64,000 bases of DNA from an uncultured Bacilli bacterium (lineage in GTDB: Bacteria > Bacillota_I > Bacilli_A > RF39 > UBA660). This document shows positions 1 to 64,000 of this stretch, in pieces. Below the pieces are notes generated by a model. That model saw only the letters and a list, made by a program, of their open reading frames with translations, was not told the DNA's origin and did not search any database. Positions within the stretch are counted from its first letter, which is position 1, and each line of letters starts with the position of its first letter. A program made the position numbers and the translations under genes. The stretch is taken from positions 70,850 through 134,849 of the forward strand of contig CAKPLY010000001.1 of NCBI GenBank assembly GCA_934167825.1. Direction: 5' to 3'.

Positions 1-1
1 A

Positions 2-640
2 TTTTTAAATGAATCTATTATAAAAAGAGCAATTGATAAGAATAAAGTTATTATTAATATTCATGATATAAGGGATTATTCACCATTTAAGAATAAACAA
101 GTAGATGATTATCAGTTTGGTGGAGGATCAGGTATGGTATTAATGTGTGAACCTATATTTAATGCTATTGAGGATTTAAGAAGGGAAGATACACTTGTTA
201 TTATGCTTACTCCAAGTGGTAAGGTATATAATGAGAAAGAGGCATATAATTTAAAAAAATATAACCATATTATTCTTTTATGTGGACATTATGAAGGGTT
301 TGATGAGAGAATTAAGACTATAATAGATTTAGAATATTCTATTGGAGACTATGTACTTACTGGAGGAGAACTTCCTGCGATGGTAATTACTGATTCTGTT
401 GTTAGATTAATTGATGGAGTAATTACTGATGGAAGTTTAGATAGTGAATCTTTTACAGATAATTTACTTGATTATCCAGTATATACTAAGCCAAGGGAAT
501 TTCGTGGTATGAAAGTACCAGATGTATTACTTAGTGGTCATCATAAGAATATAGATAACTATAGAAATGAAGAGAGAATTAGAATAACAAAGGAGAAAAG
601 ATTTGATTTACTTGGGGGAGATAATGATGAAAAATCTTAA
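2..640 (+). CDS. trmD: tRNA (guanine37-N1)-methyltransferase TrmD, 5' end cut by the window edge
   Basis: The frame of ORF 134..640 stays open back to nt 2. The translation ...NESIIKRAIDK...VDDYQFGGGSGMVLMCEP...LLSGHHKNI fits the TrmD SPOUT pattern as I remember it. Confidence 0.9.
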   Translation, partial: FLNESIIKRAIDKNKVIINIHDIRDYSPFKNKQVDDYQFGGGSGMVLMCEPIFNAIEDLRREDTLVIMLTPSGKVYNEKEAYNLKKYNHIILLCGHYEGFDERIKTIIDLEYSIGDYVLTGGELPAMVITDSVVRLIDGVITDGSLDSESFTDNLLDYPVYTKPREFRGMKVPDVLLSGHHKNIDNYRNEERIRITKEKRFDLLGGDNDEKS

Positions 641-1091
641 TTATTATGTAGAAAAAAATAATTTAACTAATGAGATAGTTTATATTGAATATGATAAAAT
701 TAAGGGATATAAGATTACTCCAAAGACTAAGTTAGAGGATGGGATAAAGGTAAATAAGATAGTTTTTGTGTCTCCTAGTTTGAGTAAGCAATTACTTAAG
801 AAGAAGTTAGAGATAAAACTTAGACATATGATAGAGTTACTTAGTGATATTGATGATGATGAGTCTGGAGATGCTATTAGAGAGACTTTAATGGAGTGTG
901 AAAGAATAAAGTTATTAATTATAAATAAGTATATTAAGTATTTAGGTAATGATATGGCATCATTTTATTTAAAGAAAACACAACTTATAATTAATGAACT
1001 TAGAAAAGAATTATATTTACTTAAACAAAAGAAATATCAAGCATTATATTATTATGAAGAGGAAAATAGAAAACAAGGTAGAGGAAGATAA
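624..1091 (+). CDS. hypothetical Lys/Glu/Leu-rich, probably coiled-coil protein
   Basis: ORF 603..1091. I prefer the ATG at 624, which follows GGGGGAG. No family recognised. It sits where rplS usually follows trmD. Confidence 0.5.
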   Translation: MMKNLNYYVEKNNLTNEIVYIEYDKIKGYKITPKTKLEDGIKVNKIVFVSPSLSKQLLKKKLEIKLRHMIELLSDIDDDESGDAIRETLMECERIKLLIINKYIKYLGNDMASFYLKKTQLIINELRKELYLLKQKKYQALYYYEEENRKQGRGR

Positions 1092-1604
1092 ATGAATATA
1101 ACTAGATTAGTAGTAGGACCTTTGGAAGAAAATACTTATATATTAGAGATAGATAACGAGTTATTAATAGTAGATCCTGGTAGTGAGTATGATAAGATAA
1201 GTAAGATTATTAATAATAGAAAGGTGCTAGGTATACTTATTACTCATAGTCATTTTGATCATGTTGGAGCATTAGATAGTTTTAAGGATATAGATATATA
1301 TAAGTATGATGTTCTTGAGGAAAAAGAATATAATATAGGTAAATTTAAGTTTGATGTTATATTTAATCCGGGACATTCAAAAGATTCTGTATCATATTAT
1401 TTTAGAAAATATAATGCTTTGTTTTCAGGGGATTTTATCTTTTATGAGTCTATAGGTAGATGTGATTTACCTACAGGAAGTATAAGTGATATGGAAAAAT
1501 CTATTGATAAGATAAAGAAGTATGATAAGGATATGATTATATATCCAGGACATGGAGAAGATACTACTTTATCTCATGAGATAGAGTATAACCCGTATTT
1601 TTAA
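1092..1604 (+). CDS. MBL-fold metallo-hydrolase
   Basis: THSHFDHVGA (HxHxDH) motif plus later GHS and PGHG histidines. At 170 aa it has the size of small GloB/YqgX-like hydrolases. Confidence 0.85.
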   Translation: MNITRLVVGPLEENTYILEIDNELLIVDPGSEYDKISKIINNRKVLGILITHSHFDHVGALDSFKDIDIYKYDVLEEKEYNIGKFKFDVIFNPGHSKDSVSYYFRKYNALFSGDFIFYESIGRCDLPTGSISDMEKSIDKIKKYDKDMIIYPGHGEDTTLSHEIEYNPYF

Positions 1605-1663
1605 ATGAATTTAGCGTAATAAACTCACAAAAAGGCAAAAAAATTACTCTGTAGCGTAATAAA

Positions 1664-1692
1664 TTGACAAAAATTGAATATAGTATTATAAT
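1664..1692 (+). promoter_or_regulatory. sigmaA-type promoter for the 1719 gene
   Basis: TTGACA (1664-1669), 17-nt spacer, TATAAT (1687-1692). The -35 lies inside the second copy of a 22-nt direct repeat TAGCGTAATAAAyTsACAAAAA (1612-1633 and 1652-1673). Confidence 0.6.
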
Positions 1693-1718
1693 GAATATAT
1701 AAGAAAGGAAGATATTTT

Positions 1719-2915
1719 ATGGTTATTCGTGAAAGATATTTAAAACTTATTAGACCATTCTATAATCAAGAATTAATTAAAGTATTGATTGGTATTAGGC
1801 GTTCTGGAAAGTCTGTTATTTTAAGGCAAATAATGGATGAATTAAAAGAAAATAATGTAGATGATAAACATATTATTTATATTAATTTTGAAGATTATGA
1901 TTATGAAAAATATACTGATCCTAAGAAATTAAATAATTATGTTAAAGAAAAAATAGTTGATGATAAAAAGTATTATATATTTTTTGATGAAATACAAAAT
2001 GTTATAGAATGGGAGAAAGTTGTTAATTCATTAAGAGCAACTGAAAATACATCTATTTTTATAACAGGCTCTAATAGTGATTTATTATCTAGTGATTTAG
2101 CAACTCATATTGCTGGAAGATATGTAAGTTTTAAAATAACTCCATTTACATTTGATGAAGTATGTAAACTACTTGATATTACTGATAAAAGAGATATTGA
2201 AGAAGTTTTTAATGATTATATCAAATGGGGTGGTATGCCACAAAGATTTATGCAAAAAGATGATATATCAAGAAAGACTTATTTAAATGATATATATGAT
2301 TCAATAATAATAAAAGATATTGTGAAGAGATTTAATATTAAAGATATAGATTTATTAAATAGAATAGTTACTTATATATTAACTACTCCATCACAAGTGT
2401 TTTCACCAGATAGTTTAAAAAAATATATGCAAAGTGATTCTAGGAGTGTATCTTTAGAGACTTTATATAATTATATTGATTATATAACTCGTGCTAATTT
2501 AATTTCTAAAGCAGAAAGATATGATGTTAGGGATAAAAGAATACTTACAGGTAAATATAAGTATTATTTAACTGACTTAGGTTTTACTAATATTTTAAGT
2601 GAAGGAAAGAAAGAACAAATTGGTGCATACTTAGAAAATATTGTTTATAATGAACTTATTGCTAGAGGATATAATGTTAATATTGGTACATTGGAAAATG
2701 GTGAAATAGATTTTGTGGCAACGAGATTTAATGAAAAGATATATATTCAAGTCACTTATATTTTAAGTGATGAGACAGTAATAGATAGAGAATTTAATGC
2801 TTATAATAAGATTCTAGATAATTACCCAAAGTATGTTCTTTCTATGGATAAGTTTGATTTATCAAGGGAAGGTATAATTCATAAGAATATAGTTGATTGG
2901 TTATTAGATAAATAA
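1719..2915 (+). CDS. AAA-type ATPase of the COG1373 / DUF4143 family
   Basis: GIRRSGKS Walker A and FFDEIQ Walker B, with C-terminal YLTDLG...GEIDFV, match the AAA_14 + DUF4143 architecture from memory. Confidence 0.8.
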   Translation: MVIRERYLKLIRPFYNQELIKVLIGIRRSGKSVILRQIMDELKENNVDDKHIIYINFEDYDYEKYTDPKKLNNYVKEKIVDDKKYYIFFDEIQNVIEWEKVVNSLRATENTSIFITGSNSDLLSSDLATHIAGRYVSFKITPFTFDEVCKLLDITDKRDIEEVFNDYIKWGGMPQRFMQKDDISRKTYLNDIYDSIIIKDIVKRFNIKDIDLLNRIVTYILTTPSQVFSPDSLKKYMQSDSRSVSLETLYNYIDYITRANLISKAERYDVRDKRILTGKYKYYLTDLGFTNILSEGKKEQIGAYLENIVYNELIARGYNVNIGTLENGEIDFVATRFNEKIYIQVTYILSDETVIDREFNAYNKILDNYPKYVLSMDKFDLSREGIIHKNIVDWLLDK

Positions 2916-3058
2916 CGTGGAAGTAATATTTTAACTAAAGATAATATATATCACGTTTAGTTTAAAATACAGTAAATACAAGGTGTAGAATAGGGTACTA
3001 CACTTTTTTCTTGACATAACATAAAAATTAGAGTAATATATTTTTACCGGAGGAAATT

Positions 3059-3877
3059 ATGAAAAATTATTTTAAAGAGGAAGAAGTGATTTACTTTAAT
3101 GAGTATATAAAAGATAAACTTAAGACTATAACTACATATATTTATATGCTCGAGTGTAATGACATTAATACTAGTAATATTCGTAGTGCTTTAGGAATAG
3201 AGTTAATGAAATATGCAAGTAGTATAAGTACGCAAGTAGATTGTAAAAGCTTTATCTTGGGATATTTGAATTATATAAGTGATATTAGAGATTATAATGT
3301 TATAAAGTTTGTTAATTATTTTAGTCCTAGAGTTGATTTGATAGTTAGAAATTTTATTATAAGTGATATATTATGTGATACTAAACTTAAGTGTAGTGAA
3401 AAAATTAATATATCTTTAAGTGCTAGTATTTATTTACATAACTTATATGTAAATATAGACAAATACTTTAATGATGATAATAAAATAGATATATTTAATG
3501 ATTTAAAGAGTGATTTAGAGATAACTTTACTAGAACTTATAGAAAATAATGATTATAGTAATATAATTGGTAAGATAAAAGAAAATAATTTCTTGCTTTT
3601 AAAAGAAAAGTTAGAATATAGTTATTTAAATTATGATATACAGGGTTTTTTAAAGATATTAGATAGTGAAGAGATAAGTATATATATTGATACTGTTTTA
3701 AGTGATATTATTGGTAATAATAAAAATATAGATAATATAAGTGTTAAAGAGGTATCTAATACTTTAAATGAAGGGGTAATATCTAGTTATTTTAAATTAA
3801 GAAGTTTAAGAAGTAAAGCAGTAAGTTATAGTAATACTGTTAAGGGTAATGTAAGAAAAAAGGTTAGAACTTATTAG
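3059..3877 (+). CDS. hypothetical protein
   Basis: 272-aa ORF with GGAGGA 5 nt upstream of the ATG. Asn/Ile/Lys-rich. No family recognised. Confidence 0.5.
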   Translation: MKNYFKEEEVIYFNEYIKDKLKTITTYIYMLECNDINTSNIRSALGIELMKYASSISTQVDCKSFILGYLNYISDIRDYNVIKFVNYFSPRVDLIVRNFIISDILCDTKLKCSEKINISLSASIYLHNLYVNIDKYFNDDNKIDIFNDLKSDLEITLLELIENNDYSNIIGKIKENNFLLLKEKLEYSYLNYDIQGFLKILDSEEISIYIDTVLSDIIGNNKNIDNISVKEVSNTLNEGVISSYFKLRSLRSKAVSYSNTVKGNVRKKVRTY

Positions 3878-3909
3878 GTTTATGAACGGATAAAGATTAA
3901 TTGTGATAG

Positions 3910-3959
3910 GATAAATAGTGATATGAAAAGATTATTTTGTATTAAGATAATCTTTTTTT
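3910..3959 (+). repeat. copy 1 of a ~50-nt direct repeat, ending in a terminator-like hairpin
   Basis: GATAAATAGTGATATGAAAAG core identical to 4024-4044. AAGATTAT (3928-3935) pairs with ATAATCTT (3947-3954) and is followed by a T-run. Confidence 0.6.
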
Positions 3960-4023
3960 ACTTATATGAGTAGGTAAGAATTGTTTGAGTGAGATAAATT
4001 AGTATATGATTAAATAAACTGAA

Positions 4024-4075
4024 GATAAATAGTGATATGAAAAGGTTATTTTATACTAATTTAGTCTTTTTTTTT
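4024..4075 (+). repeat. copy 2 of the ~50-nt direct repeat (hairpin degenerate)
   Basis: The 21-nt core is identical to 3910-3930. The following ~30 nt are similar and end in T9, but the stem of copy 1 is not conserved. Confidence 0.55.
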
Positions 4076-4144
4076 CAAAAATATATACAAAATAAAAAAA
4101 ATATTGTATAATTAAGTTGTATTACTTTAGGAGAGTTGGGTATC

Positions 4145-5401
4145 ATGAAAAAAATATATTCTAGTATAGATATAGGCTCTGATACAATTAAGTTCGTAGT
4201 TTGTGAACATTTTAATAAGAATGTAAATGTTTTAGCAAGTTTAGAAGTTAAATCAAAGGGAATAAGAAAGGGACTAATTGTAGATGAAGCATTGTTAGTT
4301 AATGCTATTAAAGATGGCGTTAAGTCTATTAATGAGATGTTATCATTTGATTTAAAGAAAGTTATTGTTAATATAAGTAGTTATAATGTTAAGTTTATGT
4401 ATGTAACTGGTGAGGTTAGTATAGATAATGAGGATAATATAATAACTAAAGATGATGTAGAAAAAGTATTTTCTTCTTCAGTATACAATAAGTTACCAAG
4501 TGATTATGAACTTGTTAATGTTATGCCAGTATCTTTTGTATTAGATGATGATAAGAATGAGATGTACCCGGTTGGTAAAGTAAGTAAGAAATTACAATTA
4601 AAAGGTATTATGATTATTGCTCCGAAGGAGAATATTAATACTGTTATTAGTGCAATGGATAAGGCAGGACTTGAGGTAGTAGATATAGTAATACCAGCAT
4701 TAGCAGACTTTTATGAGGTAAGAAATAATAATATTTGTGATAAAGTTGGTGCAATAATTAATATAGGACATGAGACTACTACTGTATCTATTGTTAATAA
4801 TTCTTTAGTTGTAGCTACAGATGTATTAAAGTTAGGTAGTATCAATATAGATAAAGATTTAGCATATGTATTTGGAATAAGTGTATTTGATGGTAGAACT
4901 ATAAAGGAAAGATTTGCTAGTTCTAGTAAGAGATTTTCTAGTACCACTGAAGTATATGAAGTTAAAAATACTGTTGGAGAAACCTTAAAACTTAATCAAT
5001 TAGAGGTAAGCGAGGTAGTATCTACTAGGATGGAAGAGATACTAAAGTACGCAAAAAATAAGATGTTAGAATTATCTAAGAAAAATATAGACTATATAGT
5101 TATTACTGGTGGTGCTACAGAAATTAAATCATTTAAACAATTAGTATTTGAATTTTTAGGAAAAGATGTTATAATATACACTGAAGGAACATTAGGAGTA
5201 AGGAATAATAAGTATATTACATCACTTGGAATGATAAAATACTTTATAGAGAAGTTAAAAGTAAGAGATAGTAATTATTCTATGATAACTAATGAGGAAG
5301 AGAGTTTACTAATTAACCCTAATTTAAAGAAAAAGGAATTTATGAAGAAAGGAAGACTTTTTGGAAGTTTTATTGCAAGTAAGGAGGAAGAAAATGAATA
5401 A
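4145..5401 (+). CDS. ftsA: cell division protein FtsA
   Basis: N-terminal [16 protein letters not shown] actin-fold phosphate-1 motif, ITGGATEIK near the C-terminus, and position directly upstream of ftsZ. ATG 4145 is preferred over the TTG at 4136 because the AGGAG lies 11 nt upstream. Confidence 0.9.
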
Positions 5402-6485
5402 TATGTTTGGACTTGAAATGGATCAATTAGCAAGAATAAAAGTTATAGGTGTTGGGGGCGGAGGATGTAATGCGATTAACAGAATGATAGAGTCTGGCTT
5501 AAAAGGTGTTGATTTTATCGTTGCTAATACTGACTTACAAATCCTTAATACGTCTCTTGCACCTGTAAAACTTCAAATAGGTAGTGAACTTACTGATGGA
5601 CTTGGTGCTGGTGCCAATCCGGAAATAGGAAGAGAAGCTGCATTAGAAAGCAAAGCAGAAATAGAAGAAGCACTTAAGGGTGCTGATATGGTGTTCGTAA
5701 CTTGTGGTATGGGTGGAGGAACAGGTACTGGAGCAAGTCCTGTTATTGCAGAAATTGCCCAAGATCTTGGAGCACTTACAGTTGGTATTGTTACTAAACC
5801 ATTTAGTTTTGAAGGCAAAAAAAGAATGGAACAAGCTACTGCTGGACTTGAGGAATTAAAAAAACACGTAGATACATTAATTGTAATACCTAATGATAGA
5901 TTAAGAGAATTAATAGATAAATCTACACCAATGCTTGAAGCATTTAGAGAAGTAGATAATGTACTTCATCGTGGTGTACAATCAATTTCAGATTTAATTG
6001 CTGTTGCAGGACTAGTTAACCTAGATTTTGCAGATGTTAAAGCTGTTATGAAAGATAGAGGTAATGCTTTAATTGGTATTGGAGTAGGTAGTGGATCTGA
6101 TAGAGCAGCAGAAGCTGCAAGACAAGCAGTATCTTCACCACTTTTAGAAACATCAATTAATGGTGCTACTGATGCTATAATTAATGTTACTGGTGGGTCT
6201 AATCTTACATTATTTGAAGTAGAAGAGGCTGCAGAAATTATTAGAACTGCTGCTAATACTGATATTAATACAATCTTTGGAGCAGTAATTAATGAAAATT
6301 TGAATGATGAAGTAATAGTAACAGTAATTGCTACTGGTTTTGAGCAACCAAGTGAACCATTATATCATAATTTTAATAATAATACTCGTGAAGAAATGTA
6401 TAAAGAAGCAAGAAAGAATAATGATTTTGATATAGATAACGACTTAGATATTCCACCATTCTTAAGAGATAAAGATGAATATTAA
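5394..6485 (+). CDS. ftsZ: cell division GTPase FtsZ
   Basis: [17 protein letters not shown] and the tubulin signature [15 protein letters not shown]. Start moved to ATG 5394 (AAGGAGG upstream). The ORF-track start at 5361 is a TTG inside ftsA. Confidence 0.97.
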
Positions 6486-6490
6486 TAATA

Positions 6491-6522
6491 AATATGATGC
6501 AAAATAAACATCATATTTTTAA
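6491..6522 (+). terminator. rho-independent terminator after ftsZ
   Basis: AATATGATG (6491-6499) pairs with CATCATATT (6509-6517) and is followed by a T-run. Confidence 0.7.
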
Positions 6523-6612
6523 AATTTTAGATATATAGTTATGAAATTGTATTTAATATACATTTATAAGTATAAAAGTAGTTAATATAAGAATAATTTA
6601 GAGGTGAAGTAA

Positions 6613-7407
6613 ATGGATAAGATAATTGAAGCAAAGATATATTTACCAATAATATATATTGTAATTGGTTTTGTTTTATATTATTTATTAAAGAAAATAA
6701 ATGATAAGTTAAGTAAGAAGATAGTTATTAATAAGACAGGTAGTGATAAGAGAAAGAATACTATTATATCTCTTATTAATAATATTATTAAATATATAAT
6801 AGCAATAGTTATTGTACTTGCTATATTAAAGGTATATGGAGTAGATACTACTAGTATTTTAGCATCTTTAGGAATAATAGCAGTAGTAATTGGACTTGCT
6901 TTTCAAGATATTGTAAAAGATATGTTATCAGGTATTTCTATTATATTTGATAATTTATATGCTGTTGGAGATACTATTAAGATTGGAGATTTTACTGGGG
7001 AAGTTATTTCTATAGGAATTAAAAATACTAAGATAAAGTCTTGTTATGGTGAGATTAAAAGTATTTCTAATAGTCAAGTTACGGAAGTTATAAATTATAG
7101 TTTATATGATAGAACATTATTTATACCCGTTAATGTAAGTTATGATACTGATATTGAGAAGTTAGAGAAAGTACTTAATGAGGTTAAGGAAGAGATTAAG
7201 ACTGAAGATGGAGTAAAGAGTGAACTAGAGTTACTTGGAATAGATAGTTTAAATGATAGTGGTATTACATATATGGTAACACTTACTTGTAAGTATAGTA
7301 ATTCTTTTAGAATAAAAAGAAGATTACTAGGGTTAATTAAAAGTAAATTAGTTGAAAACAAGATAGAAATTCCATATAATAAACTAGATGTAAATGTAAG
7401 GAAGTAA
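6613..7407 (+). CDS. small-conductance mechanosensitive channel (MscS family)
   Basis: Three N-terminal TM helices, then VGDTIKIGDFTGEVISIGIKNTKIK, the MscS beta-domain pattern. Confidence 0.8.
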   Translation: MDKIIEAKIYLPIIYIVIGFVLYYLLKKINDKLSKKIVINKTGSDKRKNTIISLINNIIKYIIAIVIVLAILKVYGVDTTSILASLGIIAVVIGLAFQDIVKDMLSGISIIFDNLYAVGDTIKIGDFTGEVISIGIKNTKIKSCYGEIKSISNSQVTEVINYSLYDRTLFIPVNVSYDTDIEKLEKVLNEVKEEIKTEDGVKSELELLGIDSLNDSGITYMVTLTCKYSNSFRIKRRLLGLIKSKLVENKIEIPYNKLDVNVRK

Positions 7408-7412
7408 TAGAC

Positions 7413-7988
7413 ATGATGAAAAAAGAGATTTTTAAAAGAGAATTAGAGTATATTAGCGATGAAGGTATAAGAGAATCTACTGGTATTATGTTAGATTTAT
7501 TACCAGACTATTTCTATCAAATACCTGCTTCTTCGACAGGAAAGTATCACCCTAGGTTTGCAAGTACTGAATCAGGGTTAGTAAAACATACTAAAGTAGC
7601 GGTTAGAATTGCTAAGGAATTATTAGATAATCCTAGTTTAACTAATTTTACTTTAAGAGAAAAAGATTTAATTATTATGTCTATTATTTTACATGATGGA
7701 CTTAAGAATGGATTAGTAAAGGACAAATATACAAAGATAGATCATCCATTATTAGTATCAAACTACATAAAACAAAATAGTGATAAGTTAAAACTTACTA
7801 AGGAAGATTTAGAAATAGTAACAAAGGGTATATCATCACATATGGGTCCATGGAATAAGGATTATGATGGCAATATAGTACTTCCTACTCCTAAGACTAA
7901 GACAGAAAGATTTATCCATATGTGTGATTATTTATCTAGTAAGAAGTTCTTAGATGTAGAATTTGATAATTTAGATATAAAGTATTAG
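7413..7988 (+). CDS. HD-domain phosphohydrolase
   Basis: KYHP...VKHTK...ILHDGLK...SHMG is a histidine/aspartate pattern typical of HD superfamily proteins. Confidence 0.65.
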   Translation: MMKKEIFKRELEYISDEGIRESTGIMLDLLPDYFYQIPASSTGKYHPRFASTESGLVKHTKVAVRIAKELLDNPSLTNFTLREKDLIIMSIILHDGLKNGLVKDKYTKIDHPLLVSNYIKQNSDKLKLTKEDLEIVTKGISSHMGPWNKDYDGNIVLPTPKTKTERFIHMCDYLSSKKFLDVEFDNLDIKY

Positions 7989-7995
7989 ATTTTGG

Positions 7996-8024
7996 TTGAA
8001 AAAAGATAAATTATATGGTATTAT
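7996..8024 (+). promoter_or_regulatory. sigmaA-type extended -10 promoter of the 8223 surface-protein locus
   Basis: TTGAAA (7996-8001), 17-nt spacer ending in TGG, TATTAT (8019-8024). The architecture and the 14-nt ATATGGTATTATTT are shared with the promoter of the 58079 paralog. Confidence 0.65.
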
Positions 8025-8058
8025 TTATTTAGATAGAGATATGGAAGGAGGCCCCAAC

Positions 8059-8124
8059 ATGAATAGAATAAGTTTAGTTATTTATAACATTTATGCTATC
8101 GGGGGGGGGGCAATTAACATATAG
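8059..8124 (+). promoter_or_regulatory. candidate 21-codon leader mini-ORF containing a G10 tract
   Basis: GGAAGGAGG lies 7 nt upstream of ATG 8059. It encodes MNRISLVIYNIYAIGGGAINI with stop TAG at 8122-8124. An in-frame ATG also exists at 8041. Confidence 0.3.
8101..8110. repeat. homopolymeric G10 tract
   Basis: Ten consecutive G read directly from the sequence, flanked by C on both sides. Highly atypical for this AT-rich window. Confidence 0.95.
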
Positions 8125-8148
8125 AAATAATATAATAAAAGAAGGTAA

Positions 8149-8200
8149 AACTATAGATAAAATGTCTAGAAATAGATAGTTTTTGTCTATAGTTTTTTTG
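8149..8200 (+). terminator. terminator/attenuator hairpin just upstream of the 8223 gene's SD
   Basis: AACTATAGA (8149-8157) pairs with TCTATAGTT (8186-8194). There is an inner TCTA-GAAA-TAGA mini-hairpin, then a T-run to 8199. AAAGGAG and ATG 8223 follow. Confidence 0.55.
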
Positions 8201-8222
8201 TTGTCTAAAGGAGTTAGAAGTT

Positions 8223-10139
8223 ATGGAAAATGTAGAAGTAAATAATAAGAGTAAAATAGTAAAACTAATGATAATAGTAATTATCTTAATAGTAATAGCA
8301 TTAGTAGGAACTTATGCTTTAACTATATGGAGGAGTCAAGAAAACACAGAACTTACTTTACGTATTGGGGATATCTCAGGAATATATTGTGAAACAGGAG
8401 ATCCAGTTAATATAAGTAATCTAGGGCCTATATTTGATTATGAAATAGATGGTGAAGTAATAACTTTTAGTATAGATAATCAAACTAATGAAGTAGTAAA
8501 AACTTCTGCTACATTTAATATTACTACAATAACAGATAATTTAAAAGAAGAAAGTTTTAAATATAAATTACTTTATAGTACAAATAATACTACTTATGAA
8601 TTATTAAAAGAAGGTAATTTTAAAGATGTTACAAATGGTAGTAAAATAGAATTATTAGAAAACTATGATGTTGCTATATCACAAAAAATACATTTTAAAT
8701 TAATAATCTATATAGATGGTAATATGGAAAATCCTATAACTATGCAAGGAGGTAGTTTGGTGGGATATCTTACTGCATGTAAAATTGTTGAAGTAGATAA
8801 AAGTGGTGCTAATGCACCTGCTTTAACAGATGCATTAATCCCTGTAATGTATGATGAAACAACATCTACTTGGGTAAAAGCAGATTCAAGTAATAATGAT
8901 TTATCCTGGTATAATTATGGTGAAAAGAAATGGGCAAATGCAGTGTTAGTATCATCAACAAATCGTAGTACTTACCAGTCCGCAAGTGCAGGTACAACTA
9001 TAACAGATGCAGACATCTTAGCATTTTATGTATGGATACCGAGATATAAATATAAAGTATGGAATATAAACAAAGTAATGGCTACAGATAGTTATAGTGC
9101 ACAAACTACAGGTATAGATATAGTATTTGAAGCAGGTACATCTTCAACTGGTACAATATCTTGTACATATAGTTATGCTGCACCATCAAGTACTGCCGGA
9201 AGTCCCAATGAAACATGTACAGGTAGTAATGGAGATTATTATACACATCCAGCATTTACGTTTGGTAATCAAGAACTAACAGGATTTTGGATGGGAAAAT
9301 TTGAACTATCAAGTAGTAATCCTGCGACTGGTTCATCTTATGGCGGGGGATACTCTACATCTTTAACACCAAGAATACTACCAAATGTAACATCATGGAG
9401 AAATAATATAGTATCAAACTATTGGAAAGTAATATATGATATGCAAACAAGTAATAATATATATGGACTTCCTACATCAAGAACAAATGCTGATTCACAT
9501 ATGCTTACTAATATGGAGTGGGGAGCAGTAGCATATTTAACTAACTCAAAATATGGAAGATGTACAAATGGAAGTTGTACAGAAGTATCAATTAATGGTT
9601 ACGGAGAAACAAGTAATTATACAACTATGACAGGATGTGGTCCAATATCAAGTGGTAGTACAAGTTATAGTACTACATGTAACGCATATAATACAACTTT
9701 AGGACAAACAGCATCTACTACAGGTAATATATATGGAATATATGATATGTCAGGAGGGGCAACTGAATATGTAATGGGTAATATATCAAAAACAAACGGA
9801 ACAACATATACATATTATGCAGGAAATGCAGGAACAAACTTTACATATAGTACAGATACTGCAAAATATCTAATACCTTATGCATATGGAACAACATATA
9901 ATGACCAAACAGCATATAATAGAGGAAGATTAGGAGATGCAACAAGTGAAGTAGTATCTAGAGCAAGTTATGGATGGTATAATGACTACACGTCTTTTCC
10001 TGTCTTTGGCGATTCTTGGTTTCTTCGTGGCGGCAATTTCGGCGCTAGTAGTGAAGGTGAACCCTTCTCTTTCTTCGGCAATTCTGGCATTAATAACCAC
10101 TCTTGTTCGGGGCGTGCTGCTCTTTCTATTGCATCCTAA
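8223..10139 (+). CDS. N-terminally anchored surface protein with an FGE-sulfatase/C-type-lectin-like C-terminal domain and a compositionally aberrant C-terminal patch
   Basis: N-terminal TM helix. Motifs THPAFTF..ELTGFWMGKFELS, NMEWGAVAYL, GIYDMSGGATEYVMGN and FLRGGNF...GRAAL resemble the FGE/SUMF1 fold. It is a paralog of 51428..54073, sharing ILAFYVWIPRYKYKVWN and TSRTNADSHM.TNMEWGAVAYLTNSKYGRC. Confidence 0.8.
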   Translation: MENVEVNNKSKIVKLMIIVIILIVIALVGTYALTIWRSQENTELTLRIGDISGIYCETGDPVNISNLGPIFDYEIDGEVITFSIDNQTNEVVKTSATFNITTITDNLKEESFKYKLLYSTNNTTYELLKEGNFKDVTNGSKIELLENYDVAISQKIHFKLIIYIDGNMENPITMQGGSLVGYLTACKIVEVDKSGANAPALTDALIPVMYDETTSTWVKADSSNNDLSWYNYGEKKWANAVLVSSTNRSTYQSASAGTTITDADILAFYVWIPRYKYKVWNINKVMATDSYSAQTTGIDIVFEAGTSSTGTISCTYSYAAPSSTAGSPNETCTGSNGDYYTHPAFTFGNQELTGFWMGKFELSSSNPATGSSYGGGYSTSLTPRILPNVTSWRNNIVSNYWKVIYDMQTSNNIYGLPTSRTNADSHMLTNMEWGAVAYLTNSKYGRCTNGSCTEVSINGYGETSNYTTMTGCGPISSGSTSYSTTCNAYNTTLGQTASTTGNIYGIYDMSGGATEYVMGNISKTNGTTYTYYAGNAGTNFTYSTDTAKYLIPYAYGTTYNDQTAYNRGRLGDATSEVVSRASYGWYNDYTSFPVFGDSWFLRGGNFGASSEGEPFSFFGNSGINNHSCSGRAALSIAS

Positions 10140-10160
10140 ACACAATAAATAGAAATAAAT

Positions 10161-10222
10161 AGATATGTAAATTACTTTTATGAAATAATTTATTAAAAGT
10201 AATTTACATATCTTTATTTTTT
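10161..10222 (+). terminator. strong rho-independent terminator
   Basis: 20-bp perfect stem AGATATGTAAATTACTTTTA (10161-10180) / TAAAAGTAATTTACATATCT (10194-10213), followed by a T-rich run. Confidence 0.85.
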
Positions 10223-10251
10223 TGATATAATTTAGTTAATGATAGAAAGAT

Positions 10252-10569
10252 ATGGAGGATATGATGAGTGATATTGAATTACTAAGTATAGATATTGGTG
10301 CACTAGAAAGTGCTATAGATAGTCTAAATAGATATATTGGTGAATTAAGTACTGAAGAGGGTAGTTTAGAATATATTAAGAATACTGCTCCTACATTTTG
10401 GAATGAAGGTGCTACTGAAGATATTAATTCATATTGTATAGAACTTGGAAAAAATATAAGTAGTGTTGATGCTCTTATACAGAATTTACAAGGATATATA
10501 AGTACTTTAAGAACACTAATTGCTGAAATTAATGAAGCAAGAAAAAGAAAGTATGCTGGTGAGGTGTAA
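10252..10569 (+). CDS. small alpha-helical protein with a central FWNEG motif (possible WXG100/ESAT-6-like)
   Basis: About 100 aa and predicted all-helical. FWNEGATEDINSY is paralogous to FWNEGVGEDVSSY in the 10907 gene. The true start may be ATG 10261 or 10264, after GGAGGA. Confidence 0.6.
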   Translation: MEDMMSDIELLSIDIGALESAIDSLNRYIGELSTEEGSLEYIKNTAPTFWNEGATEDINSYCIELGKNISSVDALIQNLQGYISTLRTLIAEINEARKRKYAGEV

Positions 10570-10571
10570 TA

Positions 10572-10907
10572 ATGCAAGTAAAAGTTAGATTAAACGATTT
10601 AAGACAAACTAGTAATAGAGCAAATGAATTAAATGTTGAAGTTAAGAGTTTATTTGATAGAACTACAAATAATTTAAAAGAAATTTGTCGTATTGTACAA
10701 TGTAGTGAACTAACTAGTGCAACAAATAGTATTAATGAAGAAATTGAAACTATTAATAATGAAATAAATGAATCTTTAAGAGAAATAAATAATTTCTTGA
10801 TTGAGCAAATTAATTACTATAGTATATCTAATGAAAATGCTACTAGTGCAATAAATAAATTAAGTGAGCAAATTACTAATAGTTTTAGTACGGGAGGTGG
10901 CAATTAA
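10572..10907 (+). CDS. small alpha-helical protein, partner of the WxxG pair
   Basis: GGTGAGGTG SD. 111 aa, Asn/Glu/Ile-rich heptad-like sequence with no Trp motif. Tightly packed between the two paralogs. Confidence 0.55.
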   Translation: MQVKVRLNDLRQTSNRANELNVEVKSLFDRTTNNLKEICRIVQCSELTSATNSINEEIETINNEINESLREINNFLIEQINYYSISNENATSAINKLSEQITNSFSTGGGN

Positions 10908-11365
10908 TGGCAACTTATGGTAGAGAACAATTAATTAAATTAAACCCTGAAAGATTAGAGGAATATACTGCTAATTTAGCAACTTTAGTACAACAATTGT
11001 GTGCAAGAGCAGATGAATTAAAAACTGTAAATAAGACTGCTCAAATGTTTTGGAATGAAGGTGTTGGGGAAGACGTTTCAAGTTATGGAGTATCTTTGGA
11101 TAAAAACATTAATTTAATTAAAGGGAAGTTATCAGATACATTAAATGATTATGTTAAAACAATGAATGTACTTGCTTCAACAGTTAGAAATATTGCTGGT
11201 CAAAATGTTGCTACTGGTGGAACAACAACTTCTTTAGGAGGTACTAAACCTTCTTCTCAAATAGATGAACTTAATAATTTTTATTCATCATTTCGCCAAT
11301 TTGATTCTAATACTACAAATAAATATAGAAATCCTAATGTTTTTGGATCTACTGGAAAAATGTAA
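10907..11365 (+). CDS. small alpha-helical FWNEG-motif protein with a Gly/Thr/Ser-rich C-terminal tail
   Basis: Its start overlaps the previous stop (TAATG) and GGGAGGTGG serves as SD. The helical N-terminal ~95 aa are paralogous to the 10252 gene. Confidence 0.6.
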   Translation: MATYGREQLIKLNPERLEEYTANLATLVQQLCARADELKTVNKTAQMFWNEGVGEDVSSYGVSLDKNINLIKGKLSDTLNDYVKTMNVLASTVRNIAGQNVATGGTTTSLGGTKPSSQIDELNNFYSSFRQFDSNTTNKYRNPNVFGSTGKM

Positions 11366-11375
11366 TGATAATATA

Positions 11376-11410
11376 ACACATAAGTTAAATATTTATGTGT
11401 TTTTTTATTT
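11376..11410 (+). terminator. rho-independent terminator
   Basis: ACACATAA (11376-11383) pairs with TTATGTGT (11393-11400) and is followed by a T-run. Confidence 0.7.
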
Positions 11411-11422
11411 TTTTTAAACTTT

Positions 11423-11472
11423 TTTCATTTTTTTTCGCTAAAATGATTTTCAATATGGAATATATATAATGA
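11423..11472 (+). promoter_or_regulatory. 50-nt conserved promoter-like element, copy A
   Basis: TTTCATTTTTTTTCGCTAAAATGATTTTCAATATGGAATATATATAATGA is 48/50 identical to the reverse complement of 42575-42624. It ends in TATAAT, 46 nt upstream of ATG 11518. Confidence 0.6.
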
Positions 11473-11517
11473 GAGAGTTAATTATATATATTTTTATTTT
11501 GAAAGAAGGAGTGAAAA

Positions 11518-12609
11518 ATGTTTAAAAAAGTATGTAAAGTGATGGTAGTATTTTTGTCTTGTTTATTTATGAATGAGGTTAAGGCAGATGAGTGGACTAC
11601 TAAGGAATTAGAAGGAGATGCTGTTATTAAAGAAATTAGATATAGATATTATTATCTAGTTAAGAATGGAGAATATAAAAGAGTGGATGAAATGGGTAAT
11701 TATTCTTATAGTGATAAGAATGATATTAAATATGGAGAGTTTAGTAGTTGGACAAATAGTCCTATAACAGAGTATGATTATTTAGATATAGAGTATGGTA
11801 AGAAATATGAATATCAAGAGTTATTACCTGCGCAATATATTAAGATAGAGAATGTAACTGATAGTAATATAAGTATTAATGATATAGAAACATATAATTT
11901 AAGTGTAAAGTTAAATCATAAGATATATTCTTGCACTTTATGTAATAGTGATAAGAATATTATATATCCAAATGGTAATATGATTATATATATGCCTATG
12001 AGTGTACTTATTAAGAATCTAACTTTTAATTTTACTAATGATTCAAATAGTAATTTTGAGATTTATTATAGTTTTGATAGAGCGTTTAATAAGATAGTTG
12101 CATCCACTTTAGGAAATAATACGGTATTTTCTTATAAATATAATAAGGCATATAAGCTATATGAAAACTATTCAAATACATTTGTTGGATATAATATTAA
12201 TGTTGATGAATTTATTAAGGTAATATCTGTTAGTGATGTATGTAGAGCAAGAGAAATATATGATTATAAATATAATTTAGATAAGGTGTATTTTGGTACA
12301 ACATATTATAAAGATAAGAGTGATATTGATGTTAGTACTACTGATTTATCTATTGATGATTTATATATGGATGAAAACGATTATCAAATATATTATAAGT
12401 ATTCAAGTGATGTAGGAAGCGGTGATAATAAGAATAATAATGATAATAATACACCAAGTAATATAATACCAATAAATAGTCCTAGTTTAGTTAAGACTGG
12501 TAATTTTAAACTCAAGAATACTAATTATTTAATTACATATATATTGCTATTATTACTGGTTACTTTGCTATTCATAAAGAGAATGAATAAAAAGAGAAAT
12601 TTTAAATAA
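11518..12609 (+). CDS. secreted, probably sortase-anchored cell-wall protein
   Basis: Signal peptide MFKKVCKVMVVFLSCLFMNEVKA. C-terminal PSLVKTG (an LPXTG-like variant) followed by a hydrophobic stretch and a KRMNKKRNFK tail. Confidence 0.7.
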   Translation: MFKKVCKVMVVFLSCLFMNEVKADEWTTKELEGDAVIKEIRYRYYYLVKNGEYKRVDEMGNYSYSDKNDIKYGEFSSWTNSPITEYDYLDIEYGKKYEYQELLPAQYIKIENVTDSNISINDIETYNLSVKLNHKIYSCTLCNSDKNIIYPNGNMIIYMPMSVLIKNLTFNFTNDSNSNFEIYYSFDRAFNKIVASTLGNNTVFSYKYNKAYKLYENYSNTFVGYNINVDEFIKVISVSDVCRAREIYDYKYNLDKVYFGTTYYKDKSDIDVSTTDLSIDDLYMDENDYQIYYKYSSDVGSGDNKNNNDNNTPSNIIPINSPSLVKTGNFKLKNTNYLITYILLLLLVTLLFIKRMNKKRNFK

Positions 12610-12696
12610 TGTCGAATGAATAAATAGTCTAATATTGACGAATTTAACAAATGATTAACAAAATATGATAAAGTATATAAGAAAGGAAGAATATTA

Positions 12697-12993
12697 ATGA
12701 AAGTTAATACAGAGTTTAGAAAGGGAATTATGTTTATTAGGGTATATGGATGTTTAAATAAAGATAATATGACTTTTTTAGATTATGATAATTTTAAGTA
12801 TGTAGTATTTAATTTTGATAATTTGCTTTCTATTGATAGTTATGCAATTAAATATATTATTAATTACAATAAAAGAATTAAAAAAGATAATGGTAAGTTA
12901 GTTATATGTGATGGTAAAAAAAATATGGTTAAGAATCTATTTAAGGGTATTATACCTGTAATAGGTGATGAACTGGAGGCGTTTGGTACATAG
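12697..12993 (+). CDS. STAS-domain anti-sigma-factor antagonist (SpoIIAA-like)
   Basis: 98 aa. LSIDSYAIKYI aligns with the F-x-DSSG phospho-serine region of SpoIIAA. It lies immediately upstream of a SigF-like sigma factor. Confidence 0.7.
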   Translation: MKVNTEFRKGIMFIRVYGCLNKDNMTFLDYDNFKYVVFNFDNLLSIDSYAIKYIINYNKRIKKDNGKLVICDGKKNMVKNLFKGIIPVIGDELEAFGT

Positions 12994-13010
12994 ATTAAGA
13001 AAGGAGAACA

Positions 13011-13673
13011 ATGGACGAATTATCTAATATTATAATAGAGAATGAACCTTTAATATATTCTATTATTAATAAGTACTCAAGATACTATGATACAGAAGAT
13101 CTATACCAAGTAGCAGTAATGGGAATAATTAAAGCATATAAGAATTATAAACAAGACTTTAATACAAAGTTTACTTCTTATGCGTATAATTATATCTTAG
13201 GAGAGATATTAAAGTATATTAATGATAGTAAGATATTTAAAATAGGTAAAGAAACAAGGGGATTATATAAGAAGATAAATGAAGCAAAAACTATACTAAC
13301 ACAAAAACTAATGAAAGAACCATCTAACTATGAATTATCATTATTTTTAGAGATTGATGAGAAAGTAATTAATGATGTAATTAATATTAATAGTCCTATT
13401 GATAGTTTGGATAGAGAAATAAAAGAAGAGGGTAAAAAACTTATGTTATATGATGTAGTGGGAGAAAATAAGGATAATATTGAGGAGATATTTTTACATG
13501 ATGAGATAAATAAATTATCATTAGAAGAACTTAAGATACTTAAAGAAAGATACTTTAATGATAAAACACAGAGTGAAGTTGCTAAAGAACTTGGTATAAA
13601 TCAAGTTAAAGTATCTCGTGAAGAACAAAAAATTCTTAAAAAATTATCAAATTCTTACCAAAAAGTCGTATAA
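13011..13673 (+). CDS. group-3 sigma-70 family sigma factor (SigF/SigG-like)
   Basis: Region 2 DLYQVAVMGIIKAYKNY and FTSYAYNYILGEI, with a region 4 HTH TQSEVAKELGINQVKVSREE. Synteny with spoVA downstream matches the B. subtilis spoIIA-spoVA arrangement. Confidence 0.85.
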   Translation: MDELSNIIIENEPLIYSIINKYSRYYDTEDLYQVAVMGIIKAYKNYKQDFNTKFTSYAYNYILGEILKYINDSKIFKIGKETRGLYKKINEAKTILTQKLMKEPSNYELSLFLEIDEKVINDVININSPIDSLDREIKEEGKKLMLYDVVGENKDNIEEIFLHDEINKLSLEELKILKERYFNDKTQSEVAKELGINQVKVSREEQKILKKLSNSYQKVV

Positions 13674-13755
13674 ATTGGTGTTTTTGCTTAAAAGTTGCGC
13701 ATTTGGCAACTAGAAATTTTGAAAAAGTATGAGACAATATATTTAGGTGATTAAA

Positions 13756-14049
13756 ATGGGTTGTAAGGTTAGACATTATGATGTATATGAGACAATATCA
13801 AGAAATATCAAGAAGTATAGAATACTTGCAAATATAACACAAGAAGAACTAGCGGAGAAAGCAAATTATTCATATCAATTCATAAGAAGAATAGAGGCAT
13901 CTAAGACAAAGAAGACGTTTTCTTTAGATACACTTATAACACTTACACATGCACTTAATGTTGATATTGTTGATCTATTCGAAGAGGTGAGTGACGAAGA
14001 ATTTATAGAACTAAAAAGTTCAAAAATTAAAAAACAAAAGAGTATGTAG
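13756..14049 (+). CDS. XRE-family helix-turn-helix regulator
   Basis: ITQEELAEKANYSYQFIRRIE HTH_3 pattern. ATG 13756 is preferred (AGGTGA SD) over the GTG at 13747. Confidence 0.75.
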   Translation: MGCKVRHYDVYETISRNIKKYRILANITQEELAEKANYSYQFIRRIEASKTKKTFSLDTLITLTHALNVDIVDLFEEVSDEEFIELKSSKIKKQKSM

Positions 14050-14052
14050 TGT

Positions 14053-14079
14053 AAAAAGCACAAAACATTGTGCTTTTTT
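14053..14079 (+). terminator. rho-independent terminator
   Basis: AAAAAGCACA...TGTGCTTTTTT hairpin with a T-run. Confidence 0.75.
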
Positions 14080-14124
14080 GTATAATGTTTTAAAAGTTGT
14101 TAATTATATAAATGGTGAAATAAA

Positions 14125-14568
14125 ATGAAGAATGAAATTTATGAGAGTATTGTGGGTGAGGTAACCCCTAAAAAGCATGTACTAAAAAATGCGATAGTTA
14201 CTTTTGTTTTTGGAGGATTAATTGGACTTTTTAGCGAAGCGTTACTTAGAGTATATAAGATGATATTTGATCTTCCTAGAAAAGAAAGTGGAGTTCTTGT
14301 TATAATGACTTTAATATTTATAGCGTCACTTCTTACAGCGTTTGGTGTATTTGATTTATTAGTTGCTAAACTTAAATGTGCCTTAATAATACCTATAACA
14401 GGATTTGCTCATTCTATTACAAGTTCTGCCTTAGACTACAAAAATGAGGGATTAGTATTAGGAATAGGTGCAAATATATTTAAGTTAGCAGGTACTGTTA
14501 TACTTTATGGTGTGGTAAGTGTGTATATATTTGGTATTATTAGATTACTTATTGGAGGCATATTATGA
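14125..14568 (+). CDS. spoVAC: stage V sporulation protein AC
   Basis: 147-aa four-TM protein with size and position matching SpoVAC. Translationally coupled to spoVAD. Confidence 0.85.
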   Translation: MKNEIYESIVGEVTPKKHVLKNAIVTFVFGGLIGLFSEALLRVYKMIFDLPRKESGVLVIMTLIFIASLLTAFGVFDLLVAKLKCALIIPITGFAHSITSSALDYKNEGLVLGIGANIFKLAGTVILYGVVSVYIFGIIRLLIGGIL

Positions 14569-15560
14569 CATATAATTATAAGAACGTTTATTTAGGAGAC
14601 GGTTATACTATTGGAGGAGTATATGAAAGCAATGGTCCTTTAGTAGGTTATTTTGATAAAGTATATAATAAAGACTTTTACTACGGAGAAAAGAGTTTTG
14701 AAAAAGCAGAAACTAGACTTCTTAAAGAAAATTTACTTAATCTACTTAGAAAGACTAAAAAAACGGAAGAAGATATTGATTTAATTATAAGTGGGGATTT
14801 ACAAAATCAAATTGCTGCTTCTAATTATGCAATAAAAGATTATAATATTCCATATCTTGGTATATATAGTGCTTGTGCTACTATTGGAGAAGCTATGATT
14901 ATTGCATCATCTTTTGTTGAGGGAAAGAGTGCTAAAAACGTTATTGTCTCTACGGTTAGTCATAATACTAGTCAGGAAAAGCAATTTAGAAATCCTGTTG
15001 AATATGGGACTCCAAAACCTGATTATTCAACATTTACTGCGACTGGTTCTGCAAGTTTATTAATAACAAGTAAAAAAAGTAAAATAAAAATTGAATCTGC
15101 GACTATTGGTAGAATTATAGATTTAGGACAAACTGATGTAAATAATATGGGAGCAGTAATGGCTGGAGCAGCAGCAGACACCATATATAGACATTTAAAA
15201 GATAATAATAGAAGTGCGGATTATTATGATTTAATTGTTACGGGTGATTTAGGTAAATATGGAAAAGAAATACTTAAGAAATACATAAAAACTAAATATA
15301 ATATAGAGTTATCTAATAATTATAATGATTGTGGTACTATGTTATATGATATTGATAATCAACCTGTTTTAGCAGGTGGTTCAGGACCAGTATGTAGTGC
15401 GTTAGTAATATTTTCTTATATACTTAAACAAATGAATGAGAATAAACTTAAGAAAGTTTTAGTAGTACCTACTGGAGCAATATTTTCTCCAACAAGATTT
15501 TTTCAAAAAGAGAATATACCTGCAATAGCACATGCAGTTAGTTTGGAGGTAATAGAATGA
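14565..15560 (+). CDS. spoVAD: stage V sporulation protein AD
   Basis: 331-aa thiolase-like fold (IYSACATIGEAM, VSHNTS, GGSGPVCSA), typical of SpoVAD. Confidence 0.9.
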   Translation: MTYNYKNVYLGDGYTIGGVYESNGPLVGYFDKVYNKDFYYGEKSFEKAETRLLKENLLNLLRKTKKTEEDIDLIISGDLQNQIAASNYAIKDYNIPYLGIYSACATIGEAMIIASSFVEGKSAKNVIVSTVSHNTSQEKQFRNPVEYGTPKPDYSTFTATGSASLLITSKKSKIKIESATIGRIIDLGQTDVNNMGAVMAGAAADTIYRHLKDNNRSADYYDLIVTGDLGKYGKEILKKYIKTKYNIELSNNYNDCGTMLYDIDNQPVLAGGSGPVCSALVIFSYILKQMNENKLKKVLVVPTGAIFSPTRFFQKENIPAIAHAVSLEVIE

Positions 15561-15907
15561 CTTATTTATATGCATTTTTGTTTTGTGGACTTGTTTGTAT
15601 GATAGGACAATTAATTTTAGATAATACTAAACTTACTCCGGGACATGTTACTAGTTTATTTGTAGTAATTGGATCTTTTTTAGATGTATTTGGATTATAT
15701 GATAAGATAGTTTTATATTGTGGTGCAGGAGCACTTGTTCCTATTACTTCTTTTGGACACTTACTTATTCATGGAGCAATGGATCAAGTTGGTAAGATTG
15801 GTCCTTTAGGACTTGCGTTTGGAATATTTAATCTTACTAGCGCAGGAATTAGTTTTGCATTGTTTTTAGGATTTATTTTTGCGTTAGTTTTTAAACCGAA
15901 ACATTAA
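15557..15907 (+). CDS. spoVAE: stage V sporulation protein AE (AEb)
   Basis: 116-aa membrane protein overlapping spoVAD by 4 nt. Canonical third gene of the AC-AD-AEb trio. Confidence 0.85.
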   Translation: MTYLYAFLFCGLVCMIGQLILDNTKLTPGHVTSLFVVIGSFLDVFGLYDKIVLYCGAGALVPITSFGHLLIHGAMDQVGKIGPLGLAFGIFNLTSAGISFALFLGFIFALVFKPKH

Positions 15908-15982
15908 AATAATTACTTTTATCTTTATAATTATTTACTTTTTCTAATTATTTATTTATAATATATATGGAGGAAATAGATA

Positions 15983-17206
15983 ATGAATAAGATAACAAAC
16001 GTATATGCAAGAGAAATATTAGATTCAAGAGGTAATCCTACGGTTGAGGTTGAACTTACTTTAAATGATGAAGTGTTGGCAGTAGCTTCTGTTCCAAGTG
16101 GTGCATCTACTGGTAGTAAGGAAGCTTTAGAATTAAGAGATAATGATAAAGATAGATATTTAGGCAAAGGGGTACTAAAGGCTGTTAATAATGTTAATAC
16201 TATAATTAGAGATAATATTGTTAATAAGAGTTTTGACAGTCAAAGAGAACTTGATTATTATTTGATTAGTTTAGATGGTACAGCAAACAAGAGTAAGTTA
16301 GGTGCTAATGCTATTTTAGGTGTTAGTTTAGCGTATTTAAAAGCAAGTGCTATTATAAATGGTAAAGAGTTATATGAGTACTTAGGTAGTGATTATACTA
16401 TACCTAGATGTATGATGAATATTTTAAACGGTGGATGTCACGCAAATAATAATTTAGATATTCAAGAGTTTATGATTATACCATCAAAAGATGATTATAA
16501 AGAAAATTTAAGAATGGGTAGTGAAATATTTCATAATCTAGATAAGATATTAAAAGAAAATAACTTAAGTTGTGGAGTAGGAGATGAGGGTGGTTTTGCA
16601 CCAAATATTAGTTCTACTAGGGAAGCACTTGATTTAGTTAGTGATGCTGTAAAAAAAAGTGGCTATATTTTAGGAAGTGATGTTTATTTAGGACTAGATG
16701 TCGCTGCTAGTGAATTTTATAAAGATAATTTATATCATTTTGAGGGCAAAGATTTAACTAGTGATGAGTTAATTAATTACTTTTTGGAGTTAGTAAGAGA
16801 GTATCCTATAATTTCAATTGAAGATTTACTTGCGGAAGATGATTATGAGGGATGGAAGAAGGCTACAAGTAAGTTATCTAATATACAACTTGTGGGAGAT
16901 GATTTATTTGTTACTAACAAAAAGTTATTGGAGTATGGTATAGAAAATAATATGGCAAATGCTATACTTATCAAGTTAAATCAAATTGGTACTGTAACAG
17001 AAACATTGGAAACTATAAAACTAGCAAAAGAACATGGTTATAAAACTATAATCAGTCATAGAAGTGGAGAGACTGATGATACGTATATTGTAGACTTTGC
17101 AGTAGGATTAAATGCTGGACAAATTAAAACAGGTAGTATGTCAAGAATGGATAGAATATGTAAATATAATAGATTACTTAGAATAGATGAGGACATTAAA
17201 AAGTAA
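15983..17206 (+). CDS. eno: enolase
   Basis: [38 protein letters not shown] and SHRSGETDD. Confidence 0.95.
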
Positions 17207-17212
17207 TAAGAT

Positions 17213-17692
17213 ATGAAGTATTATGTTGTACTTGTTGTTATATCTTTATTAGTATTAACGGGATGTAGTAATACTAATATTGTAGATATAGAGAAAGATG
17301 AATATTTATCATATAAAGAAGAGATACTTACCACAAATGATTTTACAGATAAAGAAGATTTAATGTTTAATATAGATGTTATTACTAGTAAGATAAGTCC
17401 TGAAGAGTTATCATATAAGTTAGTAATTAATAATGCTAAAGAAGATATGCATGATGTTAAGGTACTTATGATACATAATAAACTTACAGATAATGTATTT
17501 CCGTCTTTAGGAATATTTGATAATCAAAGTATTAATTTACTTACAAGTGATACTGATAAGGATATAACACTTATTGGTACTATTAAGACTACTAAGAATA
17601 TTAATGATATTGATATAGAGTATAAGGTTTATATTGAATATAAGAATAGTTTAAATGAGACAGTAAAAGTCTACTATAAAACGACAAATTAA
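17213..17692 (+). CDS. lipoprotein, function unknown
   Basis: Signal peptide with an LVLTGC lipobox. Confidence 0.6.
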   Translation: MKYYVVLVVISLLVLTGCSNTNIVDIEKDEYLSYKEEILTTNDFTDKEDLMFNIDVITSKISPEELSYKLVINNAKEDMHDVKVLMIHNKLTDNVFPSLGIFDNQSINLLTSDTDKDITLIGTIKTTKNINDIDIEYKVYIEYKNSLNETVKVYYKTTN

Positions 17693-17718
17693 GTATATAT
17701 TTAGGTATATACTTTTTT
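17691..17718 (+). terminator. rho-independent terminator
   Basis: AGTATATA...TATATACT hairpin followed by T7. Confidence 0.65.
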
Positions 17719-17783
17719 TATATTTAGAGATAGTTGTATTATATTAGTGTTATGGGGTTAATAATTTGTTAAGGATGGTATAT

Positions 17784-17975
17784 ATGAAAGTTAAGGTATT
17801 TGATGAGTCACATGAGAAAGATTTAGAAAATGATATTAATAATTTTATTAAGGAAAATAATGTTGAGGTATTTGATATAAAGTTTAGTGTATCGGTATCT
17901 ATGTTTAGTGAGGAACAGATATATTGTTTTTCTGCGCTTGTTATGTATACTGAGGAAAAGGTGAAAGAAGGGTAG
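17784..17975 (+). CDS. small sporulation protein, Cse60-like
   Basis: MKVKVFDESHEKDLENDINNFI...FSVSVS...QIYCFSALVMY resembles the Cse60/YteV family as I recall it. ATG 17784 after AAGGATGG. Confidence 0.5.
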   Translation: MKVKVFDESHEKDLENDINNFIKENNVEVFDIKFSVSVSMFSEEQIYCFSALVMYTEEKVKEG

Positions 17976-18058
17976 TTGATGACATGTAAGAATGTAATTA
18001 TAAAACATTTATAGTTATTATGCTGATTTAAGAAAATTAAATATTTTTTAAAAATGTA

Positions 18059-18087
18059 TAGACATAAATGTAATTTTGTGGTACAAT
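18059..18087 (+). promoter_or_regulatory. sigmaA-type extended -10 promoter driving the repeat RNA
   Basis: TAGACA (18059-18064), 17-nt spacer ending in TGG, TACAAT (18082-18087). Confidence 0.65.
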
Positions 18088-18140
18088 ACGGTTACGTAAG
18101 TGATTATGTTATATATTTATATGACTTATCATCTTATGAA

Positions 18141-18268
18141 CTAAAAAAGCGGCGATTCCGGCCAACCTAAACAGGAACCTAAAAAAGCGGCGATTCCGGC
18201 CAACCTAAACAAGGAACCTAAAAAAGCGGCGATTCCGGCCAACCTAAACAGGAACCTAAAAAAGTGAC
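18141..18268 (+). ncRNA. ToxI/antiQ-like type III antitoxin RNA: 3 full tandem repeats (38, 39 and 38 nt) plus a 13-nt partial repeat
   Basis: CTAAAAAAGCGGCGATTCCGGCCAACCTAAACA(A)GGAAC at 18141-18178, 18179-18217 and 18218-18255. A partial CTAAAAAAG begins at 18256. The repeats are head-to-tail with no spacers and sit directly upstream of a ToxN/AbiQ homolog. Confidence 0.8.
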
Positions 18269-18297
18269 TAGAGATTATTTCTCTAGTTTTATTTATA
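18267..18297 (+). terminator. terminator separating the antitoxin repeats from the toxin gene
   Basis: ACTAGAGA-TTATT-TCTCTAGT hairpin followed by TTTATTT. Confidence 0.75.
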
Positions 18298-18393
18298 AAA
18301 AAAACGTGTATGTTTTTGCAAACAATTGTTTGAGATGTATTGACCTTACTAAAGATATATGATATTATGTAGTAAAGGTAGTGAGTTGATCTT

Positions 18394-18906
18394 ATGACAG
18401 AATTGTTGACACTAGTTAAGTTAGATACAGATTATTGTAATTATTTGAGAAAATTTGATAACAAAGTACCATATAACTATAATAAAAAAGAATTAAGGCC
18501 ATTTGTTGGTGTTTTATTTGAGGTTAATAATTATAAGTATTTTGCACCTTTATCTAGTCCAAAATCTAAACATCTTAAACTAGAATCTAAAATTGACCTT
18601 TTAAAAATAGATGATGGTAGATTGGGAGTTGTTAATTTTAATAATATGTTACCTGTTACTGATGATAATGTTATTTTTATTGACTTAGATAAAAAGTGCT
18701 TAACTGAAACAGAAAAAAAGTATATGAAATTATTAAAAAAACAACTTTTTTGGTTAAGACGTAATGATGTTAAAATATATGAAAGAGCTAAAAAATTGTA
18801 TTTTAAATACACAAATGGTACTCTAAAACAAAACATTGTTAAAAGATGTTGCAATTTTAAACTACTTGAAGAAAAGTGTAATGAATATAATAATATTTTA
18901 GTATAA
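18394..18906 (+). CDS. type III toxin-antitoxin system toxin, ToxN/AbiQ family endoribonuclease
   Basis: 170 aa. YCNYLRKFDNKVPYN...RPFVGVLFEVNNYKYFAPLSSPKSKH...CNFKLLEEKC closely follows the AbiQ/ToxN N- and C-terminal patterns I remember. Confidence 0.85.
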   Translation: MTELLTLVKLDTDYCNYLRKFDNKVPYNYNKKELRPFVGVLFEVNNYKYFAPLSSPKSKHLKLESKIDLLKIDDGRLGVVNFNNMLPVTDDNVIFIDLDKKCLTETEKKYMKLLKKQLFWLRRNDVKIYERAKKLYFKYTNGTLKQNIVKRCCNFKLLEEKCNEYNNILV

Positions 18907-19104
18907 AAATAAATTTTTTAATACTATCAATAAGTAATATATAGTAATAGATAATATTTAATATTACTTTTTTATTTTACATAATAGTAAATCTTTATAT
19001 TATACTTTTAGCATATAAAATTGTTATTTTTCCTTCATAATTATATTGTTAAAAATCTTTAGTTGTGATAAAATATATATGTAGTTAATGTAGAGGGTGA
19101 GATT

Positions 19105-19350
19105 ATGAATGATGATAAGACAATGGTTTTTAATGTAGAAAGTATAAATGAAAAGGTAATTTATGATACATTAAAGGACGTTTATGATTTGCTCGAAGAA
19201 AGAGGATATAATGCTACTAACCAAATTGTGGGGTATATTTTGAGCGGAGATTTGGGGTATATTTCTAATTACAAGGCTGCTAGAAACAAGATTAATTCTC
19301 TTGACAGGAGTACTATATTAGAAGTAATGCTTAAGAATTTCTTGAGGTAA
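19105..19350 (+). CDS. IreB-family regulatory phosphoprotein (UPF0297, YrzL-like)
   Basis: EERGYNATNQIVGYILSGDLGYISNYKAARNKI motif. Upstream of ruvX, as in Bacillus. Confidence 0.8.
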   Translation: MNDDKTMVFNVESINEKVIYDTLKDVYDLLEERGYNATNQIVGYILSGDLGYISNYKAARNKINSLDRSTILEVMLKNFLR

Positions 19351-19371
19351 TTTTTTGAAAGGGGAGTTATA

Positions 19372-19788
19372 ATGAGATATATTGGTTTAGATTTAGGAAG
19401 TAAGACATTAGGGGTTGCGGTAAGTGATATTACTAATACGATTGCAAGTAGTATTAAGACGGTTTTTTTTAAGGAAGATGATTATGAGAGTTTGATTCCT
19501 ATTCTTAAGGATATTATTGGAGAATATGACGCTAAGAAAATAGTGCTTGGACTTCCAAAAAACATGAATAATACGCTTGGTCCTCGTGCAGAGATTTCTA
19601 TTAATTTTAAGAAGTTGATTGAGGATAAGATAGGTATTGAGGTTGTTTTAGTTGATGAGAGATTAACTACAGTTATATCAAATAATATAATGATTGAGGC
19701 GGATATGTCTAGAAAAAAGAGAAAGAAAAAGGTGGACTCTATTGCGGCTTCTATTATATTGCAGTCTTATTTGGATACACTTAGGTGA
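19372..19788 (+). CDS. ruvX: Holliday-junction-resolvase-like nuclease RuvX (YqgF)
   Basis: IGLDLGSKTLGVAVSD, KIVLGLPKNMNNT and VDERLTT. Confidence 0.9.
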   Translation: MRYIGLDLGSKTLGVAVSDITNTIASSIKTVFFKEDDYESLIPILKDIIGEYDAKKIVLGLPKNMNNTLGPRAEISINFKKLIEDKIGIEVVLVDERLTTVISNNIMIEADMSRKKRKKKVDSIAASIILQSYLDTLR

Positions 19789-19879
19789 TTATGTAGAGTG
19801 TGTTTTAAATATGATTAGTTATGAAGCTTTTGATATTTTAAATATAAGTTAATAATAGATAAAATAAGGAGGAATAGTT

Positions 19880-20155
19880 ATGGAAAATGATAATACTTTT
19901 ACAATTATAGATGATAAGGGTAAGGAAAGAGTGTGTGAAGTTTTATTTACTTTTGAGAGTGATGAGACAAAAAAGAATTATATAGTGTACACTGATAATA
20001 CTAAGGATCATGAGGGTAATATTAGGGTATATGCTTCTATTTATAAGAAAGGAAGTAAGAATGCATCTTTGGAGCCGATTGAAAGTGAAAGAGAATGGAA
20101 GATTGTAGAGACAATACTTTCTTCAATACAAGAGGAAGAAAATAATAGTAATTAA
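19880..20155 (+). CDS. DUF1292 protein (YrzB-like)
   Basis: FTIIDDKGKERVCEVLFTFESDETKKNYIVYTD pattern, with conserved yrzL-ruvX-yrzB synteny. Confidence 0.75.
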   Translation: MENDNTFTIIDDKGKERVCEVLFTFESDETKKNYIVYTDNTKDHEGNIRVYASIYKKGSKNASLEPIESEREWKIVETILSSIQEEENNSN

Positions 20156-20445
20156 TATAAAGTATAAGGTACGATAAGAATTTCTATATGATGATATAAT
20201 GATAGTGATATTGTAATTATGTTATGGATAGTGTTAAAAGATTGTGTTATAAATAATGATGTAAAGGAATTTTATTTAACTGATGTAATAATTACTATAA
20301 TATTACTTAAAATGCTATAATATTGCTTGGTTTATAAATAGTGATGTAATTTTATTTGATATTATAGTGTTACTTGACATTATGTGTAAATCTTATTATT
20401 ATACTTTTTGTGTGTACAAAAATAGTAGTAAAAAAGGCGGTATGT

Positions 20446-21516
20446 ATGAAAATAAAAAAGATTATATTAACTCTTTTGGTGTTAGGTATTTTGTGTGTTG
20501 TTGGCGTAGGGGCGTTTTACTTTTATAATTTAAAGGCAGTGTCAAGTGATAATACGCCAAAGAAAGTTGTAATTAATGCAGGTTCTATTGCGTCAATTGG
20601 TAAGACGTTGAAAGAAAATAATTTAATTAGAAATGAGTTTATTTTTAAGGTGTATGTAAAGTTAAATCACATTAATAATTTGAGGGCTTCTACTTACAAT
20701 TTGAATGAGGCCATGAGCTTGGAAGATATTGTTAAGGTTTTACAAGAGGGTAATTCATATAATCCTGACCAGATTAAGATTACTTTTGTAGAAGGAAAGA
20801 ATATGCGTTATTATGCTAACGTAATAAGTGAGAATACTTCGAATAGTTATAATGATGTGCTAGATAAAATGGAGGATACTAATTATATAGATAGTTTGAT
20901 TAGTAAGTATTGGTTCTTGACTGATGATATTAAAAATAGTAAGATATATTATCCTCTTGAGGGGTATTTATTTCCCGATACTTATTCTTTTGTAAATAAG
21001 GATGTTAGTGTGGAGGATATTTTTAAGGTAATGCTTGATGAGACTGAAAAAAAGTTGGAACCATATAAGGATAAACTTGAAAACATGAATTTATCTATTC
21101 ACGAGGTGTTTACACTTGCTTCGATTGTGGAGTTAGAGGGCGCTAAGGCTAATGATAGGGCTAGTGTTGCAGGGGTATTTTATAATAGGATTAAGAACAA
21201 ATGGAGTTTGGGCAGTGATGTTACGACTTATTATGCTTTGAAAATTGATGATTTTAAGGTTAGTTTGACTAGTGATAATGGGCTTTATAAGTGCGATAAT
21301 GCTTATAATACAAGATGTAATAGTTTTATAGGACTTCCTGTGGGACCAATATGTAATCCTGGGATGGAATCTATACTTGCCACTATTAATCCTGAGGAAC
21401 ATTCTTATTATTACTTTGTCGCAGATTGTAATGGTAAGGTATATTTGAGTAAGAATCAAACTGAACATTTTAATACAATTAGTAAGCTTAAGAATGAGAA
21501 TAAATGGTGTGTTTAG
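20446..21516 (+). CDS. mltG: endolytic murein transglycosylase MltG
   Basis: N-terminal TM helix, YceG-like domain (LASIVELEGA, GVFYNRI, YNTR...GLPVGPICNPG). ATG 20446 is preferred over the TTG at 20374. Confidence 0.9.
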   Translation: MKIKKIILTLLVLGILCVVGVGAFYFYNLKAVSSDNTPKKVVINAGSIASIGKTLKENNLIRNEFIFKVYVKLNHINNLRASTYNLNEAMSLEDIVKVLQEGNSYNPDQIKITFVEGKNMRYYANVISENTSNSYNDVLDKMEDTNYIDSLISKYWFLTDDIKNSKIYYPLEGYLFPDTYSFVNKDVSVEDIFKVMLDETEKKLEPYKDKLENMNLSIHEVFTLASIVELEGAKANDRASVAGVFYNRIKNKWSLGSDVTTYYALKIDDFKVSLTSDNGLYKCDNAYNTRCNSFIGLPVGPICNPGMESILATINPEEHSYYYFVADCNGKVYLSKNQTEHFNTISKLKNENKWCV

Positions 21517-22032
21517 GGTAATAAGGTTTAATAAGCAAGAATTTGTGTAATATGTTGTGTTTAATCATATTATAAATATTGAAAATAATATGATGTAAGA
21601 TAGATAATAAATATAAAGAAGTAATATATATAATTAAAGAATGATTGTATAAATAAATGAAATTGTTAAAGAAATTATATAATATTTGAAATAAATAATT
21701 GATAAAATGATTAATAACAAATACTCTTAATATTGGGTGTTTGTTTTTGTTTTCAGTTATTATATTTAACAAGGAATTGGTTGCATAAAAACAAACAATA
21801 TCTTTCATATAAAAGAAGTATTCTTGATTGGACATTAGTTAATTCGTTTTTAATATATTAAGAGTTTCGTTTTAGAATTTTATATACCTTTGTTAATTTA
21901 CACTTATGTGATAAGTTATACTTTATTAAGTATAGGTAAAAAAATAAGTAATATCTTAAAATGTAAGATATCACTTTAGAATTTTTAAATATATAACTAA
22001 TAATATATTGTTATATAAATATATTTATTAAA

Positions 22033-22146
22033 TTATAGGTATGCTAAAATACCAATGATAGTAGATAAAAGCATAAGTCCAAGCATTCCTAGTACTATTA
22101 CTTTGGCACCTATATTTGTTTTCTTTTTTTTCTTATTTTTACTCAT
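22033..22146 (-). CDS. possible 37-aa small membrane protein
   Basis: MSKNKKKKKTNIGAKVIVLGMLGLMLLSTIIGILAYL. AAAGGA lies 9 nt upstream and a hairpin (ATATCTTA/TAAGATAT, ~21945-21975) lies downstream. Not in the ORF track because it is under 60 aa. Confidence 0.3.
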   Translation of the reverse strand: MSKNKKKKKTNIGAKVIVLGMLGLMLLSTIIGILAYL

Positions 22147-22237
22147 AATGCGCAATCCTTTCTTCAATCTAATTATAATATAATTATATCTAATTTATGT
22201 AATAAATTCAAGTATTTTTAATATAATTTATCAGGAG

Positions 22238-22870
22238 ATGAATATATTAATGAATTTTAGACAAATAGTTAAAACATTTATACCAAGCAAGAAATTAAGT
22301 ATTTTTGTGTTAATAGTGGCATCTCTTGGTATAATATCTGGGGCAATATTTTTAGTAATGATTAATCAAAATGATAAGAGTGTTGTTATAAATGAGTTAA
22401 ATGGATTTTTAAGTAATATAAATAGTAATAGTATTAATAATGTACAAGCACTTAAGAATAGTTTATTTAATAATTATGTATATATTGTTTTGATATTTAT
22501 ATTGGGTCTTTCTTTGATTGGGACATTAGTTAATTTGTTTTTTACATATATTAAGGGTTTTATTTTGGGATTTTCTATATCTTCGTTAATTTACACTTAT
22601 GGTGTTAAAGGGATACTTGCTTCAGTGATATATATTGTACCTGTGATTGTTAATTTATTTCTTATTGTATTGATTACTTCTTATACGCTTGTTATGGCAA
22701 AATATTTATATACGATAATATTAGGAAATAGGAATACTGGTTTTAAAATATTTTTAAAGAAATACTTTATTATTTTTATTGTGGTATCTTTAATGACAAT
22801 TTTTACTTCGCTCATGGAAGCGTTTTTAACTCCAGCGTTATTTAAGTTAGTTGTAAAATTATTTATGTAA
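22238..22870 (+). CDS. spoIIM: stage II sporulation protein M
   Basis: 210-aa polytopic protein. N-terminus LSIFVLIVASLGIISGAIFLV and overall size resemble SpoIIM. Confidence 0.65.
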   Translation: MNILMNFRQIVKTFIPSKKLSIFVLIVASLGIISGAIFLVMINQNDKSVVINELNGFLSNINSNSINNVQALKNSLFNNYVYIVLIFILGLSLIGTLVNLFFTYIKGFILGFSISSLIYTYGVKGILASVIYIVPVIVNLFLIVLITSYTLVMAKYLYTIILGNRNTGFKIFLKKYFIIFIVVSLMTIFTSLMEAFLTPALFKLVVKLFM

Positions 22871-22880
22871 AATGATAGAA

Positions 22881-23290
22881 ATGTTTAATATCTATGGAAA
22901 GAGATTTTGATAATTTAAATTAGTTTTTAGTTTGTATGAAAAAATGTTTTAATGTAAAAATATATTTTTTGATATATTAAAAAGATTTTTAATAATTTAA
23001 AATGGTATTTGTATATTATAGATATATAAAGGTTAAATTGAGATGTGAGTTTGTATATATAAGTATTTTGGTATTAAAATATGTTTTTTGTATATAGAAA
23101 ATGAGTTTTAATATTTAAAAAATGTTTTTAATATAAATTTTTAAATATATTGGGCTGTTTTTTGATATACAAAAAGGGTTTTTGAATAAGTATAGATGAT
23201 TTAATGTGTGTAAATGTATTAAGGTTTTTTGATATGTATTTTGAATGTTTGATATGTTGAAAGGTGTGTTTTGGGTAATTAAAATTTTAA
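22881..23290. repeat. about 14 degenerate copies of a ~20-bp unit (R)TGTTTTT(G/A)ATAT-N-AAAA in an ORF-free intergenic region
   Basis: Copies read by eye at about 22881, 22903, 22946, 22963, 22984, 23064, 23081, 23103, 23122, 23155, 23177, 23223, 23245 and 23268. Neighbours often lie 19-22 bp apart. Confidence 0.5.
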
Positions 23291-23467
23291 TACAAGATTA
23301 AATGGATACTGGTATTAAAGGAATAATGGAAGATAATATTTATTATTTATATTATACTTTATGCGTGTAAAAAGGTTATAAACAAAGAAAAATCTACGTA
23401 GTTAGTAGTTTTTTTTTCAATATTGTGTTATAATTAGTCAGTAAGAAATTTGAGGAGGAGGTATATT

Positions 23468-24541
23468 ATGAAGACAGTGGTAATTGGTATGTCTGGTGGG
23501 GTTGATTCTTCAGTGGCAGCTTATTTACTTAAACAACAAGGGTACAATGTCATTGGACTTTTTATGAGAAATTGGGATAGTGTGATTAATAATGACTTTT
23601 TGGGAAATCCTAATTTGGATAATGATATTTGTCCACAGGAAGCAGATTACAACGATGCGGTAAGTGTTTGTGAGAAGTTAGGAATCCCTTTACATCGGGT
23701 TGATTTTGTAAAGGAGTATTGGGACAATGTATTTACATATTTTTTGGATGAACTTAAGAAAGGTAGGACGCCAAATCCTGATGTGATGTGTAATAAGTAT
23801 ATTAAATTTGATGCTTTTTACAAGAAGGCAAAGGAGTTAGGGGCAGATTATATTGCTACTGGACACTATGCTAAGGTTATTGATGGTAAACTTGCTAGAG
23901 CGAAAGATGAAAATAAGGATCAGTCATACTTTTTAGCATATGTAAACAAAGATATTTTTAAGGATGTACTTTTTCCTATTGGTGATATGGTTAAGAAAGA
24001 TGTTAGGGAACTTGCAGATAATTTAGGATTAGTTACTGCTAGAAAGAAAGATTCTACGGGGATTTGCTTTATTGGAGAGAGAAATTTTACGAAGTTTTTG
24101 GAGAATTATTTACCTAATATTCCTGGTAAGATTGTGGATATTGATACTAATGAAGTTTTGGGAGAACATATTGGTCTTATGTATTATACGCTTGGACAAA
24201 GAAAAGGACTACATCTTGGTGGTAATGAGGAGAAACATTATGTTGCAAGGAAGGATTTAGATAATAATATTTTATATGTTGCTACGGGAGAGAATCCTAA
24301 TTTGTATACTAATGAGGCGATTATTGAGGATTTTAATAGTTTGACAGATGAGAAGATTAGTAATTGTACATGCAAGTTTAGATATCGTCAAAAGGATATT
24401 GATTGTCATGTTGAATATTTAGATGATAAAACACTTAAGTTAATATATGATAATGTAAAATCTGTGACTCCAGGACAATTTTGTGTGTTGTATGATGGAG
24501 AAATTTGCTTAGGTGGAGGAATTATCAAGGAAGCACATTAG
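23468..24541 (+). CDS. mnmA: tRNA 2-thiouridine(34) synthase MnmA
   Basis: VIGMSGGVDSSVAAYLL PP-loop, TPNPDVMCNKYIKF and DSTGICFIGE. ATG 23468 after GAGGAGGAGG. Confidence 0.95.
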   Translation: MKTVVIGMSGGVDSSVAAYLLKQQGYNVIGLFMRNWDSVINNDFLGNPNLDNDICPQEADYNDAVSVCEKLGIPLHRVDFVKEYWDNVFTYFLDELKKGRTPNPDVMCNKYIKFDAFYKKAKELGADYIATGHYAKVIDGKLARAKDENKDQSYFLAYVNKDIFKDVLFPIGDMVKKDVRELADNLGLVTARKKDSTGICFIGERNFTKFLENYLPNIPGKIVDIDTNEVLGEHIGLMYYTLGQRKGLHLGGNEEKHYVARKDLDNNILYVATGENPNLYTNEAIIEDFNSLTDEKISNCTCKFRYRQKDIDCHVEYLDDKTLKLIYDNVKSVTPGQFCVLYDGEICLGGGIIKEAH

Positions 24542-24838
24542 TAATATACTTAAGTAATATAATATTGTATATAGTAATGAAAAAGATGATGTTATTTAAT
24601 GTAATTATAGTAATGGATAAATTATAATTATAAATTATATATTATTAAGAATTATAATATTAAATGAGTAATTAATAGATAAATATAATGCTACCGGTTG
24701 TAATAAAAAATTATAATTACAAGATGTTATATTTTCAATAAAAATAATTAATGAAAATGAGAATAGACATAATATTAAGTATGCTCTATTTTTTTCTTTG
24801 TTTTTGCTTTACATTTTTCTTAAATATTACAAAATACT

Positions 24839-24867
24839 TGACATTTAAGTGTAAAACAAGTAAAATA
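24839..24867 (+). promoter_or_regulatory. sigmaA-type promoter of the 24910 HTH gene
   Basis: TTGACA (24839-24844), 17-nt spacer, TAAAAT (24862-24867). Confidence 0.6.
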
Positions 24868-24909
24868 GAATTATAAGTAGATGTAGTGGGGAAGGGAGCA
24901 TTTTTAACA

Positions 24910-25689
24910 ATGAACATAGTAGAAAAGGTAAATTTAATTTTGAAGGAAGCAAATGTGTCTAAGGTTAATTTAGCAAAGTATCTTGGTGTTTCAAGACAAA
25001 TGGTATATAACTATCTTGATGGTGATGATTTATCAAAATTACCGAATGATAAATGCCAGTTGCTACTTAAACTATTAGATGTTAAATCTGTTAAGGATAT
25101 TGATAGTATTGTTGTAGATGATGAATATATACAAAATGTGGGAAGTAAAATTTTTACTGCGAAAAAGCCTGCTGTAAAGAAGAATGAGATGATTGAGTTA
25201 TCTGGTTTAAGGAGAGATGAACAAATATTAATTAGTGATATTGTATTCTTGATTAAAGAAATGTTTAACGAAGATAAAACAAAGTCATGTTATGATACTA
25301 TTTTGTATTTTTATCATTTCTTACAAGCAATGTCTAGTGCTAAAGAGTTAAAGTATATGTTAGGTTATGTGTCAAAAGCAGCTGGATTTACTAAGCCTAC
25401 AACTTATGCTTTTGATGAGGATAAGCAATTCGTTTTTGAAAGTATAATGTATTCTGCGATGACACTTTATGCAAATGGTGGAGCATCTAAGACTAAGTTA
25501 GCAGAATCTCATAAACGTTGGGAAGCAGAATTAGATAGAAAAAATGAAGAAAAATTAAGTAGAACACAAGAGTTAAATACTGCTAAAGTTCTTGCGTTAA
25601 AGGAACTAGGATATACTGAAATTAACGAAAAGAATGCTAGTGAAGTATTTGATAAGATTGCTGAAATTCAAGCAAGAAAAATTAGTTAA
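24910..25689 (+). CDS. HTH-domain protein with a ~190-aa unknown C-terminal domain
   Basis: VSKVNLAKYLGVSRQMVYNYLDG is an HTH pattern. ATG 24910 is preferred over the GTG at 24886. Confidence 0.6.
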   Translation: MNIVEKVNLILKEANVSKVNLAKYLGVSRQMVYNYLDGDDLSKLPNDKCQLLLKLLDVKSVKDIDSIVVDDEYIQNVGSKIFTAKKPAVKKNEMIELSGLRRDEQILISDIVFLIKEMFNEDKTKSCYDTILYFYHFLQAMSSAKELKYMLGYVSKAAGFTKPTTYAFDEDKQFVFESIMYSAMTLYANGGASKTKLAESHKRWEAELDRKNEEKLSRTQELNTAKVLALKELGYTEINEKNASEVFDKIAEIQARKIS

Positions 25690-25773
25690 TAAATAATTAG
25701 GTCCCCTACTTTGAATTTATGATAGGGTGTAGTAGTTGATTTATAGAAGATAAAAATTATATAAATTGATATA

Positions 25774-25813
25774 AAAAGTTATAATTCGAGTAATTTTTGG
25801 TTATAACTTTTTT
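25774..25813 (+). terminator. rho-independent terminator
   Basis: AAGTTATAA (25776-25784) pairs with TTATAACTT (25801-25809) and is followed by TTTT. Confidence 0.7.
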
Positions 25814-25975
25814 GATATATTTAGGTGCATTTAATTATTTATATTGTTTAAATGAAGTTAACTATATTATGTTTATTTTAATTAATTTTTTATTATCTTT
25901 ATTTTTAATTTTATATTAATTTAGTTATTTAATGAAAATGTGAGTTATAATTATGATATGAGTTATAATTATGAT

Positions 25976-26331
25976 TTGAAATTTAAATCGAGGTGAATAA
26001 GTATCAATGTTATTAAAATTCGATTCAAATTTGAATTAAGATTTATTTTAATTATTTTTATAAATTTGATTTGAGATTGATAATTATACATCTTATGATG
26101 GTTCGATTTAAATTTGAATATTGTATATTTTAATTTTAGATGTATAATTATGCGTTTTTCAATAACTTGATTTAAATTTGAGAGATATAAAAGTTTATTT
26201 TTTCATAATACTTCCCCTATTGTAAATTCAGTAAATGAATAGGGGAGTAATAATTCTAAAAAATAAATATGCTTAAATTTCATTCGAGAATAGATTAGAC
26301 GTATGATTATCAATCTTGATTTAAAATTTTG
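25976..26331. repeat. array of five 16-nt near-palindromic boxes, consensus TCGATTYAAATTTGAA
   Basis: 25976-25991 (inverted, TCGATTTAAATTTCAA), 26020-26035 (TCGATTCAAATTTGAA), 26103-26118 (TCGATTTAAATTTGAA), 26167-26182 (TTGATTTAAATTTGAG) and 26316-26331 (degenerate). Confidence 0.7.
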
Positions 26332-26612
26332 CAAGTTTTATTTTAACAAATAATAAAAAATAAAATTTTTAAAGTTGTTAAATGATTAAAATATAAAAAT
26401 AAAAATGTTATTATTAAAAAGATTAAATAATATTAAGGATATATAATCCTGAATAATAACTAATAATAACGTATAATTAATTGTCTTTTATTTTTAAATA
26501 TCTCATTTCGTATAATTAATATTATGTTAAGTTCTATACAAAAAGAGAAAAGAAGGATAGTATAAGATATATAATTTTGGTCATACTATTATTAGAAAAC
26601 AAGGAGGAAAAT

Positions 26613-26777
26613 ATGAAGAAACAAACGATTAAATGTAATGTAGAGAACTGTAAGTTTAATGATAAAGATAAATGTCTTTGTTGCTTAGATGAAATTAATG
26701 TTACATGCCAATGCGGTCAAGATGAATGTTCGTGTAAAAAAGATACAAATTGTGCAAGTTATGAAGAAAGAAAGTAA
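26613..26777 (+). CDS. small Cys-rich protein, DUF1540-like
   Basis: IKCNVENCKFNDKDKC...INVTCQCG..CSCKKDTNC. AAGGAGG SD before ATG 26613. Confidence 0.55.
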   Translation: MKKQTIKCNVENCKFNDKDKCLCCLDEINVTCQCGQDECSCKKDTNCASYEERK

Positions 26778-26782
26778 AGTAA

Positions 26783-28159
26783 CTATCTACTCTCTTTCTT
26801 TTTTATTATTTTTTCTAGTAAGTTATTGAATTCATCGCTTATTTCTTTTAATCTTGTTTTAGTTTTTGCTTCATATCTCATTGTGATGTTTGGACCGGTG
26901 TTCGATGCTCTAACTAATGCACTTCCATCTTCAAACTTAGCTTTTACGCCATCTATTGTAAGAATGTTGTATCCCCTACTCTTGCAATACTCTTCTATTT
27001 CGCTTACTACATCGAATTTTATTTCGTCATCTACTTGAACTTTTAATTCTTTTGTTGAATAGTATTTATTGATGCCATTTAGTAATTCACTTAAATTTTC
27101 TTTTGTGTGTGATAATCTTTCTATTAGTCTAATTCCTGCATATATTCCATCATCATATCCTGGGAATTTATCTCTATAATATATGTGTCCAGATAGTTCG
27201 CCTCCTAAAGGATAGTTGTTGTCATTACTTATTTTTCTAGTGTATGAGTTACCAGTTCTTGTTTCTACTGGTTTTACACCTAGTTTAAGTAGTTCATCAT
27301 ATAATGCTTTACTACATTTTACATCAAAGAATCCTTCTTTTTTTTCTACTTTGTCAACTAGATATCTCCACATGATTATTAGGTATTTATCTATGTCAAT
27401 CATGTTTCCTTTTTCATCTACTACTCCAACTCTATCGCCATCTCCATCAAATGCTATACCTAAGTCTGCTTTGTTTTTTAGTACTGTTTTCTTTAGATCT
27501 TCTAAGTTTTTTTCTACTGAAGGGTCTGGGTGATGATTAGGAAAGTTTCCGTCACTTATGTTGTATAGTGGTATCTTATTTATATTTAATTTATCAAATA
27601 TTGTATCTGCTATTATGCTTGTTGTACCATTACCACAATCATATACTACTTTTACTTTTCTTTTTCCAAAATTTAATTTTTCTATTATTAATTTGATGTA
27701 ATCTTCGGTAATATTCTTATTTATTATTTTTCCTTTGCCATCTACAAAGTTATTCTTTTCTATTATTTCATATAGTTTTCTTACTTCGTCTCCAAAAGCA
27801 TTATGTATGCCATTATATGAGAACTTAAAACCATTGTATTCTTTAGGATTATGACTTGCTGTAATCATCATGCTACAGTTTACATCATAGAAGTTTGCTG
27901 CAAAATAACACATTGGAGTAGTTACTAATCCTAATCTATATACAGTTATACCACTCTCTACTAGTCCTTTAAGTAAGTTTTCTTCAATTACTGGTGAACT
28001 TAGCCTGTTATCGTATCCTAGAACTGTTTTACTTAATCCAAAATCTTTCATTCTTGAAGCAAATGCTCTTCCAATTAAGTATGATACTTCCTCGTTAATA
28101 TCTTCATTGTATATTCCTCTTATATCATATTCTCTAAACATTAATTTATTTACTTTCAT
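26783..28159 (-). CDS. phosphomannomutase/phosphoglucomutase
   Basis: FREYDIRG, ITASHNPKEYNGFK (phosphoserine loop), FDGDGDR and GGELSGH. Confidence 0.9.
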   Translation of the reverse strand: MKVNKLMFREYDIRGIYNEDINEEVSYLIGRAFASRMKDFGLSKTVLGYDNRLSSPVIEENLLKGLVESGITVYRLGLVTTPMCYFAANFYDVNCSMMITASHNPKEYNGFKFSYNGIHNAFGDEVRKLYEIIEKNNFVDGKGKIINKNITEDYIKLIIEKLNFGKRKVKVVYDCGNGTTSIIADTIFDKLNINKIPLYNISDGNFPNHHPDPSVEKNLEDLKKTVLKNKADLGIAFDGDGDRVGVVDEKGNMIDIDKYLIIMWRYLVDKVEKKEGFFDVKCSKALYDELLKLGVKPVETRTGNSYTRKISNDNNYPLGGELSGHIYYRDKFPGYDDGIYAGIRLIERLSHTKENLSELLNGINKYYSTKELKVQVDDEIKFDVVSEIEEYCKSRGYNILTIDGVKAKFEDGSALVRASNTGPNITMRYEAKTKTRLKEISDEFNNLLEKIIKKKESR

Positions 28160-28395
28160 ATTATCTTCCTTCCTTTTTTATATTTCTTATTTTATTTATA
28201 TTTGTTACATTAGTATATATTTATATTTAATAATACTATATTTTATTTAGTTTTTTATCTTTGTTATTAATATCGATTATTTTATTCTCATTACAATCAT
28301 ATTTAAACCGAGTCTCAATTACATAAGTGATTATATATCTCAAATTAAATTTTAAAGACTATTTTTTTAAATTATATTCTATATTTTGTTTTGAC

Positions 28396-29316
28396 TTAAC
28401 TTCTTGGGTGGTATATATTATAGTTTTCCCTTAAAATTTCATTATTTACATGGGTATAGATATTTGTTGTAACTATATTTTCGTGTCCTAGCATTAACTG
28501 TATGCTTTTTAAATCTGCACCATTATTAAGCAAGTGTGTTGCGAATGAGTGTCTTAATGTATGTGGAGTAACATTTTTAGTTATTTTAGCACTTTCACAA
28601 ATGTTTTTTAATATATATGTAAAACCATGTCTAGTTATTTTTTTTCCATGATTATTTAGAAATAGATTGTCACAGATGTATCCTTTTTTTAGGACATCTC
28701 TATAGTTATCAAGATAGATAGAGAGATATTTTTTACTTACGCTTCCAAAAGGGACAATTCTTGTTTTGTTACCTTTTCCATTACATCTTATGTAGTTTTC
28801 TTCCATATTTAGATTGTCAAATGTCAAGTTTACTAATTCACTCACTCTTAGTCCTGTAGCATACATTAATTCTAGCATTGCTTTATTTCTATAGTCATAT
28901 GGGGTTTTAAGCTCTATATTTAATAATTGTTCTACTTCATAGATAGATAATACGTTTGGTAATTTCTTATAGAATTTTGGAGCATCTACTTCGCAAGACA
29001 CGTTATGTATACTATATTCTTTTTCTAAAAAGTGATGAAATTTTTTGATAGAACTTACTTTTCTTACTACTGAATATACACTGTAACCATTGCTATCTAA
29101 ATCTTTTAAGTATGAAATAATGTCTTCTTTAGTGATACTAGATAAGTCGTATATTTTGTTTGATTCTAAAAACTTTATGTACTTATATATATCATAAATG
29201 TATGATGTGCAGGTTGTGTTTTCTTCCAAGTATTCGTTTTTTAGTATCATATATTTGAAGTTACTTAATATTTTTTTGTTTTCGTTACTTATTTTTAATT
29301 TTTCTATATCAATCAT
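28396..29316 (-). CDS. xerD: tyrosine recombinase XerD-type
   Basis: LELMYATGLRVSELV, GKGNKTRIVPFG, HTLRHSFATHLLNNGADLKSIQLMLGHENIVTTNIYTHV. Confidence 0.8.
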   Translation of the reverse strand: MIDIEKLKISNENKKILSNFKYMILKNEYLEENTTCTSYIYDIYKYIKFLESNKIYDLSSITKEDIISYLKDLDSNGYSVYSVVRKVSSIKKFHHFLEKEYSIHNVSCEVDAPKFYKKLPNVLSIYEVEQLLNIELKTPYDYRNKAMLELMYATGLRVSELVNLTFDNLNMEENYIRCNGKGNKTRIVPFGSVSKKYLSIYLDNYRDVLKKGYICDNLFLNNHGKKITRHGFTYILKNICESAKITKNVTPHTLRHSFATHLLNNGADLKSIQLMLGHENIVTTNIYTHVNNEILRENYNIYHPRS

Positions 29317-29482
29317 ATTATCACTAAATTAATTATAGCAAAATACTGATTATTTTTCTACTTATTTGACATTATTTAGACATTATTTTTAGTATATGTA
29401 AACATCAAAAACTTAGGGTATAATATAAAGAATTAATTTACTATTAGTTGATTTTATAGTACAATATAAATATGGTGATGTT

Positions 29483-30688
29483 ATGGAAGAGTTATTAGCA
29501 ATAAAATTAAGGCCAAATAATATAAGTGAAGTTGTTGGACAAAAGCATCTTCTTGGAAAGAATAAGATTTTATATAATTTGGTTAAGAACAAGAAAATAT
29601 TTTCTATGATATTATATGGTAGTCCTGGAATTGGAAAGACTAGTATTGCTCTTGCGATGGTTAAGGAGTTAGGACTAAGATATAGAATGCTTAATGCTGT
29701 AATTAATAATAAGAAGGATTTTGATGTTGTTATTGAGGAAGCAAAGATGTATAATGGTATGGTTGTTTTAGTTGATGAAATACATAGGATGAATAAGGAT
29801 AAACAAGATTTATTGTTACCTTATTTGGAGAGTGGTATTATTATTCTTATTGGTATGACTACTTCAAATCCATATCATTCAATTAATCCTGCAATAAGAA
29901 GTAGATGCCAGTTATTTGAGTTATTACCTTTAATGGAAGAAGACATTAAAGATGCAATTAAGAGTGCGGTAGAAAGAAATGTTTTAAAGGATATTAAGAT
30001 TGATGATGAAGCAATTGACTATATATCTAAAGTAAGTGGTAAGGATTTAAGAAGTGCATATAATTTACTTGAAGTTTCTTATTATAGTACTAGTGATGGT
30101 GTTATTAATTTAGATATACTAAAGAATATTAATGGTAAGGCAAAAATGTTTTTTGATAAGAATGAAGATGGGTATTATGATGTTATTAGTGCGTTTCAAA
30201 AATCTATTCGTGGAAGTGATGTTAATGCTAGTTTACACTATCTAGCTAGACTTGTTGAGGCAGATGATTTAGATATTATTTTAAGAAGGCTTGCGGTTAT
30301 AGTTTATGAAGATATTGGGCTTGCTAATCCTGTGATGGGTCCTAAGGTTATGGCTGCAATTGAATCTGCTAAGATGCTTGGGTTACCTGAAGCTAGGATA
30401 CCTTTAGCAGAGGTTGTTATTGAGCTTGCGCTTTCTCCAAAAAGTAATTCTGCGGAGATGGCAATTGATTTAGCACTTAATGAACTTAGGAGTAAGAATG
30501 TTGGTAATGTTCCAAAGCATTTACATAATGGTAATCCTGCTTATTTGTATCCACATAGTTATAAAAATGATTATGTTCGTCAACAATATTTGCCTGATAA
30601 TATAAAGGATAGTGTTTATTATCATCCAAAAAGTAATAAGAATGAGGCTATACTTAAGGATATTATGGAGAAGTTAAGTAAGTTGTAA
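29483..30688 (+). CDS. rarA: replication-associated recombination protein A (RarA/MgsA)
   Basis: LRPNNISEVVGQKHLLG, GSPGIGKTS, VDEIHRMNK, SIRGSDVNASLHYLARL. Confidence 0.92.
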   Translation: MEELLAIKLRPNNISEVVGQKHLLGKNKILYNLVKNKKIFSMILYGSPGIGKTSIALAMVKELGLRYRMLNAVINNKKDFDVVIEEAKMYNGMVVLVDEIHRMNKDKQDLLLPYLESGIIILIGMTTSNPYHSINPAIRSRCQLFELLPLMEEDIKDAIKSAVERNVLKDIKIDDEAIDYISKVSGKDLRSAYNLLEVSYYSTSDGVINLDILKNINGKAKMFFDKNEDGYYDVISAFQKSIRGSDVNASLHYLARLVEADDLDIILRRLAVIVYEDIGLANPVMGPKVMAAIESAKMLGLPEARIPLAEVVIELALSPKSNSAEMAIDLALNELRSKNVGNVPKHLHNGNPAYLYPHSYKNDYVRQQYLPDNIKDSVYYHPKSNKNEAILKDIMEKLSKL

Positions 30689-30879
30689 ATGAGAATTATT
30701 AAATATCGTGTATAGTATAATATAATTTTATATAATGCAATAATGTATGTGTAAGGGTAATAATAAAAAAGTATTATGATGAAAAATACAATATAGTTTT
30801 AACACAAATTATTATGTGATTCTTATGTGAGACTATTATTATATTTTAAATATGAAAAAAATAAGTAAATTAGATTTTG

Positions 30880-31575
30880 TTACTTATTTTTTATTATGTC
30901 ATTTATTACGTAGCTGGCACAAAGTAATCCTGAAATTGGTGGGACAAAAGATATTGAACTAATTGTTCCTTCAACTTTTTTTGGACTTTCTGTTGAGGAT
31001 ACTACCATTACTTTACCTTTTATTTTGTTATCTATTACAAATTTTCTTATTTTTTTTGCAAGTGGGTCGTAACTTGTTTTTCTAATATCTGTAATTTTTA
31101 ATAGTTCTGGGTTTAGTTTATTTCCTGTTCCCATTGAACTTATTAGTTTTATATTTCTTTTTTTGCATTCTATAATTAGTTTTTGTTTTACTTTTAACGT
31201 GTCACATGCATCAATTATATAAGTTGGATTAAAGTTAAATATTTCATTAAGGTTTTCTTCATCAAGTTTTTTGCATAGTGTTATGACGTTACAATTAGGG
31301 TTTATACTGTTTATTCTTTCTTTTACTACATCTACTTTGTTTTTACCAATGTTATTTTGTGTTGCAATTATTTGTCTATTTAGATTAGTAATGTCTATTG
31401 TATCATAGTCTATTATCATTATATTTGTGATACTTGCGCGTACTAGTGCTTCGATGGCATAACCACCTACTCCACCTGCACCTACTACTATTACTTTTTC
31501 TTTATTTATTTTTTCTAAGTTATTTATTCCAATAAGTTTTATTTCTCTTTCAAACATATAATCACGTATAATCAA
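30880..31575 (-). CDS. tcdA: tRNA threonylcarbamoyladenosine dehydratase (ThiF family, TcdA/YrvM-like)
   Basis: VIVVGAGGVGGYAIEAL...DYDTIDITNLNRQ. Downstream of aspS, as in Bacillus. Confidence 0.8.
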   Translation of the reverse strand: MIIRDYMFEREIKLIGINNLEKINKEKVIVVGAGGVGGYAIEALVRASITNIMIIDYDTIDITNLNRQIIATQNNIGKNKVDVVKERINSINPNCNVITLCKKLDEENLNEIFNFNPTYIIDACDTLKVKQKLIIECKKRNIKLISSMGTGNKLNPELLKITDIRKTSYDPLAKKIRKFVIDNKIKGKVMVVSSTESPKKVEGTISSISFVPPISGLLCASYVINDIIKNK

Positions 31576-32013
31576 TCTTTGTTTTAGTTAACTTTTTTTA
31601 TTTAGCTTTTTTAATTAATTTTGTTTAATTGATTTTCCTTTCTTTGTAATATTAGTGTATCACATATGGGAGTAATTGTAAAATGGTATTTGATAGATTT
31701 TATGTGATTTTTTTATTTGAAATTTTTTATATAATAGGAATATGAAGATAGTTTGATACTATTTTATTACATGATAAAAAATGAAACAATAAAGTTAAAT
31801 TTTATAATATATTATAGGTTTAATAATATATTTAATTATTTATTTCTAGAAGCATAAAATGAAAACTATAAATTTTTTTAAGATCTATAGTTTGTTTATA
31901 TTTCATTATATTGTTATTACTTTATTTTACTCTTTACCTAACTTATTATTTTTAGTTGCTATTTTACTAATATTGTTAGTTTTAAGCAAATTATATATTT
32001 AATTAAAATATAT

Positions 32014-33750
32014 TTAATCTCTTATTTTTATATGTGTTTCTTGTAGTTGTTTTTCAAATACTTCGTTAGGACATCCCATCATTGCATCTGCACCATTTGC
32101 TCCAAGTGGGAAGGCAACCATTTCTCTTATGTTTTCTTCGTCTTTCAAAAGCATAAGTATTCTATCTATTCCAGGAGCCATTCCTGCATGTGGTGGGGCA
32201 CCATAATTGAAGGCTGTATATAGTGATGGGAATTTTGATTTAACTACTTCTTCATCATAGCCTACTATTTCGAAAGCACGTTTTAATATTTCTGGACTAT
32301 GATTTCTAACACCACCACTTGCCATTTCGTAACCGTTACATACAAAGTCATATTGATATGCTTTAATACTAAATGGTTCCATATTGTTTAGTGCATCCAT
32401 TCCTCCTTGAGGCATACTAAATGGATTGTGGGCAAACTCTATTTCACCATTATCTCCTTCTTCATAGAATGGGAAATCATTTATTATACAAAATTCATAT
32501 TTGTTTTTGTCTATTAAGTCTAGTTCATTACCTAGTTTAATTCTAAAGTTTCCGGCATATTTTGCACATTTTTTCTTATCTGCGATTATGAATACTACGT
32601 TACCATTAGTTAGATTTAGTTTTTCAATTAGTGACTTTCTTTCTTCATTGCTTAGGAATTTGTCTATTGTACTTTTGAATGTTAGATCTTCATTTACTTT
32701 GATATAGGCAAGTCCTACTGCACCAAGAGATTTTACATATTCTTCCATTGATTTATACCACGAATTAGATTTTTCTATTTTATCTACTTTAATTGCACGT
32801 ACTGTTGTGTCTTTGAATGCCATGAAGTTTGTATCTTTAAAAATATCAGTAAGATCTGTTATGATTAGTGGATTTCTTAAGTCTGGTTTATCTGATCCGT
32901 ACATTAACATTGCGTCATTATAGGCAATTCTTCTAAAAGGGCGTGGTGATATTTCTTTGTTACCAAATTTTTCAAATGTAGAATAGAATACTTCCTCCCC
33001 TACTTTGTATACGTCTTCTGCAGTGGCAAAACTCATTTCAAAGTCAAGTTGGTAGAATTCTCCATATAGCCTATCACTTCTTGGGTCTTCATCTCTAAAG
33101 CATGGTGCTATTTGAAAATATCTATCAAATCCTCCAACCATAAGCAATTGTTTAAAAATTTGAGGTGCTTGAGGTAGTGCGTAGAATTTTCCTTTAAATT
33201 TTCTTGATGGTATTATAAAGTCTCTTGCTCCTTCGGGGCTTGATGCAGTTATAATTGGAGTTTGTACTTCTAGGAAATTCATAGATTTCATTGTATTTCT
33301 TATGTGGTCAATTACTTTGCTTCTAAAAACAATATTATCATGTACACTAGGATTTCTTAAGTCTAAGTATCTGTATTTAAGTCTTGTGTCTTCGAACGAT
33401 TCTTTAGATTTGTTTATTTCAAATGGTAGTACGTTTGTGCATGCTCCAAGAACTTCGATAGTGTTTATTTCAACTTCTATTTCTCCGGTTTTCATATTTT
33501 GATTAACCATATCAGGTGTTCTTGCTTTAACTATACCTGTTACGGTAACTGTTGATTCTTTATTTATGTTTTCTTTTATTGTACTATCATTACTGATTAG
33601 TTGCACTATTCCTGTTTCGTCTCTTAATACTATAAATACTAAACTTCCTAAGTTTCTTATTGAACTTACCCATCCTGCAAGTCTTATTTCTTTTCCTACG
33701 TATTCTTTTGTAACTTCACCACAGTAAACATTTCTGTAAATATTATTCAT
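32014..33750 (-). CDS. aspS: aspartate--tRNA ligase
   Basis: Class II motifs FRDEDPRSDR, GGVRNH and GAPPHAGMAPGIDR. The second ATG (33750) is preferred because GGAAGGA abuts the first. Confidence 0.95.
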   Translation of the reverse strand: MNNIYRNVYCGEVTKEYVGKEIRLAGWVSSIRNLGSLVFIVLRDETGIVQLISNDSTIKENINKESTVTVTGIVKARTPDMVNQNMKTGEIEVEINTIEVLGACTNVLPFEINKSKESFEDTRLKYRYLDLRNPSVHDNIVFRSKVIDHIRNTMKSMNFLEVQTPIITASSPEGARDFIIPSRKFKGKFYALPQAPQIFKQLLMVGGFDRYFQIAPCFRDEDPRSDRLYGEFYQLDFEMSFATAEDVYKVGEEVFYSTFEKFGNKEISPRPFRRIAYNDAMLMYGSDKPDLRNPLIITDLTDIFKDTNFMAFKDTTVRAIKVDKIEKSNSWYKSMEEYVKSLGAVGLAYIKVNEDLTFKSTIDKFLSNEERKSLIEKLNLTNGNVVFIIADKKKCAKYAGNFRIKLGNELDLIDKNKYEFCIINDFPFYEEGDNGEIEFAHNPFSMPQGGMDALNNMEPFSIKAYQYDFVCNGYEMASGGVRNHSPEILKRAFEIVGYDEEVVKSKFPSLYTAFNYGAPPHAGMAPGIDRILMLLKDEENIREMVAFPLGANGADAMMGCPNEVFEKQLQETHIKIRD

Positions 33751-33770
33751 TATTATCATTCCTTCCTTAA

Positions 33771-33995
33771 AAATAAAAATCTATAAAATGTAAGGGCGAA
33801 TATTAGTTTCGCGGTGCCACCTTACTTTATAGATTTGACTATTTCTTAATTACTTTTTAACGCTAGTTTGAGCGATTATTTATATATTTTGATGTCTTCG
33901 TTATAAGTTAATTACTAATTTCCACCAACCATTAGTTCTCTTTAAAGTATTCTTATAAGTACTCTTTCAAATAAATAATATGTTTTTTTCGTTAC
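33771..33995 (-). promoter_or_regulatory. T-box leader (Asp specifier) of aspS
   Basis: On the minus strand: promoter TTGATT-17-TGgTATAAT (34030-34002), AGAGA/GA motif, specifier-loop GAA-GAC-A (GAC at 33896-33894), T-box AAGGTGGCACCGCGAAA, then a terminator GTAAGG...CCTTAC extended by CTATAAA/TTTATAG plus a T-run. Confidence 0.8.
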
Positions 33996-34060
33996 TACTT
34001 GATTATACCACTTAAATATTTATTAATCAAGTTGTTTTTAATCATTAACCAATTTTTTTA

Positions 34061-34954
34061 TTACTTTTTAAATACTTTTGTTAATGTTTTTGTATTTAAT
34101 TCTTTCTTTACTTTGTTTTCAATCCTTTGTAATTCTGCATTGTTTAGTTCTTCGCATTTTGATTTAATTTTCTTTAATGAATCAATTAATTCAATTCTTT
34201 TCGAATCTAACTCTACTTTGCTGTTGCTTTTTGCAATAACTTTTGGTGCTTCTGTTTCTAGGTTGTTCATAATATCTCCAAAAATTGTAATTTCATCTCT
34301 TGCTTTTAATTTGCTGTTTGATGAATTTATTTTTGAAGAATCAACAATTAATTTTCTACATAATAAATTGGTATTTAATAAGTTGATACTATTTATTTTA
34401 TCATCTTTTGCATAAATAGTTATTTTCTTAGGTATAACATATGTGCTTTTTCTTGTAGAAACATTGTCTAGAGATAAATTATTTGCTGCGCAGAAAGAAT
34501 ATTCTTCACAAAATTCACTTAACATTGTAGACTTGATTGATATGTTGTATGCATTTATATTAGTATGTAATGTTTGACTAAAATCACAATTTATAATATT
34601 ACAATTACTGCATCCTACAATGTGTGTATGATAACCTTTGAACTTACAATTTTTAAATGTTATTTTTACACCATCAATGGTATTACTATAAACATCTATC
34701 GAGTTACAAATTTTTAGTCCATCAAATATATAATGGATTGTTTTATTAATGTTATATTCTTTTGCAATACTTTTGTTTTTTCCATAATTGCTAGGGTATA
34801 AGAATAAATATTCCCATTTTTTTGGTAAATTCGTTTGTTTTACATAGCATATTATCTCGTTTTCAGTTTCAACAACTTTGCCTAAATTACCAGTTATTTT
34901 ATTTAATGCTAGTCTTTTTTTTAAGTCGTTTTCTAAACTTTTTAAATCTTTCAT
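34061..34954 (-). CDS. hypothetical protein (Asn/Cys-rich repeat-like core, coiled-coil C-terminus)
   Basis: 297-aa ORF with its own consensus promoter TTGACA-17-TATAAT (35018-34990) and a GGGAG SD. No family recognised. Confidence 0.5.
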   Translation of the reverse strand: MKDLKSLENDLKKRLALNKITGNLGKVVETENEIICYVKQTNLPKKWEYLFLYPSNYGKNKSIAKEYNINKTIHYIFDGLKICNSIDVYSNTIDGVKITFKNCKFKGYHTHIVGCSNCNIINCDFSQTLHTNINAYNISIKSTMLSEFCEEYSFCAANNLSLDNVSTRKSTYVIPKKITIYAKDDKINSINLLNTNLLCRKLIVDSSKINSSNSKLKARDEITIFGDIMNNLETEAPKVIAKSNSKVELDSKRIELIDSLKKIKSKCEELNNAELQRIENKVKKELNTKTLTKVFKK

Positions 34955-35045
34955 AAATATTTTCTCCCTTTCGAAAAATATTGCTTTGTATTATAACACT
35001 TTTGTTATTTGCTGTCAATAAACTTTATAATCAATTTATGAATAA

Positions 35046-35227
35046 AAAAAGTCCCAAAGGATCGACTCTGTGAAGATAAAACCCGCGCGCATTTCACACG
35101 GTGGTAGAACACCACAAGCTAATTAGGATTCTTAAAAATTATTTAAGCATTCAACACATAACAAGTTTTAGTTCCCCTATAAATATCTTTAGTCGGTTTT
35201 ATACTAAAGATATCGAGTCCCTCAGGT
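35046..35227 (-). ncRNA. candidate stand-alone structured small RNA of ~180 nt, class unknown
   Basis: Minus-strand promoter TTGAAA (35263-35258), 18-nt spacer, TATAAT (35239-35234). Four local hairpins: GATATCTTTAGT/ACTAAAGATAT, CTTAAA/TTTAAG, GTGGT/ACCAC and TGTGAA/TTCACA with a GC-rich loop GCGCGCGGG. Ends in GGGAC-T7. The downstream gene has its own promoter. Confidence 0.4.
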
Positions 35228-35312
35228 ATCTTAATTATATCATAGATCAAATTATATTTTCAATAGTTTTAACTATAAGTTAACAACAAATTTTATATCT
35301 GTAAAATTATTG

Positions 35313-36095
35313 CTAGTTTTTCTCTTTGTTTTCAATGGTTTTTGTAGTATTTGGATTTACATTAAACATTGAGTTAAATATATTTATGTCGGCGTTAGAG
35401 TTATCTTCAAGTAAATCATTAATTAGTTTTTTTACTTCTTTTCTTTTACCTAGATTCTTTTTTGTAACACTGCATGCACAATCAATAAATTCTAATTCAC
35501 TATTTTTAACCCATGATATAATATCTTTTTCTTTTACATAATATAAAGGTCTTATTAGTTTCATACCACTAAAATTATCACTATCTAGTATTGGCATCAT
35601 TCCACCAAAGGTACCATTATATAATATATTTAGAAGTATTGTTTCTATTACGTCGTTAAAGTGATGTCCAAGTGCTATTTTGTTACATCCTAGTTCTTGT
35701 GCCTTACTATATAATGCTCCTCTTCGCATTCTTGCACATAAGTAGCAAGGACTTTTACCATTACTTTCATTTGATACTGCAAAAATATTTGTTTCAAATA
35801 TAGTTATTGGTATATTTAGATAACTTGCATTATATTTAATTTTATCTAAATTTTCTTTGTTGTATCCTGGATTCATAACTAAACATTCTAAGTCAAATTT
35901 AACTTTGCTATGTCTTTTTAATTCCATCATACATTTTGCAAGCAAGAATGAGTCTTTGCCACCACTTATACATACTGCAATTTTATCATTTTCACAAATT
36001 AAATTAAAGTCTTTTACCGCTCTTACAAATCTTGAATATATTTCTTTTCTGTATTTTTTTATTATAGATTTTTCTATGTCTTTTAATTCTTTCAT
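35313..36095 (-). CDS. PP-loop ATPase of the TtcA/TtuA tRNA thiolation family
   Basis: VCISGGKDS PP-loop, SPCYLCARMRRGALY, ALGHHFNDVIET. ATG 36095 after AAGGTGG. Confidence 0.75.
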   Translation of the reverse strand: MKELKDIEKSIIKKYRKEIYSRFVRAVKDFNLICENDKIAVCISGGKDSFLLAKCMMELKRHSKVKFDLECLVMNPGYNKENLDKIKYNASYLNIPITIFETNIFAVSNESNGKSPCYLCARMRRGALYSKAQELGCNKIALGHHFNDVIETILLNILYNGTFGGMMPILDSDNFSGMKLIRPLYYVKEKDIISWVKNSELEFIDCACSVTKKNLGKRKEVKKLINDLLEDNSNADINIFNSMFNVNPNTTKTIENKEKN

Positions 36096-36136
36096 AATTA
36101 CCACCTTAAAAATAGAAGATTTACACTTCTATTTTG

Positions 36137-37620
36137 CTATTTTTTTAATACATATTTCTTTGAATTGTTAACTGTTTCTTTGGTAATTTCTACAATGTCA
36201 TTTTCATATGCACCATTAATGTTAAATATTATATCACTAAACATTTCATTGATAATTGAATCTATTGCTCTTGCACCAATTTTTTTAGATATAGCTTTTT
36301 TTGCTATTTCTTCGGCAATTGCATCTCTTGTTTCTTCGATACATTTAACATTTAATTTCTTTAAAAGTTCAATTTTATTTAAATATGTACTTTTATTTGG
36401 ATTTAATATTATTTTCTTTAAATCTTCAATAGATAGATCATTTAATTTTACTATTTTTCCCATTCTCCCTATAAGTTCAGGAGTAAATCCTAGTTTTTCT
36501 ATTATGTCTATTTGATTAATTATATCAACTTTTTCTTCGGTATCTTTAATATTGTTATTAAATCCAAGTTGTTTATTTACTTTCTTTGTTAATATATCAC
36601 TGCATGCACCTACTCCAACAAATGTAATGTTTTTAGTATTAATCATTATCTTACCATTAAAATGGTCAAGTTCAATACCAAATGTTCCGTCTTCGACAAT
36701 TTTTAACAATTCGTTTTGTACACTCATTGTTGCAATAAAACCTTCTTTACCTGTTTTTAATCCAATTTTATCAAATTCATCTAATATTACTATTGCTTTT
36801 TCTGCTTTTGCAACATCTTTGTTAGTTAGTGTTAACAAATCTTTTAGAATATCATCTGTATTTCTTCCTACGTAACCAGCTTGTGACATTCCTGTAACGC
36901 TAGTCATTAATAGTGGAACATCAAGTAGTTTAGAAAGTTGCCTAAATATTTCTGTTTTACCACTACCAGAAGGGCCTAGTACAATCATATTGGACTTATT
37001 TTCACCTGCATAGTTTTCCCATACTGTTGTTACAATTTCTTTTATTGCATCATCTTGTCCAACGATTGTCTTTGTAAGTTCGTTATATAGATATTTTGGA
37101 GTTATGGCAACGTTGTTTCTTTTTCTTGTTTCTGTATCCTGTTTGTTTATTTCTTGAGATTCTTCTTCATTAGATTCCATATCGTTTTCTAATTTGGTTT
37201 TTATATCATCGAAACAAACGTCATAAAGCATATAAATTCTGTCTATTAAATCTTTATCATAAACTATTTCATCTTTATTTAATTTCTCATTGTATCTTTT
37301 TAAATAATTTTCATCATCACGTTCTTCTACCATATAATCATAATCGCTGTATTCATCATATATGATTTCTTTTATTTCATTTAAAGATTTATCTGGATAT
37401 TTGTTTATTGCGTCAACGATATCTTGCCTATGTGCAAAACCTTTGCCGCAAGTTTTATCAATTATGTGTGAGTATTCATATAAATTTTCGTCAATAAACT
37501 TATCTTCATCATATGAAAATGTGCCTGTTACTACATCACAAGGTTTATAAATTGGAGTTCCTCCTTTTTCTTTGATAGGCTCAAATATCACCGCTATTTC
37601 ATCTTTTTTAAACTCAACCA

Positions 37621-37621
<1 letters not shown>
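36137..37621 (-). CDS. ClpX-like AAA+ unfoldase with a non-canonical ~170-aa N-terminal domain (no zinc-finger)
   Basis: The C-terminal ~320 aa align by eye to ClpX: GPSGSGKTE Walker A, AGYVGRN pore loop, ILDEFDKI Walker B, LGF at the IGF-loop position, GARAIDSIINEM. The N-terminus lacks the CxxC pairs of the ClpX ZBD. Confidence 0.75.
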
Positions 37622-38736
<1,115 letters not shown>

Positions 38737-38862
38737 TTAATTTGCCTCCTAAATAACATATATTTATTATAGCAAATAAAAGATAAAGTATCAAGAAATA
38801 TATTAATGAACTAATTATATTTATGTGAATTTTAATAGTTTTTTAACTTTTTTATATTTGTT

Positions 38863-41800
38863 TTAATTTAAACTATTTAGTTTACAGTCTATTATAGAGT
38901 ACAAGTATATTCTTACTTTTTTGCTTGATATATTTTCTATGTAATTTTTATAACCATTTAATTGTTTAATGTATGCTTCATCAAGTGTATTTTTTAGTTT
39001 ATAGTCAACGATATCTATATATTCTTTGTGTTCTAGCATCAAGTCAATTATTCCATGGTATGATGTGTTGTCTAATTTATAAATAAACTCATATTCTTTA
39101 TAGATTTTTGTATCATCATCTATTTGTAGTTGTTCAAGTAATTTATCTATTTTTTCTTTTATAAATTTATCTTTGATGGAATTTGTATCTTTAGTTTTAA
39201 AATCAGTTATTTCTAGTAATTCATGTACTTTTGTACCAAATTTCATATTGGCAGTTTCTTCTTTTGTGTGTAGTTTATTGGTATTTTTAGAAAAAACTGC
39301 TTCATTCACTAATTCACTTGAAATACTTATTTCATTTACTTTTAATGTACTAATACCTTTTTTAATATAACTATCTATATTAAAACTTTTGATTTTATTA
39401 TAATCTTTTGTTAATGGTAAGTTTTCTATATCGATATTTTTATAATAGGCTTTTATGTAGTTTTCAATTGAATAGAAGATGCTTGCAAAGGATTTATATT
39501 TTTTTCTTACGTTTTTATCAATGATTACAGAGTTTTTGTTATATATTTCTTTATTGCTTTTTGGTAATATCATTATCATTTTTTCTTTAGCACGTGTTAA
39601 TGCTACATAGAATAATCTTATTTTTTCGCTTACTTCTTCATATGTGTATTTGTTTTTTAATAAATATGTATATATAGTTTTACCTACTCCTTCATCAAAG
39701 TATGGTGTTATTATTCCAAAATCTTTATCGTAGTTAAATTTTTCTTTGATTTCTGTTAGATTGAATGGCTTATATAACAATGGAAAATAACATATATGAT
39801 ACTCTAATCCTTTGCTTTTATGAATTGTCATTATTTTAACAGCATCACCATCTGTAATATTTGCAGTATAAGTCATCATGTAATCGTTTTCTATTATTTC
39901 TTTTAGGTAATCACTGAATTTATATATATCATATCCTATGTCACTTAAGTTACTTGATATTTCTTTTAGTTTATCTAGTTTGCTTAAACTTTTATTAATA
40001 TTTCCAATTCTAAACAAAGACTCTATAAAGTTGAATTTTTCTATAATTATATTTAATAGTTCATTTATACTAATACTATCTATTTGTTTACTTATTTCAT
40101 AACTTGTTTTATATAAATTACTATCTTTGAAGTTGTTGTTACAGAAATGCTTAAATATTTCATCATCACTTACGTTATATACAAAACTTCTTTCTAGGCT
40201 TGTAAATAAATATTTAAATTCATTATCTATTACGTTTTCTTTAACTTTTATTATAAATGATATTAAGTTTTTTAATACTAAAATATCGTTGTCTGTATTT
40301 AGTTTTTCATCTTTTAAAATAGATAATGGTATTTGCATATATGTGAATATTTTTTTGAATAAATCAAAGTTAGTTGATCTATCTACTAGAATTACAATAT
40401 CACTATATTTTATGTCTCTTACTATTAAGTCATCTTTATCAAATACTTTATATTTGTTTTCTATTTTTTCTTTGATATCTTTAGCAATTGTAAATATTTC
40501 TATTTCTTCTTTACTAAATCCTAAATCTTTAGAGTGGTCATACTCTAGTACTTCGAAGTTATTGTTTTGTTCTGTTTTTCCTTCGTTTATATAAGTATTG
40601 TTTCCAAAGACCATTTGGTGAGATAAGGTATAGTTACATCCTCCAATATCATCATCCATTATTAGATTAAATATAGTATTAATATTATCTAATACTTCCA
40701 TTCTGCTTCGAAAGTTTTTAAGTAAGTCAATCTTTATACCACCTATGTTTTTACTGTAGTTATCATATTTGTTCTTAAAAATATATGGATTGGCATTTCT
40801 AAAACGATATATTGATTGTTTTATGTCTCCAACCATATATACATTATTATTTTCTATTCTATTTATAAATGCCTCTTGTAGATCTGAAGTATCTTGGTAC
40901 TCGTCAATCATTATCTCTTTGAATAATGATTTTAGTTCGTTTTTTACTTCTTCGTTTCCTACGATATCAATTGCCATTATTGCAATATCATTAAATTCAT
41001 AGACATCTAGGCTATCTTTATATTTTTTTATTTCATTAGAAAACTTTAAAATTATTTCTATTATAATACTTACATAATCTTTAGTTTGCATGATAGAATT
41101 ATAAATATCTTGTTCATCTAGATATATGCACATATCATTTATCTCAGTTATTTTGTCTTTTAGATTATCCTTTTCTCTTTTGGCATCGTCACTACTTCCT
41201 CTTGGCATTCTTGGTAGTGTTATGCAAGAATTGTTCTTTATATTTATGTAAGTATCACTACTTAGTAGCGGTGCCAAAACTTCATTAACACTATTTAAGT
41301 AGTCACTTTCAACATATACACCTAAATCTTCGATATAACTATTTAAAACTTCGATATTTTCTTTGATTAATGCGACAAAACTGTTTATATCATTTTTTAT
41401 CTTTGTGTTGTTATAATTATTTTCTATGTAGTTTTCTAAATATGTAGTTTTATCTATTCTTAAATCTAATTTATTATTTATTTCAAGTATTGCTTCTTTG
41501 ATTATTTTATCATCTTTTACACAAAAGTCATTAATTAGTTTTAGAAATCTTGGATCGTTATTTAAGTAATATGTATCTATAATATTATCTAATAGTTCTT
41601 TCTTCTTCATTTCAATTACAGATGACTCTATAATGGATAAAGATTTGCTTACATTAAGCAAATAATGATATTTTTTTACAATGCTCATTGCAAAACTATC
41701 AAATGTTGTAATGTAAGCAGAATCTATTAAATCTAACTCCTCCGCTAACGACGCCGTCTGCTTTATTTTCTTTCTTATTCTTTCTTTCATCTCTAAAGCA

Positions 41801-41976
41801 GCGGCTTTCGTAAATGTTAATATTAGCAGTTCGTTTATGTGAACACCGCTTTTTAATTTCTCTAAAACACGTTCACTTAGAACTGCGGTTTTGCCACTTC
41901 CTGCGCCCGCAGAAACTATAATATTAGAATTTGATTTGTATATTGCATCAGTTTGTTCTTTTGTCCATGATGGCAT
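38863..41976 (-). CDS. addA: UvrD-type helicase with a C-terminal PD-(D/E)xK nuclease (AddA-like)
   Basis: WTKEQTDAIY...VSAGAGSGKTAVLSERV, TFTKAAALEM, IDEYQDTS, and C-terminal GIIDLM...IVDYKL. ATG 41976 (AGGGAG SD) is preferred over 42039. Confidence 0.8.
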   Translation of the reverse strand: MPSWTKEQTDAIYKSNSNIIVSAGAGSGKTAVLSERVLEKLKSGVHINELLILTFTKAAALEMKERIRKKIKQTASLAEELDLIDSAYITTFDSFAMSIVKKYHYLLNVSKSLSIIESSVIEMKKKELLDNIIDTYYLNNDPRFLKLINDFCVKDDKIIKEAILEINNKLDLRIDKTTYLENYIENNYNNTKIKNDINSFVALIKENIEVLNSYIEDLGVYVESDYLNSVNEVLAPLLSSDTYINIKNNSCITLPRMPRGSSDDAKREKDNLKDKITEINDMCIYLDEQDIYNSIMQTKDYVSIIIEIILKFSNEIKKYKDSLDVYEFNDIAIMAIDIVGNEEVKNELKSLFKEIMIDEYQDTSDLQEAFINRIENNNVYMVGDIKQSIYRFRNANPYIFKNKYDNYSKNIGGIKIDLLKNFRSRMEVLDNINTIFNLIMDDDIGGCNYTLSHQMVFGNNTYINEGKTEQNNNFEVLEYDHSKDLGFSKEEIEIFTIAKDIKEKIENKYKVFDKDDLIVRDIKYSDIVILVDRSTNFDLFKKIFTYMQIPLSILKDEKLNTDNDILVLKNLISFIIKVKENVIDNEFKYLFTSLERSFVYNVSDDEIFKHFCNNNFKDSNLYKTSYEISKQIDSISINELLNIIIEKFNFIESLFRIGNINKSLSKLDKLKEISSNLSDIGYDIYKFSDYLKEIIENDYMMTYTANITDGDAVKIMTIHKSKGLEYHICYFPLLYKPFNLTEIKEKFNYDKDFGIITPYFDEGVGKTIYTYLLKNKYTYEEVSEKIRLFYVALTRAKEKMIMILPKSNKEIYNKNSVIIDKNVRKKYKSFASIFYSIENYIKAYYKNIDIENLPLTKDYNKIKSFNIDSYIKKGISTLKVNEISISSELVNEAVFSKNTNKLHTKEETANMKFGTKVHELLEITDFKTKDTNSIKDKFIKEKIDKLLEQLQIDDDTKIYKEYEFIYKLDNTSYHGIIDLMLEHKEYIDIVDYKLKNTLDEAYIKQLNGYKNYIENISSKKVRIYLYSIIDCKLNSLN

Positions 41977-42574
41977 AATTATCACACTCCCTATCTTATT
42001 TTTCTGCGAATAAAAGTATTTTTTGTTACTCACAGGCATGAATTCCGGTGGTAGCCACCGTACTTAAGTTATTCTAAAATTATTTTCTTATCTTTCTTTC
42101 TCTCTATTTATGTTTCATCTTTATTAATAACACATTATTACAACATAATAATATCATACACCAAAACATATGTCAATATTTTGTAAACAATCGTTTGTAT
42201 ATTTTTTTCTTGCTTTTTTGTTGTAACACGCGTATTTTTATAATGTATTTCTTATAAAAATATTACTACATTATATTACTTTTTATTTATACTTGACTTA
42301 TTAATTTTTGTAGTTATTTAATTTTACCAAATTTTATAGTTTTTTTCTATTTTTTTCTTTTATATATTTTTTTCTTTATATAGTTTTTTTAGTTTTTACT
42401 TAATATTTCATTTCATAGATAATCATTCCTTTCTTTAATATGATTTTAGTATAATCTACTATAATGTTTTGTTTTATTAACAAAGATTTTTGAAGAACAA
42501 TTATTTTATCATTAATTATTGTTGTAATTTAGATATATTTTTTATATTAATGATTTTACTTATTATTTTGTCCT

Positions 42575-42624
42575 TCATAATATATATTCCATATTGAAAA
42601 TCATTTTAGCGAAAAAAAGTGAAA
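42575..42624 (-). promoter_or_regulatory. 50-nt conserved promoter-like element, copy B
   Basis: Its reverse complement TTTCACTTTTTTTCGCTAAAATGATTTTCAATATGGAATATATATTATGA is 48/50 identical to 11423-11472. It lies in an ORF-free gap. Confidence 0.6.
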
Positions 42625-42901
42625 TTTTTTTATTTTTTTGATATATTTTTTTGTTTTTTTGTAAAATACTGTAAATATCTGGTATTTTTTGTGAATTTTA
42701 AGTTGTTACTACATTTTATTTGCACTTAAATATTAAAGACCTATATAAAAATATATAAGTCTTTACTTGTTAATCTATAAATCTATTGATAAGATATATT
42801 ATTATGATGGTTCTAGATAGTCTTTCAATTACGTTATTCGTTAATTAATTTATATCAATAAAATTACTAGTATTTTTTTGTTTAATACTTTATTATTTAT
42901 C

Positions 42902-43669
42902 TTAATACTTTGTTATAAAGTTTATTATGTCTTCGATATTTATTTTACTTATTATCAGTATTATTGCAGCGATACTTAGGAATGGTCCAAAAGGTATCAT
43001 GTTATCGCTTCTTTTAAATAATACATATAATGCAATAGGAAATGCTATAAATGTTGCAAAAAATATTGTTACTATACTCATTGGAAGTCCTAGTACTAAG
43101 CCACATAAAAACATCAGTTTTATGTCTCCTCCTCCTAGAGACTCTCTTTTAAAGATTGTGTCTCCAAGAAACTTAATTAAAAGCATAATTATAAAAGCAA
43201 TACTTCCCCATAATATACTTTTTAGTGTATAAGTAAGACCAAAGAAAATAAAATCAAATATTACTATTAATATGATTGAGGTTGTTAGCACTTCATCTAA
43301 GATTATCATATATTCTATGTCAGATATGATAACGATAATTAAGGATGATATAAATATTAAGTTTATTAGTAATTCAGGAGTAAATTTAAATACTCTATAG
43401 CATACTGAGAAAAGGGATGCTGTAACTACTTCGACAATTAGGTAACTGATTGGAAGTCTTTGATGGCAACATCTACTTTTACCTCCTTGGATGATATAAG
43501 ATACTATTGGTATTAGTTCGTACCATTTTAGTCGTTTATGACAAATATGGCAATGGCTAGCTGGTTTTATACATGATTCGTTATTAGATAATCTTGTTGC
43601 TAGAACGTGATAGAAACTTCCCATTACTGCACCTAATACGAAGAATAAAATTCTAAAATATAATTGCAT
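42902..43669 (-). CDS. prepilin peptidase (A24 family, PilD/ComC)
   Basis: N-terminal CHICHKRLKWYELIP...CCHQRL cysteine motif, polytopic, GGGDIKLM aspartyl-protease motif. Confidence 0.85.
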   Translation of the reverse strand: MQLYFRILFFVLGAVMGSFYHVLATRLSNNESCIKPASHCHICHKRLKWYELIPIVSYIIQGGKSRCCHQRLPISYLIVEVVTASLFSVCYRVFKFTPELLINLIFISSLIIVIISDIEYMIILDEVLTTSIILIVIFDFIFFGLTYTLKSILWGSIAFIIMLLIKFLGDTIFKRESLGGGDIKLMFLCGLVLGLPMSIVTIFFATFIAFPIALYVLFKRSDNMIPFGPFLSIAAIILIISKINIEDIINFITKY

Positions 43670-43683
43670 TTTTCTTTCCCCCT

Positions 43684-44961
43684 TTACATAACGTTTGAGT
43701 ATATATTAAACATTGGTATTACTATTGATAAGACTATTATTCCAACTACTCCTGCTAAAAATATTATCATTACTGGTTCTATTAGACTTTTTAGTTGGGT
43801 TACTAAGTTTTTTTGTTCGTTTTCGTAATAACTTGTTACTGTTTCCATCATTGGTCCCATTCTACCTGTTCTTTCGCCAGTTAGTAACATTTCGTATGCG
43901 GTATCTGGAAATGCCCATTGATTTTTGAATGCTACTGCAAGTCCATTTCCGTCTGCTAGATTTTTAAGTGCGTTATTTATTATTATTTTATATATTTCGT
44001 TATTACTTATTTGTTTTAATATTTCCATACTATCTGTTATAAAGACACCATGATTGATTAGGGATGCGAAAGTTTTAGTAAACATTATTAATTCTTTATA
44101 GATAACTATATTTTTTACTACGGGTATATGCATAATGACATATTGCATACCATATCTTATTTTACTTGATGATTTATACATTATTGTAAGAAGTAATATT
44201 AAGACTACAAGACCTCCAAAAACTACTAAATAATACGTGTTAAAGAAATCACTTATATTCATTATTGCTTTAGTGATTGTGGGCAAATCAGATCCTAACT
44301 GGTTATATATTCCTTGAAACTGTGGAACTACGTATAGCATAATGAATGTTAAGATAGCAATTGATGCAATAAGTACGATGCTAGGATAAGTCATAGCACT
44401 TATTATTTGCTTTCTATTTTCATCACTTGTTTTATAGTATGATGCCATATCGTCTAGATTTTCTGTTAAGTTACCTGTAAGTTCACTAGTTTTTAACATG
44501 TTTATTAATAGTTTTGGAAAGATATTTCCTTGTTTTTCTAGTGCTTGACTAAAGTTTAGCCCTTTATTTAATTCATATACTATTTTTTTATATAAGTTTT
44601 TATCTTTCTTTTTCTTGGCTTGTTTGCTTAATATTACTACGGAATCAGTTAGTGGTATACCTGCTTTTATGTAAGTAGACAATTGGGTTAGGAAAAATGC
44701 TAATTCTTTATAACTAAATTTTTTTGTTCTGGCATTACCAAGTCCTAGTTGCTTAGAGAATTTGTCTTCTTTTATTTCTACAACGTTAAGACCTTGGGAA
44801 ATAAGGAAGGATTCTACTTCTACTTTGCTTGGTGCATCAAAGTAATCTACAGTTAATTTTCCTGTATCATCTTTAACTGTGTACTTATATCTATTTAGTT
44901 TTACTTTTTCGTTATTACCAATATTTTCAATGATTTCTTGTTTTTTATTAACATCGTTCAT
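43684..44961 (-). CDS. type II secretion / type IV pilus platform protein (GspF/PilC/ComGB family)
   Basis: 425 aa with duplicated T2SSF-type repeats (FSQALEKQGNIFPKLLINMLKTSELTG and AFKNQWAFPDTAYEMLLTGERTG) and TM helices. Confidence 0.85.
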   Translation of the reverse strand: MNDVNKKQEIIENIGNNEKVKLNRYKYTVKDDTGKLTVDYFDAPSKVEVESFLISQGLNVVEIKEDKFSKQLGLGNARTKKFSYKELAFFLTQLSTYIKAGIPLTDSVVILSKQAKKKKDKNLYKKIVYELNKGLNFSQALEKQGNIFPKLLINMLKTSELTGNLTENLDDMASYYKTSDENRKQIISAMTYPSIVLIASIAILTFIMLYVVPQFQGIYNQLGSDLPTITKAIMNISDFFNTYYLVVFGGLVVLILLLTIMYKSSSKIRYGMQYVIMHIPVVKNIVIYKELIMFTKTFASLINHGVFITDSMEILKQISNNEIYKIIINNALKNLADGNGLAVAFKNQWAFPDTAYEMLLTGERTGRMGPMMETVTSYYENEQKNLVTQLKSLIEPVMIIFLAGVVGIIVLSIVIPMFNIYSNVM

Positions 44962-45093
44962 AATATTAACACCCTTATATATCTTTCTTATCTAATATAT
45001 ATTTTATCAAATAATTGATGTTTTGTCTATAAATTTAGAATAAGATTAAGAAAAAATACCTTACTTGAAATTATAGTAAGATATTTCTTATTT

Positions 45094-46074
45094 TTATGCA
45101 TTTTCAATTAAGTTAGTGATTAAATCTTTATAACTTATTCCATCATATTTTAATAGTTCTGGATACATGCTTGTTTTTGTAAATCCTGGTAGTGTGTTTA
45201 CTTCGATTAGATATACTTTATTATTTACTTCATCATATAAGAAGTCTATTCTTGATATTTGTTTGATATCTAATATTTTAACTACTGTTTTTATATAAGA
45301 GTGAATTTCTTGTTCAACACTACTAGGTATTGTACTTGGAATATAAGTGTTTCCTGCATTTACGTATTTTGAATCATAGTCATAGAATTCACTATTATAA
45401 GTAATTTCTCCAACTTTTGTTATATGTAAATTACTATTATCAATTAATACTGCACACTCTAATTCTCTTGCTTTTATAAATTTTTCTACTAGAAGTTTAT
45501 TAGAGAATTTGTAAGCATAATTTATGTTTTTTACTAATTCTTCTTTGTTCTTGCAGATATTTATTCCTATTGAGCTACCTGAGTCTACTGGTTTTACAAT
45601 GACTGGGTAACTAAATGGAAGTGCAATATTTTCTATGTCATCATTTTTTCTTACTACGATATATGGTGCGACAGGTATATTATATTTGCTACAGATAATT
45701 TTAGTAAATTCTTTTTCTAAACATACACTGTTAGTTAGGGTATTACTTCCTACATATTTTATATCAAATAATTCAAAGAATCCTTGAATTTTTCCATCTT
45801 CGCCAGTGTTACCGTGGATTATTGGAAATACTACATCGATACTTTGTAAGAATGATACTATATTATCTATTTTTTCTATTTTTGCATTTGACCAGTTTTC
45901 TATTTTTGCTATTTCATCTTGATAATAATACCATATGTTATCTTTAGATATGACAACCGGTATTACATCGTATTTATCTTTATCTATATTTGAAAGGATA
46001 CTTCCTGCGGATTTACAGGAAATTAAGTGTTCACTTGAATTACCCCCGAATAAGATAACTACCTTTTTTTTCAT
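45094..46074 (-). CDS. ddl: D-alanine--D-alanine ligase
   Basis: VVILFGGNSSEHLIS, PIIHGNTGEDGKIQG, VIVKPVDSGSSIG, EVNTLPGFT. ATG 46074 after AGGTGA. Confidence 0.9.
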   Translation of the reverse strand: MKKKVVILFGGNSSEHLISCKSAGSILSNIDKDKYDVIPVVISKDNIWYYYQDEIAKIENWSNAKIEKIDNIVSFLQSIDVVFPIIHGNTGEDGKIQGFFELFDIKYVGSNTLTNSVCLEKEFTKIICSKYNIPVAPYIVVRKNDDIENIALPFSYPVIVKPVDSGSSIGINICKNKEELVKNINYAYKFSNKLLVEKFIKARELECAVLIDNSNLHITKVGEITYNSEFYDYDSKYVNAGNTYIPSTIPSSVEQEIHSYIKTVVKILDIKQISRIDFLYDEVNNKVYLIEVNTLPGFTKTSMYPELLKYDGISYKDLITNLIENA

Positions 46075-46110
46075 TTTATTCACCTACTATAGTTATATGA
46101 AAAAAAGAGA

Positions 46111-47355
46111 TTATTTGCTACTTTCTTTCATAACATCTATTGCTTTTCTCATAACCATATCGTATTTATAAACATCAAGTCCACCGATTTCTTTTAGGAA
46201 GTCTTCTTTAGAAATACTATATTTTTTAATTTCTTCTTCGATTTTCTTGTCTACTTCTTCTTCAGTTACAGTAATGTTTTCTTCTTTGATTACTGCTTCA
46301 AGTAAGTAACGATATTTGATTCTTTTACTTGCTTCTTCTTTCATTTCGCCCATGATAGCATCTTTAGTAGTGTTTGCATATTTTAAGTATATTTCTTCAT
46401 TTAGTCCTTGCATTGCAAGTTTATCTAGTAAGTCTTCGTACATTCTTTCTTCTTCAGCGTGTACTAATTCTTCATCTATTTCTACTTCCATGTTTTTTGA
46501 TGCTGTTTCAAGGATTGAGTCGATGTATTTGTTTTCTGCAATTTTCTCTTTTTCGTTTTTGATGTTTTCTTTTAAGAAGTTTTCTAATTCTTCTTTGTTA
46601 GTTACTCCTTCGATATCTAAGTCTTCAAAAAATTCTTTATCAAGTGATGGTATTACTTTTTCTTTTACATCATTAACTTTTACTTTGAATTCTACTTTTT
46701 TACCTTTTAAATCTTCGGCATGATAGTCTTTAGGGAATGTTAATTCTAATGTTTTTTCATCGCCTTTTTTAAGTCCTACTAATCCTTCTTCGAAACCTGG
46801 AATAAAACTATTGCTTCCTATTTCTAGTGAGTAGTTTTCTCCTTTTCCTCCAGGGAATGCTACTTTATCTATAAATCCTTCAAAGTCAATGATTGCAGTG
46901 TCGCCATTTACTATTTTCCCATCTTTTTCTACCATTTCAGCATAGTGTTCTTGTAAATGTTTAATTTCGTGTTCTATTTCTTCTTTTTCTACTTTTACTG
47001 CTTCTTTTTTAACTTTTAAATCTTTATATTTACCTAGTTTAACATTAGATTTTACAATTAAAGTAAAGTTAACTTCTAGAGATTCTTTAGAAATATTAAC
47101 TAAATCTACTTTTGGTTCAACCATAGGTACTTCTTTTTCTTCTTTAATTATATCCATGTATTTTTGACGTACTAGATTATCTGCTGCTTCAAGTAAGATT
47201 TCTTTTTCGCCATATTTTTTCTCAAATATGTTTCTTGGTGCTTTTCCTGGTCTAAATCCGTCGATTTTTGCAGTTTTGTTTAGTTTGTTGAATGCTTTTT
47301 CTTGTTCTTTTTCCCAAATATCCTTTTCTACTTTAAAATTAATTACTTTCTTCAT
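46111..47355 (-). CDS. tig: trigger factor
   Basis: IDGFRPGKAPRNIFEKKYG ribosome-binding motif, and central FKBP-type GFEEGLVG...F. Confidence 0.92.
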   Translation of the reverse strand: MKKVINFKVEKDIWEKEQEKAFNKLNKTAKIDGFRPGKAPRNIFEKKYGEKEILLEAADNLVRQKYMDIIKEEKEVPMVEPKVDLVNISKESLEVNFTLIVKSNVKLGKYKDLKVKKEAVKVEKEEIEHEIKHLQEHYAEMVEKDGKIVNGDTAIIDFEGFIDKVAFPGGKGENYSLEIGSNSFIPGFEEGLVGLKKGDEKTLELTFPKDYHAEDLKGKKVEFKVKVNDVKEKVIPSLDKEFFEDLDIEGVTNKEELENFLKENIKNEKEKIAENKYIDSILETASKNMEVEIDEELVHAEEERMYEDLLDKLAMQGLNEEIYLKYANTTKDAIMGEMKEEASKRIKYRYLLEAVIKEENITVTEEEVDKKIEEEIKKYSISKEDFLKEIGGLDVYKYDMVMRKAIDVMKESSK

Positions 47356-47366
47356 AATATTCTCCC

Positions 47367-47843
47367 TTATAATATATCTACAATTTTAACATTGTATTTT
47401 CCGTTTGGACTTTCTACTGAACAAATGTCGTTTTTCTTGTGTCCCATGATTGCTTTTGCAAGTGGGCTTTCATTAGAAATTTTATTGTTTGAAGGGTCTG
47501 CTTCTTTGCTTCCTACAATTCTATATTCGTCTATTTCGTCATCGTCATCAATATATTCAACTTTTACAGTAACTCCTAAACTTACTTCGTTAGTTGATTT
47601 CTTTTCAATAACGTGTGCTTTTTCTAATAGTTTTTCTAATTCTAGTATACGACCTTCTATTTGTGCTTGCTCATCTCTTGCAGCGTCATAGTCTGCGTTC
47701 TCAGACAAATCTCCTAAGGCTCTTGCATCTTTTAATGCTTTTATTACTTCAGGACGTCTTACATCTTTTAGATGTGCTAGTTCTTCTTCTAATTCTAATA
47801 AACCTTCAGCGGTTAAATAAACTTTCTCTTTATCAGTTTTCAT
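47367..47843 (-). CDS. greA: transcription elongation factor GreA
   Basis: LTAEGLLELEEEL..L...RPEV...ARALGDLSENADYDAARDEQ. ATG 47843 after GAGGTGA. Confidence 0.92.
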   Translation of the reverse strand: MKTDKEKVYLTAEGLLELEEELAHLKDVRRPEVIKALKDARALGDLSENADYDAARDEQAQIEGRILELEKLLEKAHVIEKKSTNEVSLGVTVKVEYIDDDDEIDEYRIVGSKEADPSNNKISNESPLAKAIMGHKKNDICSVESPNGKYNVKIVDIL

Positions 47844-47905
47844 TTTTAATATCACCTCTAACATTTCAAAATTATATTATTTTTTTTAATATTTGTCAAG
47901 ACTAT

Positions 47906-49102
47906 CTATATCTTTTTTCTAATTATATCATTTTTGTATAGTTTTTTATCTAATTTAATTTTAACTATTTGTTCTGGATGGTTGGCAACTTCAATTACGT
48001 TATCATCTATATCATACATTTTATCTATTTTAAAAGAAAATGTGTTAATGTTTGGTCCAAATACTTCTACTTCATCACCTTTTTTAAAGTAGTTTCTTTG
48101 AGTTATTGTAGCAAGCATTTTATCTTCATCGTAAGATAAGACTACTCCTAGGAAATCTTGATTTGATACTTCCATTCTACCTAGAAAATATTGTTCATCT
48201 TTAGTAGGTTCTTTATCAAAGAATTGGACTACACTATCTCTATTTGCAACTTTATCTAGTACTTTTTTATAATATGCTATTTTTTCTTTAGTTAGAACAT
48301 TATTATAATAATCATCTATAGCAGATCTATATGTATTTATTACTGTTGCTACATAATAGTTAGAACGCATACGACCTTCTACTTTAAGACTTGTTACACC
48401 AATAGATATTAATTCATCTAGTTTTTCTATCATAGATAAGTCTTTTGAACACATAGTAAATCTAGTATCGCTTTCTTGTTCTTTGTCTATATCAGCAAGG
48501 TCAAAGTCCCATCTACATACTTGGGCACATCCTCCTCTATTGGCATCTCTATTGGTAAAGTAGTTTGATAAGACACATCTACCAGAATATGATGCACACA
48601 TTGCACCGTGAATGAATACTTCTACTTCTATACCACATTTATCTATTATTTCTTTTATTTCTTCTTTGCTTAGTTCTCTTGCAAGTACTACTCTTTCTAC
48701 TCCAAGGTTCTTATAGAAATTAACAGAATACTTATTAGATATTGAACTTTGAGTAGACATATGAATATTTAAGTTAATGTTATTTTTTTTAACTATGTCT
48801 ATTACGCTTACATCACTTACTATGATAGCATCAACTTTAGCGCTTTCTAGTACTTTTAGGTATTCTACTATACCATCATAGTCTTCATTTAGGAATGAGA
48901 TATTTACAGTTACATATACTTTTTTATTTATACTATGAGCATAAGAACAAGCAAATATTATTTCTTCATCACTAAAGTTATCTGCGTTTGCTCTTAAACT
49001 AAATTTCTTTCCTCCAATATAACAAGCATCTGCTCCATACATAAAAGCAAATTTAAGTCTTTCTATGTCTCCTGCAGGAGATAATAATTCTACTTTTTGC
49101 AT
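47906..49102 (-). CDS. peptidase U32 family protein (YrrO/TrhP2-like)
   Basis: ELLSPAGD, GADACYIGG, and CRWDF/EGRMRS-type U32 motifs. 398 aa. Confidence 0.85.
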   Translation of the reverse strand: MQKVELLSPAGDIERLKFAFMYGADACYIGGKKFSLRANADNFSDEEIIFACSYAHSINKKVYVTVNISFLNEDYDGIVEYLKVLESAKVDAIIVSDVSVIDIVKKNNINLNIHMSTQSSISNKYSVNFYKNLGVERVVLARELSKEEIKEIIDKCGIEVEVFIHGAMCASYSGRCVLSNYFTNRDANRGGCAQVCRWDFDLADIDKEQESDTRFTMCSKDLSMIEKLDELISIGVTSLKVEGRMRSNYYVATVINTYRSAIDDYYNNVLTKEKIAYYKKVLDKVANRDSVVQFFDKEPTKDEQYFLGRMEVSNQDFLGVVLSYDEDKMLATITQRNYFKKGDEVEVFGPNINTFSFKIDKMYDIDDNVIEVANHPEQIVKIKLDKKLYKNDIIRKKI

Positions 49103-49971
49103 AATACTTTCCTCTTACTAGAGAAATCATTTATATAGTTATTAAACTTAGTTAAATCTATTACTTTACTTGATTCTATTATACTATTTAAGTCTTCATT
49201 GATGATAGAAAGTATTTCTTTTTTTCTAGAAGATTCGATGTTACTTTCTAGTACTATGATAATTAGATTATTTAATAATGCACGAATAGTAGTCATTAAC
49301 TCTCTATATAGATGGTATGCTTCTTCATCTATTTCGTTTAGTTTACTTTTATATTTATCTCTAAAGATATAGTTACTACTTCTTAATTCTAAAGGAATAG
49401 TTAATCTATAACAAGTAGATAACATTTTAAAGTCTTTATTTATCTTATCTAATAGTCTATTTATTACAGGTATATTTTCATGATATATCTTTAATGTATC
49501 TTTATCATTATTAAAATATGCGTATGGAAGTATTTTGTCATTAATAAGAAGTAATGTTTCTGCGCTTAATGACTCTATTGGATAAAGTAATTTTTCATTA
49601 GTTACAATATTTGTAAATAAACTTGTTATACCACTATTTAATCCTATACCGTTGTCTTTAGAGTCTACTACTCCATAACCTAGTTTTTCTCTATCATTTG
49701 AAGATACATGAAATAATCCTAAAACATCTCCCATATAACTATTTGAATATAATGTATTAGTATTGTTGTCATAGAAACATAAATATCTTTTATTATTTTT
49801 TTTACATATATTTAAGTCTCCAAGATTAGTTAGATAGTTTTTGTTTAGATTATCCATATTAAATCCTTTGATATACTCATTTACCATATAATAAGGATTA
49901 TCTATAAGTAATTTGTTTTTTTTATCTAACATTTCTTCTTTATTATAAAAATAATTTAGTCTACTTTTCAT
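49090..49971 (-). CDS. hypothetical protein embedded in the trmR-U32 operon
   Basis: 293-aa ORF overlapping the upstream gene by 4 nt and the downstream gene by 13 nt. No family recognised. Confidence 0.55.
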   Translation of the reverse strand: MKSRLNYFYNKEEMLDKKNKLLIDNPYYMVNEYIKGFNMDNLNKNYLTNLGDLNICKKNNKRYLCFYDNNTNTLYSNSYMGDVLGLFHVSSNDREKLGYGVVDSKDNGIGLNSGITSLFTNIVTNEKLLYPIESLSAETLLLINDKILPYAYFNNDKDTLKIYHENIPVINRLLDKINKDFKMLSTCYRLTIPLELRSSNYIFRDKYKSKLNEIDEEAYHLYRELMTTIRALLNNLIIIVLESNIESSRKKEILSIINEDLNSIIESSKVIDLTKFNNYINDFSSKRKVLCKK

Positions 49972-50765
49972 TTCTTCACCTTAAATATTGTCTTAGTATT
50001 ATAAAATCCTAAGTAATAATCCTTTCCGTCTTTATCTTTATTTATAAATTTATCTAGTACTTCTATATTATTATTAATATTTAAATCTATTACTAAATAA
50101 TCTATATCATTAATATTATCTATTTCATTAATTAAGTTTACTAAGTCACTATAGATAATAGTATTATTTTCTTCGCGTATAGTATATGTTTTATCACTGT
50201 TTGTTAAAGTATACATATTCTTAGTGTTAGGTTTATCTATATATTTAAAATAATTACTTAGTAACTTTCTTTTAGAACAAAATATCGGTATATTACCATA
50301 GATGGTATAAAAGATAGACATATTAGTATACTTTTTTATTTCTTTTATATCATCAATAGTTATATCACTAGTAATATATGTATTATTTATACCAAGACTT
50401 TTATAGAAATTATTACTTAGGGTACTTCTATTTAGATGATCTTTTGCTATTACTAGTTTATCTATTAGATTATACTTTTTAGATAATTCATATACTGCCA
50501 TATCATAGAATATTATATAATCTATACTATCATCTATCTTACTTAATACACTATCTAGTAAGTCTAAATCTTTATTATGCATTATTTTATTTAGTAATAT
50601 TATTTTCTTTTTATTTGTTTTAATATTTTTAATATAATCTATATCTAGATAAAAAGAAGAATATATGCTTAAATCCTTAACAGGATATATTATACCATAT
50701 ATATCTTTATTTATAAGTATATCTATATCATCAATGGTACTAGGTTTAACTAAAAACTTACTCAT
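49968..50765 (-). CDS. short U32-family protein (YrrN/TrhP1-like)
   Basis: 265 aa with position and size matching yrrN between yrrM and yrrO. Weak TIM-barrel-like pattern (IIFYDMAVYEL, TYITSDIT). Confidence 0.6.
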   Translation of the reverse strand: MSKFLVKPSTIDDIDILINKDIYGIIYPVKDLSIYSSFYLDIDYIKNIKTNKKKIILLNKIMHNKDLDLLDSVLSKIDDSIDYIIFYDMAVYELSKKYNLIDKLVIAKDHLNRSTLSNNFYKSLGINNTYITSDITIDDIKEIKKYTNMSIFYTIYGNIPIFCSKRKLLSNYFKYIDKPNTKNMYTLTNSDKTYTIREENNTIIYSDLVNLINEIDNINDIDYLVIDLNINNNIEVLDKFINKDKDGKDYYLGFYNTKTIFKVKK

Positions 50766-51342
50766 TACTTATCACTTTCCTTGATATTGCTATTTTGTCT
50801 CCTACGGGAATATATATAGTAGTAAACTCTTTATTGTTATCTAAAAACTCTATAAATAACTTTATTTTATTTACTATTCCTCTTTGATTTTTAGTCTTAA
50901 TAAGTGTAGAATCTTCTACTAGACCATGAAATGATAAATTATCAGTAATTATTACTCCATTAGTAGTTAAGTTATCTTTAAATAGATTAAAGAAATTTAT
51001 ATTATTTCCTTTACTTGCATCAATAAATATTAAATCATACTTAGAAGTAGTTTTATACTCTAATGCATCCATATTAATAATATTTATTCTATCACTTAAA
51101 TTAAATTTATCTATATTAGATACTGCTATAGTGTATCTATCTATATCTTTTTCTATAGTAGTTATTTTAATATCTTTATCTGTTAGTGCCATACATATAC
51201 TAGAATACCCTATCGCACTACCTATTTCTAATATATTTTTTATATTATTTTCTTTTATATAATTACACATATAATCTATACCATCTTTTAACATTATAGG
51301 TACTTTATTTATTTGTGCATACTTTATAATACTATCAAGCAT
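50758..51342 (-). CDS. class I SAM-dependent O-methyltransferase (YrrM/TrmR-like)
   Basis: ILEIGSAIGYS SAM motif I, DLIFIDASK. Heads the yrrMNO-like operon. Confidence 0.8.
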   Translation of the reverse strand: MLDSIIKYAQINKVPIMLKDGIDYMCNYIKENNIKNILEIGSAIGYSSICMALTDKDIKITTIEKDIDRYTIAVSNIDKFNLSDRINIINMDALEYKTTSKYDLIFIDASKGNNINFFNLFKDNLTTNGVIITDNLSFHGLVEDSTLIKTKNQRGIVNKIKLFIEFLDNNKEFTTIYIPVGDKIAISRKVISNE

Positions 51343-51369
51343 ATTATCCCTTCTTTAGTCCTATTGTAT

Positions 51370-51403
51370 CAAAAAACCCTTATAAAGTCTATATTATAAG
51401 GGT
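51370..51403 (-). terminator. rho-independent terminator after the 881-aa gene
   Basis: On the minus strand ACCCTTATAA...TTATAAGGGT is followed by T6. Confidence 0.8.
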
Positions 51404-51427
51404 AATTTAACGGATATTTTACATTTT

Positions 51428-54073
51428 TTATGAGGCAACTGTGAGTACGGCGCGGGTTGAAAATAAACTTGGAGGGAATTGCTGTCCTTGCATATAGCCG
51501 TTACTGAAATGTGTAAAAAAGATTCCAGCACTTGCTCCATTTCTGATTGCTCCCCCACGATTAAACCAAATTGAACTAACATATACATTATCTCCGTTCC
51601 ATCCGGTTTCAGTAGATAACACTACTTCACTTGTTGCATCTCCTAATCTTGCTCTATTATATGCTGTTTGATCATTAGTTGTTGTTCCATATGCATATGT
51701 TGTTATATATTTTGCAGTATCTGTACTATATGTAAAATTAGATCCTGCAGCTGCAGCGTAATAAGTATATGTTGTGCTTTTCTTGCTTGATGCATTTCCC
51801 ATTGTATGCTCATGAGCACCGCCTGACATATCGTATACTCCCGTAATATTACCTGTAGTAGATGCAAGTGCTCCTTTAGCGCCGTTATATTTATTTGCTG
51901 CAGTTGTGCATGTTGTACTAGAAGAACTATCTGCTTCAGCATCCGCGCCTATTCCTGTTGTAAAGAAACTGCAATTATTTATTGTTACTTCTGTACAGCT
52001 TCCATCTGTACATCTTCCATATTTAGAGTTAGTTAGATATGCTACTGCTCCCCACTCCATATTTGTTATCATATGAGAGTCAGCATTTGTTCTTGATGTT
52101 GATAGTCCATATATATTATTACTTGCTTGCATACCATATATTACTTTCCAAAAGTTAGATGCAGGATTTGCTCTCCAGCTTGTTACATTAGGTATTATTC
52201 TTGGTGTTAGTGATGTACTATTTCCTCCACCACTTGTAGTTGATGGTGAAGAACTTGATAATTCAAACTTACCCATCCAAAAACCTTTTAGTTCTTGGTC
52301 GCCAAAAGTAAATGCTGGGTGTGTATAATATCTTGTGCTAGAAGAGTCTGTACAGTTTTCTGCAAGTTCGTTTGCTAAGTTAATTCCTCCTGCAGAAGTA
52401 TCAACATTAAAGTTATATGTACAACTTATTGTACCAGTTGATGATGTATCATCTTCAAAAACTATATCTATTCCTGCTGTTTTAGCATCATATGTAGAGT
52501 TTCCTATTTGTTTACTCATATTCCATACTTTATATTTAAATCTTGGTATCCATACATAGAATGCTAAGATATCAGCATTTGCTATAGTTGTTCCTGCAGT
52601 AGAACTAGAATAAATTGCTCTTGAATTAGTTGTAGCTTTACCTGAAGCAAAATTATAATAAAGTTTTAGATTATCACATACTATACCACTACCACATACT
52701 GAAGTATTTGTTACACTATAATTACTTGCTACTTCTGCAGCAGTTAAAGCATCATTATATACTATAAATCTTTTTATTGTTCCACCAAAATTACCAGAAC
52801 CAGTTGGTCTTTTACCAATAAATGAAGAAGTAGATGATCCCCAAGTCCAATAGTTTACTGAAGAACTTGCAGATAATTTTTTTCCATTTAAATAGACATC
52901 TAAATCACTAAAACTACGATATACGATATCTACAGTATAAGTTGTATTTATAGATAGTCCACTTCCTCCTACTAAGAAAGTTTTAGGTTGTGCTTCTCCA
53001 TTACCTCCTGCTACAATAAATTCTGTAGCATTGTTATATATACCAAGAGCTGCTTTGGTATGGTAATCTCCAAAAATTACTTGATTTTCTTTTGAAGTTG
53101 TAGTAAATGTTACTGAGTATGTTGCTGGGAATGTTGCTCCAATATTTGAAGGTAGTTCTACATAAGTACTTGCATCATTTGTAATATTTAAACTGCCTGA
53201 AGAAATTGTTGTACCTACTAGTTTTCCAATATTGTTGTTTCCTGATAAGTCATTTGCATATGTAGTACCTTCACTTACTAATACTGCATTTGCCCATTTC
53301 TTTTGGTTATAGTCATACCAACCGTAAGTAGATGTAGAACTTGTAATATCTGCTTTTACCCAGTTAGAACCATTATATACTACTGGTATTAATCCATCTG
53401 TTAAAACTGGATAGTTTGCTCCACTATTATCTATTTTTTCAGTATATCTTGACATAGTATCACTTGCTTCAGCACTTATTAAAGTAGATATAAGTTCTCC
53501 AGATATTGGATTAGAGCCATCTACTGCGCTTGAATCTAACCATATGTATACTTTGTAATATGTTTGATAAGGGTTTAGTTCTATATTTGTAACTAAAGAA
53601 AATACATCATTTATTTGTCTATCTTTAAAGTTACCTTCTGCTAGTAGGGTTTCAGTAGTATTAGTAGCAGTATAAGTAGTTATTGCCCACTTAACTGTTT
53701 CACATTTAGCAATATTAGCATTATTAGTACTAGTACCATCTTTAGTTTGTAAATCTAATATTTTCATAGATAACTGACCATATATAGTTTTAGTTACTGT
53801 TGCTTTTTTCCAAAATTCTATAGTGGTACTTATACCTGAAGTATAATTATCTCCAAGAGTTAATGTTACATTATCTGTAGATAATATTGGATTACCATGA
53901 TTATATATTATTAATCCATCTAATCCTTTACTAATAGTTAAATTAACATTAGTGTTATCATCATTACTATTCCATAAATAAAATGCGTATGATATACTAA
54001 GTGCTAAAAGAATAAATCCTATTACTCCTAAAATAGTACCATATATTTTTCTTTTCTCTAAATTTTTAAACAT
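51428..54073 (-). CDS. N-terminally anchored surface protein: paralog of 8223..10139 with an inserted LamG/concanavalin-like domain and its own aberrant C-terminal patch
   Basis: Shares the N-domain, DNSGANYPVLTDGLIPVVY...KKWANAVLVS, ILAFYVWIPRFKYKVWN, YYTHPAFTFGDQELKGFWMGKFELSSS, NMEWGAVAYLTNSKYGRC, GVYDMSGGAHEHTMGN and NRGG...TRAVL. The ~200-aa insert ends in GGTIKRFIVYNDALTAAEVASNY, a LamG_3-like pattern. Confidence 0.8.
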   Translation of the reverse strand: MFKNLEKRKIYGTILGVIGFILLALSISYAFYLWNSNDDNTNVNLTISKGLDGLIIYNHGNPILSTDNVTLTLGDNYTSGISTTIEFWKKATVTKTIYGQLSMKILDLQTKDGTSTNNANIAKCETVKWAITTYTATNTTETLLAEGNFKDRQINDVFSLVTNIELNPYQTYYKVYIWLDSSAVDGSNPISGELISTLISAEASDTMSRYTEKIDNSGANYPVLTDGLIPVVYNGSNWVKADITSSTSTYGWYDYNQKKWANAVLVSEGTTYANDLSGNNNIGKLVGTTISSGSLNITNDASTYVELPSNIGATFPATYSVTFTTTSKENQVIFGDYHTKAALGIYNNATEFIVAGGNGEAQPKTFLVGGSGLSINTTYTVDIVYRSFSDLDVYLNGKKLSASSSVNYWTWGSSTSSFIGKRPTGSGNFGGTIKRFIVYNDALTAAEVASNYSVTNTSVCGSGIVCDNLKLYYNFASGKATTNSRAIYSSSTAGTTIANADILAFYVWIPRFKYKVWNMSKQIGNSTYDAKTAGIDIVFEDDTSSTGTISCTYNFNVDTSAGGINLANELAENCTDSSSTRYYTHPAFTFGDQELKGFWMGKFELSSSSPSTTSGGGNSTSLTPRIIPNVTSWRANPASNFWKVIYGMQASNNIYGLSTSRTNADSHMITNMEWGAVAYLTNSKYGRCTDGSCTEVTINNCSFFTTGIGADAEADSSSSTTCTTAANKYNGAKGALASTTGNITGVYDMSGGAHEHTMGNASSKKSTTYTYYAAAAGSNFTYSTDTAKYITTYAYGTTTNDQTAYNRARLGDATSEVVLSTETGWNGDNVYVSSIWFNRGGAIRNGASAGIFFTHFSNGYMQGQQFPPSLFSTRAVLTVAS

Positions 54074-54176
54074 AAATAATCACCCTACTTATATCTTAAT
54101 ATCTAAATATTACTTTATCATAAATTGAGAGAAAAGTAAATAATTTTAATACTTCTTTTTAGATTATTTTTTATAT

Positions 54177-54208
54177 AAAAATGCAAGAAATATTTATATT
54201 TCTTGCAT
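54177..54208 (-). terminator. terminator of rnj, with the stop codon in the hairpin loop
   Basis: On the minus strand ATGCAAGAAATA-TAAA-TATTTCTTGCAT is followed by TTTT. Confidence 0.8.
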
Positions 54209-55840
54209 TACTGTAATAATCATTGGTTTATTACCTGTTTCTTTAATTAAATAATTACTTAATTCTTCACGTATTAAATTTTTAATTTTATTATATTCTA
54301 TAAAGTTATTTTTAATATTATTATTTATTATTTTATTAGTTAATTCTTTTAGAGTATCAAGTAATTCTATACTATCTTTCACATAGACAAATCCTCTTGT
54401 TAATATTTCTGGTCCTGCTACTACTTTTTTAGTTTTCTTACTTAATGTAATACTAACTATCATAATACCATTATTAGATAACATTTCTCTATCTTTAATT
54501 ACTAATTCTCCTACATCATCACTACTTTTACCATCTATTGATATAGAACCTGTAGGTACTCTATCAAAACATTCTATTAATTTACCATCTTTAAAGATAG
54601 TTACATCTCCATTTTGTTTTAAAAGTATATTATCTATTGGAATACCTAATTTTTCTCCTAGAGAAGCATTAGCAACCATAAATCTATATTCTCCTCTTGC
54701 AGGATAATAATATTTAGGTTTCATTAAATCTATCATAAGCATTAAGTCTTCACTTGATGCATGATCTGATAAGTTTTTCTTTTTATCTAATGTTACTATA
54801 TTACATCCTACTTTTGCTAATTCATCAAGTAAATGATAATATGTTTTTTCTAAATCTTCATATACTTGTGTTGCTAAAAACACAGTATCATTTTCTCTTA
54901 GTTTAATAAATTTATCATAACCATTAATCATTTTAATAACGTTATAGTAAGGTTTTTCTCTTTCGTTAGAATTTAATATTACTACATTCTTATCATTTAT
55001 ATTAGATAAATCCCCAATAAACTTTCTATCTATTTTTAAATCTCCATTAATTAAGGCATTATCTACGATAGTTTGTAATTTCTTACCCATTACTACTATC
55101 TTCTTATCTGTCTTTGATACTTCATTAAATAATTCTTGTATTCTATATAAATGTGAATTAAGTACATTAAATATTATTCTACCATTACTAGTATTAAGTG
55201 TTTCTCTAATTAAATTATATATTCTATGTCTAGGACTAGTAAATCCTTCTTTTTCAGCATATAAACTTTCTGTTATTAAACAAAGTACTCCTTGTTTACC
55301 TATATATGCTAATTTACCTAAATCTGATCCATAACTACCATCCATTAATGGATCAAATACAAAATCACTTGCATAGAATATTACTCCATCTAATGTATAT
55401 ATTGCATAACCAAAATTACCTGGTATAGAGTGAGATAAACTAACTGGAAATATCTTTATTCTACCAACATTAAATGTTTTATGAGGTTTTACCTCAATTA
55501 AATTATCGGTGTTTAATTTATATGTACTAAATTCTTCTTTAAGTACTTCTAAAGTGAATTTAGAACCATATACTTTAACCCCTTCTAAATCATTAATTAT
55601 ATCTGCTACTGCACCTATATTTTCATCATGAGCATGAGTTAGAAATATTCCTTTTACTCTTTTAATATTATTCTTTAGATAATCTATATTAGGTATAATA
55701 TAATCTATTCCTAATGCTTCTTCACTACCATAATTAAGTCCTGCATCAAATACTAATATATCATCATCTATTTCTATTACATACATATTTTTACCATGTT
55801 CATTTTGTCCACCTAGTGCAAATAATTTTATTTTACTCAT
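54194..55840 (-). CDS. rnj: ribonuclease J
   Basis: KLFALGGQNEHGKNMYV, LTHAHDENIGAV (beta-CASP MBL), 548 aa. Confidence 0.93.
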   Translation of the reverse strand: MSKIKLFALGGQNEHGKNMYVIEIDDDILVFDAGLNYGSEEALGIDYIIPNIDYLKNNIKRVKGIFLTHAHDENIGAVADIINDLEGVKVYGSKFTLEVLKEEFSTYKLNTDNLIEVKPHKTFNVGRIKIFPVSLSHSIPGNFGYAIYTLDGVIFYASDFVFDPLMDGSYGSDLGKLAYIGKQGVLCLITESLYAEKEGFTSPRHRIYNLIRETLNTSNGRIIFNVLNSHLYRIQELFNEVSKTDKKIVVMGKKLQTIVDNALINGDLKIDRKFIGDLSNINDKNVVILNSNEREKPYYNVIKMINGYDKFIKLRENDTVFLATQVYEDLEKTYYHLLDELAKVGCNIVTLDKKKNLSDHASSEDLMLMIDLMKPKYYYPARGEYRFMVANASLGEKLGIPIDNILLKQNGDVTIFKDGKLIECFDRVPTGSISIDGKSSDDVGELVIKDREMLSNNGIMIVSITLSKKTKKVVAGPEILTRGFVYVKDSIELLDTLKELTNKIINNNIKNNFIEYNKIKNLIREELSNYLIKETGNKPMIITVMQEI

Positions 55841-55932
55841 TAAATTTCTCCTTTCTTAAAATTAATAAAAGTATAAAAGACTTTAACATTATATCATATT
55901 TATTATGTTTTGTAAATAAATGCTTTTATAAA

Positions 55933-55961
55933 ATCCCACGAAGGATATTCCTTCATGGGAT
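55933..55961 (-). promoter_or_regulatory. conserved 12-bp stem hairpin just 3' of the 359-aa gene, copy B
   Basis: On the minus strand ATCCCATGAAGG-AATAT-CCTTCGTGGGAT. One pair is G.U on the sense-strand RNA but C.A on the opposite strand. Followed by TTTATAAAA. Confidence 0.6.
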
Positions 55962-55967
55962 ACTCTG

Positions 55968-57038
55968 TTACATAGATACAGTATATGGATCATCAAATGT
56001 ACCTTCTCCTCCAGTTACTAGGACATTAGATTTTAGATAGAAGGTTGGACGGATGGTGTGGCAAAAACGCACGGTGTTGCTACTGACATACCCATCGGTA
56101 TAGACGTTGAAGGCACTATTGGTACTAGATCGTGGTGTTATTGTCCATTCATATCCTTTATATAACCAGTTTTTATTTACGTAATATTGTGATGATGCTG
56201 TAGTTGTTGCGGTATCTGCAAAGTAACTACTAGCATATAGATAATCTGATACGTACATTAATCCAACATTTGCAGTTGTAGTAGAATCATACGCTCCACT
56301 ATTAGCACTCATACAGTTTGTGGTATCTGTACTTAATCCTCTTTCACACAAGTAAAAATTTTGTTTGCTATATCCATTTCCACTGTATCCTTTTAGATAC
56401 CACGTTACTTCTTCGATATAGTTTCTATATGTATCATTTATTCCGTATCCTACAATATCACTGCAAGAAAATGTTTTGTAATCGTTATTGTTAAAGTAAT
56501 ATGTCCAGTTACTACATGCACCATAAGTGGAAGAAGTATTAGTTTTATTATAGAAGTATTCATTTAATATAACATTTGCACTTGCTTTTACTCCAGTTGT
56601 ATTTCCTGTCCAGTCGTTTTTATAACTAGAGTATGTACCTGAAGAGTTTGTAGAGTTATACACTCCCCAAGAACCAGAGTATAATACTCTACTTCTAATT
56701 AGTTTAACTAGATATTCTCCAGTTTTACCATGACTATTAGAATCAAATACTCCAATTATTCTATATAATTCATTATTAAATAGAACATAGTTACTTGGAT
56801 CTGCTCCACGATATCTATAATCGTGGTATTTAGTAGTACTATCAGTGTCAGTATAACTATTAGTTTTACATACTCCTGTTCCTCCAGCATTACATGCTGA
56901 AGATGTTTCTAAACTAATTACTTTATCTGCTAGAGTTGTACTTACTGCATATGTTTGGTTAATAATTTTAGGTATAATGATCGCAAGTATTCCTAATATT
57001 ACAATAGATATAGATATAATAGTAATTTTCTTATTCAT
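55968..57038 (-). CDS. anchored surface protein, short paralog of 58079..59692, with a DUF1566-like hypervariable C-terminal patch
   Basis: N-terminal TM helix. About 300 aa are near-identical to the C-terminal part of the 537-aa paralog, except for 56052-56132. ATG 57038 is preferred over 57047. Confidence 0.75.
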   Translation of the reverse strand: MNKKITIISISIVILGILAIIIPKIINQTYAVSTTLADKVISLETSSACNAGGTGVCKTNSYTDTDSTTKYHDYRYRGADPSNYVLFNNELYRIIGVFDSNSHGKTGEYLVKLIRSRVLYSGSWGVYNSTNSSGTYSSYKNDWTGNTTGVKASANVILNEYFYNKTNTSSTYGACSNWTYYFNNNDYKTFSCSDIVGYGINDTYRNYIEEVTWYLKGYSGNGYSKQNFYLCERGLSTDTTNCMSANSGAYDSTTTANVGLMYVSDYLYASSYFADTATTTASSQYYVNKNWLYKGYEWTITPRSSTNSAFNVYTDGYVSSNTVRFCHTIRPTFYLKSNVLVTGGEGTFDDPYTVSM

Positions 57039-57269
57039 TTTCAACATTCCTTCTTTCTTTAATTAATATATTATCAAGAATATTATTTAACTTATCTTTT
57101 AAATAATATTCTTCATACTTATTATCTTCATATTCTTTTTTTATTACCTCTAAATTATCTAAAATAATATAATTAATATGTAATTTTTTTAGTGTATTTA
57201 TTTTCTTTTTATTCTTAACATTTTACTTACTTCGTCATTATATATTTTTAATATCTTCCCATTTATAGA

Positions 57270-57620
57270 TTATTCACTGGATTTCATCCAGTCCTCAATC
57301 ATTTTTATTATTTCCGCGAGGCGTTTTGAATAATTATGTAATTTTTTTTCTGTTATATATTTTTTAGTGTAAGCACGTTCTAATAGAAAATCTATTATAC
57401 TTAATCTTGCAATTATTTGTGTTTGTACTGCTTTTTTATCTTTTTCATTAGCTGTTAAGGTTGCGGTGTACACAAGTAGCAATACATTTATTTCACATTC
57501 TTTAAAATATTCACGATTGAAAAGGTCCTTTTCCGGTACATTTTCAAATAATTTTTCACTATCTAATATAAATTTCTTTATACAAGATATTATTTTAAAC
57601 TTATCTTCATTGTAATTCAT
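57270..57620 (-). CDS. four-helix-bundle protein (23S rRNA IVS protein / DGR Avd-like family)
   Basis: 116 aa. NVPEKDLFNREYFKECEINVLLLVYTA....KK...Q.IIARLSIIDFLLERAYTKKYITEKKLHNYSKRLAEIIKMIEDWMKS follows the Avd/TIGR02436-type pattern I remember (..P..EK..L...i......ll.....A ... l..L ... kyIs...y..l...l.EI.KMi.gW). Confidence 0.6.
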   Translation of the reverse strand: MNYNEDKFKIISCIKKFILDSEKLFENVPEKDLFNREYFKECEINVLLLVYTATLTANEKDKKAVQTQIIARLSIIDFLLERAYTKKYITEKKLHNYSKRLAEIIKMIEDWMKSSE

Positions 57621-58010
57621 CTTCTATTACCTCAATTAATTTTTCTAAGATAGAAATATCTTCTGCTTTATTTATTTAATTTTCTATTCTATCTACTCTT
57701 TGTTTTATATCTTTATATTCAAGTGCTTGTTTTAACACTTTGTTATAGTTATTAAAATTACCATATTTTTTATGATCATAATGATCATTTTTATCTACTA
57801 TTTGATAATTAATTTTTTATCTTCAAGTGTATTTATTACTTTGCTTAGTGCAGTTTTACGGAAATCCTACTTTGTTATCTATTAGTGTTTTATAACCAAA
57901 TAGGTAATTTAATATTATTGCACTATCGTTATATGTATTATAAAATTTGCCAATTTTATATAATGTTATTGTTGCATCTATTTCTTTGTTTCTTGTTTTA
58001 GTTTTGACAT
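57607..58010 (-). pseudogene. frameshifted small gene with a MutS-domain-I-like N-terminus
   Basis: Pieces in three frames read MSKLKQETKK / IDATITLYKIGKFYNTYNDSAIILNYLFGYKTLIDNKVGFP / KTALSKVINTLEDKKLIIK / QIVDKNDHYDHKKYGNFNNYNKVLKQALEYKDIKQRVDRIEN / INKAEDISILEKLIEVIEDELQ. LYKIGKFY..Y.DSA...VGFP..AL...I..L aligns by eye with MutS LFYRMGDFYELFYDDA...AGIP.HA...YL.KL. Only one 73-aa piece (57856..58077) appears in the ORF track. Confidence 0.4.
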
Positions 58011-58032
58011 TGTTGTGGCGTTCCTTTCGATT

Positions 58033-58062
58033 GTCCCACGGAGGCTCGTTCCTCCATGGGAC
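58033..58062 (-). promoter_or_regulatory. conserved 12-bp stem hairpin just 3' of the 537-aa gene, copy A
   Basis: On the minus strand GTCCCATGGAGG-AACGAG-CCTCCGTGGGAC. It differs from copy B by a compensatory G-C to A-T pair change and has the same G.U position. No T-run follows. Confidence 0.6.
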
Positions 58063-58078
58063 TTGTTTAATAAACATT

Positions 58079-59692
58079 TTATACTGCTAGTATGTATGGG
58101 TCACTTATAGTTCCGCTTCCTTTCTCAATACTGATTATAGATTTTAGATAGAAGGTTGGACGGACAACGTAGCCATAGTACGCGAAATTAGGGTAGACAT
58201 TCCCAGTGTATTGAATGCAGATGACGTGATTGGCGCCAGTAGAGTGTGGTGTTATTGTCCATTCATATCCTTTATATAACCAGTTTTTATTTCCGTAATA
58301 TAGTGATGATGCTGTAGTTGTTGCGGTATCTGCAAAATAACTACTAGCATATAGATAATCTGATACATACATTAATCCAATATTTGCAGTTGTAGTAGAA
58401 TCATATGTTCCATTATTGGCACTCATACAGCTTGTGGTGTCTGTACTTAATCCTCTTTCACACAAGTAAAAATTTTGTTTACTATACTCATTACTTCTAT
58501 ATCCTTTTAGATACCATGCTACTTCTTCAATATAATTTCTATAAGTATCATTTATTCCATATCCTACTATATCACTGCAAGAAAATGTTTTGTAATCGTT
58601 ATTATTAAAGTAATATGTCCAGTTACTACATGCCCCATAAGTGGAAGAAGTGTTAATTTTATTATAGAAGTATTCATTTAATATAACGTTTGCACTCGCT
58701 TTTACTCCTGTAGTATTTCCTGTCCAATCGTTTGAATATCCAGAGTATGTACCTGAAGAGTTTGTGGTATTATACGCTCCCCAAGCACCTGCATACAATG
58801 GATTTGCCATGATCAGTTTGATTAAGTATTCTCCTTCTCTACCATGAGAGTTAGAATCAAATACTCCTATTATTCTATATAGATCATTATTAAATGATAC
58901 GTAATTATTTGGTTCCGCTCCACGATATCTATAGTCGTGATATTTAGTTTCTCCGTTTTCAGTGTAGGAGTTTGTTGCACATACTCCTGTACCTCCAGCA
59001 GCACACGCTGAAGTGGAAGCAAGATTCATTATGGTTTTAGATGCTGTAAGAGGTCTTACAAGGGCTTTTTTACTTTTAGTAGATAATTCTATTTTGATAT
59101 TACCACTTATTGTTTTACCCATTAAACTAGAGATATCTTGGTCTATAGTACAAGTAGTTACATCTCCAGTACATTCTTCACTTATCCAAATAAATAATGT
59201 ATAAGAGTCTGCAGTACTAGAGTTAGATGGTAAATCTTGTTGTATTGGAGTAAGTACCATTCTCTTATTGATTTGAGCATCAAAATCATAAGAGAAGTTA
59301 CCACTTGACAATTCAGTATTATTTTTATATAATCTCCATTTTAATAATTTATGATGTGCTAAAGTATCCATAGTTAAATCAGTTAAACTAACATCATAAA
59401 TTATAGGTATATCGGTAGGATTAGAACTAGCACCTTTAACAGTAAAGTTTGCTTTTAATACTTTACTATTTGTAGCACTAGAAGTAATAGTAGTATCTAC
59501 TACGGGTTCTAGTTTACTTGATGGAAGTGTTACACTTCCAGTATAAACTACATTATAATTACCACTACCAATATTAATACCTATATCAGTTCCTGTTGCT
59601 AAAGTATATCCTACATATAAAAGTATTATAAAAGCAAGAATTAGAGCAAATACTTTAATATTATTTTTAATAAATTTATTTATATTTTCCAT
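58079..59692 (-). CDS. anchored surface protein with an N-domain shared with the FGE-like family and a DUF1566-like hypervariable C-terminal patch
   Basis: N-terminal TM helix. The N-domain (LKWRLYKNNTELSSGNF...YTLFIWISE) resembles those of 8223 and 51428. The C-terminal ~300 aa are paralogous to 55968..57038. Divergent patch at 58163-58246. Confidence 0.75.
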   Translation of the reverse strand: MENINKFIKNNIKVFALILAFIILLYVGYTLATGTDIGINIGSGNYNVVYTGSVTLPSSKLEPVVDTTITSSATNSKVLKANFTVKGASSNPTDIPIIYDVSLTDLTMDTLAHHKLLKWRLYKNNTELSSGNFSYDFDAQINKRMVLTPIQQDLPSNSSTADSYTLFIWISEECTGDVTTCTIDQDISSLMGKTISGNIKIELSTKSKKALVRPLTASKTIMNLASTSACAAGGTGVCATNSYTENGETKYHDYRYRGAEPNNYVSFNNDLYRIIGVFDSNSHGREGEYLIKLIMANPLYAGAWGAYNTTNSSGTYSGYSNDWTGNTTGVKASANVILNEYFYNKINTSSTYGACSNWTYYFNNNDYKTFSCSDIVGYGINDTYRNYIEEVAWYLKGYRSNEYSKQNFYLCERGLSTDTTSCMSANNGTYDSTTTANIGLMYVSDYLYASSYFADTATTTASSLYYGNKNWLYKGYEWTITPHSTGANHVICIQYTGNVYPNFAYYGYVVRPTFYLKSIISIEKGSGTISDPYILAV

Positions 59693-59734
59693 AATTTATT
59701 ATCACATACCCTATCTATTTTTATATCTATTAAA

Positions 59735-59763
59735 ATAATACCATATTTTTTATATTATTTCAA
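59735..59763 (-). promoter_or_regulatory. sigmaA-type extended -10 promoter of the 58079 gene
   Basis: On the minus strand TTGAAA (59763-59758), 17-nt spacer ending in TGG, TATTAT (59740-59735). Homologous to the promoter at 7996-8024. Confidence 0.6.
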
Positions 59764-59795
59764 TTATGTTGTGTAAAATATTTTAATAAATTTAA

Positions 59796-59824
59796 AATAA
59801 CGTTGCTAAATGTGCAACGTTATT
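59796..59824 (-). terminator. hairpin terminator downstream of ruvA and the small lipoprotein ORF
   Basis: AATAACGTTGC-7 nt-GCAACGTTATT, a perfect 11-bp stem with A/T-rich flanks. Confidence 0.65.
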
Positions 59825-59830
59825 AGTAAG

Positions 59831-59950
59831 TTATTCTCCATTAATTAGATTACCTATTCTATCTATTTCTTCATTACTTTTATTATCACATCCTGTGATA
59901 GATAAAGTAATAAGAGAGATTAATAGTAATAATATTAGTTTTTTCTTCAT
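59831..59950 (-). CDS. possible 39-aa lipoprotein
   Basis: MKKKLILLLLISLITLSITGCDNKSNEEIDRIGNLINGE with an ITGC lipobox and GGAGTC upstream. Under 60 aa, so absent from the ORF track. Confidence 0.35.
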   Translation of the reverse strand: MKKKLILLLLISLITLSITGCDNKSNEEIDRIGNLINGE

Positions 59951-59961
59951 AATTAGACTCC

Positions 59962-60516
59962 TTATTTTAATAATAGTTTTAATGCTTCTTTTACTTGATC
60001 TTCAAGTGATAAATCACTTCTTACGTTAGGTAAGACTTTTTTAATATCAGCATTTTTATATCCTAGAGAAGTTAATACTTCGATTAATTCATTATTATTA
60101 TTAACTAGATTAATATTATCACTTAGTGTTAGTTTACCTTTTAAATCTAGTATTATTTGTCTTGCAACTTTATCTCCAATTTTAGGGAATTTCTTTAGAT
60201 ATAATATATTTTCTCTATCTATAGCATCAATTATACCATTAATAGAACCTGTTGCAAGTATAGGAAGAGCCATCTTACATCCTAAGCCTTTAACACTAAT
60301 TAATTTTAAGAATAAATCTTTTTCTTCTTTTTCCATAAATCCATATAAAGTATGTTCATCTTCCCCTATTTTTACATATGTATATACTTTATATGTATTA
60401 TTTAATTTATAAGTATATGGATTTGCTACATAGATAGTATATCCTATATCATTATTTTCTAATATTATGTAGTTACATTCTATTTCTGTTACTACTCCTT
60501 TTATATAACCATACAT
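59962..60516 (-). CDS. ruvA: Holliday junction DNA helicase subunit RuvA
   Basis: MYGYIKG.V......YIILENNDIGY.I, LISVKGLGCKMAL, FPKIGDKVARQIILDLKGK. Confidence 0.9.
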   Translation of the reverse strand: MYGYIKGVVTEIECNYIILENNDIGYTIYVANPYTYKLNNTYKVYTYVKIGEDEHTLYGFMEKEEKDLFLKLISVKGLGCKMALPILATGSINGIIDAIDRENILYLKKFPKIGDKVARQIILDLKGKLTLSDNINLVNNNNELIEVLTSLGYKNADIKKVLPNVRSDLSLEDQVKEALKLLLK

Positions 60517-61664
60517 TATTTTAACTCCCTTACATCTTTACTTTTTAAACTTTCTAATAATTTAGTATCTAATATTTCTTTTTTACCATTATTTACATCA
60601 TTAATTGCTTGTTTAATTAATATATCCATTATTTCTCTATAATCTATATTTATATCTTCGAATAGATGATGAGAGAAATATGCTGGTATTACATTTACTT
60701 CGTCTACATATACTTTTTTCTTTTTAGTATTATATAAGAAGTCTACTCTTAATACTCCTTTAGCACAAAGAAGTCTAAATACTTCTTTGGAATACTCACT
60801 TATTTCTTCCATTAGATTTTTAGGATCATATACTGGATATATTTTCTTTACTTTAGGATTATCACTAGTTTCTAGAGTATATTTATCTTGATATGTACAT
60901 ATCATATCTTCGTTTATTATTTCTTCGATACTACTTGTTTGTATTTTATTATATGTTCCTATTACTGCACAATTAAATTCTCTTTTATTTTCTATATATT
61001 CTTCAATTAAGAATCTTTCATCATAATCTATACTTTTTTCTATTGCACTTTCTAGTTCTTCTTTTCTATTAATTATTTCTATTCCTATACTACTTCCAAG
61101 TCTAGATGGTTTTAAGATAAGTGGATAGTCTAATTTATTTATTTTAGAGAATAATTCTTCTTTATTATTTTTATAATCTGTATCATAGAACCATACATAA
61201 TCTGTTACTGGGATGTTATTATTATCTAATAACATCTTAGTAAATATTTTATCTTGTCCTAAAGATGAAGCATATACATCACTACCACAACAAGGTATAC
61301 CTAAAGTTTTTATATAGCCTTGTATAGTACCATCTTCAGTATTTTTACCATGTACTATAGGAAATGCTAAATGTATTTCTTTTACTTCTTTTTTTATACC
61401 ATGTGATTTTTGTAAAATAAATCTACCATCTTTATTTATTAAATTAACTCTAGTAGCATATCTTTCAATTAATCTAAAGTCATTAAATGACTCTATATGT
61501 CTTAGCATACCTCCAGTATACCATACTAAATCTTTAGTAATATATATTGGTACTACTTCGTATTTATCTTTATCAATGTTATCCATTGCTTGAAGGGCAG
61601 TAATTACAGATATTTCATGTTCTACACTTTTACCTCCAAAGATTACTCCAATATTTAATTTCAT
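60516..61664 (-). CDS. D-alanine--D-alanine ligase family ATP-grasp protein (long form)
   Basis: IGVIFGGKSVEHEISV, FPIVHGKNTEDGTIQG, LILKPSRLGSSIG. ATG 61664 after AAGAGGTG. Confidence 0.8.
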   Translation of the reverse strand: MKLNIGVIFGGKSVEHEISVITALQAMDNIDKDKYEVVPIYITKDLVWYTGGMLRHIESFNDFRLIERYATRVNLINKDGRFILQKSHGIKKEVKEIHLAFPIVHGKNTEDGTIQGYIKTLGIPCCGSDVYASSLGQDKIFTKMLLDNNNIPVTDYVWFYDTDYKNNKEELFSKINKLDYPLILKPSRLGSSIGIEIINRKEELESAIEKSIDYDERFLIEEYIENKREFNCAVIGTYNKIQTSSIEEIINEDMICTYQDKYTLETSDNPKVKKIYPVYDPKNLMEEISEYSKEVFRLLCAKGVLRVDFLYNTKKKKVYVDEVNVIPAYFSHHLFEDINIDYREIMDILIKQAINDVNNGKKEILDTKLLESLKSKDVRELK

Positions 61665-61827
61665 TTTAATACACCTCTTATTTACATTATAAAGCATTTT
61701 TATATATTTTTAAAGTAAAAATATATAATTTTACATTTTTAAGAGTTTATTTATTTAAATGCTATAATTTAAATGTTACTTATTTAGCAACTAGAGATAA
61801 TAAAAAGTATGAGATAATATATGTGTG

Positions 61828-61953
61828 GTGATTAGTTATGGATTACGGAAAAATGAACTGGCGACAAATTGTCACCAGTTGAAATTAAAAACAGTGAACG
61901 ATAAATATAGATTAATAGATGTCATTGATATTGAAGGAATGTTTAGATTATAG
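61828..61953 (+). pseudogene. short remnant resembling the central part of Bro-N/DinD-type phage antirepressor proteins
   Basis: A GTG-started 41-codon frame reads VISYGLRKNELATNCHQLKLKTVNDKYRLIDVIDIEGMFRL. The L(A)T.C.QLK......gk.R..DV.d.e..fRLI pattern is as I remember it for DinD/Bro-N. A second partial echo, ETVTNCNCLN, follows. Confidence 0.3.
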
Positions 61954-62046
61954 AAAAGTGAAACCGTTACAAATTGTAACTGTTTAAATTAAAGTCTTTA
62001 GGTGGTAAATACTGGAGATAAAGAAAAATAAATAAGCAAGTTATAC

Positions 62047-63102
62047 TTATTTATTTTTAATTTCTCCTATTAAGTTAGATATATCTGGGAGATAGAATTT
62101 TATTGTAGCAATAATTATTATAGCTACTGGTAAACTTATTACTATACCCCAGAATCCTCCAAGGATACCTCCAGCGAATACTGCGAATATACTTATTAGA
62201 GGGTGTATTTTATTTGTTTTACCATATATTTTAGGGCTTATTACATATCCATCGATAAGTGGGCATATTAGAAGGACACATAGTGTTAATATTAGTAATT
62301 TAGTACTTATAACACTTGCAATTAAAAGTGCTAATATGTCTACTATTAAGGCTCCTACATATGGAATAATTGTTGTAAATGATGCAAGTATTCCAAGTAC
62401 TAGATAGTTAGGATGTCCTATTATAAAGAAGACAAATGTATATTCAAATAATTGTACTATGATGTTTTGTCCTAGTCCTATACAATAGTTTCTTAGTTCG
62501 TTATCTAGTGTTTTTACATATTCATATGTTTTTTTATTAGTAGATTTTAATTTATTTTTTATATATCCTCTTATTTTATCCATATCTATTAGGAAATAGA
62601 CTGCTGCAAATAAGACTATTACTAAGTTTGTTACCACGTTTACTCCGGTATTTACTACGTTTATTGCACCATTAGAGATATAACTTCCTATATTTTTTAT
62701 AATACCACTTGATATATCTGTGATTGATGACTGAAGTACTCCAAGGTTTAATTCATATTTCTTAGAGATATCTGCGACAAATACAGAGATATTACTTAAG
62801 AATAGTAATGTTTGATCATACAACATAGGTACAATTAATATTACTATTGTTGCAATAAATCCTAGTCCTAGTAAGCAAATTATGGCTATACTTAAGTTTT
62901 TATGTAGTCCTAGACGTCTTAGTTTCATTACTAATGGATATAAGGCATAACTTACGGCGAACGCAATAATAAATGGGAAAGTAATAGATAGTATTTTACT
63001 TACTGCGCCAATCCATAAGTCTTTGATTAGATAAATTAATACTATTGTTGCAACAAGTATTAAGATATTTAGTATTTTAAAGTTTACTTTATTTTTATAC
63101 AT
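62047..63102 (-). CDS. AI-2E family transporter (PerM-like permease)
   Basis: Polytopic, about 350 aa, with the C-terminal PLISIFAVFAGGILGGFWGIVISLPV pattern of the family. The start could be 63102 or 63111. Confidence 0.8.
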   Translation of the reverse strand: MYKNKVNFKILNILILVATIVLIYLIKDLWIGAVSKILSITFPFIIAFAVSYALYPLVMKLRRLGLHKNLSIAIICLLGLGFIATIVILIVPMLYDQTLLFLSNISVFVADISKKYELNLGVLQSSITDISSGIIKNIGSYISNGAINVVNTGVNVVTNLVIVLFAAVYFLIDMDKIRGYIKNKLKSTNKKTYEYVKTLDNELRNYCIGLGQNIIVQLFEYTFVFFIIGHPNYLVLGILASFTTIIPYVGALIVDILALLIASVISTKLLILTLCVLLICPLIDGYVISPKIYGKTNKIHPLISIFAVFAGGILGGFWGIVISLPVAIIIIATIKFYLPDISNLIGEIKNK

Positions 63103-63544
63103 TATTACCATCCTTTTCTAGTATTATTGTAATTGGGCCATCATTTATGAAGTCTACTTTCATTTCTGCACCAAAGATACCTGTTTCTACTTTTATTTTT
63201 TCGCTTAACTTTTTATTAAATAAGTCATAAAGTTTTACTGCTTCTTCACCTTTTAGGGCATTTATATAACTTGGTCTATTACCTTTTCTTGAATCAGCAT
63301 ATAGTGTAAACTGACTAACGGATAAGATACTACCACCGTAATCTAGGATATTTTTATTCATTACACCATTTTCATCATCAAATATTCTTAGGTTTATTAT
63401 TTTATTTACCATATAGTCTATTTCTTTTTCGGTATCATTATTAGTAAATCCTACTAATAACATCATACCTTTATCTATTTGTCCTACTACTTTATTATCT
63501 ACTAAGACTTTAGCTTCATTACTTCTTTGTACTACTACTTTCAT
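63095..63544 (-). CDS. dtd: D-aminoacyl-tRNA deacylase
   Basis: MKVVVQR, LLVGF, SQFTLYADSRKGNRPS, GAEMKV.F.NDGP.T. Confidence 0.93.
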   Translation of the reverse strand: MKVVVQRSNEAKVLVDNKVVGQIDKGMMLLVGFTNNDTEKEIDYMVNKIINLRIFDDENGVMNKNILDYGGSILSVSQFTLYADSRKGNRPSYINALKGEEAVKLYDLFNKKLSEKIKVETGIFGAEMKVDFINDGPITIILEKDGNNV

Positions 63545-64000
63545 TAGTTAATATGCCTCCTTACTTTTTTTACAAATTTTAAGTTTTCTAGTTGGTTAAT
63601 ATATTTATTTAATGATTCTAAATCACTTACTAAGACAGTCATGTTATATACTTTATATTCACTTTTATTAATAGTACTTATACTATCTATTGTGATATTA
63701 TTTGTACTAGATAAGGCAATTATATCTAACATATTATCCATAGAATTAGTATATACAATTATGTCTGTTAAATACTTTTTATTTGTTATATTATTCCATT
63801 TTACGTTTACTAGTCTTTCATCTAAGTCTATGATATTTTTACAATTAGTTCTGTGTACTGTGATACCACTACCCTTAGTAATATATCCAATTATATGGTC
63901 TCCAGGGATTGGTTTACAACAGTTACTTATACTTACTTTTATTTCTCCAATACCTTCTACTAAGATATCATTTTTACTTACTATGTTATCTCTTGTTGCA
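63544..64000 (-). CDS. relA: RelA/SpoT-family (p)ppGpp synthetase/hydrolase, C-terminal part (continues beyond the window)
   Basis: The frame stays open from 63741 up to the window end: ...CCKPIPGDHIIGYITKGSGITVHRTNCKNI...VNVKW... followed by an ACT domain. relA-dtd synteny supports the call. Confidence 0.85.
   Translation of the reverse strand, partial: ATRDNIVSKNDILVEGIGEIKVSISNCCKPIPGDHIIGYITKGSGITVHRTNCKNIIDLDERLVNVKWNNITNKKYLTDIIVYTNSMDNMLDIIALSSTNNITIDSISTINKSEYKVYNMTVLVSDLESLNKYINQLENLKFVKKVRRHIN

Follow-up and report, generated by a model that had tools for sequence, protein, structure and literature searches.

Introduction

The closest described counterpart of the locus analysed here is found in the pil1 and pil3 pilus operons of S. 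gallolyticus, in which a leader-peptide gene containing GCAGA repeats precedes a stem-loop terminator (PMC3894217). With short leaders, which stop at least 28–39 nt before the terminator, expression is low; with frameshifted long leaders, whose stop lies within or beyond the hairpin, it is high, owing to ribosome-induced destabilisation of the hairpin (PMC3894217). Ribosome-induced antitermination was confirmed with start-codon, stop-codon and terminator-deletion mutants (PMC3894217). Beyond these two S. gallolyticus operons, no further leader-peptide attenuators based on simple sequence repeats (SSRs) turned up in the searchable literature.

Leader translation over or near the 5' arm of a terminator also decides whether that terminator forms in the trp and pyrBI operons of E. 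coli, and in pyrBI a ribosome following closely stands physically in the way of the hairpin. The input in both cases is metabolic (charged tRNA or UTP), and trp makes use of an alternative antiterminator pairing. Ribosome-mediated antitermination requires a ribosome that keeps pace with RNA polymerase, and in at least some Firmicutes, as known from Bacillus subtilis, transcription and translation are only weakly coupled.

Here, we analysed a 64-kb stretch of DNA, hereafter the window, from an uncultured Bacilli bacterium, in which a G10 tract lies within a short open reading frame (mini-ORF) upstream of a 638-aa gene. Like pil1 and pil3, this locus consists of a promoter, a leader ORF led by a Shine–Dalgarno sequence (SD) and containing an SSR, a stem-loop and then the downstream gene. 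The repeat unit is likewise not a multiple of three, being a homopolymer of G8–G12, the number of repeats varies, in this case between assemblies of the same locus, and more than one such locus is present per genome. The region is one copy of a conserved multi-copy element, which most likely acts as a random ON/OFF switch of surface-protein genes. The coupling of tract length to expression through a leader peptide and a terminator had been put forward in the original prediction for this DNA as an idea of its own, but the mechanism itself is already known from S. gallolyticus pil1/pil3 (Danne et al. 2014, PMC3894217). What is new here is the homopolymer, the modular spread over multiple genes and a second conserved helix, formed by the G tract and a C-rich spacer.

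Anatomy of the leader

The whole cassette, comprising the promoter, the leader and the 638-aa gene, spans positions 7994–10158 of the forward strand, as read from its junctions in the sequences; unless stated otherwise, all features below lie on this strand. Its promoter (7996–8024) is of the sigma-70 type, TTGAAA-17-TATTAT with the TG of an extended −10, and direct reading places the −35 hexamer TTGAAA at 7996–8001, followed by a 17-nt spacer and TGgTATTAT, with the −10 hexamer at 8019–8024. Promoter-like sites were found 22 times in the window against 29 expected, so that a lone match is not above chance. The extended −10 block TGnTATyATTTA is, in addition, kept upstream of other leader copies and at window positions 59763–59714 of the minus strand, and it is this conservation across copies, not the match alone, that makes the promoter credible. 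The window scan found no promoter-like site between 8024 and 8223, and the 20–27 nt that separate the terminator-like hairpin described below (hairpin 2) from the ATG of the downstream gene across copies are too short for a promoter.

The mini-ORF is preceded by the SD GGAAGGAGG (8043–8051), which, like the ATG, is conserved across the aligned copies, and in the present G10 state it spans 8059–8124, from ATG at 8059–8061 through 21 codons to TAG at 8122–8124. It encodes the 21-aa peptide MNRISLVIYNIYAIGGGAINI, and this short frame is the predicted OFF frame. The homopolymeric tract, which would be the mutable element, comprises exactly ten G at 8101–8110. Recomputation of the frames indicated that G9 or G12 would generate an ORF of 39 or 40 aa, which continues as QLTYRNNIIKEGKTIDKMSRNR (8111–8179) and ends at TAG 8177–8179 inside hairpin 2, and that G11 or G8 would lead to a stop at TAA 8115–8117. 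The short stops are located 22 nt (G10) and 29 nt (G11) upstream of the base of hairpin 2 in the window. In the assemblies with G9, a 39-aa gene is indeed called, which corresponds to protein cluster P0135. Thus, when the sequence was read directly, the promoter, the SD, the start codon at 8059, the ten G and the present stop codon were all found as originally predicted, and the frame arithmetic of that prediction (one G less or two more for the distal stop, one more for the earliest) was reproduced on recomputation. The 638-aa gene (8223–10139) is led by its own SD, AAAGGAG, which was read directly at 8207–8213 downstream of the leader.

Runs of eight or more G are expected 0.07 times in the 64-kb window, and the single one seen is the G10 tract, which is also the only run of eight or more G or C. 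Within 373 kb of related DNA with 27% GC, all 18 of the 18 G/C runs of this length occur in copies of the leader, and a chance origin of the tract can be excluded. Searches against Rfam returned no match, either for the whole window at gathering thresholds or for positions 7950–8260 at E values of up to 1.

A family of leaders

The layout recurs beyond the window. A MAG of another species (L013) encodes a homologue of the 638-aa protein with ~60% protein identity, which is preceded by the same arrangement of SD and ATG, G10 tract, nearly identical hairpin and then the SD and the gene. Scanning a gut metagenome collection with a hairpin pattern yielded 20 more matches, two of them cut off by contig ends, and the copies were assigned to two sequence subtypes, A (window-like) and B (L013-like). 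Ten of the 17 distinct intact copies have G10, six have G9, and one has G8 with a C after it. The tract is missing from three copies of the pattern scan: in L038 it is replaced with the long frame kept, and L042 and L054 are decayed. An SD-led ATG follows 20–27 nt 3' of the hairpin pattern in every intact copy.

The genes downstream of these leaders differ, with at least five distinct N-termini, and the encoded proteins all begin with a hydrophobic anchor, one of them carrying PARCEL/DUF285 repeats. These signal-anchored proteins are probably located at the surface. A profile search with the long-form peptides retrieved at least 93 clusters of 38–49 aa from a protein collection; GGG, equivalent to G9, is found in 64 of them and GGGG, equivalent to G12, in 11, and the remainder have interrupted or replaced tracts. 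When the other species-representative loci (L012, L014–L035) were searched by nhmmer with the aligned leaders, no diverged copies were detected. The comparison with related genomes that the original prediction had suggested thus revealed an architecture conserved in about 20 further copies and in at least 93 peptide clusters. The leader is a portable module, present before many signal-anchored proteins in an uncultured gut Bacilli lineage with 26–27% GC, and we hold with high confidence that it is a selected module whose G tract varies in length.

Tract length and stop position

The original prediction rested on a tract that changes in length, and such changes are seen between samples at an otherwise identical locus. 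The tract is G10 in the window and G9 in L002 and L056 (ERZ28614700) as well as in L055 (ERZ27287232), with 0 mismatches over 2800 nt and 3121 nt, respectively, and the tract as the sole gap, these lengths being the consensus of short-read metagenome assemblies, in which one-base homopolymer errors are possible. Similarly, L040 (G9) and L048 (G10) are identical over 247 nt. At the protein level, the sole difference between P0141 and P0161, which correspond to G9 and G12, is an extra glycine, and P0155 and P0184, also G9 and G12, differ by one glycine and one C-terminal residue. Switching would presumably also take place within populations.

In all 17 distinct intact copies, exactly one class of tract length generates an ORF of 39–43 aa that stops inside hairpin 2, and the stop of this long frame falls at the same hairpin position (after ...SRNR) in both subtypes (17/17). 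The other two classes stop 43–61 nt before the hairpin motif and at least 22 nt before the hairpin base. Seven of the 17 copies are currently in the long state and ten in a short one, and the short states all equal the long state plus one G, never minus one (10/10 distinct). This bias is not predicted by simple symmetric slippage.

The long frame is open after the tract in every copy of both subtypes, over 22–25 codons that remain open in 5–8% of shuffles (P ~0.05–0.08 per copy). Variable sites are distributed as 5/5/5 over the three codon positions in subtype A and as 6/4/10 in subtype B, and most of them change the amino acid; this distribution therefore indicates that the open frame is kept and not the peptide. 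Copy L050a has a 1-nt deletion before the tract, where G10 gives the long frame, and as a result of this combination the conserved pre-tract bases are read in another frame. On the evidence of the G10/G9 polymorphism, the frame rule in 17/17 copies and the maintained open frame, all obtained by comparing sequences, the notion of a phase-variable attenuator is supported, and each of its predictions that could be examined in silico was borne out.

Copies without a tract bear on which state would be ON. Those that precede an intact gene, namely L038, L057 and L060–62, keep the long frame: L038 lies before a NUDIX gene, and L057 and L060–62 lie before members of a 537-aa family whose leader carries G9 or G10 in other places. 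Such tract-less long-frame forms are found on 19 and 10 contigs. In the copies that have no ORF, L042 and L054, no SD-led gene adjoins the hairpin. Of the arguments for the long frame as the candidate ON state, the strongest so far is its retention by tract-less copies before intact genes. Some contigs also carry two loci in opposite states, with L050a in the long and L050b in the short frame and, likewise, L045 (long) and L036 (short), a pattern that switches acting independently would be expected to show.

Two hairpins

Hairpin 2 (8147–8199) resembles an intrinsic terminator, with a 22-bp stem, a GAAA loop and a U-run. The AU-rich stem is formed by 8147–8168 pairing with 8173–8178 and 8181–8196, and the U-run extends to 8199. 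Its folding energy is −20.3 kcal/mol (z = −7.5 against shuffles), and it is similar in style to the terminator located 3' of the 638-aa gene (10161–10225, compared over 10161–10213; −22.2 kcal/mol), which originally belonged to the HD operon and served as comparator for terminator style in this organism. The terminator originally predicted at this position was accordingly retained as to the hairpin and the U-run and revised as to the stem, which has 22 bp and a GAAA loop instead of 9 bp and a large loop. Hairpin 2 is found in all copies with a conserved run of 6–8 U, a conservation that is partly by construction because the search pattern fixed part of the hairpin. One-sided changes in the intact copies are all G·U-compatible on the sense strand, and broken pairs are confined to two decayed copies; no both-sided compensatory change was detected in the copy alignment (0/19 pairs). 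The downstream SD is free and not sequestered in the predicted folds. We infer that this predicted terminator would end transcription, and since no terminator precedes the cassette in this strain, it would also end transcripts of the HD operon.

The second structure, hairpin 1 (8051–8111), is supported by minimum-free-energy (MFE) folds and by the replacement seen in tract-less copies. C8111 and the 3'-terminal part of the G tract are paired with G8051 and the C-rich spacer at 8052–8055, and an inner stem joins the conserved bases before the tract to the start codon and the first codons. This spacer between SD and AUG is C/U-rich, GGCCCC in the window and GUGCCUCUCUU in subtype B, and its pairing with the G tract is present in the MFE fold of nearly all copies. 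In subtype A, the inner stem consists of AUGAAUAGAAUAAAU paired with AUUUAUGCUAUC, which accounts for the nucleotide-level conservation of the first codons and of the 'IYAI' codons, and the variable middle region of the peptide corresponds to the loop of the hairpin. In the tract-less copies L038 and L060, AAGAGGGA stands in place of the tract; it is the Watson–Crick complement of UCCCUCUU in L038 and pairs with UCUCUCUU in L060. This complementarity to the spacer lends compensatory-type support to the predicted helix. Functionally, hairpin 1 could pause RNA polymerase until a ribosome loads, like the 1:2 pause hairpin of trp, or it could gate initiation on the mini-ORF, and a second helix over the start of the mini-ORF could mean a more complex switch logic.

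Genomic setting and the 638-aa protein

The window is chromosomal DNA of a Firmicute with 26% GC and carries ftsA, ftsZ and genes for an MscS channel and an HD-domain protein, as well as a sporulation-type sigma factor, spoVA genes and enolase (eno). Related contigs stem from human-gut metagenome assemblies and MAGs labelled 'uncultured Bacilli bacterium'. The possibility of a phage or mobile-element origin was considered and discarded, as the only blastn match to phages was a weak one, between the HD gene and Clostridium phage c-st, and the window is chromosomal. The cassette separates the stop codon of the HD-domain gene from the terminator belonging to this gene. In a look-up of other assemblies, the segment 7994–10158 was missing from L001 and L003–L009 despite an identical HD protein, and in these strains nothing but its own terminator lies between the HD gene and the next one. 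L002 carries the cassette with a G9 tract, and the 39-aa gene is called.

The 638-aa protein has a hydrophobic anchor and a variable beta-sandwich in its N-terminal part, and its C-terminal domain of ~430 aa is conserved. It matched no Pfam or NCBIfam family, a sequence search of the PDB returned noise only, and exact-protein look-ups of the product and of P0001 found no record. An AlphaFold2 model computed with 30 homologues had a mean pLDDT of 47 and was confident only for the beta-sandwich at residues ~56–190. FGE-sulfatase-like motifs noted by eye in the C-terminal domain were dropped, as no model match supports them, and a SipW-type signal peptide was likewise rejected after the corresponding signal model gave no match. 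The family is large and diverse, with some members carrying dockerin, Laminin_G_3, PARCEL repeats or glycine-rich domains, and the description of the product as a hypervariable surface protein is plausible. A diversity-generating retroelement was set aside; within the window, the only repeat of the gene is a minus-strand paralogue at 51.4–54.1 kb. The closest full-length homologue, P0003 (84% identity), is found in another context and lacks the leader, which is thus not universal in the gene family.

Proposed mechanism and alternatives

The anatomy of the region, its conservation, the tract-length polymorphism between assemblies, the rule that links frame to stop position and the preserved long frame are direct observations, and they can be accommodated in the following scheme. 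Transcription would start at the 7996–8024 promoter and might also read in from the upstream HD operon; in either case, transcripts would have to pass the candidate intrinsic terminator at 8147–8199 to reach the 638-aa gene. Slipped-strand mispairing during replication would alter the length of the G tract within the SD-led mini-ORF. With G9 or G12, the ribosome would cross the 5' arm of the terminator and stop at UAG 8177–8179, so that the hairpin would be blocked, RNA polymerase would read through and the 638-aa gene would be ON. With G10, as in the window, or with G11 or G8, the ribosome would stop at 8122 or 8115, at least 22 nt before the hairpin, which would then form and end transcription, leaving the gene OFF or low. 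Loci in different states on one contig would provide combinatorial surface variation. We assign a probability of roughly 65% to this reading of the region as a phase-variable leader-peptide attenuator in which the long frame is ON through ribosome-mediated antitermination, with ribosome transit as the presumed means of preventing termination.

Among the alternatives, the one that retains most weight, with a small yet appreciable chance of being correct, is that the translated leader is a true switch whose output is post-transcriptional, through mRNA stability, processing or downstream translation initiation. All that the sequence comparisons contribute in favour of frame-dependent ribosome transit is equally compatible with this output, and SSR-dependent control through 5'-UTR structure and RNase III is described for H. 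influenzae (PMC12721329). Against it stand the conserved run of 6–8 U, by which hairpin 2 resembles the organism's own terminator, and the downstream SD, which is left unsequestered in the predicted folds.

We consider it improbable that the mini-ORF encodes a functional small protein of ~39–43 aa which is itself phase-variable, with the hairpin as its terminator and the downstream gene independent. The calling of the long form as a gene in at least 93 clusters and the fairly constant ...NPYKIRDY...LSRNR segment of subtype B would be in keeping with such a protein, but the subtype A peptide varies freely, with equal change at all codon positions, and its conserved ends are explained by RNA pairing, in hairpin 1 at one end and in the 5' arm of the terminator, which coincides with the C-terminus, at the other. 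Moreover, in L050a the conserved bases before the tract fall into a different frame, none of the downstream genes has its own promoter, and the element is always located directly before an SD-led gene.

Marginally less probable again is a non-heritable rheostat, in which slippage of RNA polymerase or +1 frameshifting on a fixed G10 would give some long-frame product. It draws on the fact that all ten of the ten distinct short states equal the long state plus one G and that a +1 slip on GGG_G restores the long frame. The differences in length are nonetheless present at the DNA level between otherwise identical loci, lengths of 8, 9, 10 and 12 all occur, and G:C tracts are generally less prone to transcriptional slippage than A/T tracts. 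Slippage of this type and heritable switching could coexist. Finally, that the tract has no function, being an assembly or sequencing artefact (a caveat of the original prediction) or a neutral remnant with a hairpin that only terminates the upstream operon, is very improbable. Homopolymers are error-prone, and with the HD operon left unterminated ahead of the cassette in this strain, hairpin 2 would also end its transcripts. Yet assemblies made independently in several projects contain the tract, as do both diverged subtypes; the 373 kb of DNA with 27% GC contain long G/C runs of no other kind; and the frame rule holds in 17/17 distinct intact copies.

Returning to the attenuator, a more specific version can be put forward tentatively, as one that we regard as possible and rather doubtful in its entirety. 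According to it, a self-contained module of ~200 nt, made up of promoter, hairpin 1, upstream ORF with G tract and terminator, has spread before dozens of different secreted-protein genes in an abundant, uncultured Bacilli lineage of the human gut and so generates combinatorial surface variation. Its G tract would serve both as frame switch and as one strand of a conserved helix over the spacer at the ribosome-binding site (RBS) and the start codon of the upstream ORF, which may pause the polymerase or gate the first ribosome. If so, the helix would let ribosome-mediated antitermination work in a Firmicute with otherwise loose coupling.

If the attenuator reading holds, the principle of a leader-peptide SSR attenuator would have arisen independently with a homopolymer, and it would have become a modular multi-copy switch in common uncultured commensals of the human gut (Hadza and other cohorts). 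Tract length modulo 3 would then constitute a sequence rule that predicts the ON or OFF state of each locus from metagenomes, with which surface-antigen variation could be tracked without culture. Annotation pipelines could gain as well, as at present they either overlook the 21-aa version or annotate the 39-aa one as a hypothetical protein.

Comparison with known systems

Variable homopolymers act by several routes in other bacteria. In Mycoplasma surface families of the vlp/vsp type, a poly-A tract alters promoter spacing, and neither a leader ORF nor a terminator is known to be involved. The present family shares with them the presence of many genes, here for probable surface proteins, with a conserved 5' homopolymer module that would allow independent ON/OFF states, and one of its downstream proteins carries Mycoplasma-type PARCEL/DUF285 repeats. 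In Helicobacter pylori, a G-repeat in the 5'-UTR of tlpB is targeted by the sRNA RepG, and the length of the repeat tunes translation. As in tlpB, a variable G homopolymer in an mRNA leader pairs here with a C/U-rich partner; unlike in tlpB, this partner is located in cis, in the spacer before the AUG of the mini-ORF, and the main read-out would be the reading frame. With respect to trp and pyrBI, the input would be a heritable mutation instead of a metabolic signal, and, unlike in trp, no antiterminator pairing would be needed.

Tracts of the Campylobacter type usually reside inside the structural gene or in a promoter spacer, and a frameshift truncates the protein itself. Here, in contrast, the structural gene is untouched, and the frameshift would act through the leader ORF and the terminator. 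The likeness to the poly-G/C contingency loci of C. jejuni lies in G/C runs of ~8–11 within an AT-rich genome, in multiple loci and in the association, here a probable one, with surface structures, and similar poly-G/C loci are found in Neisseria and Haemophilus. Poly-G tracts of C. jejuni have a modal length of 9, with G8 biased to insertion and G11 to deletion (Bayliss et al. 2012, PMC3401435), and the leader tract lengths, which are centred on 9–10, match these dynamics.

The nearest relation remains that to pil1 and pil3. The leader of the window contains no GCAGA repeats and its sequence is unrelated to that of the pil1/pil3 leaders, so that the two systems are analogous and not homologous. 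The repeat is a G homopolymer here and the pentanucleotide GCAGA, in 13–23 units, there; one of three length classes gives the long leader here, whereas, in the published model, out-of-frame addition or deletion of a repeat gives long leaders there. The host in our case is an uncultured gut Bacilli lineage. Finally, unlike pil1 and pil3, the present leaders form a portable module of ~170 nt in two subtypes, which is found before many unrelated genes and in which the tract and the RBS spacer contribute an extra conserved helix.

Genomic context of the cassette

The entire cassette of promoter, leader and 638-aa gene (window 7994–10158) is an insertion/deletion polymorphism between contigs. Among the matches listed, it is missing from eight of the ten contigs encoding an identical HD protein, the product of the HD-domain gene immediately upstream of the cassette. 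In these eight contigs (L001 and L003–L009), the terminator found at window 10161–10213 directly follows the HD stop codon. Neither direct repeats at the cassette flanks nor a recombinase gene was seen. Downstream, the cassette is adjoined by three small genes with coiled-coil-like products of 105, 111 and 152 aa; an FWNEG motif is common to two of these. A gene for a 363-aa protein follows (all four genes, 10252–12609). This protein has a signal peptide and a C-terminal LVKTG with a hydrophobic tail, which in sequence resembles a sortase signal. None of the four proteins gave a convincing Pfam match.

The conserved promoter block of the leader (TTGAAA...TATGGTATTATTT) recurs on the minus strand at 59763–59714, right before a signal-anchored gene of 537 aa (58079–59692, minus strand), which it is predicted to drive directly; the mini-ORF, the tract and the hairpin are all missing here. 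This gene heads a minus-strand cluster of large paralogous genes (881, 548, 359 and 537 aa; 51428–59692), of which the member at 51428–54073 shares 59% identity with the 638-aa protein's C-terminal domain.

Two sets of repeats were also observed in the window. The GC-rich unit CTAAAAAAGCGGCGATTCCGGCCAACCTAAACAGGAAC occurs in three tandem copies spaced 38–39 nt apart (18141–18264), within intergenic surroundings that are elsewhere very AT-rich. Upstream of ftsA, a 50-nt element that has a hairpin-like segment and a T-run at its end is present as two direct copies, 88% identical and 114 nt apart (3910–4073).

Variation among leader copies

In all ten distinct leader copies in the short state, with the mini-ORF stop upstream of the hairpin, the tract corresponded to the long state, in which the frame ends inside the hairpin, plus exactly one G; none had one G fewer. 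This pattern could stem from a mutational bias, from low-level +1 slippage or from selection favouring one specific OFF state.

Many copies carry 50–90 nt of additional sequence between the promoter and the mini-ORF SD (L040, L041, L045, L046, L049, L052 and L057), within which the conserved motif gatccyAAATAATTCGyaa occurs once or twice; it could be an operator or another RNA element. This stretch is absent from the window's leader.

In subtype B leaders (e.g. L041 and L046), the tract is followed by the conserved sequence AAACCCUUAUAAAAUAAGAGAUU, which is absent from the window-like subtype A. It can pair with itself (CUUAU/AUAAG) or, as the other option, pair through CCC with the G tract and also with the spacer between the SD and the start codon (AUAAGAG/CUCUUAU). 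These two options would allow alternative folds, reminiscent of classical attenuators.

Follow-up and report, generated by a model that had tools for sequence, protein, structure and literature searches.

The gene studied here ends in a short tract whose composition sets it apart from the rest of the 64-kb stretch of DNA that we analyzed (hereafter, the window). Is this tract the variable region (VR) of a target protein of a diversity-generating retroelement (DGR), a reverse transcriptase (RT) system by which ligand-binding tips are rewritten, and, if so, is it still being diversified? An earlier note, made from the letters alone, had called it a current or former DGR variable region. We judge it very probable (about 0.85) that positions 9988-10121 are a VR written by mutagenic DGR retrohoming. 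This VR is probably now an orphan, frozen copy. Features of the window and of the DGR cassette in a close relative are listed in Table 1. Loci fetched from relatives are labeled L001, L010 and so on.

Base Composition of the Patch

In positions 9984-10136, A accounts for 14.4% of the letters, C for 25.5%, G for 22.9% and T for 37.3%; over the whole window, A averages 33.6% and G+C 26.6%. Among all 150-nt windows in the 64 kb, the lowest A content is found at 9983-10132 (0.14) and the highest G+C content at 9971-10120 (0.48). The sliding scan of A content in genes that the earlier note had proposed gave a coding-strand mean of 0.408 (sd 0.057; 1479 windows of 150 nt from 50 ORFs). The two lowest values, 0.18 and 0.22, both fall in the tail of the target gene, about 4 sd under the mean. 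At third codon positions, C makes up 33% in the patch vs. 3.9% in the remainder of the gene, and A makes up 5.9% vs. 47%. There are 17 NNC codons in the last 51 codons of the gene and still 17 in the last 58. Both this number and the low A content (estimated by hand at about 13%) agree with the note's own counts. Two extra ORFs to which it had drawn attention, 9970..10152 (+) and 9930..10145 (-), do overlap the patch. They are explained by A-depletion, since any stop codon, on either strand, requires an A on the plus strand; the patch is free of stop codons in all six reading frames.

Table 1. Coordinates of the features discussed in the text.
Feature	Sequence	Position	Strand	Basis and remarks
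Target gene ("family A")	Window	8223..10139	+	638 aa; ORF list
VR	Window	9988..10121	+	Homologous to TR of relatives; 14% A, 49% G+C; NNY codons
Degenerate IMH-like 3' end	Window	10107..10139	+	TCGGGGCGTGCTGCTCTTTCTATTGCATCCTAA vs. TCGGGGCGCGCCGCTTTGCTTGTCTTGCTT in TR and intact VRs
AT-rich hairpin, 19-bp stem, then T-run	Window	10161..10223	+	Terminator-like, ordinary; sequence reading
Paralogue (locus 2)	Window	51428..54073	-	881 aa; Laminin_G_3 insert
Type-2 RT stub, first ~80 nt and deletion junction	Window	57197..57279	-	blastn with L015
bAvd-like gene, intact	Window	57270..57620	-	116 aa; Pfam bAvd E=1.9e-6; 87% identical to L015 avd
MutS-like accessory pseudogene	Window	57610..58077	-	tblastn to L015 MSL, 77% identity across stop codons
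Cassette VR	L100	8335-8484		
Cassette element	L100	8485-8796		
Cassette TR	L100	8796-8945		
Cassette MutS_I	L100	9308-9664		
Cassette bAvd	L100	9661-10008		
Cassette RVT_1	L100	10001-11026		

The Target Protein and Its Family

The target protein starts with a membrane anchor, which is followed by a beta-sandwich region; its C-terminal part (about 9237-10136), which includes the VR, is a putative FGE-type C-type lectin (CLec)-like domain. The peptide motifs that the note had quoted for a surface protein are contained in this ORF. Our search returned 4246 homologues; among those listed, no protein has an informative name. It is a large, unannotated surface-protein family of low-GC spore-forming gut Firmicutes, in which the N-terminal membrane anchor is combined with beta-sandwich, dockerin or Laminin_G modules. 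No relatives were found in viral contigs. The exact target protein was found unchanged on five contigs and is the sole member of its 90% identity cluster, with no VR variants. None of about 95 fetched loci is a positional orthologue of the target locus. We regard it as probable that the protein serves the organism as a variable adhesin or in receptor binding.

The paralogue within the window, locus 2, is ~80-95% identical to the target gene at the DNA level as far as the VR and unrelated beyond it; the similarity ends just upstream of the VR, at about 9955. In L015, the orthologue of locus 2 carries another type of VR, the LLVLL type, followed by the element described below.

The FGE-type CLec assignment proposed in the note drew support from remote comparisons of the family, while the window protein itself had no Pfam match even at E<=1. 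When the family profile was compared with the PDB, the only chain matched was 5vf4 (TaqVP of Thermus aquaticus, E=2.7e-4), a DGR variable protein that has an FGE-type CLec fold and its VR at the C-terminus (10.1101/432187). The alignment covers the motifs HPAF..G..WIG.F and H.(M/L)TN.EW.AVA.LT; the similarity is very remote, and the VR region lies outside it. The Pfam FGE-sulfatase family (PF03781) weakly matched 5 of 19 distant relatives (best E=8.9e-4). AlphaFold2 models were of low confidence (pLDDT 29 and 60, with 45-65 in the C-terminal domain). The model with pLDDT 60 shows an N-terminal helix and beta-strands, and in Foldseek searches with these low-confidence models the N-terminal beta-sandwich was the only part matched.

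Comparison with Template Repeats

The identity of the patch was assessed by comparison with template repeats (TRs) from relatives. Aligned without gaps to the TR of L100 (8796-8945), which is that of a close relative and not the cognate TR of the window genome, the window VR differs at 38 of 135 nt, and 22 of these mismatches fall on TR adenines, with A making up 26% of the TR (p=3e-5). When ten VRs were pooled, 183/350 adenine cells were changed (52%) vs. 94/1000 non-adenine cells (9%; Fisher p=8e-59). Codon by codon, the differences between the patch and nine paralogous or orthologous VRs cluster at positions 1-2 of NNY codons. More distant relatives with a homologous C-terminal region show the same bias in their own TR/VR pairs, with 12/12 mismatches at adenines in L081 and 19/22 in L095. 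Together with the cassette in L100, these results bear out the note's call of a DGR variable region. They also show that, even where the genome is very AT-rich, base composition by itself can reveal a VR.

The note had ascribed the loss of A to mutagenesis of AAY codons. Such mutagenesis is not the sole source of the A-poverty, because the invariant residues of the TR are also written in A-free codons. The core of the TR is TTCAACTTCAACAACAATTCTGGCACTAGTAACAACAAT, and none of the 50 third codon positions of the L100 TR (0/50) is an A.

In the mechanism we propose, a GC-rich TR would encode the scaffold residues of the C-terminal FGE-type CLec tip in adenine-free codons and the variable residues as AAY-type codons. 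An error-prone RT, together with bAvd and a MutS-like protein, would copy the TR RNA while randomizing its adenines, and the cDNA would then replace the VR. The outcome would be a run of NNY codons with little A and much G+C within a 27% G+C genome. The ligand-binding tips of the surface-protein family are or were diversified by MutS-like/Avd/RT DGRs.

DGR Cassettes in Relatives and a Conserved Downstream Element

In relatives, the gene order is target-VR, a 312-nt structured element, TR, a ~360-nt spacer (8946-9307 in L100), MSL, avd and RT, with an HNH gene added in L100. The VR in the L100 cassette belongs to a paralogue of the target gene, and the RVT_1 protein has the motifs IGNYTSQYFAN and YMDD. 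The cassette is missing from L011, the syntenic counterpart of L100. An IMH and an inverted repeat after the VR are intact in L001, L010, L011, L012, L015 and L100. Comparison of sister clusters showed that VRs are identical at small divergence and wholly different at about 8-10% divergence.

The element lies between VR and TR in the primary cassette. Its parts are a pair of hairpins with GNRA loops, an invariant GGAGGCRCTATGYGCC hairpin and, ahead of the TR, a conserved box. As RNA it folds with a z-score of -5.9, and the divergent DGRs of L099 and L095 have kept it, with compensatory base changes. Rfam contains no family that matches the element or any part of the window. In L001, the native C-terminus has given way to an LLVLL VR plus element, and a remnant of that terminus persists downstream; L056 keeps the native end at the same genomic position. 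We had considered the L001 fragment after the element (RGGGFYNGNN...LTIAT*) as a candidate TR. It has no A-biased partner and is the displaced native C-terminus, as the comparison with L056 indicates. One speculative reading, which we think rather improbable, is that the ~300-nt element is an undescribed cis-element of DGR targeting that forms, with the VR, a portable "VR plus beacon" cassette making paralogues into remote targets. If so, the window VR would be such a cassette minus its beacon, which would explain its frozen state.

Other arrangements occur. The VR directly abuts the TR-side spacer in the L034 and L091 lineages. In L034 and L091-94, the RT cassette adjoins a family-A gene and a separate TR was not found; on the speculative reading just given, the 3' end of the L034/L091 gene might itself be the template (self-templated mutagenesis).

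The 3' End of the Window VR

The window VR lacks the full IMH, reading TCGGGGCGTGCTGCTCTTTCTATTGCATCC where the TR and intact VRs have TCGGGGCGCGCCGCTTTGCTTGTCTTGCTT. The GC-rich core carries two C>T changes, and the remainder of the 31-nt TR/VR 3' homology is lost. The last five codons of the gene are of a "native" LSIAS type that is also seen in L014 and L028. Where intact VRs carry two GNRA-loop hairpins and the 312-nt element, the window has an AT-rich hairpin. Neither alignment nor nhmmer detected a copy of the element in the window, and the hairpin pair is also absent after the VR. In Bordetella phage BPP-1, the IMH is essential for homing and the downstream hairpin is needed for efficiency (PMC3240598; PMC5758913).

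The rest of the machinery for this VR is not in the window either. No TR was found within the 64 kb, where 33/60 matches were the best result of ungapped scans and a search for repeats; a motif scan and tblastn with three DGR RTs found no DGR RT there, nor was the TR-side spacer found. A protein search with the predicted TR peptide yielded no candidates. Scanning contigs with the exact pattern TGGTTTNNTCGTGGCGGCNNTTTC produced chance matches in GC-rich genomes only; the pattern was too narrow, as orthologues have CGC instead of CGT. The tail of locus 2 (51428-51600) was rejected as a TR for the target locus, since its differences are not limited to A.

Of the mismatches to the L100 TR, 16 are not at adenines, and about 10 of these are not common to the whole "variant-2" VR group; most are C>T or G>A. 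Such changes alone are no proof of decay, because the cognate VR of L100 itself has 7 non-A mismatches among 28 to its TR. Some of the non-A differences of the window VR may just mark another TR variant. Taken together, the degenerate IMH-like end, the missing hairpins and element, the extra C>T and G>A changes and the loss of DGR cassettes in the lineage suggest that the VR is probably no longer diversified. Where the note had left "current or former" side by side, the evidence tilts to former. The VR remains very GC-rich and A-poor, so any decay has been slight.

Alternative Explanations

A more active state has to be considered, in which the VR is a live remote target, diversified in trans by a type-1 DGR elsewhere (TR_A, MutS-like, bAvd and RT) with the core TCGGGGCG.GC.GCT serving as IMH. 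Remote targets are known in cellular DGRs (PMC5758913), and in P0031, a paralogue encoded on the same 199-kb contig, the VR, IMH and element are all intact, so that a type-1 DGR may persist in the genome. VRs ending in LSIAS or LSIAN recur in other genomes (L014, L028) with differing variable codons. These retain the GC-rich core TCGGGKCGY.CCGCT, which might suffice as an IMH, and the window VR is strongly A-depleted and GC-rich to date. However, the 199-kb contig holds no member of the type-1 RT cluster, the target protein is identical on all five contigs, and the VRs of related clusters are static across short evolutionary distances. With the damaged core, the lost 3' homology and the absence of the hairpin pair and element added to this, we consider a live target possible but doubtful. 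About equally doubtful is that the VR body never homed at this locus and was imported from a DGR-targeted paralogue by homologous recombination or gene conversion. A downstream crossover near TCGGGGCG would explain the hybrid of a DGR body and a native LSIAS tail. C-terminal modules do move between paralogues, as the displaced native end of L001 compared with L056 indicates; the L015 orthologue of locus 2 carries another VR type; and the DNA of the upstream SRASYGWYNDYT shows no difference from that of the 881-aa protein of L015. Against this, a donor with the same VR sequence was not found, and later replacement or mutation of the tail could yield the same hybrid. Import is compatible with an ultimate DGR origin of the patch.

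The origin itself is in far less doubt. A generic compositional cause (a GC-rich segment gained by horizontal transfer, an overlapping gene, a structured RNA or chance) could be argued from the fact that no part of the window is richer in G+C than the patch, which two spurious ORFs overlap. But the overlapping ORFs are a trivial result of A-depletion, the window has no Rfam match, and a deviation of ~4 sd among coding-strand windows fits poorly with chance. The patch is, moreover, homologous to TR-templated VRs, with A-biased differences. The TR/VR statistics effectively refute a generic cause, which we regard as extremely improbable.

Comparison with Known Systems

For the reading we favor, a DGR-written VR that has become an orphan, one close parallel is the TvpA system of Treponema denticola. 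[quoted passage not shown] It differs in having an HRDC accessory gene where the relatives studied here have MutS-like and bAvd genes. In the present family, the targets are Firmicute proteins that are anchored in the membrane by their N-terminus and have beta-sandwich, dockerin or Laminin_G modules, and the window copy has no nearby RT or TR and a degenerate IMH. The combination of a small MutS_I-like protein, Avd and RT is that of the MSL-containing DGRs ("Architecture D" of Wu et al.; PMC5758913), which are unlike the present ones in gene order (that given above for the relatives) and in host, here a 27% G+C spore-forming gut Firmicute.

BPP-1 Mtd shares the A-to-N mutagenesis from a TR, the GC-rich IMH at the 3' end of the VR and, after the IMH, inverted repeats with GNRA-like loops (GAAA in the intact relatives here; PMC3240598). 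In contrast to BPP-1, our intact relatives have an IMH and an IMH* that agree at all 31 nt, and a much longer conserved structured element follows their VR. The window VR has neither the hairpins nor a full IMH. It is a further case of a known class of DGR VRs, most likely orphaned and no longer diversifying.

A Second, Decayed DGR in the Window

A second DGR, "type 2", lies at 57.2-58.1 kb. It serves family-B genes and not the target VR. Its bAvd-like gene and its MutS-like pseudogene are the only DGR genes that the window contains apart from the RT stub. Alignment by blastn paired positions 1-2237 of L015 with 59402-57197 of the window and 3621-6664 with 57207-54171. The intervening 2238-3620 is missing, a 1.4-kb deletion that removed most of the RT, TR_B and the start of ORF116. 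The two family-B VRs of the window have 14/32 and 16/31 of their mismatches to L015 TR_B at A (p=0.33 and 0.09), and thus no significant A-bias remains relative to this TR.

Together, the loci described here document how such systems decay, through deletion of RT and TR, orphaning of VRs and the movement of VR cassettes among paralogues. This matters to surveys that count DGR targets only where an RT is nearby. In the RT cluster of the type-2 DGR, many members are truncated.

Composition of the target-gene tail

At the 3' end of the family-A target gene (locus 1), the coding strand from 9984 to 10136 is 14.4% A and 48% G+C, against 33.6% A and 26.6% G+C for the window overall. Among all 150-nt windows in the 64 kb, the lowest-A stretch is 9983-10132 and the G+C maximum is 9971-10120. 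A coding-strand scan of 1479 windows from 50 ORFs, in which A averages 0.408 (sd 0.057), placed its two lowest values in this same tail, confirming the adenine-poor patch that the earlier note had described from a hand count. In the tail, A occupies 6% of third codon positions compared with 47% in the rest of the gene, and C occupies 33% compared with 4%; a recount gave the 17 NNC codons originally estimated. The two extra overlapping ORFs reported at the patch are present in the ORF list and result from its composition, since stop codons of either strand require A on the + strand.

About 200 nt 5' of the start codon (7996-8221, + strand) have 82-94% identity with the upstream regions of family-A genes in relatives (loci L001, L013, L016, L017, L018, L022, and L026) and appear to be a leader or promoter common to family-A paralogues. 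Directly 3' of the target gene (10252-11365, + strand) are three small acidic coiled-coil ORFs of 105, 111, and 152 aa. Two of them contain an FWNEG..ED..SY repeat (10366-10421 and 11018-11073), and none has a significant Pfam family.

DGR cassettes in relatives and comparison with a template repeat

The patch is not repeated in direct or inverted orientation anywhere in the 64 kb (best ungapped match 33/60), and neither a motif scan nor tblastn with three reverse transcriptases (RTs) of diversity-generating retroelements (DGRs) detected an RT in the window. We screened 79 related metagenomic loci for RT motifs and for repeat pairs with adenine-biased mismatches; loci fetched around RT homologues were covered by the pair screen or by direct inspection. 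Four bona fide DGRs were found among the screened loci (L081, L095, L015, and L100). The RT, bAvd accessory gene, and small MutS-like ORF of L081 lie on the strand opposite to its target. In the type-2 DGR of L015, which serves family-B genes, 12/12 and 14/14 mismatches are at adenines. The L100 RT has the motifs IGNYTSQYFAN and YMDD. These cassettes match "Architecture D" of Wu et al. (PMC5758913), in which the DGR includes a MutS-like protein, and the scattered paralogous targets resemble those of Treponema TvpA. The variable region (VR) of the window belongs to an already known kind of system.

Features of the window and of related loci
Feature	Locus	Coordinates	Strand	Details
Target ORF	Window	8223..10139	+	638-aa protein, hydrophobic anchor at N-terminus
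Three tandem repeats, 38-39 nt	Window	18141-18264	+	5' of ToxN-family gene 18394-18906
Decayed type-2 DGR	Window	57197-58077	-	MutS-like pseudogene, intact bAvd, ~80-nt RT stub
Flanking paralogous family-B surface-protein genes	Window	55968-57047; 58079-59692	-
DGR with family-A target	L081 (distant relative)	VR 8148-8282; TR 8484-8618		12/12 mismatches at TR adenines
DGR with family-A target	L095	VR 13321-13465; TR 13983-14127		Order MutS_I, bAvd, RT, target; 19/22 mismatches at adenines
Type-2 DGR	L015 (close relative)	TR_B 3271-3347		MutS-like, avd, RT, TR_B; between two family-B genes
DGR with family-A target	L100 (close relative, syntenic with L011)	VR 8335-8484; TR_A 8796-8945		VR ends ...SGRAALLVLL*; 312-nt element
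Genes after TR_A	L100	MutS_I 9308-9664; bAvd 9661-10008; RT 10001-11026		After ~360-nt spacer; then HNH gene
Element copies	L100; L010; L011; L012; L001	8485-8796; 11916-12177; 12523-12825; 4657-4947; 11879-12071

Differences among paralogues and orthologues (L001, L010, L011) fall almost only at codon positions 1-2 of NNT/NNC codons, from which we had predicted an AAY-rich template repeat (TR). The L100 template, TR_A, agrees with that prediction: 14 of its 50 codons are AAY and none has A at the third position. Over an ungapped 135 nt, window 9987-10121 differs from the relative's TR_A at 38 positions, 22 of them adenines in the TR, a base that accounts for 26% of its positions (binomial p = 3e-5). 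When ten VRs of this class were pooled, 183/350 adenine cells were changed compared with 94/1000 non-adenine cells (Fisher p = 8e-59). These biases, single and pooled, argue that the patch was written by a DGR, as first proposed; we put the probability at about 0.9. Its composition is accounted for by replacement of AAY adenines by other bases together with the A-free state of the invariant TR codons. The in-window paralogue (locus 2, 51428..54073, - strand) is ~80-95% identical to the target DNA up to about 9955 and unrelated beyond it; the similarity therefore ends where the patch begins.

Current state of the variable region

We lean towards a window VR that is no longer diversified. Intact VRs of this class (L001, L010, L011, L012, L015, L100) end in TCGGGGCGCGCCGCTTTGCTTGTCTTGCTT, a sequence identical in the TR; 3' of it lie two hairpins whose loops are GNRA-like, and a conserved element. 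The window VR ends in TCGGGGCGTGCTGCTCTTTCTATTGCATCC, followed by TAA and an AT-rich terminator, and the element is absent from the window. In phage BPP-1, the 3' homing signal (IMH) is essential and efficient homing needs a downstream hairpin (PMC3240598; PMC5758913). Of the mismatches between the window VR and TR_A, 16 are at non-adenine sites. Five of these are common to all four other variant-2 VRs (L001, L011, L015, L013) and a sixth to three of them, so at those sites a TR variant is the probable source. The remainder are mainly C>T or G>A, which is how decay would be expected to proceed in an AT-rich genome. Cassette loss is common in this lineage: L011 is without the cassette that L100 has at the same site, and the type-2 RT cluster has many truncated members. 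The exact target protein is found without change on 5 contigs, and sister clusters have identical VRs at low divergence but entirely different ones at ~8-10%, a pattern of episodic diversification.

However, VR, IMH, and element are all intact in the paralogue P0031 on the same contig, and L014 and L028 also have LSIAS/LSIAN-type tails like that of the window. As many as 7 non-adenine mismatches are present even in the cognate VR of L100, and TR_A comes from that relative rather than from the window's own genome.

Also in favour of a frozen copy, the second DGR of the window is dead. It lies in a region syntenic with L015 (window 51.4-59.4 kb), and L015 2238-3620 is missing between window 57197 and 57207, a ~1.4-kb deletion that took out TR_B along with the greater part of the RT and the beginning of ORF116. 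The MutS-like gene has internal stop codons, leaving bAvd (57270-57620) as the only intact gene. The two family-B VRs, at 56050-56127 and 58161-58238 on the - strand, have lost their adenine-specific signature.

Structured element and unusual cassette arrangements

Three observations are less ordinary than the rest of the finding: the element, an apparent VR transplantation in L001, and VR fusions in L034 and L091-L094. The highly conserved noncoding element (~200-312 nt) lies directly 3' of intact VRs, between VR and TR in L100. Its RNA fold has a z-score of -5.9, L099 and L095, whose DGRs are divergent, conserve the element with compensatory base changes, and it had no match in Rfam. A family-A gene of L001 carries an inserted LLVLL-type VR together with the element. 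The old C-terminus (RGGGFYNGNN...STRSVLTIAT*) is kept as a noncoding remnant at ~12072-12200, just 5' of the ileS T-box leader, and L056 has the native end at the equivalent genomic position (474-620). Comparison of L001 with L056 thus points to transplantation of VR and element into a paralogue. In L034 (10886-11172) and L091-L094 (e.g., L091 2780-3060), a family-A VR is fused to the spacer that lies 3' of the TR in L100, with the MutS-like gene, avd, and RT after it. These cassettes have no separate TR and could represent a collapsed VR/TR or self-templating. The VR is identical in the four independent samples L091-L094, and that of L034 is very different.

Protein family and fold

A search with the target protein found 4246 homologues, with an informative name on none of those listed. 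The family C-terminal scaffold is GWYNDYAxFPxSSxSWFxRGGxFxxxSxAGPFxFxxxSGxxxxxxSGRAAL; N, S, Y, D, G, and F are frequent at its hypervariable positions. An FGE-type CLec context was originally suggested for the patch. A family profile (19 sequences) matched a single PDB chain, 5vf4_A (E = 2.7e-4). This chain is the DGR variable protein TaqVP, which has an FGE-type CLec fold (10.1101/432187). In addition, 5/19 distant relatives gave weak matches to the Pfam FGE-sulfatase family. The target itself had no Pfam match even at E <= 1, two AF2 runs gave pLDDT of 29 and 60, and Foldseek matched the N-terminal beta-sandwich only. Given this low model confidence, the fold is plausible on remote sequence similarity.

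Other features of the window

The C-terminus of the 881-aa locus 2 paralogue (51428-51620, - strand; WFNRGGAIRNGASAGIFFTHFSNGYMQGQQFPPSLFSTRAVLTVAS) differs in type from that of locus 1. Its differences from the closest homologue, P0013, are rich in N/S/H/I/R, so this C-terminus may be a VR belonging to a further class of TR; the L015 orthologue has an LLVLL VR in its place.

The 18394-18906 gene (+ strand) matches Pfam ToxN_toxin (E = 4.6e-48), and with the tandem repeats preceding it has the layout of a putative type III toxin-antitoxin (ToxIN-like) system; there was no Rfam match at the gathering threshold. In L015 (6730-8177), RNase J is separated from the 881-aa gene by a two-gene insert (197 + 284 aa) that is absent at window ~54171-54174. 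Its 284-aa ORF is similar to an AbiEii-type protein annotated in L010.

Follow-up and report, generated by a model that had tools for sequence, protein, structure and literature searches.

Diversity-generating retroelements (DGRs) that contain an MSL (MutS-like) gene, a described DGR accessory gene, constitute 'Architecture D' (Wu et al., 2018; PMC5758913). According to the same paper, an MSL gene is also present in the Legionella DGR, which serves as the example of the DUF1566/CLec2 class of targets (PMC5758913). A DGR need not adjoin its targets and may reach remote ones, with avd (accessory variability determinant), TR (template repeat) and RT (reverse transcriptase) working in trans (PMC5758913). 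In phage DGRs, cruciforms are found 4-34 bp downstream of the VR (variable region, the hypervariable patch) and have a GRNA loop (PMC3240598). By analogy with the Bordetella phage, an intact cassette of the kind discussed below would transcribe its TR, and the RT together with Avd would make cDNA, misreading adenines in the process; the cDNA would then replace a VR of ~77 nt in each of the two flanking genes, close to its 3' end.

The locus described here is a broken copy of this well-known system. It lies in an uncultured low-GC gut Bacilli lineage, a host that sets it apart from the described MSL-containing DGRs, and was analysed within a 64-kb stretch of DNA (the window). Like the MSL-containing DGRs, it is chromosomal and has more than one target. 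The targets are tandem paralogs, genes A and B, each with a patch near the C-terminal end of its product:

58079..59692, minus strand: target gene A, an ORF of 537 aa, identical to database protein P0191
55968..57047, minus strand: target gene B, an ORF of 359 aa, identical to P0121 from M4 on
58163..58246, minus strand: VR-A, hypervariable patch of 84 nt, NNC-rich, aligns to the species TR
56052..56132, minus strand: VR-B, hypervariable patch of 81 nt, NNC-rich, aligns to the species TR

Orthologs of gene B start at M4 (position 57038). Both proteins have a hydrophobic anchor at the N-terminus and a C-type-lectin-like ectodomain; the A protein has an extra N-terminal domain as well. A lectin-like surface protein with its VR close to the C-terminus is a further likeness to the MSL-containing DGRs, and the targets are presumably located at the surface and bind a ligand. 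The initial annotation had described the paralogs as near-identical except for an 81/84-nt patch in which about half of the codons end in C, with a G+C content of about 49% over 58151-58246. The coordinates, the sequences and the alignment agree with this description: the last ~310 residues align near residue for residue, apart from the segment between WTITP and RPTFYLK. NNC codons make up 15/28 of patch A (48% GC) and 53/509 (10%) of gene A outside it (31% GC; Fisher p = 8e-8), and 14/27 of patch B (48% GC) as against 11% of the rest of gene B (Fisher p = 1.2e-6). The GC content of 58151-58246 is 0.49, as the annotation had it, and the two patches are the third and fourth GC-richest 90-nt stretches of the window. 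The same gene architecture is found in dozens of independent assemblies, and public collections contain exact protein matches to the window. These p values, assemblies and matches refute the notion of a chance fluctuation in composition or an assembly chimera, to which we attach practically no probability.

Hypervariability between strains is confined to the patch, as the initial annotation would have it for a VR. In clusters of proteins with at least 90% identity, 32/32 VR columns vary in A and 93/511 columns outside, and the corresponding figures for B are 28/31 and 61/329. Among 122 homologs, an entropy of >3 bits is limited to 14 alternating positions within residues 306-330, and the scaffold between these hypervariable positions (A-F-x-V-x-x-x-G-x-V ... 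G-x-G-V) is conserved, at about 0-1 bit. Tyr, Asn and Ser are the commonest residues at the hypervariable positions. K/E/Q/M/W, the residues that lie beyond NNC/NNT coding, account for 4.9% there vs 12.4% elsewhere, a spectrum that matches NNC/NNT codons. Strains that are ~99% identical in RNase J show a VR identity of just 57-67%. The VRs are 27 to 31 codons long, a range that adenine mutagenesis by itself does not give, and between strains the bodies of the two genes are unusually divergent, at 91-92% identity vs ~99% for RNase J, which suggests recombination or selection acting on the whole locus. Both observations would fit variation that arose without an RT, by diversifying selection on point mutations, by gene conversion between the paralogs or by recombination with foreign GC-rich DNA. 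Such processes leave the NNC/NNT runs and the near absence of K/E/Q/M/W unexplained, and since patches A and B differ, conversion between the paralogs is not homogenising them.

The annotation's main proposal, that the patches are DGR VRs, is borne out by sister strains, which belong to the window's species (~99% identity in the neighbouring RNase J gene) and carry MSL, avd, RT, TR and an ORF of ~100 aa (ORF~100) at exactly the same position, in the gap between the paralogs. The full layout in relatives is target A - MSL - avd - RT - TR - ORF~100 - target B. It shares with MSL-containing DGRs the accessory set of avd and a small MutS-domain-I-like protein, and a TR made of AAC/AAT codons. It differs from them in its gene order, in which the TR follows the RT and targets bracket the cassette, and in having the extra conserved ORF~100 between TR and target B. 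L042, a member of the window's species (RNase J 1628/1647 nt identical), has at the homologous place an intact 365-aa RT (motifs YMDD and IGAMTNQ), a TR and gene B. Between its TR and VR, 14/30 A are changed and 0/47 non-A (p = 1.7e-7). The same TR compared with the VR of L005 gives 17/30 A and 0/47 non-A, and in L011, a related species with an intact RT, the counts are 12/27 A and 0/43 non-A. The VRs would become runs of NNC/NNT codons because the TR consists of AAC/AAT codons. Rewriting from such a template would make the VR a GC-rich island that cannot give rise to stop codons, within a 26%-GC genome.

Complete cassettes are also present in L008, L010, L012 and L014. Intact RTs of 365-370 aa were found in L042, L008, L010, L011, L012 and L014, and TRs in L005, L006, L008, L011, L012, L014 and L042; L007 has a TR remnant. 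Every TR or RT found in relatives sits between the two paralogs. The TR of L006 is 18 nt shorter and that of L008 is 5 codons shorter; TR length itself thus varies, matching the length range of the VRs. Variation without an RT also fails to explain why the adenine-only TR/VR pattern recurs in L042, L005 and L011, and why remnants of avd, MSL and RT lie exactly between the genes. We consider it very unlikely, and the adenine-only patterns in the sister strains largely refute it.

The RTs of relatives score over the Pfam RVT_1 threshold. Their best solved match is 8ub7_A, a 328-aa RT (E about 1e-14), ahead of a group II intron RT. We take 8ub7_A to be Bordetella Brt; its YMDD is at 213-216, as reported for Brt. 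The relatives thus resemble the Bordetella phage BPP-1 DGR (Mtd/Avd/TR/Brt) in their closest RT structure with its IGxxTxQ and YMDD motifs, in an Avd homolog and in the adenine specificity of the TR-to-VR changes. Unlike the BPP-1 DGR, they are chromosomal rather than phage-borne, have two targets and contain MSL.

In the window, the interval between the paralogs retains only parts of this cassette:

57607..58022, minus strand: MSL (MutS-like) pseudogene, 77% identity by tblastn to the intact L005 MSL, no ATG, 4 in-frame stops
57270..57620, minus strand: avd, intact ORF of 116 aa, Pfam bAvd E 1.9e-6
57208..57277, minus strand: RT 5' remnant, ~25 codons with two 1-nt deletions, aligns to the RT starts of L005, L006 and L042
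57197..57207, minus strand: deletion junction AAGAAAATAAA, from a five-strain alignment
57031..57196, minus strand: ORF~100 3' remnant, from a five-strain alignment; the complete form has ~97-116 aa

The avd ORF is an ortholog of the avd in complete cassettes, with conserved synteny, and also matches NCBIfam DivGenRetAVD (E 1e-7), the bAvd and DivGenRetAVD scores both being under the curated cut-offs. The MSL pseudogene gives a weak Pfam MutS_I match (E 0.016). The intact L005 MSL, a 161-aa open frame to the contig edge (~138 aa from ATG), gives a weak match as well (E 3e-4), as does the 136-aa MSL of L008 (E 5e-3). With no start codon and 4 in-frame stops, the window copy does not encode an intact MSL protein. 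ORF~100, which has no family match, is intact in L005, L006, L008, L011, L012, L014 and L042. The window lacks 1382 bp of L005, a segment that runs from the RT, most of which is gone, through the entire TR and the RNA region that follows it into ORF~100, whose 5' half is missing. In L005, one copy of the 11-nt motif AAGAAAATAAA stands at each end of this segment (889-899 and 2271-2281), and a deletion between the two repeats took RT and TR out of the window strain. MSL has lost its start codon and gained stops, and avd alone is intact. Window and L001 have the same MSL lesions, yet their VRs are unrelated, which indicates either that MSL is dispensable for homing or that the locus has been shuffled by recombination.

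No ORF containing YxDD in any frame and no TR-like sequence, in ungapped and adenine-tolerant scans, was found in the 64 kb. The initial annotation had named the lack of a TR or RT as a point against a DGR; neither is in the window and both are in the sister strains, so that this test applied to the window alone would have thrown out a correct idea. With RT and TR deleted and MSL a pseudogene, the window element is a relic and not a working DGR, a state that further distinguishes it from the MSL-containing DGRs. The patches would then be products of earlier mutagenic retrohoming, beyond further rewriting from the window locus.

Conserved elements remain downstream of both patches:

58139..58162, minus strand: 3' flank of VR-A, CGTCCAACCTTCTATCTAAAATCT, 24 nt invariant in DNA, a candidate target-recognition (IMH-like) element
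56028..56051, minus strand: 3' flank of VR-B, invariant in DNA, identical to the flank at A
58033..58062, minus strand: hairpin past the stop codon of A, 12-bp stem and 6-nt loop, DNA fold -13.1 kcal/mol, z = -5.9
55933..55961, minus strand: hairpin beyond the B stop codon, 13-bp stem with TTTTAT after it, DNA fold -11.3 kcal/mol, z = -6.1

The 24-nt flank is near-invariant in DNA across six aligned VRs, one of them from a species only ~72% identical in protein; the sole change is one C/T in the A copy of L001. TR/VR homology stops at the first base of the VR-A flank, the TR diverging directly after GCGTCC. The flanks GAATGGACAATAACACCA and CGTCCAACCTTCTATCT occur exactly twice each in the window, at both loci, where ~0.05 occurrences would be expected by chance. 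The A hairpin is kept in sister strains. The B copy has a compensatory G-C to A-T change; L001 has the same sequence there, and L002 and L005 nearly the same one. In outline this recalls the BPP-1 DGR, which shares a GC-richer element at the VR 3' terminus and a hairpin beyond it. In contrast to the phage DGRs, with their spacing of 4-34 bp and GRNA loop (PMC3240598), the hairpins are ~90-100 nt from the VR ends and have loops of 6 nt (A) and 3 nt (B), neither of them GRNA. The role of the A hairpin as a DGR cruciform is putative, and the B hairpin may be a simple intrinsic terminator.

The window's own patches show a less clear relation to the TR of their species. The stretch of VR-A homologous to the TR (58162-58238) aligns to the L042 TR without gaps, with 16/30 template A changed and 14/47 non-A mismatched (6 C>T; p = 0.034). 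VR-B aligns after one 3-nt deletion, with 14/29 template A changed and 15/41 non-A mismatched (7 C>T; p = 0.23). About half of the non-A mismatches are C>T. The deletion (AGCGCC to ACC), placed by reading patch B against the sister-strain template repeat, is at the 5' end of patch B. The difference between 27 codons in B and 28 in A that the initial annotation had pointed out is real and corresponds to this deletion. As the window TR is gone, the adenine specificity of its two patches is not directly demonstrable. The non-A mismatches are far above drift at ~1% housekeeping divergence; either the patches are old, or a diverged TR allele was the template, or lineages have exchanged this part of the gene. 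Their number is also a point in favor of the variation without an RT discussed above. The annotation had further held that the patches are not two outputs of a single template. Several third-codon positions conflict between them, which means that their present sequences cannot both stem from one template, and the 14-15 non-A mismatches of each point the same way. The claim is weakened by the complete cassettes, in which one TR lies between the targets, and by the fact that both patches align to that TR.

The mismatches could also mean another template, in which case the patches might be active remote targets that a second DGR (RT and TR) outside the 64-kb window rewrites in trans, served by the local avd, the conserved 3' flank and the hairpin. 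The known trans action of avd, TR and RT on remote targets (PMC5758913), the intact avd ORF, 3' flank and hairpins of the window, and the L002 species, which has both paralogs with NNC-rich VRs and no cassette between them, are consistent with this. We nevertheless regard a remote DGR as improbable, given the placement of each TR or RT of the relatives between the paralogs, the lack of TR-like sequence within 64 kb and the third-codon conflicts between A and B. The window's exact VR alleles, moreover, were recorded from 5-6 contigs, and variant P0201 has changes relative to the window protein only outside the VR, which together fit stable VRs. Across the three samples of L002-L004, neither VR differs, for B as a consequence of the exact-protein look-up. 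Barring another DGR outside the window, the patches are most likely frozen relics.

The initial annotation had assigned the targets to a C-type-lectin type and likened them to DUF1566. Membership in DUF1566 is not supported by sequence: the A and B proteins match no Pfam family at E <= 0.1, DUF1566 included, and no NCBIfam family, unlike the targets of MSL-containing DGRs. A profile of 41 homologs compared with the PDB by sequence also gave nothing meaningful. The lectin assignment receives support from an AF2 model of target B, built from a 41-sequence alignment and of moderate confidence (pLDDT 68.9, pTM 0.75). [quoted passage not shown] Other CTLDs (8q4e, SP-A, LLT1, CD23, MBP-A) gave non-significant E-values only, and neither Mtd nor TvpA, both DGR targets of solved structure, was among the Foldseek matches. 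The whole ectodomain thus models as an enlarged C-type-lectin-like fold, a double-size CTLD that is not Mtd-like and in this differs from the BPP-1 target. The likeness to the IgA peptidase domain extends to the host, both being from gut Bacillota; the peptidase domain is, by contrast, joined to a metallopeptidase, and PMC12237041 reports no diversification of it by a DGR.

We conclude that the patches are very probably VRs written by a DGR and the frozen relics of a broken MSL-type chromosomal element whose RT and TR were deleted and whose MSL is dead. They were presumably written by the same adenine mutagenesis that is seen in the sister strains. Where the cassette is intact, rewriting of the VR would give new residues to the ligand-binding face of a C-type-lectin-like protein anchored at the surface; in the window strain, the patches would today change by ordinary mutation only.

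The two target genes, A and B, lie in a very AT-rich window (GC ~26%):

58079..59692, minus strand: target gene A, 537 aa, paralog of B
55968..57047, minus strand: target gene B, 359 aa, paralog of A

In the alignment of the two proteins the last ~310 residues are near-identical, except in the interval from WTITP to RPTFYLK. The corresponding patch of A (58163-58246; VR-A) has 15 NNC codons of 28 and a GC content of 48%, as against 10% NNC and 31% GC in the remainder of the gene (Fisher p = 8e-8), and that of B (56052-56132; VR-B) has 14 of 27 (Fisher p = 1.2e-6). The description of A and B in the initial annotation, as tandem paralogs that are unlike only in a patch rich in C-ending codons, is confirmed in every detail by the alignment, the codon counts and the GC content. 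The 17-18-mers flanking the patches occur only at the A and B loci in the window. Among 90-nt stretches of the window the patches rank third and fourth in GC; the highest-GC stretch (53%) is at 18141-18264, where a 38-39-nt unit (CTAAAAAAGCGGCGATTCCGGCCAACCTAAACAGGAAC) is present three times in tandem.

The proposal of a DUF1566-type target found no backing, as no Pfam or NCBIfam family matches A or B; a PDB sequence search with the target profile also gave no useful match. A C-type-lectin-like character is supported by structure prediction. Only one structure matches the AlphaFold2 model of B (pLDDT 68.9, pTM 0.75) significantly: 9qa6, the IgA peptidase of Thomasclavelia ramosa (E 1.8e-6 over 311 columns). 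Its authors describe the enzyme's N-terminal domain as a C-type-lectin-like domain of double size (PMC12237041); scores against other C-type lectins were non-significant. An N-terminal hydrophobic helix suggests that the target protein is membrane-anchored or secreted, and by analogy with other DGR (diversity-generating retroelement) targets it would bind a ligand. A nearby 881-aa protein (51428..54073, minus strand) combines an N-terminal anchor with a Laminin_G_3 domain and a C-terminus resembling that of an FGE/lectin-type DGR target (...RGGAIRNG...STRAVL). It was considered as a third target and rejected, since its last ~240 residues are identical in the sister strain L001 and hence not diversified. 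Its slot is occupied by other genes in the sister strains L005 and L006 (a 672-aa protein; AbiEi/AbiEii).

Variation among relatives is concentrated in the patches. A protein search returned 1,657 homologs of the target, none of them with a name beyond 'hypothetical' and the majority from gut metagenomes; the related genomes retrieved later were uncultured Bacilli MAGs throughout. Across 122 aligned sequences, entropy exceeds 3 bits only at 14 alternating positions within B residues 306-330, amid a conserved scaffold (A312, F313, V315, G319, V321, G329, G331, and V332). The hypervariable positions are mostly Tyr, Asn and Ser, and the residues that NNC/NNT cannot encode (K, E, Q, M, and W) make up 4.9% there vs. 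12.4% elsewhere. Within clusters of at least 90% identity, the varying columns number 28 of 31 and 32 of 32 in the variable region (VR), vs. 61 of 329 and 93 of 511 elsewhere. The adjacent RNase J gene of the sister strains has 98.7-99.3% identity to that of the window, which places them in the same species; their VR identity is 57-67%. Outside the VR, gene B DNA is 91-92% identical between strains (window vs. L001, L005, and L006), with RNase J at ~99%. It would seem that the entire target gene, and not the VR alone, evolves or recombines at a rate above that of the average gene in the genome.

Between A and B the window retains parts of a cassette of a diversity-generating retroelement (DGR), whose order in relatives is target A, MutS-like accessory gene (MSL), accessory variability determinant (avd), reverse transcriptase (RT), template repeat (TR), a conserved ORF (ORF~100), and target B:

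57607-58022: MSL remnant, MutS-domain-I-like, 77% identical to an intact ortholog, start codon absent, four in-frame stops
57270..57620: avd, 116-aa ORF matching Pfam bAvd at E 1.9e-6 and, in NCBIfam, DivGenRetAVD at E 1e-7, both scores under the curated cut-offs
57197-57207: deletion junction, 1382 bp gone between two AAGAAAATAAA repeats
57031-57196: ORF~100 remnant, between TR and B

Alignment of the A-B gap from five strains shows that, relative to L005, the 1382-bp deletion takes the TR, half of ORF~100, and all of the RT past ~codon 25. A six-frame YxDD scan of the window found an RT motif in no frame, its matches falling only in mnmA-like and greA-like genes. Neither an adenine-tolerant scan nor ungapped scans at mismatch levels of up to 45% detected a TR-like sequence in the window, the TR having been removed by the deletion. 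A PDB sequence search with Avd gave no useful match.

The MSL remnant shares a nonsense mutation and a 1-nt insertion (GGATTTCC[G/A]TAAAACT...) with L001 (window 57607-58022; L001 ~8790-9135). Despite these common lesions the two strains have unrelated VRs and differing RT/TR deletions; either homing went on after the death of MSL, or the locus recombined. At the MSL 5' end, directly past the gene A hairpin, is a 13-nt tandem repeat (GCAACACAACAAT; window ~58010-58022, L006 7672-7724, L005 1-85). It is present in one copy in the window, L001 and L007, in 4.1 copies in L006, and in at least six in L005, where it reaches the contig edge. The in-frame ATG of MSL comes from the junction of the last two units (ACG in L006), and MSL has no start codon in the strains with a single copy. 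In related species the repeats found there are of 15 nt or 39 nt. Being prone to slippage, the repeat could serve to turn MSL on and off.

Sister strains supply the missing parts. In L005 and L006 the series MSL, avd, RT, TR, and ORF~100 is found between the paralogs, the L005 TR being AGCGCCAATAACGCCTTCAACGTGAACAACAATGGGAACGTCAACAACAACAACACTAACAACGGCAACAGCGTCC. All strains in the five-strain alignment are damaged, each differently:

L005: RT frameshifts; YMDE replaces YMDD
L006: RT frameshift; MSL start codon lost; TR 18 nt shorter than that of L005
L001: two deletions; both RT ends and TR gone
L007: deletions; MSL, half of avd, and RT gone

Scanning metagenomes for the TR core identified one more strain, L042, of the same species (1628/1647 RNase J positions identical), with an intact 365-aa RT and a TR; the other 13 of the 14 matches were unrelated GC-rich DNA. 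Complete cassettes were found in five related species (L008, L010, L011, L012, and L014) by a scan of GTDB species representatives, all of them 'uncultured Bacilli/Clostridiales' gut MAGs of human source. In a further species, that of L002-L004, the paralog pair is present, and neither cassette nor TR was found. Absence of a TR or RT from the genome had been named initially as grounds for abandoning the DGR reading; neither is present in the window, yet sister strains have both between the paralogs.

ORF~100 (L042 1315..1665; L008 2120..2410; L002 9718..10008) is conserved at ~96-116 aa, overlaps the start codon of B, and is retained in the L002 species despite the loss of all other cassette parts. 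It has no family matches; its similarity to MSL is not significant, and its candidacy as a second MSL-like protein was rejected. It may be a further accessory gene or part of the expression signals of B. No known Rfam family was found in the L005 or L008 loci, the region downstream of the TR included. TR length also varies: that of L006 (~9560-9640) is 18 nt below that of L005, and that of L008 (~1907-1967) is five codons below its own VR, with an intact RT. The VR lengths of 27-31 codons across strains are probably due to slippage within the TR's AAC runs; owing to this polymorphism, certain 'intact' cassettes are mismatched to their own VRs.

The comparison of TR with VR identifies the element. 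Between the L042 TR and its own VR, 14 of 30 adenines and none of 47 other positions are changed (p = 1.7e-7). The same TR differs from the L005 VR at 17/30 adenines and 0/47 non-adenines, and the L011 pair at 12/27 and 0/43. Mutagenic retrohoming is defined by such adenine-only differences. The RTs of the relatives exceed the Pfam RVT_1 threshold, and their best solved relative is a 328-aa RT (8ub7_A, E ~1e-14), a match that includes the IGSLTSQ/IGSMTNQ motif and is better than that to a group II intron RT. The YMDD of 8ub7_A is at residues 213-216, the position reported for Bordetella Brt. The adenine-only pattern and the RT matches therefore make the family-level assignment secure, and the window locus is a decayed DGR member. 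The interpretation of the patches as DGR variable regions is supported by this pattern, the RT and the cassette remnants; the element in the window strain, however, is a relic, with RT and TR deleted and MSL dead.

A 24-nt flank of the VR, CGTCCAACCTTCTATCTAAAATCT, begins at the exact end of TR/VR homology, and its DNA is near-invariant, including in a species with ~72% protein identity. Stable hairpins (z ~-6) lie past the stop codons of A and B, with one compensatory change between copies. Neither their distance from the VR ends (~90-100 nt) nor their loops fit the cruciforms of phage DGRs, which have a GRNA loop that these hairpins lack (PMC3240598). The hairpin of B resembles an ordinary terminator.

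The window's own VRs depart from the clean pattern. No gaps are needed to align VR-A to the species TR, and the alignment has 16/30 adenines changed and 14/47 non-adenine mismatches (six C>T); VR-B requires one 3-nt deletion, with 14/29 and 15/41 (seven C>T), respectively. About 30% of the non-adenine template positions are thus mismatched, unlike in the VRs of L042 and L005 (0/47). The statement that the patches are not two outputs of a single template holds for the patches as they stand, given their mutual conflict at several third-codon positions, but both align to the species TR. We prefer the reading that they were written by the since-deleted cassette, possibly at separate times, and then drifted under AT mutation pressure. 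The template may have been a TR allele with more AAT codons; such alleles are present in L006, L007, and L008. The non-adenine mismatch level exceeds the expectation at ~1% divergence and is not fully explained; with half of the mismatches C>T, it could stem from a long, independent history of the frozen VRs under AT mutation pressure, or this RT may have a wider range of misincorporation. It is quite improbable that these VRs are still rewritten by another DGR located in the genome outside the 64-kb window. The window's exact VR alleles are recorded in 5-6 contigs, one variant differing outside the VR only, a recurrence that fits stable VRs.

Among the six same-species strains (RNase J ~99%), five carry different cassette lesions, which are independent, and an intact RT with a cognate TR is confined to L042; the VR pair is distinct in each. 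These observations would fit a 'diversify, then lock in' cycle, whereby a lineage with a useful lectin specificity would fix it by destroying RT or TR. It is conceivable, if unlikely, that diversifier loss is recurrent and possibly adaptive rather than neutral decay.

The odd patches are thereby explained, and an unannotated family with >1,600 public homologs is recognized as a lectin-like surface protein diversified by DGRs in uncultured gut Bacilli. DGR VRs are recognizable by sequence alone even after RT and TR are lost, and RT-anchored DGR finders would overlook such loci; a single-strain search may therefore wrongly reject a correct DGR call. The main interest is in the unannotated target family, in targets that flank the cassette on both sides together with an extra conserved ORF, and in the within-species series of independent losses. 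The sister strains form a natural series from intact cassette to full deletion, usable for studying the rate of DGR loss, the need for MSL in homing, and the fate of VRs once diversification ends.

Follow-up and report, generated by a model that had tools for sequence, protein, structure and literature searches.

Which element, if any, left a broken MutS-like gene and an intact gene for a four-helix bundle between two paralogous genes that differ mainly in a short patch near their 3' ends? The question is raised by a stretch of 64,000 nucleotides from an uncultured Bacilli bacterium (hereafter the window), in which all of the features discussed below lie on the minus strand. The answer to which our comparisons lead is that the region is very probably a dead copy of a chromosomal diversity-generating retroelement (DGR) of the type that carries a MutS-domain-I-like gene (MSL), from which the RT gene and the TR were deleted and in which MSL is broken and Avd intact.

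The two small genes between the paralogues

The first of the small genes (57607..58077) is an MSL pseudogene, which we delimited by three-frame translation and by alignment to the intact genes of two related strains, L020 and L022. The first-pass annotation had held that it can be read only by joining at least four frame pieces, and four were indeed mapped: 58077-57859, about 57858-57817, about 57815-57679 and 57675-57607. Piece 1 terminates at a TAA (57856-57858), and piece 3 then meets an in-frame TAA at 57676-57678. The lesions are (i) a +1 change at 57859, where the CCTGAAA of the intact orthologues reads CCGTAAAA, a complex event (TG to GT plus one A) also present in strain L002/L003; (ii) a -1 change at 57816; (iii) a nonsense codon at 57676-57678, produced by a base substitution (TTA to TAA); and (iv) an ATG adjoining the ribosome-binding site (58010-58008) that is out of frame. 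The final piece had further been said to overlap the start codon of the next gene, and the overlap measures 14 nt, from the MSL stop (57607-57609) to the Avd ATG (57618-57620).

Its proposed kinship with domain I of MutS also stood up. The repaired window sequence scores 22.4 bits against Pfam MutS_I, above the gathering score of 20.6, as do two of its relatives (L006, 22.9 bits; L004, 21.2 bits). The top 50 Foldseek matches of the model of an intact orthologue are all domain I of MutS/MSH, and the best PDB sequence match of MSL is domain I of MSH6, which superposes on the orthologue model with an rmsd of 1.5 A over 61 columns at 30% identity. MSL and MutS/MSH domain I (PF01624) have in common the fold and the GxFY...GFP motif, with its invariant Phe (F27 in the MSL alignment); at the Glu position of the Phe-X-Glu motif of MutS, the MSL family usually has Asn (FYN). 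MSL, which is 138 aa long, differs from the MutS/MSH proteins in standing alone at about this length, as a domain I followed by a C-terminal helical hairpin, without the connector, clamp and ATPase domains. To our knowledge, the MSL accessory protein is experimentally uncharacterised; for its study, dozens of family members are available, along with a structure modelled with confidence and an operon context that is conserved.

The second small gene (57270..57620) is intact, has its own GAGG ribosome-binding site and encodes a 116-aa four-helix bundle with a pI of 8.4. It had been assigned to the Avd family, with profile searches proposed as a check, and DGR Avd models are its top HMM matches in three libraries (Pfam, NCBIfam and PHROG). 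The scores fall below the curated cut-offs for Pfam bAvd (PF22296; E 1.9e-6, 28.7 bits, cut-off 40) and NCBIfam DivGenRetAVD (NF033474; E 1e-7, 32.2 bits, cut-off 80), but both matches still rank first and cover the full length; the match to PHROG 'Avd protein of DGR' has an E value of 1.8e-9. A PDB sequence-profile search with the Avd alignment recovered no Avd, whereas fold comparison did: the best Foldseek matches of the AlphaFold model (pLDDT 90, four helices) are Avd chains of the Bordetella-phage DGR (8ub7, 8ub8, 4dwl), with TM scores of 0.82-0.86 and rmsd values of 1.4-2.0 A at 17-18% identity to 8ub7 C/B/E and 4dwl_D.

These sub-threshold HMM scores could be taken to favour the idea that the two genes are neighbours by coincidence and the locus has no DGR past, the bundle being a non-DGR protein of the 23S-rRNA-IVS/S23 type and the other gene unrelated MutS-like debris. 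The S23-family/23S rRNA intervening-sequence proteins (PF05635, TIGR02436; 2gsc, 2rld) do have the same fold and match the structure well (TM 0.73-0.84). However, the TIGR02436 HMM matches the window protein weakly (E 0.034), the DGR-specific Avd models score clearly higher, and the top structural as well as HMM matches are to DGR Avd specifically. The idea is refuted by synteny, and we give it practically no credence: in every relative that keeps an RT gene, intact or frameshifted, the orthologues of both small genes share a single operon of overlapping genes with a DGR RT and a TR. Avd orthologues with 39-86% identity lie directly 5' of the RT gene, overlapping or abutting it and co-oriented with it, in L002-L006, L009-L017, L020 and L022; in the window itself the RT neighbour is absent. 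Avd proteins are characterised as basic homopentamers that bind RT and nucleic acid; the pI is 9.0-9.3 for the orthologues, against 8.4 for the window protein. We regard the identities of both genes as established, the product of 57270-57620 being an Avd-type four-helix bundle.

Intact cassettes in related strains and the deletion in the window

A synteny comparison had been suggested, and relatives do keep an intact cassette at the same locus. The conspecific strains L020 and L022/L023 carry it at the corresponding place in the chromosome, between RuvA and RNase J, with flanks that are 93-98% identical, in the order target A, MSL, Avd, RT, TR, orfX, target B: an MSL of 138/152 aa, an Avd of 116 aa, an RT of 365 aa, the TR and orfX lie between genes of 537 and 357 aa. 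The same gene order is found at nine genome loci in MAGs of other gut Bacilli/Clostridiales, with orfX between the TR and target B in all nine; in the genome-collection scan the best match had 58% Avd identity, and the window's own species was absent from the returns. The first-pass annotation had expected the order target-accessory-TR-RT, which has to be revised for this family to target-MSL-avd-RT-TR-orfX-target. The Avd stop overlaps the RT start in the intact cassettes; MSL and Avd overlap in the same stop-to-start manner, both in the window and in the loci inspected. The RT of the orthologous loci is 364-365 aa long with YMDD and IGxxxNQ motifs, and the TR lies just 3' of its stop codon. 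The differences between TR and VR in the relatives are adenine-specific, falling almost solely at adenines of the TR (L020-B, 14/29 A positions against 1/47 non-A; L022-B, 14/30 against 0/46; L017-A, A 12/24, C 0/24, G 1/20 and T 0/23). Searches of orfX against Pfam and PHROG gave no match. Nor did Rfam give a credible match on the intact cassettes of L020 and L022, so that no curated RNA family covers the RNA flanking the TR.

Against this background, the approximately 220-bp spacer between Avd and target B (57048-57269) becomes legible. It had been described as AT-rich and unlike either patch. It is indeed AT-rich, and it resembles neither of the VR patches nor the template region of any relative. 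The spacer is not anonymous, though: about 22 decayed codons of the RT gene run directly into the final 58 codons of orfX. In tblastn with the L020 proteins, residues 8-26 of the RT (19 residues) match 57257-57201, and residues 40-97 of orfX match 57207-57034 with 96.6% identity. Combined with nucleotide alignment, this places a frameshifted 5' remnant of the RT gene, in which about 18 codons precede the junction repeat, at 57208..57262 and a 3' remnant of orfX at 57031..57195, which together with the junction repeat makes up the last 58 of 97 codons and whose end overlaps the start of target B. The junction itself (57196..57207), where the blastn segments overlap by 12 nt, is a single copy of the 12-mer AAGAAAATAAAT. 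The RT-containing strain L002 has this 12-mer twice, once within the 5' end of the RT gene and once within orfX, and the alignments indicate that about 1.38 kb was lost between two such 12-nt direct-repeat copies, corresponding to L002 10428-11800 and to L020 7830-9212.

The 64-kb window holds no RT ORF. It holds no TR either, as judged by a motif search, an adenine-tolerant profile scan and blastn with the relatives' TR regions; only the two VRs surfaced, and the weak blastn matches to template regions were confined to them. The proposal that this is a decayed DGR with its RT and TR deleted is thereby borne out, L020 and L022 carrying MSL-Avd-RT-TR-orfX at the exact locus where the window is without the equivalent of L020 7830-9212.

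Sequencing or assembly could in principle produce such a picture, with homopolymer errors as the frameshifts and a collapsed assembly as the RT gap, in a cassette that is really intact. Some frameshifts in related contigs do fall in lysine-rich, A-rich stretches, two of them in the RT gene of L002, but the public run L001, an independent assembly, matches the window at 100% identity over 56544-58275 (1,732 nt), with every lesion and the junction included. Moreover, the +1 lesion of MSL is complex and common to L002/L003, another is a base substitution to TAA, and L018 and L019 show other RT deletions at the same place. We therefore consider an artefact highly improbable, and retain the deletion and its junction as established features of a dead cassette.

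Inactivation of the RT has occurred repeatedly among the strains, and Avd stays intact: none of the five allele groups with a defective RT (window/L001, L018, L019, L002/L003 and L004/L005) has a damaged Avd ORF, although in four of them MSL is either broken or gone. One chromosomal site thus offers a within-species series of intact cassettes, a frameshifted RT and three different RT deletions, which could serve to study how and why the DGRs of gut bacteria switch off, and could also show whether Avd or MSL act beyond assisting the RT.

Target genes and the state of their variable regions

Target A (58079..59692) encodes a 537-aa protein that has a membrane anchor at its N-terminus and a variable domain at its C-terminus, and target B (55968..57047) a shorter paralogue of 359 aa. 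An orthologue of A lies 5' of MSL in every related cassette whose flank is covered, and an orthologue of B follows orfX in all related cassettes. Neither protein has a Pfam or NCBIfam match. Outside a patch of about 80-85 nt close to each 3' end, the two genes share 82-84% identity. These patches are VR-A (58162..58246), between the conserved motifs TATGAATGGACAATAACACCA and GTCCGTCCAACC, and VR-B (56051..56132), which has a 3-nt deletion. The conserved GTCC at the 3' edge of the VR is intact in VR-A and reads ATCC in VR-B, a G-to-A change. The VR-like patches of the paralogues and the hairpin reported after target A were confirmed, the patches being scrambled between flanks that are invariant across at least five aligned alleles. 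The peptide pattern of the VR domain (...AFNV..G......GVRP) may resemble the DUF1566-type 'CLec2' class. Each target gene is followed by a GC-rich hairpin. The hairpin 3' of target A (58033..58062) has a 12-bp stem and a 6-nt loop (GTCCCATGGAGG-AACGAG-CCTCCGTGGGAC; -12 kcal/mol, z -5.1), and that 3' of target B (55933..55961; ATCCCATGAAGGA-ATA-TCCTTCGTGGGAT; -11.3 kcal/mol, z -6.3) differs from it by a compensatory change from G-C to A-T. At related loci, the hairpin recurs behind 16 target genes, and the stems inspected there show compensatory base changes and a T.G wobble. The hairpins and the GC-rich 3' end of the VR would be candidate elements for target recognition. In the window, neither hairpin is damaged, and the conserved flanks of the VRs are mostly intact.

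By analogy with the Bordetella-phage paradigm, the RT of an intact cassette, together with Avd and presumably MSL, would copy the TR RNA into cDNA with misincorporation at template adenines, and the cDNA would then replace, in each of the flanking genes, the 3'-terminal VR of about 80 nt. Both of these genes encode membrane-anchored proteins whose C-terminal domain is variable. The window strain has lost the TR, the first 39 codons of orfX and all but the decayed RT codons through the 1.38-kb deletion; its MSL has since gained two frameshifts and a nonsense codon and lost its in-frame start, and Avd is left as an intact, orphaned ORF. From the deletion of RT and TR and the decay of MSL, with Avd orphaned, it would follow that both VRs are frozen and now change only by ordinary mutation.

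The VRs themselves fit this account. Against every known TR, they mismatch at 13-16 of about 46 non-A positions, and they differ from each other at 16/43; where a strain retains its TR, 0-5 non-A positions separate a VR from its cognate TR, and 1-3 separate the strain's two VRs. Since both window VRs lack the adenine-only pattern, the loss of RT and TR is probably old. The TR of the sister allele L018 was ruled out as their source, as 12-13/44 non-A mismatches remain.

These numbers also bear on whether a second DGR elsewhere in the genome supplies an RT and a compatible TR in trans, with Avd and the targets still taking part. The intact Avd ORF, its ribosome-binding site and a dN/dS of 0.17-0.30 (relative to other alleles whose RT is deleted or broken) suggest that Avd may still be used; its retention in all five RT-defective groups, although MSL is broken or lost in four, and the intact target hairpins point the same way. 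A second copy is conceivable, since one related MAG holds two cassettes of the MSL-type family (L011, L016), and several DGRs occur in about 10% of DGR-bearing complete genomes, according to a published survey (PMC5758913). Against this stand the absence of an adenine-only signature in the window VRs, whether compared with all available TRs or with each other, the identity of VR-A in L001, the one independent sample carrying the window allele, and the damage to VR-B (its 3-nt deletion and altered GTCC). In addition, the two cassettes of the double-copy MAG differ in their TR 3' ends, so that cross-servicing is not the obvious design of the family, and the low dN/dS of Avd could largely pre-date the loss of the RT, because the cassette alleles (dS about 0.37) are far more diverged than their flanks (about 3% difference). 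Servicing in trans is thus unlikely. Returning to a dead and isolated cassette, we infer that mutagenic homing once operated here, that MSL and orfX had roles in it, and that no RT elsewhere services the window VRs.

A second pair of paralogues (638 aa and 881 aa, with 'RGG..AG' C-termini) was considered as an active DGR target and rejected, there being no sign of diversification: the last 500 nt of the 881-aa gene (gene end plus 80 nt past the stop) are 100% identical between the window and L002.

Relation to known DGRs and a repeat at the start of MSL

The first-pass annotation had named Avd and small MutS-like ORFs as recurrent DGR accessories, and the survey agrees: MSL is a published accessory gene that always co-occurs with avd and defines 'Architecture D' (Wu et al. 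2018, NAR 46:11, PMC5758913). There, surveyed MSL sizes are 112-283 aa, and one of the MSL genes lies in the Legionella DGR. The present family shares with Architecture D the small MutS-like gene accompanied by avd (138 aa here), its residence in the chromosome and a target gene with the VR at its 3' end. It differs in its order, MSL-avd-RT-TR, with the TR 3' of the RT followed by the conserved orfX, and in its two flanking targets; the window copy differs further in being without RT and TR and in having MSL as a pseudogene. The window element belongs, as a degenerate copy, to the known MSL-type DGRs; this is ordinary biology and does not overturn current understanding of DGRs. For annotation, it means that the paralogous pair of surface-protein genes would be treated, together with the small genes that they enclose, as one defunct DGR unit, and the variable proteins of this strain as frozen alleles, not as actively diversifying ones.

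The DGR of Bordetella phage BPP-1 (mtd-avd-TR-brt) has in common with this family the four-helix bundle of Avd and, with the window's relatives, the adenine-specific transfer from TR to VR. Unlike here, it has no MSL, one target and a TR between avd and the RT gene; the window copy, for its part, is non-functional. The phage element reportedly also has a GC-rich hairpin downstream of its VR, which Guo and colleagues are said to have described in 2011, but the hairpin here differs in lying about 100 nt past the VR, after the stop codon.

The 5' end of MSL carries a simple-sequence repeat, either of 13 nt (CAACACAACAATG, with one ATG per unit) or, in other species, of 5 nt; the consulted part of the survey makes no mention of such a repeat in Architecture D (PMC5758913). 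The window retains, at 58008..58027, a degenerate ribosome-binding site (AAAGGAA) and one residual 13-nt unit (GCCACAACAATG), whose ATG is out of frame with the MSL body. One might speculate that the repeat is a contingency switch that gates mutagenesis in this DGR family of gut Bacilli. The repeat would be hypermutable, and as its period is not a multiple of 3, gain or loss of units would shift the ATG adjoining the ribosome-binding site into or out of the MSL frame, and this might also affect the translationally coupled genes downstream through the overlapping MSL, Avd and RT frames. The window allele, with one degenerate unit, the RT deleted and Avd kept, would then be a locked-OFF end state of cycling between diversifying and frozen forms in the population, and a residual function of Avd, or one independent of the RT, would account for the gene's having repeatedly outlasted the RT. 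We offer this tentatively, as a rather doubtful extension of the dead-cassette reading; a search of the literature for work that ties phase variation to DGRs turned up none. The number of 13-nt units at the MSL start varies from 1 to 5 in relatives, and up to 8 are implied by called proteins.

Gene content of the decayed cassette

At about 26% G+C, the window carries the housekeeping and sporulation gene content usual for a low-GC Firmicute. Every feature of the decayed cassette lies on its minus strand: two paralogous target genes, A (58079-59692, 537 aa) and B (55968-57047, 359 aa), and, between them, a broken MutS-domain-I-like (MSL) gene upstream of an intact 116-aa ORF (57270-57620) resembling Avd, the accessory variability determinant of diversity-generating retroelements (DGRs).

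Pieced together, the MSL gene runs from frame 0 to frame 1 and back to frame 0, then into an in-frame TAA. It is damaged in four ways: the ATG of its single, degenerate 13-nt repeat unit (58010-58008) is out of frame, the frame shifts by +1 at 57859 and by -1 at 57816, and TTA has become TAA at 57676-57678. Once repaired by reference to intact orthologues, its product scored 22.4 bits against Pfam MutS_I (gathering score 20.6), and the orthologues themselves 21.2-22.9 bits. For the model of one intact orthologue (P0012, 88% identical, pLDDT 88), the best 50 PDB matches were all MutS/MSH proteins, aligned on domain I; MSH6 domain I was the best PDB sequence match of the MSL family profile, over the GKFY...GFPE motif. 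The first-pass annotation, which had likened this gene to MutS by eye, was thus correct, as was its mention of a MutS-like ORF as a DGR accessory: Wu et al. (2018, PMC5758913) describe exactly this kind of gene (112-283 aa, in 16 of 372 DGRs, always with avd, defining Architecture D). The lesions are real and not read errors, because an independently assembled public contig (L001, run ERR7747140, which could be from the same sample) is 100% identical to window 56544-58275, and because one frameshift is common to another strain; a sequencing or assembly artefact is ruled out on the same grounds.

The small intact gene had been read as an Avd-like four-helix bundle. In three independent libraries the top match was a DGR Avd model, with E = 1.9e-6 (28.7 bits) for Pfam bAvd, E = 1e-7 over the full length for NCBIfam DivGenRetAVD and E = 1.8e-9 for the PHROG 'Avd protein of DGR'. 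The first two scores lie below the curated cut-offs, so that sequence alone does not prove membership. An AlphaFold model built from ten homologues has four helices (pLDDT 90), and its top PDB matches are Bordetella-phage Avd chains (8ub7, 8ub8, 4dwl), with TM 0.82-0.86 and rmsd 1.4-2.0 A to 8ub7 C/B/E and 4dwl_D; S23/IVS four-helix bundles rank below them. Library matches and fold together bear the reading out.

Intact cassettes in relatives and the deletion in the window

Avd belongs to a small family of 11 clusters, whose members' gene neighbourhoods settle the question. At the same locus in the same species, the contigs L020 and L022/L023 share the gene order of the window (RelA, Dtd, AI-2E transporter, Ddl, RuvA ... 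RNase J), with flanks 93-98% identical to it. They carry a 537-aa target, an MSL of 138 or 152 aa, a 116-aa Avd, a reverse transcriptase (RT; 365 aa, Pfam RVT_1), the small ORF orfX (97 or 116 aa) and a 357-aa target, and the same gene order recurs in 9 loci (L009-L017) of other uncultured Bacilli/Clostridiales gut MAGs. This synteny rules out a coincidental neighbourhood without DGR history. The RT of the relatives has the YMDD and IGxxxNQ motifs and matches the PHROG 'Reverse transcriptase' (E = 8e-56), and a template repeat (TR) of about 76 nt lies directly 3' of its stop. Nearly all mismatches between TR and cognate variable region (VR) fall on TR adenines: 14 of 29 adenines and 1 of 47 other positions for target B of L020, 14 of 30 and 0 of 46 for target B of L022, and, for target A of L017, 12/24 A, 0/24 C, 1/20 G and 0/23 T. 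Within one strain, the VR pair differs at 18 of 31 adenine sites and hardly elsewhere (1-3 of 45). As RT, TR and adenine-specific mismatches are all present, these cassettes are true DGRs and diversify the genes on either side.

orfX (9096-9389 in L020, 2971-3261 in L004, a remnant at 57031-57207 in the window) encodes a conserved basic product of about 96 aa (pI 9.4) that has no match in Pfam or PHROG. In 9/9 genome loci, as in the conspecific ones, it stands between TR and second target, and its stop overlaps the start of target B. The TR-orfX interval is also conserved across species and may correspond to the structured portion of the DGR RNA. A more distant MSL-Avd-RT DGR (MSL 36% identical) occurs in another organism of about 23% G+C (L024-L027), so that the triad is wider than the gut-Bacilli family of the window; there the TR sits between target gene and MSL, the VR/TR pair is cleanly adenine-specific, and the target has a C-terminus of the same WW.SSP...W.V.G....FRP type.

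The window aligns to the related contig L002 through 10427, resuming at 11801, and to L020 through 7829, resuming at 9213; in both cases the two aligned stretches have 12 nt in common (window 57196-57207). The 12-mer AAGAAAATAAAT has two copies in L002 (RT 5' end and orfX) and one in the window. This is a classic deletion between short direct repeats, by which the window lost about 1.38 kb: the RT except for about 22 codons, the whole TR, and orfX up to codon 39. The remaining RT codons are frameshifted, a lesion common to the allele L018. The loss of RT and TR by deletion, proposed in the first-pass annotation, is thus upheld, and tblastn and blastn found no other RT or TR in the 64 kb. The annotation's "220 AT-rich bp" between Avd and target B are indeed AT-rich; they are not an anonymous spacer, and consist of the RT 5' remnant (57208-57262) fused to the orfX 3' remnant (96.6% protein identity to L020).

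The window locus is a decayed representative of the MSL-type DGRs already published. Only the intact relatives follow the Bordetella-phage paradigm; the window copy lacks RT and TR, the two defining features of a functional DGR, but keeps VRs, hairpins and Avd. The part of PMC5758913 available to us does not mention the TR 3' of the RT seen in this family, the conserved orfX between TR and second target, the two targets flanking the cassette or the simple-sequence repeat at the MSL start.

Age and recurrence of RT loss

Against every available TR, with the one from sister allele L018 included, VR-A and VR-B of the window mismatch at 12-18 of 44-47 non-adenine positions, and they differ from each other at 16 of 43; in strains keeping a TR, 0-5 such differences separate the VRs from the strain's TR. 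In VR-B, moreover, 3 nt are deleted and the 3' edge reads ATCC instead of GTCC. The adenine-only signature has thus been overwritten, either by ordinary mutation after RT/TR loss or because a divergent TR has since been lost; we think it likelier that the loss lies some way back. These VRs could still be served in trans by an RT and TR encoded elsewhere, as our search covers 64 kb of the genome, one related MAG has two cassettes and genomes with several DGRs are described (PMC5758913). The eroded signature, the decayed MSL and the clonality of VR-A in L001 (which could be the same sample as the window) make such action quite improbable.

A further paralogue pair in the window, encoding 638 aa (8223-10139, plus strand) and 881 aa (51428-54073, minus strand), was rejected as an active DGR target, showing no sign of diversification. 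Their N-termini are similar to DGR targets (the 881-aa protein matches Laminin_G_3), their C-termini resemble classical C-type-lectin VRs (W..RGG...AG.F....R), and the copies diverge sharply in the C-terminal stretch only. The last 500 nt (881-aa gene end plus 80 nt past the stop) are 100% identical between window and L002, and no TR was found for the pair, which may be what remains of another DGR.

Among closely related alleles the RT has been inactivated repeatedly, in at least four ways (three distinct deletions and two frameshift sets). The window and L001 have the deletion corresponding to L002 10428-11800; L018 has a different one (~10416-11430), retaining TR and orfX, and its own MSL nonsense codon; L019 has lost RT, TR, orfX and MSL; the RT carries two frameshifts in L002/L003 and one in L004/L005, whose conspecific L009 is intact. 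The Avd ORF is intact in all five RT-defective groups, four of which have a broken or missing MSL. Among these alleles the dN/dS of Avd is 0.17-0.30, which is not proof of retained function since the cassette alleles (dS about 0.37 for Avd, 89% nucleotide identity) are far more diverged than the flanks (96-98%); most of the constraint may pre-date RT loss. The lesions are mosaic, the window having an MSL lesion in common with L002 and RT 5' lesions in common with L018, a pattern suggestive of recombination inside the cassette. The locus offers a clean natural series of DGR decay, together with a possible repeat-based switch.

The stretch from target A to Avd (window 57196-59823) is 88-93% identical to conspecific strains, against 96-98% for neighbouring housekeeping genes, and the cassette is thus a hot spot of divergence or recombination. 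Defence-type insertions beside it (between 59823 and 59831, and near 54170) vary among strains: a 471-aa Schlafen/AlbA_2 ATPase gene lies between a 39-aa ORF and target A in L002 and L022 and is missing in the window and L020, and in L022 RNase J is followed by an AbiEi/AbiEii pair. Elsewhere in the window, CTAAAAAAGCGGCGATTCCGGCCAACCTAAACAGGAACC forms three tandem intergenic copies (18141-18264, spacing ~38-39 nt) of unusually high G+C for this genome.

The MSL-start repeat and the target-gene hairpins

MSL begins in a simple-sequence repeat with a period that three does not divide (window 58008-58027, L020 ~6990-7015, and the MSL 5' end in L022, L002, L004, L009, L010, L012 and L015). The 13-nt unit CAACACAACAATG, with one ATG per unit, is present in 1 copy in the window and L018, 2 in L020, 3 in L022, 4 in L004 and 5 in L002; in other species the repeat is (ACAAT)x8, (CAACA)n or another 13-mer. 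Only with 2, 5 or 8 units is the first ATG after the ribosome-binding site in frame, and the sole difference between the related proteins P0028 and P0029 is one 39-nt (three-unit) block. The repeat looks like a slipped-strand on/off switch; our literature search on phase variation and DGRs found no paper linking the two.

About 100 nt past the VR, 3' of the target-gene stop, lies a GC-rich hairpin of 10-13 bp (window 58033-58062 and 55933-55961), found after 16 target genes (L002, L009, L010, L012, L014-L017, L020, L022). It is not a typical terminator, as no T-run follows. The stems have many compensatory changes between loci, and those inspected have a T.G wobble at the same position, which implies folding of the sense strand or of the RNA.
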